Source: Octopus bimaculoides (Eukaryota). From it: DNA of 33,362 bases. This document shows, piece by piece, positions 1-33,362 of this stretch; the first letter of the stretch is position 1; every line of letters starts with the position of its first letter. A model generated the notes under the pieces. The model had not been told where the DNA came from and did no database searches. It saw nothing but the letters and a program-made list of their open reading frames with translations. The translations under genes and the position numbers were made by a program. The stretch covers positions 1,298,965 to 1,332,326 of the forward strand of contig NC_069009.1 in NCBI RefSeq assembly GCF_001194135.2, read 5' to 3'.

Positions 1-561
1 TCAAAAGACAAATCATAAGATCGTATTTTCGTTGTTAAATTTTGGTTTGAAAAGAAAGTAATTTTTAAAAAGCGACTCGGAAACGGAAACGACGAAACGA
101 ATTAAGTCTCGCTGTCTGTCTGCCTGCCACTGTGTGTGTATATACCGTGAAATGAATTAAATATCCGAAAAAGAAGCACACTCTAAAGAAGGGGTTCTCA
201 ACCATTTTTTAAATCTATGAACCACTTTGATAATCATTTAGATTTAGTGCACGCCTTAACCATTCGGTGCTTAAAAACTTGTTCAAAATTCCTAATTTGT
301 TTTCCCATAGATTGATTTGTAAATGTTTAACTATATAAAGCGTTCGAGAAAGAAACTTGTTCCCTACAATACATTCATGTAAAGCAAAATTTTTTCAAAT
401 AACCTTAAAATACTATTTTGGATCGCAATTTACTATTTTATTGTGTAGACCCCAGAACTCTTATACGGACGTGCAGGGGCCAAATTGACTCCGCTTGAGA
501 ATCACTGTTTTAAAGAATAGAGCAGTAATGTTTTTACGCACAGTGAAATATATATATTATA

Positions 562-748
562 TTCTTTTATTCTGTTACTTGTTACAGTCATTTGACAGTG
601 GCCATGCTGCAGCACCGCCTTAGAGTTTTTTTTTTCTTCGTCGAAGAAATCGAACCCACGACTTAATTTTTTCATAAGCCTAGTACTTATTCTATCAGGC
701 TCCTTTTTCTCGAACTGGTGTATTACGAGGACGTAAGCACGACAACAT
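562..748 (-). mobile_element. SINE family C, 3' part (diverged)
   Basis: Matches the reverse complement of the 28645-28858 copy (agtcatttgac..ggccatgctg.agcaccgcc, aagcctagtacttattctatc). Confidence 0.8.
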
Positions 749-769
749 GTATGCACATATGTCTGTTTG

Positions 770-858
770 TCTTTGTATGTGTTTGTCCCACTATGTTTGT
801 TCCCACACCATCGCTTGAAAACCGATGCTGGTGTGCTTACGTCCCGTTACTTAGCGAT
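770..858 (+). mobile_element. SINE family C, middle fragment
   Basis: catcgcttgaaaaccgatgctggtgtgcttacgtccc matches the family C body; followed by (TA)n and an N gap. Confidence 0.75.
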
Positions 859-1267
859 CTCATATATATATATATATANNNNNNNNNNNNNNNNNNNNNN
901 NNNNNNNNNNNNNNNNNNNNNNNNNNNNNNNNNNNNNNNNNNNNNNNNNNNNNNNNNNNNNNNNNNNNNNNNNNNNNNGATATTGGGAATGATAGTTTAT
1001 ATCTTTCCCATTCCGTTGGTAATAATCCACCGTGTTAATGAAAGAAAGGAAGTAAGGACAGCAAACGTTTGTGGAATAATACGCAACCTAAGAGTGAAGG
1101 CGAAGGGAGACAATCAAGTATATTTCAGCCAATCAAAATTCGATCTTGATCAACTTATGTTTATAATGGTGATGGATTTCCACCTTTTGACAACAAGGAT
1201 TCAATATTCGGTCAACCGAATTGGCTGTATATTCCAAAGACAGGTACTGTTAATGTAATTTCCAGGT

Positions 1268-1550
1268 AGGTGTAGCTTCATAGTTAAATAGTTTATTATT
1301 TCCAAACCAGAGGTGCTTGTGTTCAGTTCTCCTGCCCGGCACCATGGGCAAACGATGTTTTACTATAGCCCAAGTCCTACCAAAGCATTGTGAGTGGATT
1401 TCGTAGACAAAAATTGAAAGAAGTCAGTTATACATAAATATATGCGATTGTGTTTCCTTCTCCTGATATAAAGCGATGGATGTAGGTGAGCATCACTACC
1501 TTGAAAATGAGGTCTGACTAAGGAAAAATATTACCATAATTGGGAAGCCT
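1268..1550 (+). mobile_element. SINE family C, 5' part (diverged)
   Basis: ggcaccatgggcaa..tactatagccc..ccaaagcattgtgagtggattt.gtagac matches the family C head/CORE-like region. The 3' boundary is uncertain. Confidence 0.65.
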
Positions 1551-1639
1551 GCTCTGCAGACATCGAGCATGCTTTGGCAAGCCTACGGCATCAAGGCAAT
1601 GTGGGTCGTACGCCATGTTTTGAGTAGCCACAGCTCAAT

Positions 1640-2140
1640 CAAGAGCGTCCCCCAGGCTAGACCAGCACTCGAAGAGTTCTACTATGGTGTTTTGAAGCAT
1701 TTGAGGGACGAAATTCAGCAAAAGTGACCAGATCTATGGAACAGGAAGAATTGGTTTCTTCATGACAACACATCCTGCCATCAAGCTCTCCTCACTTGTA
1801 AGTTTTTTTTTGCCAAAAACCAACATGGTATCGTTTCCGCACCCACCCTATTCACCAGATTTAGCAGTTGCCAGCTTTCATCTCCTTCCCAAGATCAGTA
1901 TGCAGCAGAAAGGTCGCCGTTTTAACACAGTTGTTGAGATCTAGGTCTTCAACTCGCTTAAGGAAAATAACTTCCAGGCTGAGTTCCAAATGTAGTAAGA
2001 ATTCTGGGACCAGAGTATTGCTGTGCAAGGTGACTATTTCAAAGGAGATAATGTTACAATTCAGGTAAAAATAGATGGTCTATAAACAAAGTACCATGAA
2101 ACATAACTAGTTTGGGAACCTTTCGATACCACCTAATGTA
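1640..2140 (+). mobile_element. Mariner transposon remnant: decayed C-terminal transposase plus right TIR
   Basis: Frameshifted translation gives EFYYGVLKHLR..PDLW..WFLHDN, HPPYSPDLA, KGRRF..EI and QGDYFKG, typical mariner motifs. It ends gggaacctttcgataccacctaatgta, a TIR-like end closing in TA. Confidence 0.9.
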
Positions 2141-2156
2141 CTTTTTGTTTGTACAT

Positions 2157-2432
2157 GTGAAGGTGCATGGCTCAGTGGTTAGCGCATGAGATAGGGAGTT
2201 CAATTCCCAGCCCATACTGTGTGTTGTGTTCTTGAGCAAGACACTTTATTTTGTGTTTTTCCACTTCACTGATGCCAAGTTGCCTTTCTCTTGGATTAAT
2301 AACAGTCGCATGGAGAAGCGAGGCTGGTATGCATGGGCGACTGCTGATCTCCCATAAGCAACCTTGCATGGACTTTTGTCTCAGAGGTGCAATCCCATGG
2401 TCATTTATAACTGAAGAGTCTTCACCCTTTAC
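2157..2432 (+). mobile_element. tRNA-derived CORE-type SINE (family B head, tail Z)
   Basis: A box tggctcagtgg, B box gagttcaattcc, CORE-like tgtgttgtgttcttgagcaagacacttta. Confidence 0.75.
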
Positions 2433-2801
2433 TCTATGTATGTATAATGCATACAAGTGCATGTGTATACATTTTATGAAACCTCTGTATCTAACACTGC
2501 TTAATATTTCAGATTATCTGATAAGATTCACATCAAATACACCATCAATATTTATCAAGCTTCAAAAATGAAAGGAAAACGTTTATATACACCAGACACA
2601 AACTCGGAGATATAAATCTGTGGTAGAATTACTGTAAGATAACTTTTCTGGACTGAGACTAATAGCAACATTTGTTAATGTATATAATGTCAGCAAGATG
2701 GACTTTGTATGCAGATTAAATGTGCATTACAAATTACAGAGTAGTTTCTATGGCTATACATGTTGAAAAAGATCACAAGACCACAGCCGACAAGAACTTA
2801 A

Positions 2802-2946
2802 CATCATCATCCTCCTTTAACGTCCATTTTCCATGCTGTCATGGGTTGGATGGATCAACCAGAGTTAGCAAGCTGCACTAGGTTCCAGTCTGATTTGGTT
2901 TGGTTTCTATAGCTGGATGCCCCGCCTGATGCCAACCACTTTACAG
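2802..2946 (-). mobile_element. SINE family D 3' part, (GAT)n tail
   Basis: catcatcatc..ttaacgtccattttccatgctg..gctggatgccc..gccaaccact recurs at least seven more times in the window. Confidence 0.8.
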
Positions 2947-3031
2947 CGGTAACATTGGAAGTATAAATATTTAAGAATCAACTACGAAGAAACGATAAGC
3001 ATCTGTATACTGTGGTGAGAGAAGAATAATT

Positions 3032-3455
3032 ATGGAAATTGAACTGAGAGAAGGTTCAGTAAGAAGAGATTTCCTCAAAAATATAACCTCATTAGACACT
3101 ATTGTATTCATAAAGGGATAAAGTAGATCACTGTGGTGTCTGTTGATCTGTGGTAAATCACTCTCAATACGAATGCCTAACTGAAAAATATATGCACTCG
3201 AATCAAAGAGAAGCCATATTACTGTCAAAATTATGGTACATCGTTCAGATCAGTACCATAACATCTCACAAACGTATGCATAGAGAAGAAGAAAAAATAC
3301 GTTTTGCTGAGATATCTGTGGCGTATCATTTTCTGAAACCGGTCACTTGAAAACACATAAATATATTCGTACAATGAAAGAATCCATTTCACTGTGATAT
3401 CAGTTGTAAAATAATCCTCCCAAAAAGGTAACTTAATTACTCACCAACATGTGGA
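3032..3455 (+). pseudogene. Decayed C2H2 zinc-finger gene
   Basis: ATG context catctgtatactgtggtgagagaagaataattATGgaa matches the intact paralogs. Finger relics (tgtggtaaatca, gagaagccatat, gatatctgtggcgtatcattttctg, cactgtgatatc) are broken by stops and frameshifts. Confidence 0.85.
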
Positions 3456-3748
3456 GGGTAATTATTATTGGTGCTTTGAAGACAAAAATTTTAAAAAGTA
3501 CATTTAATTGCGCAGGCTAGCAATAGGCAAAGTTTCCATTGGACAACATACATTCAAAGATATTTAACAGAACCATTATCCTTATGCAAATGTAGCAAGT
3601 TTGTGGAAAGCCAGAGATACTGTGAAACCACAGACAAAAAAATACAAGAGATCTTTAGCTTTGTACAACCTATGCCTTTTCATTCATGGCAAGACACTGA
3701 ATTTCGGAAGGTGACTTTGTCAGAAAATAAACTTATTCATCACACTCT

Positions 3749-4132
3749 TTAACCATTTAGCATTCAGATTATTGTCAAAGTGTTATGCTTGTTTATTCAC
3801 ATTGCTTTTAATTATTCATGCATCATCTGGTAGCTTTAAGATTTCAATGACATGATTGTATATTTTCAAAATGACATTGTAGGGTATGTACAAAGAGTGA
3901 AATCTGGCTAGTTTGAACATGGAAATGATAAAGTATTTGGGCCAGATATGAGTGGCTCAAATATTCTGCCTGTTTTACATTCAAACTGGCCATGTTTTGC
4001 TCCTCACAAACCTACTCCACACTGACATTCTGAAAATAAACAATCACATCATTCAGACCTCAAAGCTTTGGGATAATGATATGAATAAATAAACAGAACA
4101 TTTTACAGAGTAATCTGAACACTAAAGGGTTC
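3749..4132. mobile_element. Palindromic MITE family F with piggyBac-like ends
   Basis: Left arm ttaaccatttagcattcagatta.. and right arm ..taatctgaacactaaagggtt are inverted over roughly 150 bp. TTAA-CC(C)TTT termini are typical of piggyBac derivatives. Confidence 0.75.
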
Positions 4133-4136
4133 ACAC

Positions 4137-4512
4137 CTGTTTTCCATGCTGGTATGGGTTGGACGGTTTGACGAGAACAAAGAAGCTGGGAAGCTGCATT
4201 AGGTTCTAGTTTGATTTGGCTTGGATTGTACAGCTGGATGTTCTTCCCAACACCGCTTTACAGTGTGCCGAGTGCTTTCAACGTGCCACCAGCACGAGTG
4301 ATTTCACATGACACCAATACAAGTGCATTTTCTGTGGTATTGGCACAGGACTCTTGCAGGCCAATCTTCTTCACAAGGTGATGCAGCCATAACACTTCTG
4401 CTGTGGAGGACAGGTCTTCTTGAGTGCAAAAACTGCATAGCAAGCTGCAACAGAGAATCAAACCCATACTTCTCGAACTCCTATTAAGCATGCTGTACCA
4501 CTGAGCCAAGTG
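4137..4512 (-). mobile_element. SINE family D, long form with tRNA-like head
   Basis: On the minus strand: A box tggctcagtgg near 4505 and B-box-like ggtttgattc near 4460, then the family D body and tail. Confidence 0.7.
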
Positions 4513-4699
4513 ATTTGTGAAACATTTCACCTAATTAGTTCGTGGAATTGGTGCAAATGCTGTCTTGGATGAGAAGATGTTAAGCAGGTTTCCCACAGTA
4601 ACTGACACCATCAGTAGAGGGCAACATCATCTGAAAAGATAGAAAACAAGAATATTGTAAGACAGAGAGAATACTGAAAAATGCAAGAATACAATCTCT

Positions 4700-4861
4700 A
4701 GGCATTATCTTTCTCCTGCTATCATTTTGAGAATATATCCTCTTACAGATATCACAATGGTATGATATCTTACCTGTTCCTTCTTCTGTAGCAGCAGAAG
4801 AATCAATCCTTTTAGATTGGGTTTCAGATTCAACCTTGCTTTCACATAATTCATTTTCCGT
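4700..4861 (-). pseudogene. Truncated C2H2 ZNF paralog: 33-aa leader plus half a finger, start codon ACG
   Basis: Minus-strand translation TENELCESKVESETQSKRIDSSAATEEGTGKISYHCDICKRIYSQND aligns without gaps to the N-termini of the 15337, 21696 and 25659 ORFs. No finger array follows. Confidence 0.85.
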
Positions 4862-5242
4862 ATTTATTCTTCTATCACCAAAATATGCAGATGTTTATCT
4901 TTTCGTTTTTTCATGCAGCCGATTGGTAACAAAAACTTATATTTCTACTTCTATATTTCCATTAATTCTCTTCTTCACTGCTGTCTGAAGATTCTGCAAA
5001 CTCCTTTGCAATCCAAATTTAACAAGAAGGCAAAATTCATCTTGTAAACATTCCAAACCAGTGAAGCAGAGAAACGTTGCTATAAACCACAAAACTGTTA
5101 TATATGCTTTCTGTGTAGCGTCTTTCTTTAGTCTTTCACAGATTTTAAGTATTGCTGATGTAAAAACATCCATAGATGCCAATATCACCAGATAATCTGA
5201 AGTTATAGTAAAAAAAAAAAAGAAAAAAAAATGTAAGACATA

Positions 5243-5441
5243 ACTCTTTTATTATTTTACTCTTTTACTTGTTTCAGTCATTTGACTGTGGCCATGCTGG
5301 AGCACCGCCTTATTCTTTGGATGCCTAGTACTTATTCTATCGGTCTCTTTTGCCGAACCGCTAAGTTACGGGGACATAAACACACCAGCATCGGTTGTCA
5401 AGCGATGTTGGGGTGGGGTGGGACAAACACAGACACACATA
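5243..5441 (-). mobile_element. SINE family C 3' half (young)
   Basis: Near-identical to 27512-27720 apart from an internal deletion. Confidence 0.9.
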
Positions 5442-6794
5442 NNNNNNNNNNCTAAAGCAATTACAGCGTGGAAGACACATTTTAGCCATTTGCAAAACAC
5501 AGAAACTTAACATTAATCATTTGCCGCCGACGTTCTCGACACATCATCTGCTACCTGGTAAAAGAGCTATTTCCTATGGACAGATGATAGACACGAGTGA
5601 AGCACGCAAGCTGTGTTAGCTGTGCGTGTGGTTCCCACGTCAGCAAAATGAATAAGCATTCATAAAGGCAGCATGCAAAAAATTCCTGCGGAGAAAAATG
5701 AATTCGGATTTATCCAGCAGAAAATATTCAACTTCGTACCCCTAATTATCATCTCCGCCGTTTAAAAATGGAAAGCTTCATTAAAATTTTTATTTAAAAA
5801 TACTGCATATTTAAGAAGTTATGCAGAAACAAAGCCGGCAGAGGAACAATTCCATTGTGTCTGAAATGAAAAATTGAAATTCCGCATTTGCATAATTTTT
5901 AATCAGATTTATTTTTTTCAGAAGTTGATAGGCCAGTTTATGTTGCTACTGCCACAAACACATGGGAACTGAAAAGGAGAGAGAATTTAGTTGATTGTAT
6001 AATGAGATACAACTGTTTATATATATTTTTTAATTAGGACGCAGATGGCGCGATCAACTTACCAAAAAGAAAGCCATGAATTTTCGAGGGGGAAAAAAAA
6101 AGTGCAACGAAGGAGGGTTGAGAGACAATGAATCTTAGCTCACATTCACCTTTTTTTTCTTCTTTGATCTTAAGAATCGTAATCTACAAAGCCAAAAATA
6201 TACACATCCGAAGAATTTTTTTTCATTTTTCTACACTAGATAATTTCCGATTTTCTTGTGTGTGTTTCTGCGATCGTGTAGAAGGGTACTCAAATACACA
6301 TAATTTATCATAATATAATAGTTACATCGACAGCGTGTGGCGAGAAGAGGGAAATTTATTGTTTGAATGTGTTGTTGATCATAATACGGAGTGATCTATC
6401 AATTTTCATAAATAAAATAGTATTTATGATGGGTAAAATGTAAATTTTGAATATTGACTGGGTCATCATTGTAGTTGTTATGAGGTTTGTAGAAAGAGAA
6501 AACGATCTTTAAAAAAATAAATAAAATTATTGCTTTACTCACAATTTCATCTGACTCATTATCTTCGATACAATCATTTTCCACAGCAGTCTTGATACAA
6601 ACGCTGAAATTCACCATAGAAGTCGCTAATTTCTGACAATAGATTCTGCTACCACAGGTAGCAGGTACCCTGACGAAAGCCAGACTGAAGCAAAGAGGAA
6701 TGACTAAAACATGTAATGGTTTGCTTTAAATACCGAAACGAAATTTCTGGCATTGTACCAACATTAACAGCATTTATTCAGGCTACGCAGTATT

Positions 6795-6880
6795 TCTTCC
6801 AGTTTTTTTACGTTTTGAGCTCAAATCTCACCGAGGTCAGTTCTTCTTTTCATTTCTTCGGGGTCAATAAAATAGAGAAC
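6795..6880 (+). mobile_element. SINE family E fragment
   Basis: gttttgagctcaaatctcaccgaggtc..tttcatttcttcggggtcaataaa matches the reverse complement of 7158-7320. Confidence 0.6.
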
Positions 6881-7034
6881 CAGCCAAGAACGGAGGACGA
6901 GGGTATCGAATAAACCCCACTTCATCACTATTCTCGTTAGAAGCTATTATTAATCACTGTCCTCCTATTGGATAATTGAGGAAATAAATCTTACCAAGGG
7001 GAAAAACTTCTACAACTGACCTTGGCGAAGACGG

Positions 7035-7320
7035 TCAAATTTTGGGCTAGGGGCAAGTCGATTACATCGATTCCTAGGGCTTAACGGTACTTATTTAGTC
7101 GATCGAAAGGAATTTGCACTCAGAACGCTTCCTTACTACTACTAATAATAATGATAGTAATCCTTTTCTTACTATAGGCACAAAGCCTGAAATTTGGGCA
7201 GAGGGGACTAGTCTATTACATCGACCCAGTGTTTCACTGGTACTTTATTTATCGACCCGAAAAGTTGAAAGGTAAAGTTGACCTCAGCAGAATTTGAACT
7301 CTGATCGTAACGACGGACGT
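7035..7320 (-). mobile_element. Two adjacent SINE family E copies (7035-7130 internally deleted; 7158-7320)
   Basis: Both contain the gtcgattacatcga / ggtactt..tt.tcga / gaatttg.actc motifs also seen at 25420-25552. Confidence 0.75.
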
Positions 7321-8308
7321 TCAATAATAACGATGATTTCTTTCATTAAACGATTTGGTTAATTAATGTTTACTTTCACTCCCGGCCATGAAAATAAAAA
7401 AAAAGCAAGTGTGATAGGTGTTTTAAAAAAAATGTATATTACACGCGTATGAAAACCAAAATTTGCGCCAGCAAACCGGGGGTGAGGAAAAAACTCAGAA
7501 AATTCGCAAGATCCGATTTTTTCCCCTCGTAACTTTTAAGAAAATGGATATCTTTGGTAATCTTTCGTTACAAACAGATTACCCATCCTTTAGTGAAATT
7601 TTATATAAATACCTTTCAAACAGCATAGATTACGATTATAAAGAAATTTGTTTTTTCCGAAGAGAAAGAAATTCATAAATTCAATTTCTGTTTGAGTGCA
7701 AAGGAAAAAAGTTTAAAAAAAAAAATTTTTAGATACATTTATTTTTCGTTTGAGTAATAGAAAAAGGTTTTTAAAGAGATGGGATCTTGTTCAAAACGGG
7801 GGCACCAGTTTTCATTTATGTTTCATGTAGTGTTTTTGGTACCGAAAGACTTTCAAACTNNNNNNNNNNNNNNNNNNNNNNNNNNNNNNNNNNNNNNNNN
7901 NNNNNNNNNNNNNNNNNNNNNNNNNNNNNNNNNNNNNNNNNNNNNNNNNNNNNNNNNNNNNNNNNNNNNNNNNNNNNNNNNNNNNNNNNNNNNNNNNNNN
8001 NNNNNNNNNNNNNNNNNNNNNNNNNNNNNNNNNNNNNNNNNNNNNNNNNNNNNNNNNNNNNNNNNNNNNNNNNNNNNNNNNNNNNNNNNNNNNNNNNNNN
8101 NNNNNNNNNNNNNNNNNNNNNNNNNNNNNNNNNNNNNNNNNNNNNNNNNNNNNNNNNNNNNNNNNNNNNNNNNNNNNNNNNNNNNNNNNNNNNNNNNNNN
8201 NNNNNNNNNNNNNNTCTGAAAAACGTCAACGAACCAAACAGCTGTCAAGTTTATTTATTTATTTTTGTGGGTGGAAATGTACATTTCATGTCAGCATAAA
8301 GTGAAAGA

Positions 8309-8604
8309 GTGAAGGCGCAATGGCCCAGTGGTTAGGACAACGGACTCGCAGTCGGAGGGCCGCGGTTTCGATTCCCAGGCCGGGCATTGTGTGTGTTTAT
8401 TGAGCGAAAACACTTAAAGCTCCACGAGGCTCCAGCAAGGGGTGCTGGCGACCCCTGTTGTGTTCTTTCGCCCCAACTTTCTCTCACTCTTTCTTCCTGT
8501 TTCTTGAGTAACGCTGCGATGGACTGGTGTCCCTTCCAGCTGGGGGGGAACACATACGCCATAGAAACCGGGCCCATGAGTCTGGCTAGGCTTTAAAAGG
8601 GCGC
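8309..8604 (+). mobile_element. tRNA-derived SINE family A, tail X
   Basis: A box tggcccagtgg, B box gtttcgattcc. Body and tail are collinear with 23141-23445. Confidence 0.9.
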
Positions 8605-8700
8605 AAAAAGAAAACAAGAAAACAAGTGTAAAACATTTATTTGCAATTTTTCAGAAAGTATTTTATTTTAAGATTTTATGGAATTTATTTTCTAAATATA

Positions 8701-8836
8701 GGTGCAGGTGCAGCTTCCTAATCACATGCTTCTGGGTTCAGTCCCACTGTGTGGCATCTTAGGCAAGTGTCTTTTACTATAGCCTTGTGAGTGGATTTGG
8801 TAGATGAAAACTAAAAGAAGCCCGTCATGTATATAT
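8701..8836 (+). mobile_element. SINE family C 5' part
   Basis: ctgggttcagtcccactgtgtggcatcttaggcaagtgtc..gtgagtggatttggtaga. Confidence 0.8.
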
Positions 8837-9003
8837 CTATGGGCTAGCAAACTGCTGGCTGTTTGTGTTGGAACCCGTGGTGGTACCAGAGGGCTGCATG
8901 TGGCATAGCAATATTTATAAAACTATTATCCATTGCCAATAAGAAAAACAAAACTATTTGACTGACAAATAGGAAGGACTTCACTTAACACAACCTGATA
9001 TAC

Positions 9004-9076
9004 CTACTTTTCTGTATGAATCCCAACAAGTGTAGTTAAGTGGTCTTTCTGTGAGAATGATTTACCACAGAAATCA
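9004..9076 (-). pseudogene. Out-of-frame 15th zinc finger in the 3' UTR of the 9074 gene
   Basis: After the TGA, a shifted frame reads [23 protein letters not shown]. About 5 nt are missing relative to a canonical finger. Confidence 0.75.
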
Positions 9077-10354
9077 ATATGGTTTCTCTAATGTGTGAAT
9101 GCATTTGTGATCAGCTAAGTTATTTTCCTCAGAGCATGATTTACCACAAATATCACAATGATATGGTTTCTCTCCTGTATGAGTAAGTTTGTGTTTAGTT
9201 AAGTTACTTGCTCCAGAGAATGATTTACCACAGATTTCACAGTGATATGGTTTCTCTCCTGTATGAATACGTTTGTGTTTAGTTAAGTGATGCCTTTGAG
9301 AGAATGATTTATCACAGATCTCGCAGTGATATGGCCTCTCACCTGTATGAATACGTTTGTGAGAGACTAACTCGCCATTTTGAGTGAACGATTTGCCACA
9401 GGTATCACACTGGAATGGCTTCTCACCTGTATGAATGCGTTTGTGCACAGTCACATATGTTCTTGTCGACAACGATTTACCACAGATATCACAGTGATAT
9501 GGATTCACACCAGTATGAATACGCTTATGAGTAGCTAAGTTACCATTCTGAGAGAAAGATTTACCACAGACATCACAGTGATATGGTTTCTCTCCAGTAT
9601 GAATATGTCTGTGTTCAATTAACCGCTGCCTACGAGAGAATGAATTACCACAGATTTCACAGTGATATTGTCTCTCACCTGTATGAACACTTTTGTGTTT
9701 ACTTAAGTGACTAATATGAGAAAATGTTTTACCACAGATCTCACAGTCATATGGTTTTTCTCCTGTATGAAAACGTCTGTGTACAGTGAGATTAAACTTC
9801 ACAGAGAATGATTTACCACAGATATCACAATCGTATGGTTTCTCTCCCGTATGAACACGTTTGTGCGCAGTTAAAGTTTGTTTTTGGGAGAATGATTTTC
9901 CGCAGATATCACAGTGATATGGTTTCTCTCCAGTATGATTATGCATGTGCACATTCAACTGGTATTTCTGTGAGAATGATTCGCCACAGATACCACAGTG
10001 ATATGGTTTCTCACCTGTGTGAATACGTTTGTGTCGACTCAAGTGACTAACATGGGAGAATGATTTACCACAGATAACACAGTCATGTGGTTTCTCGCCC
10101 GTATGAAAACGTTTGTGTATCGTGAGGTTCCCTTTTACAGAGAAAGATTTACCACACATATCACAGCTGTATGGCTTTTCCCCTGTATGAGTACGGGTGT
10201 GCAAACTGAGTCTATATTTTTTAGAAAATATCTTGTTACAGATTTGACACTGGTATGTTATTTTTTTGGTTTCCTTTTTTTTACTGTCCAGAGAATCAGA
10301 ACTTTCAGATAGCATTTTAAATGTATCCTTCTCCTCACAAAATACATTTGCCAT
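9074..10354 (-). CDS. C2H2 zinc-finger protein, 426 aa, 14 tandem fingers, 33-aa leader
   Basis: Intact ORF with 14 CxxC-x12-HxxxH units and TGEKP-type linkers. Upstream splice acceptor tcttttcag|attatctg at about 10704. Confidence 0.93.
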   Translation of the reverse strand: MANVFCEEKDTFKMLSESSDSLDSKKKETKKITYQCQICNKIFSKKYRLSLHTRTHTGEKPYSCDMCGKSFSVKGNLTIHKRFHTGEKPHDCVICGKSFSHVSHLSRHKRIHTGEKPYHCGICGESFSQKYQLNVHMHNHTGEKPYHCDICGKSFSQKQTLTAHKRVHTGEKPYDCDICGKSFSVKFNLTVHRRFHTGEKPYDCEICGKTFSHISHLSKHKSVHTGERQYHCEICGNSFSRRQRLIEHRHIHTGEKPYHCDVCGKSFSQNGNLATHKRIHTGVNPYHCDICGKSLSTRTYVTVHKRIHTGEKPFQCDTCGKSFTQNGELVSHKRIHTGERPYHCEICDKSFSQRHHLTKHKRIHTGEKPYHCEICGKSFSGASNLTKHKLTHTGEKPYHCDICGKSCSEENNLADHKCIHTLEKPY

Positions 10355-10870
10355 AATTCTTCTTCTATGACAATATTCTCTTTTGTTTCCTTTGAGAGGA
10401 TTCCTTATAAATATTTTTATTTCTACAGCTATACTTCCACCAACTGTGATCTTTCAGTAGAGCTGTTATAAATGCTGCAGTATTGGTAATTCATATTTAA
10501 TTAGCAAAATCATCTTGCAGATATTTCAGGCAGTAATTAAAACAATTGTTGCCATTTGTCTTAGTTCCGAATTATTTTACAGTAATCCTGTCACAGGTTT
10601 ATATTGACAGAATTTTATCTTCTCTTTTGTTGTTGTGAGTTGATAACTATTGGTGATATAATCCAATGTACACAATGCTTTCATGCCAACGACAGCAGAT
10701 AATCTGAAAAGATGAACAGTTTAAGATATAGAGGCTACATAAAATGTATACACACACACATTTTATACATGTATATAAATATATATAAAGAATGAAAGAC
10801 GAATATATTTATTTCACCATTTGACATCCATATAATGATGATTATTTTGCAGCCTTTATCATCATTTATT

Positions 10871-11095
10871 GTGGAGGCGCAATGGCCCAGTGGTCAGGGC
10901 AGCGGACTCGCGGTTTCGATTCCCAGACAGGGCGTTGAAAGTGTTTATTGAACGAAATCAACTAAAGCTGCACGAGGCTCCGGCAGGGGATGGTGGCGAA
11001 CCCTGGTGTACTCTTTCACCACAACTTTCTCTTGATCCCTTCCCCAAAAATTTGAGGCCTTTTGTTTCCAATAGAAAGGATTATTATTATTGTTA
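10871..11095 (+). mobile_element. SINE family A head/body (to about 11033) joined to a family E 3' tail
   Basis: Family A head with a deletion in the tRNA region, then ccccaaaaatttgaggcctt..tagaaaggattattatt, the family E end. Confidence 0.75.
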
Positions 11096-11502
11096 CAACC
11101 TTAAAATAAATCTTTGTCAATTTAGCGTTTTCAGATGCAATCAGTGAACGAGCGCCCGACAAAGAGGGGCACATTAACATAATTACTACCAGTTATTTAT
11201 TCACCCATCATGTCCTTATGTCTCTCTTCTCGTCCAAAATGAGGTCAAACTAATCTTCACCTTCCTCATCAAACATCACATCCCTTTTTACTTTCCAGTA
11301 CAACACCCTCTATACGACAAAAGCTAAACCAAAAGTAATTTTCATCAATAAAGTTAAATCTTTTAATCAATAAATATAAACTGCTAATGGGTCTATAAAC
11401 AGATGATTTATTTATTGATTGATAAGTATTTACATATTTGTTCAGCTTCTTCAGTCTATTTTTGTATTTCTCCACGTTTTTGTTTCATTACTAGCCACAC
11501 AG

Positions 11503-11785
11503 ATAAGGTGGGGGAGCTGTAAGAATAGTTAGCACGCCGGACAAAATGCGAAAAGGCATTTCGTCCGTCTTTATGCTCAGAGTTCACATTCCGTCGGGGT
11601 CGATCAAATAACGGCAGAGGTCCCACCCACATAGGTTGGATTTTCTCCGTTTAACGGGGAATTTTCAAATGGTTTTTTTTTTAACTACACAAGCGTACCA
11701 GTTGATAACTGGAGTCGATGTAAACAAATAGCCCCAACCCTCACCAAGATATAAGACCTTGTGCCTATGGTAGAAAGAATTATTG
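11503..11785 (+). mobile_element. SINE family E with an internal insertion
   Basis: Head ggggagctg..gttagcacgccggacaaaatgc..gagttcacattccg..ggggtcgat, about 80 bp unrelated, then gtaccagttg..ctggagtcgat..ccttgtgcctatggtagaaagaattatt. Confidence 0.65.
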
Positions 11786-11918
11786 GCGAAAATAAATAAT
11801 ACGTACACTCGGTGTTTTGGATCAGAGTTTTTGTTACGCTGCAAACGGGTGGTGTACGTATTCTTTACCTCCGCCCGAATTATTATTATTATTACAGTTT
11901 TAAAGCAAACCTTAACCA

Positions 11919-12130
11919 ACTTACCGTTTTCAGATGTAACCAGTGACGATAAATAACCGGGTAATATTAAAATATGATTATTATTATACACTCAGTTGTT
12001 ACAGTCGATGTTTCCACTTTTCTCGTCGGCTGACCGTTCAAAATTGAGGTCACGCTAGTCTCCCGCTTCTTCACCTGATATCGCTTCCACTTTAACTTCC
12101 CGTTGCAACATTCTCTGCATCACGAAAGTT
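11919..12130 (-). other. Candidate non-coding first exon of the 9074 gene, ending at a consensus donor
   Basis: Minus strand reads aaacg|GTAAGT at 11919-11924. The region is relatively CpG-rich and lies upstream of the coding exon. No transcript evidence. Confidence 0.4.
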
Positions 12131-12900
12131 AAAACCAAAAGCGTTACTATTAATACAGTTAATGTTTTTAGCTAATATAAATAAAAAAAAAAAGGAAAGT
12201 ACTAACGGATTATAAGACAGATTCTTTAATAACTGACTTTCAAAACATGTTCGTATTCGTTCCGCTTTCGCAGGATACCCAATTTATTTTTGCGGCTTCC
12301 ACGCAGTTTTGTTAATTCCTACAAATTCATGCGTGACGCACTACTAACATATTTCACACACACATACACGGACACACACACAGGTAATCGTTCTGTAGGT
12401 CGGGGATAACATCGAAATAAATAAATTAGGGAATGAGTTTTTAGTTAACTTGCAAACTGAAATGTCGATCTGTTATTTTGGAAAACATACGATCGTCGAT
12501 TACATTTTATATAAAGTAAATCGTTGTCAAATGAGTGTAAAGCGGCGTAAATAATTACTAACAAATACTTCTCAAGCCTTATGGCTAAGGCCAATATCAT
12601 GTAATTAATTACTAAAATGGGAGAAAAGCCGCGTAACTAATTTATAAAATGAGTGCCAAGCAGCGTATTCAATTAGTGAAATCGGAGTAATGCAGCATAA
12701 TTAATTTTAGTTTAGATGTGTCCGTCCGATTCTGTTATCCTGCGTACCAAATTCAACCAACCTGGTACCATCTTTCTGCCAGTGATGGTGATAAAAGCTA
12801 TGGCGGAGACGTAACCCCCTCCCTCCTCCTACTTAATTTTTTTTTTTTTACAGAAACCCACGTTTTCGGCTATGTGGATTCCGATTCTAAAAAAAAAAAA

Positions 12901-13532
12901 AAATCTTCCACCAAACCTTAGTCACAATTTATGTTCCTAACACTAGCTTAATGACAACTTAATTCTTTGTTATATTTAAAATGAATTGAAAGAAATACAG
13001 AACATCTCAACAGAAATATGGTAACAAAAAGGTTAAAATATATAATAGAGAAACAATTCTTAACTCTTTTGATACCAACCTCACTGAAACCGCATCTGGT
13101 TCTGTTGTACAAATGTCTTGTTTTCACAAGTTTTGAATGAAAATCTTCCACCAAAGCTTAGTCACAAATTATGTTCCTAACACCAGCTTAATGATAACTA
13201 AGTTACTTTACTAAATTCTTTGTTATATCGAAAATTAACTGAGAGAAACACAGAGCATCGCAGCAGAAATATAGTAACAAAAAAGTTAAAGTCACCATGA
13301 TATTTTTAACCTTTTTAATATAAATCTGGCTGAAACCGCCTCTGTCTTTGTAGTACAAATGTCTTGTTTCCGTAAGTTTTGAATTAAAATCTTCCACCAA
13401 AGCTTAGTCACAATTTATGTTCCTAACACTAGCTGAATGATAACTAAGTTATTTTACTAAATTCTTTGTTATATTTAAAGTAATTGAAAGAAACAGAGCA
13501 TCTCAAAATAAATGCAGTAACGAAAGGGTTAA
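12901..13532. mobile_element. Three same-orientation copies of a ~225-bp MITE (family G) with TTAACC(C)TTT..AAAGGGTTAA ends
   Basis: Copies at 12901-13036 (5' truncated), 13060-13289 and 13306-13532 share aaatcttccaccaaa.cttagtcacaa.ttatgttcctaacac. The termini are piggyBac-like. Confidence 0.8.
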
Positions 13533-13544
13533 AGATTAAGGAAA

Positions 13545-13760
13545 AAGGAAGGGATTTCTATGTGTATTGGAATGGAAGAATCAGAAATAACTGAGATAGC
13601 ATTGGTGTGAAGTGTATTCAGAATGATGAAGGCATACCACTATCAATATGGAACAAAGAAAATGGTATGAGAGGCTGAGGAATGGGGAGAACGCATGGAA
13701 TAATTCATGCTGATCCAACAGAAGGACCACGAATTCAGGTTGTTAGCATGCTGGCTCTTC
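13545..13760 (+). mobile_element. Degraded fragment of a LINE ORF2, probably RTE clade
   Basis: Frameshifted translation includes RDSIGVKCIQNDEG and ADPTEGPRIQV, which resemble the pre-RT region of RTE-type ORF2 proteins. Recognised from memory, not searched. Confidence 0.45.
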
Positions 13761-13767
13761 TAATTCA

Positions 13768-14075
13768 TCATTATCATCATCCTTTAACGTTGGTTTTCCA
13801 TGCTGGCATGGGTCGAATGGTTTGACCAGAGCTGAGAAGCTGCATTAGTTTCCAGTTTGATTTAGCTTGGATTATATGGCTCGATGTTCTTCCTAACACC
13901 AACTGCTTTACAATGTGTAGTAAGTGGCACTAACATGAGTGCTTTTTACATGGCACCAGCATAGGACTCTTGCAGGTCAGTCCTTTTCACCAGAGGATGA
14001 AGCCTTAACACTTCTGCTGAGGAGGACGGGTCTTCTTGAGTACAGCAAGGCACTAAGTATCTCAGCTAATCCAAA
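13768..14075 (-). mobile_element. SINE family D, long form
   Basis: Collinear with 4137-4450 and with the reverse complement of 24490-24765. Confidence 0.8.
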
Positions 14076-14186
14076 AGGTTCAGTGTTTTGAGGTTACCCT
14101 TGGCTCAGTGTCAAAATGTATGTATGTTATACCTTTTCTCTAAATATTTCCATGGTCATAGCTCTTATGAATCTTTTGGTCTACAC

Positions 14187-14257
14187 CAGTGTTTCCCAAC
14201 CTATTTTCCCTCGGGCCCTACTATAAATTTTCAGAAAAATCTATGCCCCACCAGTCA
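14187..14257. mobile_element. Single hAT/Charlie-like terminus
   Basis: Starts CAGTGTTTCCCAACCT, a typical Charlie end. No partner TIR was found. Confidence 0.35.
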
Positions 14258-14262
14258 TAATT

Positions 14263-14530
14263 GTCGTTTAATTTCCGCTTTCCACGCTAGCATGGGTTGG
14301 ACGATTTGACTGAGGACTGGTGGAGCCCGAAGGCTACACCAGGCTCCAATCTGATCTGGTAGAGTTTCTACAGCTGGATGCCCTTCCTAACGCCAACCAC
14401 TCTGAGAGTGTAGTGGGTGTTTTACGTGCCAATCAAGCAATGCTGGTGACGGCCACATTCGAAATGGTGTATTTTACGTGCCACCTGCACAGGAGCCAGT
14501 CCATCGGCACTGGCAACGATCTCGCTCGGA
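14263..14530 (-). mobile_element. SINE family D
   Basis: gcatgggttggacgatttgac..gtttctacagctggatgcccttcctaacgccaaccact. Confidence 0.85.
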
Positions 14531-14857
14531 AAAAAACAACAACTTTATTTGTAATATTTTATCACAATTATTTAATACAAAAGAATCTACTGGTGACTCT
14601 TTAATTAAGTACTGAGTACCAAAAAAGAAAAAAAAAAGAGTACATGACATAGATAAAAAGGCTAGGCTGAAAAAGAGGATGAATAACATCATCTCCTCAT
14701 ACTGACATTCTATAGAAAAATACTGAAGGATTGCTAAATTACATTCTTGATAGTCAGACATTGTCAGAAAAGTTGAGTTTATTCAGTAAATCTGGAGCAT
14801 CATCAACAAGGAGTTATTACCAACCATCTCCGTGTCAAGGGTCAACTATAAGACCAC

Positions 14858-15034
14858 CATCATCATTTAATGTCCATTTTCCATGTTGGATGGCTTGACA
14901 GGAACTGGTAAGGCCAGGGGCTGTACCAGGTTCCATAGTCTGTTTTGGTTGGTTTCTGCAGCAGGATGCCCTTCCTCATGCCGACCACTCCACAGAGTAC
15001 CAGGTGCTTTTAATATGTCACTGGTATGGGAGCC
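14858..15034 (-). mobile_element. SINE family D
   Basis: catcatcatttaatgtccattttccatg..ggatgcccttcctcatgccgaccact. Confidence 0.8.
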
Positions 15035-15049
15035 TTTAACATGTCATTC

Positions 15050-15339
15050 ATGCATAGTAACTTTGCCATTTTGAGAGAATGATTTACTACAGATATCACA
15101 GCGATATGGCTTATCTTGTGTGAATATGTTTATGTTTAATTAAGCAATCTTTCGTAGAGAATGATTTATCACAGACATCACAGTCACTTGGCTTCTCTCT
15201 CATATGAATAAGTTTGAGTTTAATTATGATATCCTTTTGAGAGAAAGATTTACCACAGGTATTACATTGATATAGTTTCTCACCTGTATGAATGAATTTG
15301 TTTGTATTTAAGCTGCATTTGTCAGAGAACGATTTCCTA
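15050..15339 (-). pseudogene. Out-of-frame relic fingers 16-19 behind the stop of the 15337 gene
   Basis: The shifted frame reads [72 protein letters not shown], a copy of fingers 10-12 with extra lesions. Confidence 0.85.
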
Positions 15340-16713
15340 CGTGTCACGCTCATATGGTTTCTCCCTTGTATGAACACATTTGTGTCTGGTTAAGGTACCA
15401 TTTTGAGAGAAAGATTTACCACAGATATTGCAGTGATATGGCATTTCTCCTGTATGAGTACGTTTGTGTTCAGTTACATGATGGTTTTGAGTGAATGATT
15501 TACCACAGATATCACACTGATATGGTTTCTCTCCTGTATGAATACGTTTGTGAATAGTTAAATTTACTATTTGTGAGAATGCTTTGTCACAGATAACGCA
15601 CTGATATGGTTTCTCTCCTGTGTGAATACGTTTATGTTTAATTAAGCAATCTTTCGTAGAGAATGATTTACTACAGATATCACAGTCACTTGGCTTCTCC
15701 TTCATATGAATAAGTTTGTGTTTAATTATGAGATCCTTTTGAGAGAAAGATTTACCACAGGTATTACATCGATATGATTTCTCACCTGTATGAATGAAGT
15801 TGTGTGTATTTAAGCTGCATTTGTCAGAGAATGCCTTACCACAGATATCACACTGATATGGTTTCTCCCCTGTATGAACACGTTTATGCCTGGTTAAAGC
15901 ACCAGTTTGAGAGAAAGATTTACCACAGATATTGCAGAAATATGGCATCTCTCCTGTATGAGTACGTTTGTGAACAGTTACTTTACTACTTTGAGTGAAT
16001 GATTTACCACAGATATCACACTGATATGGCTTCTCTCCTGTATGAATACGTTTGTGAATAGTTAAATTTACTATTTGTGAGAATGCTTTATCACAGATAT
16101 CACACTGATATGGTTTCTCTCCTGTGTGAATACGTTTGTGAGTTGCTAATTCACAATTTTCAGAGAATGATTTACCACAAATGTCACAATGATATGGCAT
16201 CTCTCCTGTATGAATATATTTGTGCTTTGTTAATTTACTACTTTCAAAAAATGATTTACCACAGATATCACAATGAAATTGTCTCTCTCCCGTATGAATA
16301 TGTTTGTGTCTAGTTAAATTAGTTAATTGTGAGAATGCTTGATCACAGATATCACAGCGATATGGTTTCTCTCCTGTATGAACACGCTTGTGTCTAGTTA
16401 AGGTACTATTCTGAGTGAAGGATTTACCACAGATATCACACCGATATAGTTTCTCTCCTATATGACTATGTTTGTGTTCAGTTACTTTACTTTTCTGAGA
16501 GAATGATTTACCACAGACATCACAGTGATATTGCTTCTTTCCTTTGTGAATACATCTGTGAGTAACATAGTTACTTTTCTCTGAAAATGACATTTTACAG
16601 ATACCACATTGGTACGACGTTGTTCCTGTATCATTTGGCATCTCATTTGTAAAATCAATCCTTTTAGACTGTGATTCACATTTAGCCTTGTCCTTACACA
16701 ATTCACTTTCCAT
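15337..16713 (-). CDS. C2H2 zinc-finger protein, 458 aa, 15 tandem fingers, 33-aa leader
   Basis: ORF with 15 complete fingers, truncated by a 2-nt deletion at the start of finger 16. Confidence 0.92.
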
Positions 16714-17415
16714 TATTTTTATTTTCTCTCACCAAAATACTCAGAAAATTCTCTTCCTTAAGTTTTTTATATTACATCTTTAACAAATATTTGTTCTGCC
16801 ATATTTCCCCCTCAACTGAATTTGTAGTCGATATCTGAAGATGCTGCAAACTCCTTAGTGATGTAAGTTTAGTTAGGGTGTTTCCTCTTCTGGTACTGCT
16901 TTTGGTGAAGCCCGAACACCTCCACGTGACTGAAAGTGGACTAATTGACTACAATAAATAAGAACTGAATGAACTGCCAAGGGAGTGGGTAGGTGACAGT
17001 GTTAGTTCGACCATGTTGGTTTGCCATGTTAGTTCGATGTGTGCTGGTTCAACAGTCAGTAGTTGAACAGGGAATACTATACTGAGTATCGTACCTACAT
17101 TCAAGTAGTGCAGAAGGAGTGCATTCTGTGTTAACATATGTTTTTCTGCAAAAGGTTATTTTTAGATAACCACAACCAACTATTTATTTGCGTAATGCCA
17201 TTTTGCACCAGACATGTATACCCATATCATAACAGGTACACATCCCAGACAGTGAAGTTAAGAAATCTTTTTAATACTCAGAGGAAATGCTTCACAGTAA
17301 TTCTCACATATAAACAGGGTTATATCTTTTCTGTATAACCTCTTCCTTCAGTTTTAAGATGACAAACACCTTACAATTAAATATTTCCAGTTAAAAAATG
17401 TTCTTTAATGCTTAT

Positions 17416-17739
17416 GTGAAGGTACGTGGCTTAGTGGTTAGGATATTCAGCTCACAATCATAAGGTCACGAGTTCAATTCCTGGCAGTGTGTTGTGTCCT
17501 TGAGTAAGACACTTAATTTCATGTTGCTCCAGGCCACTCAGCAGATAAGAATGAGTTGTACCTGTAATTCAAAGGAGCAGCTTTATTACAGTATGTGTCA
17601 CCCTGAATCTCCCTGAGTACTATGTTAAGAGTATATGTGTCTGTGGAGTGTTCAGACACATGTGTATGAATTACACGAGCAGGCTGTTTCATTAATCACA
17701 TCGAATGGAACCCTTGCTGTTGTAACCGATGGAGTGCCA
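17416..17739 (+). mobile_element. tRNA-derived CORE-type SINE (family B head, tail Y)
   Basis: A box tggcttagtgg, B box gagttcaattcc, CORE-like tgtgttgtgtccttgagtaagacactta. The tail from gttgtacctgtaattcaaag to ggagtgcca is shared with 18063-18438. Confidence 0.8.
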
Positions 17740-17946
17740 GTCATACAACGCCAATGGATATCTGGTATTCTGAAATAAGAGAGAAACAATACAGAATATA
17801 GAAGATGCTTAGAGAAGTGATATTCAACAATGGGCGATTTGTACATTTTTGTATTGATAAACAACAGTTATAAATCTCTACCGGAAAAATCAAAGTTTAT
17901 TTTTCAGTTTGTAAATAAAATTACATCATACAATCTTTATGTGAAA

Positions 17947-18041
17947 CATCATCATTTAACGTCCATTGTCCATGCTGGCATGGGTTGGACAGTTGGACCA
18001 GGACTGGCAAGTTGGAAGGCTGTACCATACTCGTCTGATTA
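17947..18041 (-). mobile_element. SINE family D 3' end
   Basis: catcatcatttaacgtccattgtccatgctggcatgggttggacag. Confidence 0.8.
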
Positions 18042-18062
18042 ATTACTGTCTTATATTACATT

Positions 18063-18438
18063 GTGGAGGCGCAATGGCTCAGTGGTTAGGGCAGCGGACT
18101 CGCGGTTTCGATTCCAAGACTGGGCGTTGTGAGTGTTTATTGAGCGAAAACACCTAAAGCTCCACGAGGCTCCAGCAGGGGATGGTGGCGAACCCTGCTG
18201 TACTCTTCCACCACAACTTTCTCTCTCACTCTTACTTCCTGTTTCTGTTGTACCTGTAATTCAAAGAGTGAGCCTTGTCACTCTGTGTCACGCTGAATAT
18301 CCCCGAGAACTACGTTAAGGGTACACGTGTCTGTGGAGTGCTCAGCCACTTACACGTTAATTTCACGAGCAGGCTGTTCCGTTGATCGGATCGACTGGAA
18401 CCCTCGACGTCGTAAGTGACGGAGTGCCAACAACAACA
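18063..18438 (+). mobile_element. tRNA-derived SINE family A, tail Y, (CAA)n end
   Basis: A and B boxes, family A body, tail shared with 17416-17739, ends tgccaacaacaaca. Confidence 0.9.
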
Positions 18439-18485
18439 TATATTACATTTTATAAACAATAAATCACAATAATTTTGAATTTTTG

Positions 18486-18907
18486 GGTACTACTAAAGCA
18501 GCGCGGATCCGAACGCGCAGTCGCGCGTCCGCGCTAGCTAGTATTGAGTGGTCGATCCTAACCCTAACCCTAACCCTAACCCGCGTGTGCAAATGAATAC
18601 GTGTTTAGGGTTAGGGTTAGGATCGACCACTCACGACTAGCTAGCGCGGCACTATCATGCTATTAGCTGTCAGAAGTGAAAGTGCTCCCTGCTAGTGAAG
18701 TATCTGTCTGTCTGCCTGCCTGTTGCTGGTCTGTCGATTCTTTGGCTACTGACAGCTAATACCATGACTGACCGGAGCGAGCTATATGTCTGTCTGTCTG
18801 TCTCTCTATCACTCTATCTCTCTTTCCCCCCTCCCTTTAAAACGCGTCAGTTATCTCTCGCCTTCTCTCTCTCTATCTCTCTCTTTCTATATCTATACCA
18901 TTACCTC

Positions 18908-18938
<31 letters not shown>

Positions 18939-19407
18939 ATCTATCTATCTATTACTCGAAAGTTCGCGCGTCCGCGCTAGCTAGTCGTGAGTGGTCGATC
19001 CTGTTATTTTTAAACTTCAAACTTCATTTGTTTTCTATTTTGATAAATTCTCTCTGTTGAAAATTATATTTTTATATTTTAAATAATTTGCAATTTCAGG
19101 AAATATGTTTTTATATTAAATTTGTGTTTTCTACTCACGACTAGCTAGCGCGGATGCGCGAACTTTCGAGTAATAGATAGATAGATAGAGAGAGAGACAG
19201 ACAGACAGACAGACATATAGCTCGCTCCGGCCAGTCATGGTATTAGCTGTCAGTAGCCAAAGAATCGACAGGCCAGCAACAGGCAGACAGACAGATACTT
19301 CACTAGCAGGCAGTGAGCACTTTCACTTCTGACAGGTAATAGCATGATAGTGCCGCTAGCGCGGACGCGCGACTGCGCGTTCGGATCCGCGCTGCTTTCG
19401 TAGTACC
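18486..19407. mobile_element. Non-autonomous foldback DNA transposon, Merlin-like, with 8-bp TSD
   Basis: Termini GGTACTAC..GTAGTACC are flanked on both sides by AATTTTTG (18478-18485 and 19408-19415). The inverted arms align over about 270 bp with about 5 substitutions. No transposase ORF. Confidence 0.85.
18557..18621. repeat. Inverted telomere-type repeats: (CCCTAA)~4 and (TTAGGG)~3
   Basis: cctaaccctaaccctaaccctaaccc at 18557-18582 and ttagggttagggttagg at 18605-18621. Confidence 0.95.
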
Positions 19408-19697
19408 AATTTTTGTTGACATTCTTCGTTTCTATGTGGCCCTTTGGCCTTGTACTTGTGATCGTTGTTTGACGTAAATAATAAACAAATTTGACTTACT
19501 CCTTCAGGTGGTGTCAAGATACTTACAAAGAAGAAAAGGACGGAAAATACGTCTTCGTAACTCAAACAAGCAGGAACATTTAGGTTGTAGTGGCTACCGG
19601 AGACGAGATTCGAACCTACAGTATCCACAGCAAAAAGAAAAAAAAAAGCATAAAAGAACACTCTTCTTTGTCCACGAACAGACATAGTCTGCACCTT

Positions 19698-19710
19698 TGA
19701 CGTCACTTCC
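19698..19710 (-). promoter_or_regulatory. Overlapping ETS-CRE motif GGAAGTGACGTCA; candidate promoter of the 15337 gene
   Basis: The plus strand reads tgacgtcacttcc. Two minus-strand GTAAGT donors lie just downstream, at 19521-19526 and 19494-19499. Confidence 0.5.
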
Positions 19711-20934
19711 TCTTTCAAAGTCATCGCTTCAAATCATTAATGTTTGAACGTCTGTCGAATAATTGCTATAACGAAATCGTTGCATAGTTTTCATTATGTT
19801 ATATTCGAACGCAAGGGTACCTTAATTATCAACACAAATTTTAATTAACGAGATAATAATTAAATCCAAGCACGTGAGGATGTAACATGAGTTGTCCTCC
19901 CTTACTGAGTAGTAATGCGTGCGCAGTATCAGAGTGGTGCTCGTTTTGTTTTATCCTTTCCCAGTTACCATCTCAGCACGTTTGATAACAATATCCTTTA
20001 TGCGTCGTATCCCTAATTATTACTACTACTACTTTACACAGACTATAGTACGTTCCTTTATGAAACATTTCTGTAAGTATTGTAGTTTCTTTTTTTAAAT
20101 ATTAAAAAGTATTTCATTCACGAAAGTATTAAATGCGAACGAACTTTCAGGCAGCGGGGCTGGAATATCGCCCAATAAGTTGGATTTTTCTCTGCCTTGG
20201 CTGGGATTTTTCAAATTTTTTCCCCATCACACACTTGGTATAACGATGGAAACGTTTCACGAAACGGTCTTGAAAATTTATGATTGTTTTTACTGCCGGA
20301 ACGAAAGAAATCCAATTTATTTATGTAGACGGACTTTTGAATTAGCTATCCCCGTAAGTTGGAATTTTTCCAATTTAGTTGGGATTATTTTTCAACTTTT
20401 ATTTTTTTGTATCAGATATTTTAAAACGACAGGAAAAGAAAAAGCTTTATAAAATTTTTAACACACCATCTTTGCCCCAATCCATTTTCTCCCGGTAAAT
20501 ATTTCGTAAAGGACGCGTTCGTACCTCGGTGTGAAATAACCTTTTTTCACGAGTTTTTTTCGAGTGTATTCAACGTATCTGACCTCCACCCGCCGCAAGT
20601 CGCTTTTTTCCGGAGAAGAAAGTTGGGATAGGGGTCAAAAAATTATTTCACAGCGAAATATCGGCGGCTCCTTTATCGCAAATAGGTGTTACATGGTAGC
20701 AGGGCGTGCTCACATTCGTTGAAAGTACTGACATAACCTGGAAAAGAAAAACAAAACTCCGTTGGTGGGAAACTNNNNNNNNNNNNNNNNNNNNNNNNNN
20801 NNNNNNNNNNNNNNNNNNNNNNNNNNNNNNNNNNNNNNNNNNNNNNNNNNNNNNNNNNNNNNNNNNNNNNNNNNNNNNNNNNNNNNNNNNNNNNNNNNNN
20901 NNNNNNNNNNNNNNNNNATCACACCAGGGTACGA

Positions 20935-20991
20935 CTGTAGCTAAGTTACGGGGTACGTAAACACACCAACATCGGTTGTCAGCATCCCCTC

Positions 20992-21070
<79 letters not shown>

Positions 21071-21098
21071 TGTGTGTGTGTGTGTATACATATACATA
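20935..21098. repeat. SINE C fragment (minus) running into a compound (GT)n(TA)n(TAGA)n(GT)n microsatellite
   Basis: gctaagttacggggtacgtaaacacacc..catcggttgtca followed directly by the visible microsatellite. Confidence 0.85.
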
Positions 21099-21301
21099 CA
21101 TGAGGAAGTGCTGAAAAGTTCCTGGCTTTAAGAGTATCGTGAAAGGCCTGGCTGGAGGCCCAACCTTCTGAATCCTTTTATAGGGCTTAGAAGAACTGAA
21201 GGATTACTACAATAAGTGTGTGAATCCATTGAATAAAATCATAATTGATCCTTCTATATTTTCGTTTACCCAAAGCCAGGAACTTTTCACCAACACTCAT
21301 A
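21099..21301. mobile_element. Mariner-derived MITE, about 200 bp
   Basis: TIRs tgaggaagtgctgaaaagttcctggcttt / aaagccaggaacttttcaccaacactcata. The internal relic KELKDYYNKCVN resembles the mariner transposase C-terminus. Confidence 0.8.
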
Positions 21302-21695
21302 TATAAATATGTAATGCATATGTGTCTTTGTAGACATTTTATATATCATCTTTATCTTGTTTATTATTTCAGATAATCCAATGAAATTGGCTTCAAAGAA
21401 CTTAGACCTGATATAATCCTGTTGATATTAATCTTCTAGAATTAATCTAAAATATCTCTTTTGAACTCAGACCAATGGGAAAATTTTTCTTAATTACTTT
21501 CCGGAAACTATTCAGCAAGATACAGCTGCATGCTAATTAACTATGGATTGCTAATTACAAAGGAGTTTGTAACAGCTACATATATTAACAAACACTACAG
21601 TTGATGGAAGTTTAAATCAGTGATTATATGAGTATTTTGTTAAGGATTAACAGTAAAAACAAACATCTGTATGTTGTGGTGAGTCTAGAATAATT

Positions 21696-22967
21696 ATGGA
21701 AAATGAATTGTGCGAGAACAAGATTGAATGTAATGCAGATTTTCAAAGGAGTGATTCTCCTGATGATGTGATGAAAGAAATGGGTAAAATATCGTACCAA
21801 TGTGATATCTGTGAGAAGACATTTTCTCAAAAATGTCGACTCACTGCACACAGCCGTATTCATACAGGAGAGAAGCCATATCACTGTAATATCTGTGGTA
21901 ACTCATTCTCTCACAAAGGCAACTTAACATCTCACCAACGTATTCACAGTGGTAGCAATCTATATCAGTGTGATATCTGTGATAAATCATTCTATCAAAA
22001 GGGTCACCTTATTAATCACCAGCGAATTCATACAGAAGAAAAACCATTCAACTGTGATGTCTGTGGTAAATCATTCTCTCAGAAAGGTAATCTCACGACG
22101 CACAACCATATTCATACAGGAGAGAAGCCATTTCACTGTAATATTTGTGGTAAATCATTCTCTCAGAAATACTATTTAATCAATCACCAACGCACTCATA
22201 CGGGAGAGAAACCATACTGTTGTGATACCTGTGGTAAATCATTCTCCCAAAGAAACAATCTGATTGTGCACAGACGCATTCATACAGGGAAGAAGTTGTA
22301 TCAGTGTTCAGTGTGTGGTAAATCGATCTCTGGGACAAGTAATTTAACTAAACACATACTCACTCATACAGGAGAGAAGCCATATCACTGTGACATCTGT
22401 GGTAAATCATTCTCTTGTGGAAACACCTTAACTAGGCACAAACGTATTCATACTGGAGAGAAACCATATCAGTGTGATGCCTGTGGTAAATCATTCTCTG
22501 ATAACGGTGGCTTAACTGTACATAGACGTATTCACACAGGAGAGAAACCATATCACTGTGATATATGTGATAAGTCATTTGCTCAGAATACCGAGTTGGC
22601 TACTCACAAACGTATTCACACAGGTGAGAAGCCATATCACTGTGAAACTTGTGGCAAATCATTCTCTCGCAAATACAACTTAATTTCCCACCAACGTATT
22701 CATACAGGAGAAAAACCGTATTGCTGTGATATCTGTGGTAAATCGTTCTCTCAGAGAAACAATTTGATAGTACACAAACGCACACATACAGGTGAGAAGC
22801 TGTATCAGTGTTCTGTTTGTGGTAAGTCGTTCTGTCAAAAAGGTGAGCTGACTTCTCATGAACGTATTCATACAGGTGAGAAACCATATCATTGCGAAAT
22901 CTGTGGGAAAGCCTTCTCGCAAAGACATCACTTAACTACGCACATAGGTGTTCATACAGAAAAGTAA
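21696..22967 (+). CDS. C2H2 zinc-finger protein, 423 aa, 14 tandem fingers, 33-aa leader
   Basis: Intact ORF. An in-frame TAA at 21654 supports this ATG. Splice acceptor ttattatttcag|ataatcc at 21372. Confidence 0.94.
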   Translation: MENELCENKIECNADFQRSDSPDDVMKEMGKISYQCDICEKTFSQKCRLTAHSRIHTGEKPYHCNICGNSFSHKGNLTSHQRIHSGSNLYQCDICDKSFYQKGHLINHQRIHTEEKPFNCDVCGKSFSQKGNLTTHNHIHTGEKPFHCNICGKSFSQKYYLINHQRTHTGEKPYCCDTCGKSFSQRNNLIVHRRIHTGKKLYQCSVCGKSISGTSNLTKHILTHTGEKPYHCDICGKSFSCGNTLTRHKRIHTGEKPYQCDACGKSFSDNGGLTVHRRIHTGEKPYHCDICDKSFAQNTELATHKRIHTGEKPYHCETCGKSFSRKYNLISHQRIHTGEKPYCCDICGKSFSQRNNLIVHKRTHTGEKLYQCSVCGKSFCQKGELTSHERIHTGEKPYHCEICGKAFSQRHHLTTHIGVHTEK

Positions 22968-23140
22968 CCATGTCAGAATGTAAGTTGTGCTAAATAAATT
23001 CCTTCATATTCACCGATCCAATTGTTTGTGTTTTCTCATTGGTATAAGTAGTAATTTTATGAATACAGATAATTTCCTTTGGCCATTCCTCCTCTCTGTT
23101 TGGAGGCACAAGCACTTTCACACACACACACACAATGGGA

Positions 23141-23445
23141 GTGGAGGCGCAATGGACCAGTGGTTAGGGCAGCGGACTCTCGGTCATAAGATTGCGGTTT
23201 CGATTCCCAGACTGGGCGTTGTGAGTGTTTATTGAGCGAAAACACCTAAAGCTCCACGAAGCTCCAGCAGGGGGTGGTGGTGACCCCTATTGTACTCTTT
23301 CGCCCCAACTTTCTCTCACTCTTTCTTCCTGTTTCTTGAGTAACGCTGCGATGGACTGGCGTCCCGTCCAGCTGGGGAGGAACACATACACCATAGAAAC
23401 CGGGAAACCGAGCCCATGAGCCTGGCTAGGTTTTGAAAAGGCGAC
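23141..23445 (+). mobile_element. tRNA-derived SINE family A, tail X
   Basis: Complete tRNA-like head, collinear with 8309-8604. Confidence 0.9.
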
Positions 23446-24040
23446 GTTTATCGTATATGACATTTGGGCAATGGTTGTGCACAAAAGTTTATTTTTCTCC
23501 TGCATATATTGTCCATTAAAATGTTTGGTTCTTGCTCAGTCCCTGCAATTAAATAATTTTTTTTTTCCATAGCACCAATGTCTTCTACACATTTTATCTT
23601 TTTGTGTCTTCAGTAATCTCTCTCCCATTTGAACTACAACTTTAGGTCTGCCATACCTAATGTTTTTTCTAATACCCATCTTACATCCACCATCAATATC
23701 CCTTCCACTCACTGTAGCCATCTTCACATACTTCTGGCTCCACCACAGTTGATCTTTCCTCCCACCTACTCCACCGTCACATCTCAACTTCCTGATTTAC
23801 CCACAGATGTATGATGCTGCTATTGCCTACACCTACTCTGCAATTGCTTGTCATCTTCCTGGGCCTCTTCTCTGTCTCTCCCCTCCCCAATCCATACTGA
23901 TATTTACCATTAACCACACCTCTACTCATTTTCATCACTTGCTACACTCACCTCTAGCCCAATCTTTAATCGTCTGAATTATAGTCATGGACAATGTACT
24001 TGCCTCCCAATTGCATGTCATTAAACCAGTCTGTATCTCT

Positions 24041-24372
24041 AGGTATGGCTGTATAGTAAAACCTTACTTCCCACTGCATGGCACCTTGGGCAAGTCTTCT
24101 ATTATAGCCTTAGGGCCAACCAAGGCCTTATGAGTGGATTTGGAAACTGAAAAGAAGCCAACGGATATGTGTGTGTGTGTGTGCATGCATGTGCCTTTGT
24201 CCCTCACCGCTGCTTGACAACTGGCGCTGGTGTTTATGTCTCTGTAACTTCAGCAAAAGAGACTAACAGTATAAGTACCAAGTTTGGAAAAGAATAAAGT
24301 ATGGCTAAAAATTTCTGCGAGGCAGTGCCCCGCCATGACCACAGTCTAATGACAGAAACAAGTAAAAGATGA
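24041..24372 (+). mobile_element. SINE family C, near full length, diverged, with internal (GT)n
   Basis: ggcaccttgggcaagt..tgagtggatttgg..(gt)n..cttgacaact..cagtctaatgacagaaacaagtaaaaga. Confidence 0.8.
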
Positions 24373-24376
24373 AATA

Positions 24377-24866
24377 TAAACCGGCCATATCCAGTCCAAG
24401 TATTCTACTCGTTTTATGTTCAAACTGGCCAGATTTAGCCTCTCACACCTACCCTACAATGTCTTTGTAAAAATAAACAATCGCATCTCAGATACCCGGC
24501 CCCTTGCTGTAATCAAGAAGACACGTCCTGCACAGCAGAAGTGTTAAGGCTGCTGCGCTTGGTGAAAAAGATTGGCTTGCAAGAATCCTGTGCCAGTGTC
24601 ATGTTAAAAGCACCCAGCATGCACTGTAAAGTGGTTGATGTGAGGAAGGGCATCCAACCATAGAAACCAAGCGAAATCAGACGGGAACCTGGTGCAGCTT
24701 GCCAGCTCAAGTCAAACTGTCCGACCCATGGAAAATGGATGTTAAAGAATGATGACGATGATGATCCTCATTGAAGTCCTGAAGCTACAAGACAATACAC
24801 AATTAGCTTGAAACAGTGTGAATAAATAATCATCATATTTGACAGAATGCATGGTAAAAAGTTAAA
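24377..24866. mobile_element. MITE family F interrupted by a SINE D insertion
   Basis: MITE sequence ..aaaataaacaatcgcatc stops near 24488 and resumes tcattgaagtcctgaagct near 24768. Confidence 0.7.
24490..24765 (+). mobile_element. SINE family D, long form, nested in a MITE
   Basis: gtggttgatgtgaggaagggcatccaaccatagaaacc..ggatgttaaagaatgatgacgatgatgat. Confidence 0.8.
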
Positions 24867-25064
24867 TCAAGACATTCTTTGTATACGGATAAAAGCAACA
24901 AAAGTGTAGACATAGAAGATTTTCAGAAATCATTTATTGTAAAAGATGCAATCTGGAGTATAGTAATAAGTTTTGGGCAATGTACCAAGGGGGACTTTTA
25001 ATTCAATATCAAGATGAGGACACCACTTCAACTAATACAAGGATACTTTGATAAATGATTTTTA

Positions 25065-25281
25065 TAACCCTTTAGTACTTAAACAGACCATGTCTGGCTC
25101 AAATATTCTACTTGTTTTAAGTTCACACTGGCCAGATTCAGCCTCTCACACCTATCTGAGAGTATCATTTTGAAAAATAAACAACCAAACCATCATGAGC
25201 TACAAGATAATGCATGAGTAATCCAAAACAAATGTCAATAAATATGTTACATTTGACAGTAATCTGAATGCCAAAGGGTTA
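25065..25281. mobile_element. MITE family F, short form with both ends
   Basis: taaccctttag..taatctgaatgccaaagggtta. Confidence 0.8.
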
Positions 25282-25419
25282 TACTACAAGGTGTCTGGGC
25301 TAAATCTGACATTATTTGATGTCTCCTTTTTTTTTTCAGGATTAGCTTGATGTATTGGAGAGCATAAATGTCAAAGGTGAGTTGAGAAAAAGATAGCCGA
25401 CATGGAGGTCTGGAAGTGA

Positions 25420-25552
25420 TCTGAATATTCTTTTCTACCCTAGGCAGAAAGCCCAAAATTTTTGAGGAGGGGTCAGTCGATTATATTGACCCCAGTATGG
25501 AATAGGTACTCAATTTATCGACCCTGAATGGATGAAAGGCAAAGTCGACCTC
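25420..25552 (-). mobile_element. SINE family E 3' part
   Basis: gtcagtcgattatattgacccc..ggtactcaatttatcgaccctgaatggatgaaaggcaaagtcgacctc. Confidence 0.8.
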
Positions 25553-25658
25553 TCCTTTGAGTGAATATATCCTACCTTCATCCTGTATGACTGTGATTGT
25601 GTTGAATTAAACTTCTTCAAGTAAATATATTCTTCGACAGATATTGCTGTTATGGTTT

Positions 25659-27008
25659 TCATCCTGTATGAGTCCGATTATGTTTAGTTAAACTTCTTCT
25701 TTGAGAGAATGATTTACCACAAATATCACAGTGATATGGTTTCTCAACTGCATGAATATGCTTGTGTTGAGTTAAGTAACCAGCATGAGACAATGGTTTA
25801 CCACACACATCGCACAGATGTTTCTCTCCCCGATGGGTGTTTGTGTGAATAGTTAGGCTACCTTTATGAGAGAATGATTTATCACAGACATCACAATAAA
25901 ATGGTTTCTCACCTGTGTGAATGCGTATGTGGGAAGTTAAATGATCCTTTCGAAGGAATGATTTACCACAAATATCACAGCGATATGGTTTTACCTCTGA
26001 ATGAATACGTTTGTGTTTAGTCAAGTTACCATTCAGAGTGAATGATTTACCACAGACAGCACAGTGATATGGTTTCTCTCCTGTATGAATGGTCTTGTGT
26101 CTTTCCAAGACAGTAGCATCAGAGAATGATTTACCGCAGGTATCACAGTGATATGGCTTCTCTCCTGTATGAATGCGTTTGTGTCTAGTCAAGACTGTAG
26201 TGTCACAGAATGATTTACCACAAATATCACAGTGATATGGTTTCTCTCCAGTATGAATATATTTGTGTTTATTTAAATTGCCATTATGACAGAAAGCCTT
26301 CCCACAGATGTCACAGTGAAATGGCTTCTCTTCAGCATGAATGTATTTGTGTCTATTTAAGTCACTTCTTTGAGTGAATGATTTACCACAGGTATCGCAG
26401 TGATGTTGTTTCTCTCCTGTATGAATGTGCATGTGTTTAGTGAAGCGGCCTTCATCAGAGAATGATTTATCACAGAAATCACAGTGGTATGGTTTTTCCA
26501 CTGTATGAATACGTGTATGTTTAGTTAAGGTACTTTTTTCTGAGAATGATTTACCACAGAAATCACAGAAATATGGCTTTTCCCCTGTATGAATGCGTAT
26601 GTGACTAGTTAAGTGATCACTCTGGGAAAATGATTGACCACAGACATCACAGTGATATGGCTTTTCTCCTGTATGAGTACGTTTGTGCCTAGATAAGGCA
26701 CCATTTCGAGAGAATGACTTATCACAGACATCACAATGATATGGTTTCTCTCCAGTGTGAATAAACTTATGTTTAGTTACACTGCTACTTTGAGAGAACG
26801 ATTTCCCACAGATATTACAGTGATATCGTTTCTCTCCTGTATGTATATTCTTGTGTTTAGTTAGGCTGCTCCTTTTAGAAAATGATTTACCACAGATATC
26901 ACAATGGTATGATGGTTTTCCTTTCTCAGTTTTTATATCATCAGGAAGGTCAATCTTTTTAGTCTCCGTTTCACATTTAACCTTGATCTCATTTAACTCA
27001 CATTCCAT
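25659..27008 (-). CDS. C2H2 zinc-finger protein, 449 aa, 15 tandem fingers, 33-aa leader
   Basis: Intact ORF with 15 fingers and one shortened linker (RGEK). Acceptor tcttaattatttcag|aatat at about 27366. Confidence 0.94.
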   Translation of the reverse strand: MECELNEIKVKCETETKKIDLPDDIKTEKGKPSYHCDICGKSFSKRSSLTKHKNIHTGEKRYHCNICGKSFSQSSSVTKHKFIHTGEKPYHCDVCDKSFSRNGALSRHKRTHTGEKPYHCDVCGQSFSQSDHLTSHIRIHTGEKPYFCDFCGKSFSEKSTLTKHTRIHTVEKPYHCDFCDKSFSDEGRFTKHMHIHTGEKQHHCDTCGKSFTQRSDLNRHKYIHAEEKPFHCDICGKAFCHNGNLNKHKYIHTGEKPYHCDICGKSFCDTTVLTRHKRIHTGEKPYHCDTCGKSFSDATVLERHKTIHTGEKPYHCAVCGKSFTLNGNLTKHKRIHSEVKPYRCDICGKSFLRKDHLTSHIRIHTGEKPFYCDVCDKSFSHKGSLTIHTNTHRGEKHLCDVCGKPLSHAGYLTQHKHIHAVEKPYHCDICGKSFSQRRSLTKHNRTHTG

Positions 27009-27511
27009 AATTTTTCTTTCCTTACTACAATATACAGACGATTTACTTTTTGTTCTAATATTTTACTCTGAACAAATATTAGTGCTGCTATGTTTCCACG
27101 GGCTGCAATTTCTGGTGATTATCTAAACTCCTTTGTAATCCAAGATTAATTAAAATGCAAAACCAGTTTGTAAACTTTTCAAGAAGTGAACAAGACAAAT
27201 GTTGATATGAATATCAGTTCTAAAGAATATTTCTCTGTAATTCCCCAAACATTTATATAAATAGAATTATATTTTTTTCTTTATAACACTTTCCTTTAGT
27301 CTTTAGGATGTGATCAATATTGATGATGTATCTGATGCGAACGATCCTTTTGTGTTTTTAATATTCTGAAATAATTAAGAAACAAGAATTTAAGATACAG
27401 AGGATATTTAAAAAGTAGAGACACAACACAGGAAATTTAACAGTTTTATGAAATAAAACCATACACATAAGCACTTTATTAGAATAATTGAAAGCTAAAA
27501 CGTGAAGTGCA

Positions 27512-27811
27512 TTACTCTTTTACTTGTTTCAGTCATTTGACTGCGGCCATGCTGGAGCACCGCCTTTTAGTCGAGCAAATCGACCCCAGGACTTATTCTT
27601 TGTAAGCCTAGTACTTATTCTATCGGTCTCTTTTGCCGAACCGCTAAGTTACGGGGAAGTAAACACACCAGCATCGGTTATCAAGCGATGTTGGGGGGGA
27701 CAAACACAGACACACAAACATATATATATATATATATACATATATACGACGGGCTTCTTTCAGTTTCCGTCTACCAAATCCACTCACAAGGCTTTGGTTG
27801 GCCTGAGGCTA
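27512..27811 (-). mobile_element. SINE family C (young, tRNA head missing) with internal (TA)n
   Basis: Inverted and closely similar to 28645-28858. Confidence 0.92.
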
Positions 27812-28481
27812 AGTTACGAAGAAACAAAGCTGACTTCCCCGAAACTTCTCTATCCAATCACGGAAGAATTTTGTTTCACAAAAGATGCCGATATAATCGG
27901 AATCTATCCATTTTTCAGGAAGCTATGGGGAAACAAAATCGGGTAGAGAACATACGTGAAAATATGCCCGTATTTTTATAATTAGGCATTCGAAGGATGA
28001 CTAATTATAATTAAACATTAGGATTGTATTAAAAAATTGTTAAAAATACTTCGTGCATTGTGGAATTATAACCAATTAATTGCACATGAATCTTGACAAC
28101 TAAATCGTACGTTGAGTTGTGAAGCACTGGTCTGTAATAATTAATATGTTGATTTGTTATGTTCTTCATTAAATCTGTTTAATTTTGGGATTTCAGACAA
28201 TCAGTACTGGAGCAGAGAATTTAGATTTTAAAGTGATTTTGTATTATATATGTATCATGCAAGTACGTGTTATATTCCAATGAAAATATTATAAATATTA
28301 AAAAAAAAAGTATTATAAAATAAATATCGACATCTGACCAGCAACATCGAAAGGTTTTCAGTTACCGATGTTTACCTTAATTTTAATATATATATATATA
28401 TATCATATATCTTACCCATTGACAGCTGTATTAACCTTTGTTTACAGTTAAATATTTTTAATTACACCAAATGTAATTTGA

Positions 28482-28514
28482 AAACGGAAACGGAAGTAAA
28501 GCATATCATGTGAC
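28482..28514 (+). promoter_or_regulatory. Candidate promoter motifs: tandem CGGAA/ETS site plus TCATGTGAC E-box
   Basis: aaacggaaacggaagtaaagcatatcatgtgac lies between the divergent 25659 and 29584 genes. A similar cggaaacggaaac occurs at 78-90. Confidence 0.35.
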
Positions 28515-28595
28515 TTTCATTCTCTTACAAAGAAAAGCACGAAGTCTCACAAAACAACATAAAACGACCATCACGAAAATACACACACATACATG

Positions 28596-28644
<49 letters not shown>

Positions 28645-28653
<9 letters not shown>

Positions 28654-28858
28654 ACTGTGTTTGTCCCACCACCATCACTTGACAACCGATGCTGGTGTGT
28701 TTACATCCCCGTAACCTAGCGGTTCGGCAAAAAGAGACCGGTAGAATAAGTACTAGGCTTACAAAGAATAAGTACTGGGGTCGATTTGCTCGACTAAAGG
28801 CGGTGCTCCAGCATGGCCACAGTCAAATGACTGAAACAAGTAATAGAGTAAAAGAGAG
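28645..28858 (+). mobile_element. SINE family C 3' half (young), preceded by (TA)n(TG)n
   Basis: Full family C body through ctgaaacaagtaatagagtaaaagag. Confidence 0.92.
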
Positions 28859-29583
28859 TTAAATATCTCCTTTCGGTAAATTACGTTGGGGATTTTTAAC
28901 TTACGACACCGGTGTATGTTCAGACATGGGAACTTTATCTTCCAAAACTGCCTGCTTGGCTTCTAATTAATTAATTCAGCTAATCTAATGATTTTTACGT
29001 ATAGTGATTGTATCATGTTAAGGTAAACGTTAATGTTTGTGGATAAAATAGAGTGAGTTACATATTTGGAAGTCAGGGATCCACCCACTTCATCATTTTT
29101 AATCATTTCGCAACCAACATCGTTAATTGGATTTTCCTTGATTTTTACACAAAATCAGGACAGAGGAAAATGGATTTTTATCTCCGCAAATGAGTAAATA
29201 ACTTCTCTGAACTTACTTGATTTTTCAGTTGATCGTTGAATCAAAAAGAAAAAGAAAATATAACAGAACGCATGAACCTTTCTGTGCAGTATCTTGATCT
29301 GTTAGTAACACACACACACATCAACATCATCTATTAGTCATCTACATGTGTACATATACATATTTTGTTTCACCTTACACTGCCGTAATGATAATGTAGA
29401 AAATGTAATTCTGTTTGTCAACAAAAATATATGTGTGGAATTTGGAGAAAAGAAAATCTACAGTTCCTAATTTCCGCATTCGTAAGCCGAGGCCCATGAT
29501 ATTCTCGCCAAAAAGCTAAACCGTAAGAAATAATACTTTAAAATATTATATAGATTTTTGTCTCAGATTCCAGAAGAATTGAT

Positions 29584-30717
29584 ATGGAAGACGTTAAGGA
29601 CTTGGACACTTCTACCACAACTGATTTTACCGATGTAGATTCAGCAGCATCGATTGACAGAGACGAGAACCCTTTATGGAGTGAAGTATTTATTAACCAA
29701 GCATCAACAAATGAAACTATCCCTGAATATTGCTGTGAGATTTGTGGGAAAACATTCAATTCAGAACAGGATTTCTTCACACATAAAGACGCACACAATA
29801 AGGAAAAACCATTCTATTGTGAAATATGTGGGAAATATTTTGCATATAACAGTTATTTTATAAGCCATCAAAGAATCCACACTGGAGAGAAGCCGTATCA
29901 TTGCGAAATATGTGAGAAATCTTTCACTCAGAATTCTCATCTTGTTATCCACATACGTAGTCATACAGGGGAGAAACTATTTCATTGTGAGATATGTAAT
30001 AAATCATTTGTCTCCAACAGTAATTTAACAAAACATAGGAGAATACACACCGGAGAAAAACCGTATCATTGTGAAATATGCTTCAAGTNNNNNNNNNNNN
30101 NNNNNNNNNNNNNNNNNNNNNNNNNNNNNNNNNNNNNNNNNNNNNNNNNNNNNNNNNNNNNNNNNNNNNNNNNNNNNNNNNNNNNNNNNNNNNNNNNNNN
30201 NNNNNNNNNNNNNNNNNNNNNNNNNNNNNNNNNNNNNNNNNNNNNNNNNNNNNNNNNNNNNNNNNNNNACACTGGAGAAAAACCATACCACTGTGACATA
30301 TGTGGGAAATCGTTTACTCAAAATTCTTGCCTTGTTATTCACACTCGTAGCCATTCTGGATTAAAACCATATCACTGTGAAGTGTGTGGGAAATCTTTTG
30401 TGGATAATAGTAATCTAAACAGACACAGACAAACACACGCTAAAGAAAAACTGTTCAACTGTAAAACTGTGGTAGAGACTAAGCCTTTTAACTCTGAAAC
30501 TTCGGTAGAAGCCAAGCCTTTTATCTCTGAGACTTTGGTAGAGGCTAAGCCTTTAAACTGTGAAACTTCAGTAGAGACTAAGCCTTTTAGCCATGAAACT
30601 TCAGAAGAGGCTAAACCTTTTAACCGTGAAACTTCGGTAGAAGCTAAGCCTTTAAACTGTGAAACTTCTGTTGAAGCCAAGGCTTTTAACTGTGAATCTT
30701 CGGTAGAGGCTGTCTAA
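29584..30717 (+). CDS. C2H2 zinc-finger protein with an acidic N-terminus, at least 6 complete fingers (gap inside) and a C-terminal 11-aa repeat
   Basis: Fingers flank an N gap (30089-30268), so length and finger number are unknown. Acceptor tttttgtctcag| lies just upstream at 29566. Confidence 0.85.
30448..30711 (+). repeat. Coding 33-bp minisatellite, 8 units (KPFNxETSVEA)
   Basis: Units aagcc(t)tttaac.gtgaaacttc.gtaga.gc. in frame up to GTC TAA. Confidence 0.92.
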
Positions 30718-30884
30718 TATGTTCATAAACAATGACTTCCACTACAAAAGGAAGGGACCAACTGCATTCACTCAATCTATAAGTAAATCATCATTATACA
30801 TAAGTGAGTACTGAGATGAATTAAACTGAGTTAATTACTATTCTATGATATATTTTATTGACACAAAACAGCACNNNNNNNNNN

Positions 30885-31205
30885 TAAACTGTGAAACTTC
30901 AGTAGAGACTAAGCCTTTTAGCCATGAAACTTCAAAAGAGGCTAAACCTTTTAACCGTGAAACTTCAGTAGAAGCTAAGCCTTTAAACTGTGAAACTTCT
31001 GTTGAAGCCAAGGCTTTTAACTGTGAATCTTCGGTAGAGGCTGTCTAATATGTTCATAAACAATGACTTCCACTACAAAAGGAAGGGACCAACTGCATTC
31101 ACTCAATCTATAAGTAAATCATCATTATACATAAGTGAGTACTGAGATGAATTAAACTGAGTTAATTACTATTCTATGATATATTTTATTGACACAAAAC
31201 AGCAC
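30885..31205 (+). repeat. 321-bp direct copy of 30554-30874 across a 10-N gap; probable assembly or haplotype duplication
   Basis: Identical by eye except for two G/A differences, and abutting the gap. Confidence 0.85.
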
Positions 31206-31589
31206 ATGTTGGAAAATTTGTAGATATTTGTTAATTCTACCTGTGTAGTGTAATTAAAAATTTTATAGTTTAAATACAATAGAGCATCACAGTTCAGAAT
31301 TTTGGCAAACATTTGGGGAATCCAGCATAGTTCCTATGTGGTCCCTTTCATTTTATAAAGGAGATTGTTCATGTGCCTATTCGACATCTTTAGCAATTTT
31401 TCTCATGTATTTAAAATTGAGTTCACCATGCATACACTGTAGAACATACGTCATGATGAATTATACTGAAAAAAAACCCATTGTCTTTGAATTCTTGTAG
31501 TCTACAAATGTAGTCTCATTTGGGAGAAACACTTTCATTAAAGATTTGGGAAATCCTTATTTGTGAATTATGAATTATTATTGTTTTAA

Positions 31590-31670
31590 TGTTCAGTTTT
31601 CCATGTTGGCATGGATCAAATGTAATTTGTAGAGACAGGTTTTCTTTGGTTGGATGCCCTCCCATCACAC
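31590..31670 (-). mobile_element. SINE family D fragment, diverged
   Basis: ttttccatgttggcatgga..ggttggatgccctccc. Confidence 0.55.
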
Positions 31671-31821
31671 ATTTTACATGCAAAGTAATATTTCTTCATG
31701 GTTGGTCACATTTCCATTGGAAATTGAAAACAAGCAACACCACATGTAGAAAGATGACACCTGTCTGCATCAAACATGTGTCAAGATGTGGAGATGCACA
31801 CATACACACTCTCTTCCACAC

Positions 31822-32510
31822 ACTAAATCCACTCACAAGGTTTTGGCTGACCCAAGGCTATAACCCAAAGTGCCATACCCTAGGATTGAACCTAAAACCA
31901 CATAGTTGGGTAGCAAACTACTTAACCACGAAACTATACCTACATTTATGCTGTTACACACGCACATGTGGTGGGCTTCCTTTCAGTTTCTGAGTTCAAA
32001 TTCTGCCTCCAACCAAATTTCAGCCCTTGTGTCTGTAATAGGTTTATTATACTCCCTACCCAATCCACTCAGAAGGCTTGGGTTGGCCTGGCTTTACAGC
32101 CAAAGATATTCAATGTGCCATTCAGTAGGACTGAACCCAAAATCACAGGGTAACTGAGCAAACTTCTTAACCACACAACCTTGCCTATCTTAAATATAAG
32201 CAAGTACTGTATATACAGGAGGGGAAGTAGCAACATGGTTTCTTGAAAACATTGCAACCAGAAATAAAAAGAAAGATGGGTCTTAATGAATCAATACAAG
32301 GAAACTGACAGCTGTATGGTTAACAAGCTTGCTTCCCAACCATCAGGTATCAGGTTCAGTCGTACTGTGTGGCACCTTTGGCTAATCTTTTTTTACAATA
32401 ACCTTGGGCCTTGTGAGTGGACAGAATCTAAGTTACAGAGACATAAACACACCAGCATCGGTTGTCAAGCGATGTTGCGGGGACAAACATAGACACACAA
32501 ACACACATTT
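31822..32510. mobile_element. Cluster of SINE family C fragments (31822-31940 -, 32061-32187 -, 32310-32428 +, 32429-32510 -)
   Basis: Repeated aatccactca.aagg.tt.gg.tg.cc and acacaccagcatcggttgtcaagcgatg motifs. Confidence 0.75.
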
Positions 32511-32735
32511 ATATATATAACTCTAGGCCGAAACAACTGTACGTTTCTGTATATTCTCAAATTCCTAATGTACTTTATATTTGTAACCTTGATTGTTAAT
32601 ATAACATCGTATGTCATAAGCATTTGTATATTGTGGCTTTTGTTATTTTAATTACAAAATAAGTTAATTAACTCAATGGAATACACGGTCTGCAAGTTGA
32701 TGGGTACCACATATTCTCCATTTTCTAATTGCTAT

Positions 32736-32912
32736 ATATATATATATATATATATATATGTGCATATATACGACGGGTTTCTTTCAGTTTCCATCTACCA
32801 AATCCACTCACAAGGCTTTGGTTGGCCTGAGGCTATAGTAGAAGACACTTGCCCAAGGTGCCACGCAGTGGGAATGAACCCGGCAAGCTACTTACCACAC
32901 AGCCACTCTTGC
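32736..32912 (-). mobile_element. SINE family C 5' half with (TA)n
   Basis: tacgacgggtttctttcagtttccatctaccaaatccactcacaaggctttgg..cttgcccaaggtgccacgcagtggg. Confidence 0.88.
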
Positions 32913-33169
32913 GCCTTACCAACTGCACATCTATTCTAATCAGAGCGTAAATCATTTCAACAAATAAAGTTATTCATTGTAATATTTTTCTGGCACACTT
33001 GTTTCTTATTCAATATCGTCTCCAGTCCCATTTTCATTAAATGTATACGTTGTGTAATTGCATTCATTTATTCAAGTGTGAAATTCGATTCCAATTTATT
33101 GCCAGAAAGTCCAATTCAATTCAGTGACCATGAGTAAGCAAATCATATAAGCTTGAAAAACTACCATGT

Positions 33170-33294
33170 GCACACACACACACACACACACATAGCTTTA
33201 CACACACATATATACACATATATATACACACACATATATGCACACACACATATATGCACACACACATATATATGCACACACAAATACATACACA

Positions 33295-33362
<68 letters not shown>
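33170..33362. repeat. Compound (CA)n/(TA)n microsatellite
   Basis: Directly visible. Confidence 0.97.

What the first reader, a model, noticed from the sequence alone, without database searches (positions are those of the whole stretch)
18478..19415. Young 922-bp nested foldback transposon with an 8-bp TSD, Merlin-like, next to a ZNF first exon
Seen: exact TSD AATTTTTG on both sides and termini GGTACTAC. The CpG-rich arms (18486-18994, 19133-19407) differ by only about 5 substitutions plus microsatellite slippage. Each arm is itself a hairpin (tcatgctattagctgtcag / ctgacagctaataccatga), and the motif cgcgtccgcgctagc(tagtcgtgagtggtcgatcct) recurs in both orientations. Established: GG termini with 8-9-bp TSDs typify Merlin/IS1016 elements; MULE/foldback is the alternative. 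Inference: a recently active non-autonomous family with three levels of self-complementarity, lying about 90 bp inside the predicted first intron of the 15337 gene.
Basis: partly seen in the sequence, partly recalled or inferred. Interest (0 to 1): 0.8.

Follow-up and report, generated by a model that had tools for sequence, protein, structure and literature searches.

The report
Non-autonomous Merlin foldback transposon in octopus
The 922-bp palindromic insert is a real, transposase-less deletion derivative of a Merlin-superfamily DNA transposon in the Octopus bimaculoides genome, sitting upstream of a zinc-finger gene: a sound but ordinary piece of transposon annotation.

Summary
The 922-bp element (18486-19407) has an exact 8-bp target-site duplication, AATTTTTG. 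Its termini are GGTACTAC.../...GTAGTACC. The two arms differ by 5 substitutions plus indels, and smaller palindromes are nested inside them.

The window is Octopus bimaculoides (GCA_001194135.2, CM046629.1), inside a C2H2 zinc-finger gene cluster.

The Merlin guess can now be tested by homology, and it passes.
- The AT-rich centre (19013-19133) is 99.2% identical to the sequence just downstream of a Merlin-type (DDE_Tnp_IS1595) transposase gene on another O. bimaculoides contig. A 93%-identical copy of the arm follows it there.
- In O. sinensis, a 2.3-kb element carrying the orthologous transposase is bounded by ~75-bp inverted repeats. These are homologous to this element's ends (GGTACTA...GCTAGCTAGTCGTGA..GTCGATCCT).
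- The "recurring motif" is the inner part of that Merlin inverted repeat.
- Three copies of a second octopus Merlin family also have GG ends and perfect 8-bp duplications.

The element is therefore a non-autonomous Merlin deletion derivative with long foldback arms.

Not tested: copy number, an empty allele, the claimed position in an intron, and whether Repbase or Dfam already hold the family. I call it a new member of a known kind, of modest interest.

The parts
18478..18485 (.). Left target-site duplication, AATTTTTG
   Evidence: Identical to 19408-19415. Chance about 2.5e-5.
18486..18538 (+). Outer terminal inverted repeat, left ('T'): GGTACTACTAAAGCAGCGCGGATCCGAACGCGCAGTCGCGCGTCCGCGCTAGC. 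CpG observed/expected 1.73.
   Evidence: 52 of 53 complementary to 19355-19407. Homologous to both ends of the O. sinensis Merlin element, L006 9415-11751.
18529..18649 (.). Palindromic module found only in the left arm. It reads: inner end of T, then the S motif (TAGTATTGAGTGGTCGATCCT, 18539-18559), then (CCCTAA)4 at 18557-18582, a 22-nt spacer, (TTAGGG)~2.5 at 18604-18621, then S' (18619-18639), then GCTAGCGCGG.
   Evidence: Inverted repeat I5: 45-nt arms, 96%. TRF period 6, 100% matches. Absent from the right arm, where the junction reads CGCGCTA|GCGGCAC.
18650..18792 (+). Subterminal arm region B, left. It contains its own hairpin (18655-18673 / 18749-18767) and the conserved motif TGTCAGAAGTGAAAGT.
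   Evidence: Pairs with 19221-19354. 93% identical to L002 4413-4504. The motif is conserved in L006 9581-9629 / 11595-11643 and in L003.
18793..18911 (+). Block of 119 nt found only in the left arm: CT/CTGT/CTAT microsatellites plus unique sequence.
   Evidence: A gap in the arm-to-arm alignment. TRF rows for 18852-18952.
18912..18963 (+). Microsatellite stretch (CTGT)n(CT)n(CTAT)n shared by both arms, left copy
   Evidence: Pairs with 19162-19215.
18964..19002 (+). Inner copy of the Merlin inverted repeat's inner part: TCGCGCGTCCGCGCTAGC plus S (TAGTCGTGAGTGGTCGATCCT). Together with 18951-18963 (TATTACTCGAAAG) it resembles a shortened whole terminus.
   Evidence: Direct repeat D5, 95% to 18521-18559. 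Alignment A1. 85% to L006 9451-9489.
19003..19132 (+). AT-rich centre (17% GC). It is a remnant of the Merlin internal region that lies just 3' of the transposase gene.
   Evidence: 19013-19133 matches L002 4154-4274 at 120/121. That stretch begins 98 nt after the called stop codon of transposase P0124. 73-84% to L006 11407-11536.
19133..19161 (-). Inner S' (truncated to ACTCACGACTA) plus GCTAGCGCGGATGCGCGA
19162..19354 (-). Right arm: microsatellites plus B'
   Evidence: 19280-19354 is 93% identical to L002 4434-4504 in the same orientation, downstream of the transposase.
19355..19407 (-). Outer terminal inverted repeat, right (T'), ending ...GTAGTACC
19408..19415 (.). Right target-site duplication, AATTTTTG

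Best explanation
This is a non-autonomous, internally deleted member of a Merlin-superfamily (IS1016/IS1595-related DDE) DNA transposon family of Octopus.

The autonomous form has ~75-bp terminal inverted repeats (T+S: GGTACTA...GCTAGC-TAGTCGTGA..GTCGATCCT). Longer subterminal inverted regions follow, with a ~300-aa DDE_Tnp_IS1595 transposase between them.

In this copy everything from the left inner S motif to about 85-100 nt past the transposase stop codon has been lost. About 130 nt of the 3' internal region remain as the 'loop' between two long arms.

Inferred mechanism: a Merlin transposase supplied in trans bound the inverted repeats, cut the element out, and pasted it into AATTTTTG with an 8-bp staggered cut. 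Repair of that cut produced the duplication.

The motif that recurs in both orientations is the inner part of the Merlin inverted repeat. It is present as two inward-facing pairs. One pair brackets a telomere-type hexamer palindrome and the other brackets the loop.

Shown: the anatomy, the duplication, and homology to transposase-bearing Merlin elements in two species.
Inferred: mobilisation in trans, origin by deletion (for example abortive gap repair), and recent insertion.
For: 1. Species. The window is O. bimaculoides GCA_001194135.2 (L001 is identical to window 5337-26713). The same assembly accession carries the O. bimaculoides protein P0124.
2. Same-species autonomous-type copy. Window 19013-19133 is 99.2% identical (120/121) to L002 4154-4274. 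That stretch begins 98 nt after the called stop of P0124 (277 aa; PF12762 DDE_Tnp_IS1595, 62.7 bits against a cutoff of 27; the VEIDES, ISDLW and HIESLW blocks are present). Arm B' follows at 93% in the same order and orientation.
3. Sister-species element. L006 (O. sinensis) carries the 82%-identical transposase P0136 inside a 2337-bp element (9415-11751). Both of its ends align with this element's terminal 75 nt (el 1-75 against L006el 1-76, 75%, E 1e-10; S motif 85-93%). The B motif and the post-transposase region are collinear.
4. Published Merlin criteria are met. Merlin elements have inverted repeats of 24-462 bp, terminal 5'-GG and 8-9-bp duplications (PMC8101967). The same paper reports 191 Merlin-like proteins in O. 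bimaculoides.
5. Independent octopus Merlin copies behave the same way. Three 99%-identical copies of a second family (L003, L004, L005) start with GGCGATG and each has a perfect 8-bp duplication.
6. The duplication here is exact, the arms are 98.2% identical over aligned positions, and there is no long ORF with homologues.
Against: - Only this one complete copy with the T terminus was seen in O. bimaculoides, so copy number and family status were not measured.
- The one same-species transposase-bearing copy (L002) lacks a recognisable left arm. Its right arm ends at 4504, where it meets another repeat before the T terminus. Its ORF has a TGG>TGA stop 24 codons early.
- The O. sinensis element has no matching duplication (TTAACAAG against GGCTTTGG).
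- Terminal similarity between species is moderate (75%).
- No empty site could be examined.
Confidence: 0.87

Rival explanations
1. Same superfamily, but a composite built by nested transposition. On this view a short Merlin miniature element (18951-19174) and a telomere-repeat-bearing mini-element (18529-18649) each inserted into an older palindromic Merlin derivative. The alternative is that the arms were duplicated or symmetrised as a whole.
For: Both inner units are bracketed by inverted copies of the inner part of the inverted repeat (T-inner + S), in the correct outward-in orientation. Nested insertion of one Merlin derivative into another does occur in Octopus: a family-B miniature element sits inside the Merlin-A ORF at L006 10778-11249.
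Against: Neither inner unit has a direct target-site duplication. The flanks of 18951-19174 are (CTAT)n on one side and (ATAG)n on the other, which are mutual reverse complements, so the palindrome simply continues outward. The T-S junction GCTAGC|TAGTCGTGA is contiguous in the O. sinensis inverted repeat, so S is not an insert. The right arm's lack of the telomere-repeat module looks like a deletion between flanking GCTAGC repeats.
Confidence: 0.2
2. A genuine Merlin derivative, but an old, fixed and now immobile relic. The high arm identity would come from gene conversion within the element rather than from youth, so 'young and recently active' would be wrong.
For: - The only same-species transposase copy retrieved is truncated and carries a premature stop.
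- Arm B is only 93% identical between the two O. bimaculoides copies.
- An intact 8-bp duplication is weak evidence of age.
Against: - 120/121 identity of the loop to the transposase-linked copy.
- A perfect duplication.
- CpG observed/expected of 1.1-1.7 is retained, against a 0.63 background.
- A 2026 repeat annotation of O. vulgaris lists 2 Merlin families among recently active elements (PMC13282606).
Confidence: 0.3
3. An element of another superfamily that also makes 8-bp duplications (hAT, P, Zisupton, Novosib), or a MULE/Foldback-type element.
For: An 8-bp duplication alone is compatible with hAT. Long inverted arms resemble Drosophila FB elements.
Against: - The termini are not of the hAT type (own knowledge: YARNG).
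- Both the internal and the terminal sequence are homologous to elements that encode a DDE_Tnp_IS1595 (Merlin) transposase.
- No homology to any other transposase was seen.
Confidence: 0.03
4. An assembly artefact or a local inverted duplication, not a transposition product.
For: The assembly is a short-read draft with N gaps in the window. Palindromes can be artefacts.
Against: - There is no gap within about 1.3 kb of the element; the nearest are 7860-8214 and 20775-20917.
- The arms are asymmetric (517 and 275 nt) and diverged, not a perfect mirror.
- An exact 8-bp duplication flanks the element.
- The parts are found, independently assembled, on another contig and in another species.
Confidence: 0.03

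Closest known systems
Merlin superfamily of eukaryotic DNA transposons (Feschotte 2004), related to bacterial IS1016/IS1595
   Same: Terminal 5'-GG, an 8-bp target-site duplication, and an inverted-repeat length within the published 24-462 bp range for the outer repeats. There is direct sequence homology to octopus elements that encode a DDE_Tnp_IS1595 transposase.
   Different: No transposase. The arms (517 and 275 nt) are asymmetric and contain nested palindromes, microsatellites, a second internal copy of the inner inverted repeat, and a (CCCTAA)n/(TTAGGG)n hairpin.
The Merlin copy at O. bimaculoides LOC106883699 (LGKD02092233.1) and its O. sinensis relative LOC115231130 (VCDQ01004827.1)
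   Same: The same family. The loop is 99% identical to the O. bimaculoides copy and arm B is 93% identical. The T+S inverted repeat is 75-93% identical to the O. sinensis element. The order of parts is collinear.
   Different: Those copies carry the transposase gene, although both are damaged: one by a premature stop and a missing left arm, the other by a miniature-element insertion in the ORF. The window copy has lost the gene.
MITEs and other non-autonomous deletion derivatives of inverted-repeat transposons
   Same: Non-coding, bounded by the parent's inverted repeats, flanked by the parent's duplication length, and presumably mobilised in trans.
   Different: At 922 bp it is larger than a typical MITE. 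Copy number is unknown.
Drosophila Foldback (FB) elements and other foldback transposons (e.g. Tetris, PMC4079207)
   Same: Long inverted arms with internal repeats and a short central loop. It works like a foldback in that almost the whole element can snap back on itself.
   Different: No sequence or transposase relationship. FB elements make 9-bp duplications and their arms are arrays of tandem repeats (own knowledge). Here the arms are Merlin subterminal sequence.

Membership tests
Merlin superfamily | Target-site duplication of 8 or 9 bp | tested here: met
   An exact 8-bp AATTTTTG on both sides. Criterion from PMC8101967. Three copies of another octopus Merlin family also have 8-bp duplications.
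Merlin superfamily | Terminal inverted repeats (24-462 bp) with conserved terminal 5'-GG | tested here: met
   GGTACTAC... / ...GTAGTACC. The outer repeat is 53 nt, 52/53 complementary. The overall arms extend to 275 nt or more.
Merlin superfamily | [quoted passage not shown] | tested here: met
   The element itself is non-coding. Its centre and arm are 99% and 93% identical to sequence contiguous with transposase P0124 (PF12762, 62.7 bits) in L002. Its ends are homologous to the inverted repeats around P0136 in L006.
Merlin superfamily | Multiple copies sharing the same ends (a family), with an intact autonomous partner | not testable with these tools
   No octopus genome could be searched by DNA. 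Only loci reached through proteins were available. Metagenome and viral scans gave 0 hits.
MITE | Short (usually under ~800 bp), non-coding, high copy number | tested here: inconclusive
   Non-coding is met. At 922 bp the size is slightly above the usual range. Copy number was not measurable.
hAT superfamily | 8-bp duplication together with hAT-type termini and a hAT transposase in autonomous relatives | tested here: not met
   The duplication length fits. The termini are GG... and the autonomous relatives encode a Merlin-type transposase, not a hAT one.
Foldback (FB) / MULE-related elements | 9-bp (8-11 bp) duplication, arms built of tandem repeat arrays, and association with an FB/MuDR-type transposase | tested here: not met
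   The foldback architecture is present. All detectable homology is to Merlin elements. The FB criteria come from my own knowledge, not from a tool.

The most novel reading that the evidence does not exclude
The telomere-type hexamer hairpins may mark a recurrent interaction between palindromic transposon DNA and telomere-repeat addition or telomeric targets in octopus. In the window, (CCCTAA)4...(TTAGGG)2.5 is bracketed by Merlin inner inverted-repeat motifs. A degenerate (TTAGGG)n...(CCCTAA)n palindrome lies at the centre of an unrelated inverted-repeat structure in L002. Alternatively, or in addition, a foldback with a stem of about 275 bp transcribed inside a zinc-finger gene's 5' intron would give a long double-stranded RNA. 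That could be a substrate for the unusually active cephalopod ADAR editing or for small-RNA pathways.
Probability: 0.07. Interest if true: 0.55.

Novelty: new member of a known kind. Interest (0 to 1): 0.3.

Why it matters
This gives a homology-based classification of a structurally odd repeat in a genome whose DNA transposons are poorly curated.

- It links a foldback-type non-autonomous element to its Merlin parent.
- It defines that parent's inverted repeats (about 75 bp, GGTACTA...GTCGATCCT) in two Octopus species.
- It adds evidence that Merlin elements with 8-bp duplications have been mobile in Octopus, including near the expanded C2H2 zinc-finger clusters.

For genome annotation it explains a CpG-rich palindrome just upstream of a zinc-finger gene as a transposon, not a regulatory island or an artefact. 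It does not change any general understanding of transposons.

Tried and rejected
1. Exact-pattern scans with the terminus and the S motif: 0 hits in JGI metagenomes (2 scans) and 0 in viral contigs. These collections do not hold octopus DNA.
2. Using the element's 121-aa ORF as a protein bait for other copies. The word-indexed search gave nothing. The exhaustive representative search gave only 4 low-complexity hits, with E no better than 6e-5. Exact look-ups of the 121-aa ORF and of the 122-aa junction ORF gave nothing.
3. Searching with the 458-aa zinc-finger protein to find orthologous loci, and so an empty site, in other Octopus species. The result was swamped by vertebrate zinc-finger proteins. 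The best octopus hit was 49% identical, so no orthologue was found.
4. Looking for a paralogous empty site or a second copy inside the window: none.
5. Rfam over the whole window: no hit.
6. Look-up of P0130, a second O. bimaculoides transposase of the same family: not on record.
7. L007, an ENA contig with a 64%-identical Merlin fragment: similarity in the coding region only, so uninformative.
8. Reading L002 4505-4550 (..CTTTCGGTACC) as a variant terminus. Rejected: it belongs to a different inverted-repeat family, also present at L002 5603-5661 and at window 7782-7859.

Full report
**What is there.** The window is from Octopus bimaculoides. The 458-aa zinc-finger ORF at 15337-16713 is encoded on GCA_001194135.2, CM046629.1 at about 1.30 Mb. 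The fetched locus is base-for-base identical to window 5337-26713. The same assembly accession carries a protein that NCBI names as O. bimaculoides. The surroundings are AT-rich (37% GC). They hold a cluster of single-ORF C2H2 zinc-finger genes and several N gaps.

**The observation.**
- The element is 922 bp (18486-19407). It starts GGTACTAC, ends GTAGTACC, and is flanked by exactly 8 bp of direct repeat, AATTTTTG. The chance of this is about 2.5e-5.
- The outer 53 nt are 52/53 complementary.
- Aligning the left arm with the reverse complement of the right arm gives 266 matches and exactly 5 substitutions.
- It also shows a 109-nt palindromic module and a 119-nt block present only on the left, and two 4-nt indels. 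So the differences are not only microsatellite slippage.
- Each arm contains its own hairpin (18655-18673 / 18749-18767).
- The motifs CGCGTCCGCGCTAGC and TAGTCGTGAGTGGTCGATCCT recur on both strands, against 0 expected.
- As a single strand the element folds at -382 kcal/mol, z = -43.
- CpG observed/expected is 1.1 in the element, 1.73 in the terminus and 0.63 in the window.
- There is no other copy, and no paralogous empty site, in the window.

**Finding relatives.** Octopus genomes cannot be searched by DNA with these tools. Pattern scans of metagenomes and viral contigs were empty. Baiting with the element's ORFs failed. The way in was through the literature. PMC8101967 gives the Merlin criteria: inverted repeats of 24-462 bp, terminal 5'-GG and 8-9-bp duplications. 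It also reports 191 Merlin-like proteins in O. bimaculoides. I took one of them (KOF79200.1) from the paper's supplement and used it as a seed. This returned 134 DDE_Tnp_IS1595 proteins. From these I fetched genomic loci.

**The decisive result.**
- *Same-species copy (L002).* L002 is O. bimaculoides contig LGKD02092233.1. It carries transposase P0124 (277 aa; PF12762, 62.7 bits against a cutoff of 27; D, D and E blocks present).
- *What follows the transposase in L002.* Starting 98 nt after the called stop, L002 4154-4274 is 120/121 identical to window 19013-19133, the AT-rich 'loop'. After a microsatellite stretch, L002 4413-4504 is 93% identical to arm B', in the same order and orientation as in the window.
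- *Sister-species element (L006).* L006 is O. sinensis contig VCDQ01004827.1. It carries the 82%-identical transposase P0136 inside a 2337-bp element (9415-11751).
- *Ends of the L006 element.* Its left end reads GGTACTATTTAAGAAGAGTGGTCCCGGTGCGCGCACTCGCGTATCGGTGCTAGCTAGTCGTGACTAGTCGATCCT. The reverse complement of its right end begins GGTGCTACTTGAGAAC... and ends ...TAGTCGATCCT. Both align with the window's terminal 75 nt: positions 1-75 against 1-76, 75%, E 1e-10, with the S motif at 85-93%.
- *Collinearity.* The subterminal motif TGTCAGAAGTGAAAGT and the post-transposase region are collinear as well.

The chain is therefore closed. The window's ends match Merlin inverted repeats. The window's centre matches Merlin 3' internal sequence. 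The arms match Merlin subterminal sequence.

**Anatomy, read with this key.** From left to right:
- the duplication (18478-18485);
- T (18486-18538);
- S, (CCCTAA)4, a spacer, (TTAGGG)2.5, S', then the inner end of T' (a 121-nt palindrome, 18529-18649, left arm only);
- B with its hairpin, then microsatellites;
- a second, shortened copy of the repeat (TATTACTCGAAAG-TTCGCGCGTCCGCGCTAGC-S, 18951-19002);
- a 130-nt remnant of the 3' internal region (19003-19132);
- the mirror image of this (S' truncated, microsatellites, B');
- T' directly, without the telomere-hexamer module;
- the duplication (19408-19415).

The 'recurring motif' is thus the inner part of the Merlin inverted repeat. The T-S junction is contiguous in O. 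sinensis. S is therefore ancestral repeat sequence and not an insert. The right arm most likely lost S-hexamers-S' by deletion between the flanking GCTAGC repeats. The inner units have no direct duplications, because their flanks are mutual reverse complements. Nested palindromes are shown; nested transposition is not.

**Mechanism.**
- Shown: the structure, the duplication and the homology.
- Inferred from established knowledge of cut-and-paste DDE transposons: the element arose from an autonomous copy by internal deletion, was mobilised in trans by the family's transposase binding T+S, and integrated with an 8-bp staggered cut.
- Independent support that octopus Merlins behave this way: three 8.7-kb copies of a second family are 99.2-99.6% identical (L003 and L005 in O. 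sinensis, L004 in O. vulgaris). All start with GGCGATGTTTCG and have ~355-bp inverted repeats. Each has a perfect 8-bp duplication: GCAAATCT, CAAGGCTT and GAAACTTT.
- A 472-bp non-coding derivative of that second family sits inside the Merlin-A ORF in L006.

**Age.** Several points favour a fairly recent insertion: the perfect duplication, 98.2% arm identity, 99.2% loop identity to the transposase-linked copy, and retained CpGs. However, arm identity can be maintained by conversion within the element. Arm B is only 93% identical between the two copies. The only same-species transposase copy I could fetch lacks a left arm, and its right arm ends at another repeat before T. It also has a TGG>TGA stop 24 codons early. 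A 2026 annotation of O. vulgaris lists two Merlin families among recently active elements (PMC13282606). 'Recently active' remains plausible but unproven.

**Gene context.** The element lies 1.77 kb upstream of the ATG of the minus-strand zinc-finger ORF. On the minus strand there are GTAAGT donor-like sites at 19499 and about 19527. No transcript or annotation evidence was available, because only the coding ORF is called. The right flank has no paralogue in the window. On this point I cannot tell.

**Comparison and novelty.** The element works like a foldback and MITE-type non-autonomous element, and it is a member of the Merlin superfamily by every criterion I could test. hAT, FB/MULE and the other families with 8-bp duplications are excluded by the homology. 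Merlin in octopus is already documented at the protein and annotation level (PMC8101967, PMC13282606). I found no description of this family or of its foldback derivatives. Repbase and Dfam could not be consulted. Verdict: a new member of a known kind. Interest is modest at 0.3.

**Unexplained.** Telomere-type hexamers recur at hairpin tips, here and at L002 5896-6020.

Noticed in passing
L003 4265-12990, L005 4252-12991 (O. sinensis); L004 ~3888-12938 (O. vulgaris): A second octopus Merlin family. The units are 8.7 kb and 99.2-99.6% identical, with ~355-bp inverted repeats starting GGCGATGTTTCG. Each has a perfect 8-bp target-site duplication (GCAAATCT, CAAGGCTT, GAAACTTT). All three encode an identical 305-aa transposase, across two species. 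This looks recently active.
   Followed up: partly
L006 10778-11249: A 472-bp non-coding derivative of that second family's inverted repeat (44-nt perfect termini). It is inserted in the Merlin-A transposase ORF and splits it. The flanks are CAAAAGAG and CAGAAGAG (7/8).
   Followed up: partly
L003 ~360-3100: A very large nested palindrome in O. sinensis. It contains fragments of Merlin-A: a piece of transposase coding sequence and the TGTCAGAAGTGAAAGT arm motif, each in both orientations.
   Followed up: no
window 18557-18621; L002 5896-6020: Telomere-type hexamer arrays sit at the centre of palindromes in two unrelated inverted-repeat structures. The window has (CCCTAA)4...(TTAGGG)2.5, and L002 has a degenerate (TTAGGG)n...(CCCTAA)n. 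The origin is unexplained.
   Followed up: partly
L002 4054-4059 vs L006 ~11307: The O. bimaculoides transposase ORF (P0124) ends at a TGA where the O. sinensis copy has TGG. Another 24 codons follow in frame, so the annotated 277-aa protein is C-terminally truncated.
   Followed up: yes
window 7782-7859 (beside N gap 7860-8214): A copy (88-97%) of another inverted-repeat family, also seen at L002 4505-4563 and 5603-5661. It contains ...TTTGAAAGTCTTTCGGTACCAAAAACAC....
   Followed up: no
window 18060-18246, 10868-11032, 23194-23336, 8361-8504; 18247-18429 and 17555-17739: Interspersed (SINE-like) repeats lie immediately left of the element. The Merlin derivative inserted 56 bp beyond the end of one of them.
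   Followed up: no
window 9074-10354(-), 15337-16713(-), 21696-22967(+), 25659-27008(-), 29584-30717(+): Five single-ORF C2H2 zinc-finger genes (377-458 aa) with 84-bp finger periodicity. The last has a 33-bp tandem repeat (30457-31205) beginning in its C-terminal coding part and running past the stop, and an N gap inside the ORF.
   Followed up: no
P0124 residues ~42-70: A CxxC...CxxxC motif lies N-terminal to the DDE domain, suggesting a zinc-chelating DNA-binding region. [quoted passage not shown]
   Followed up: no
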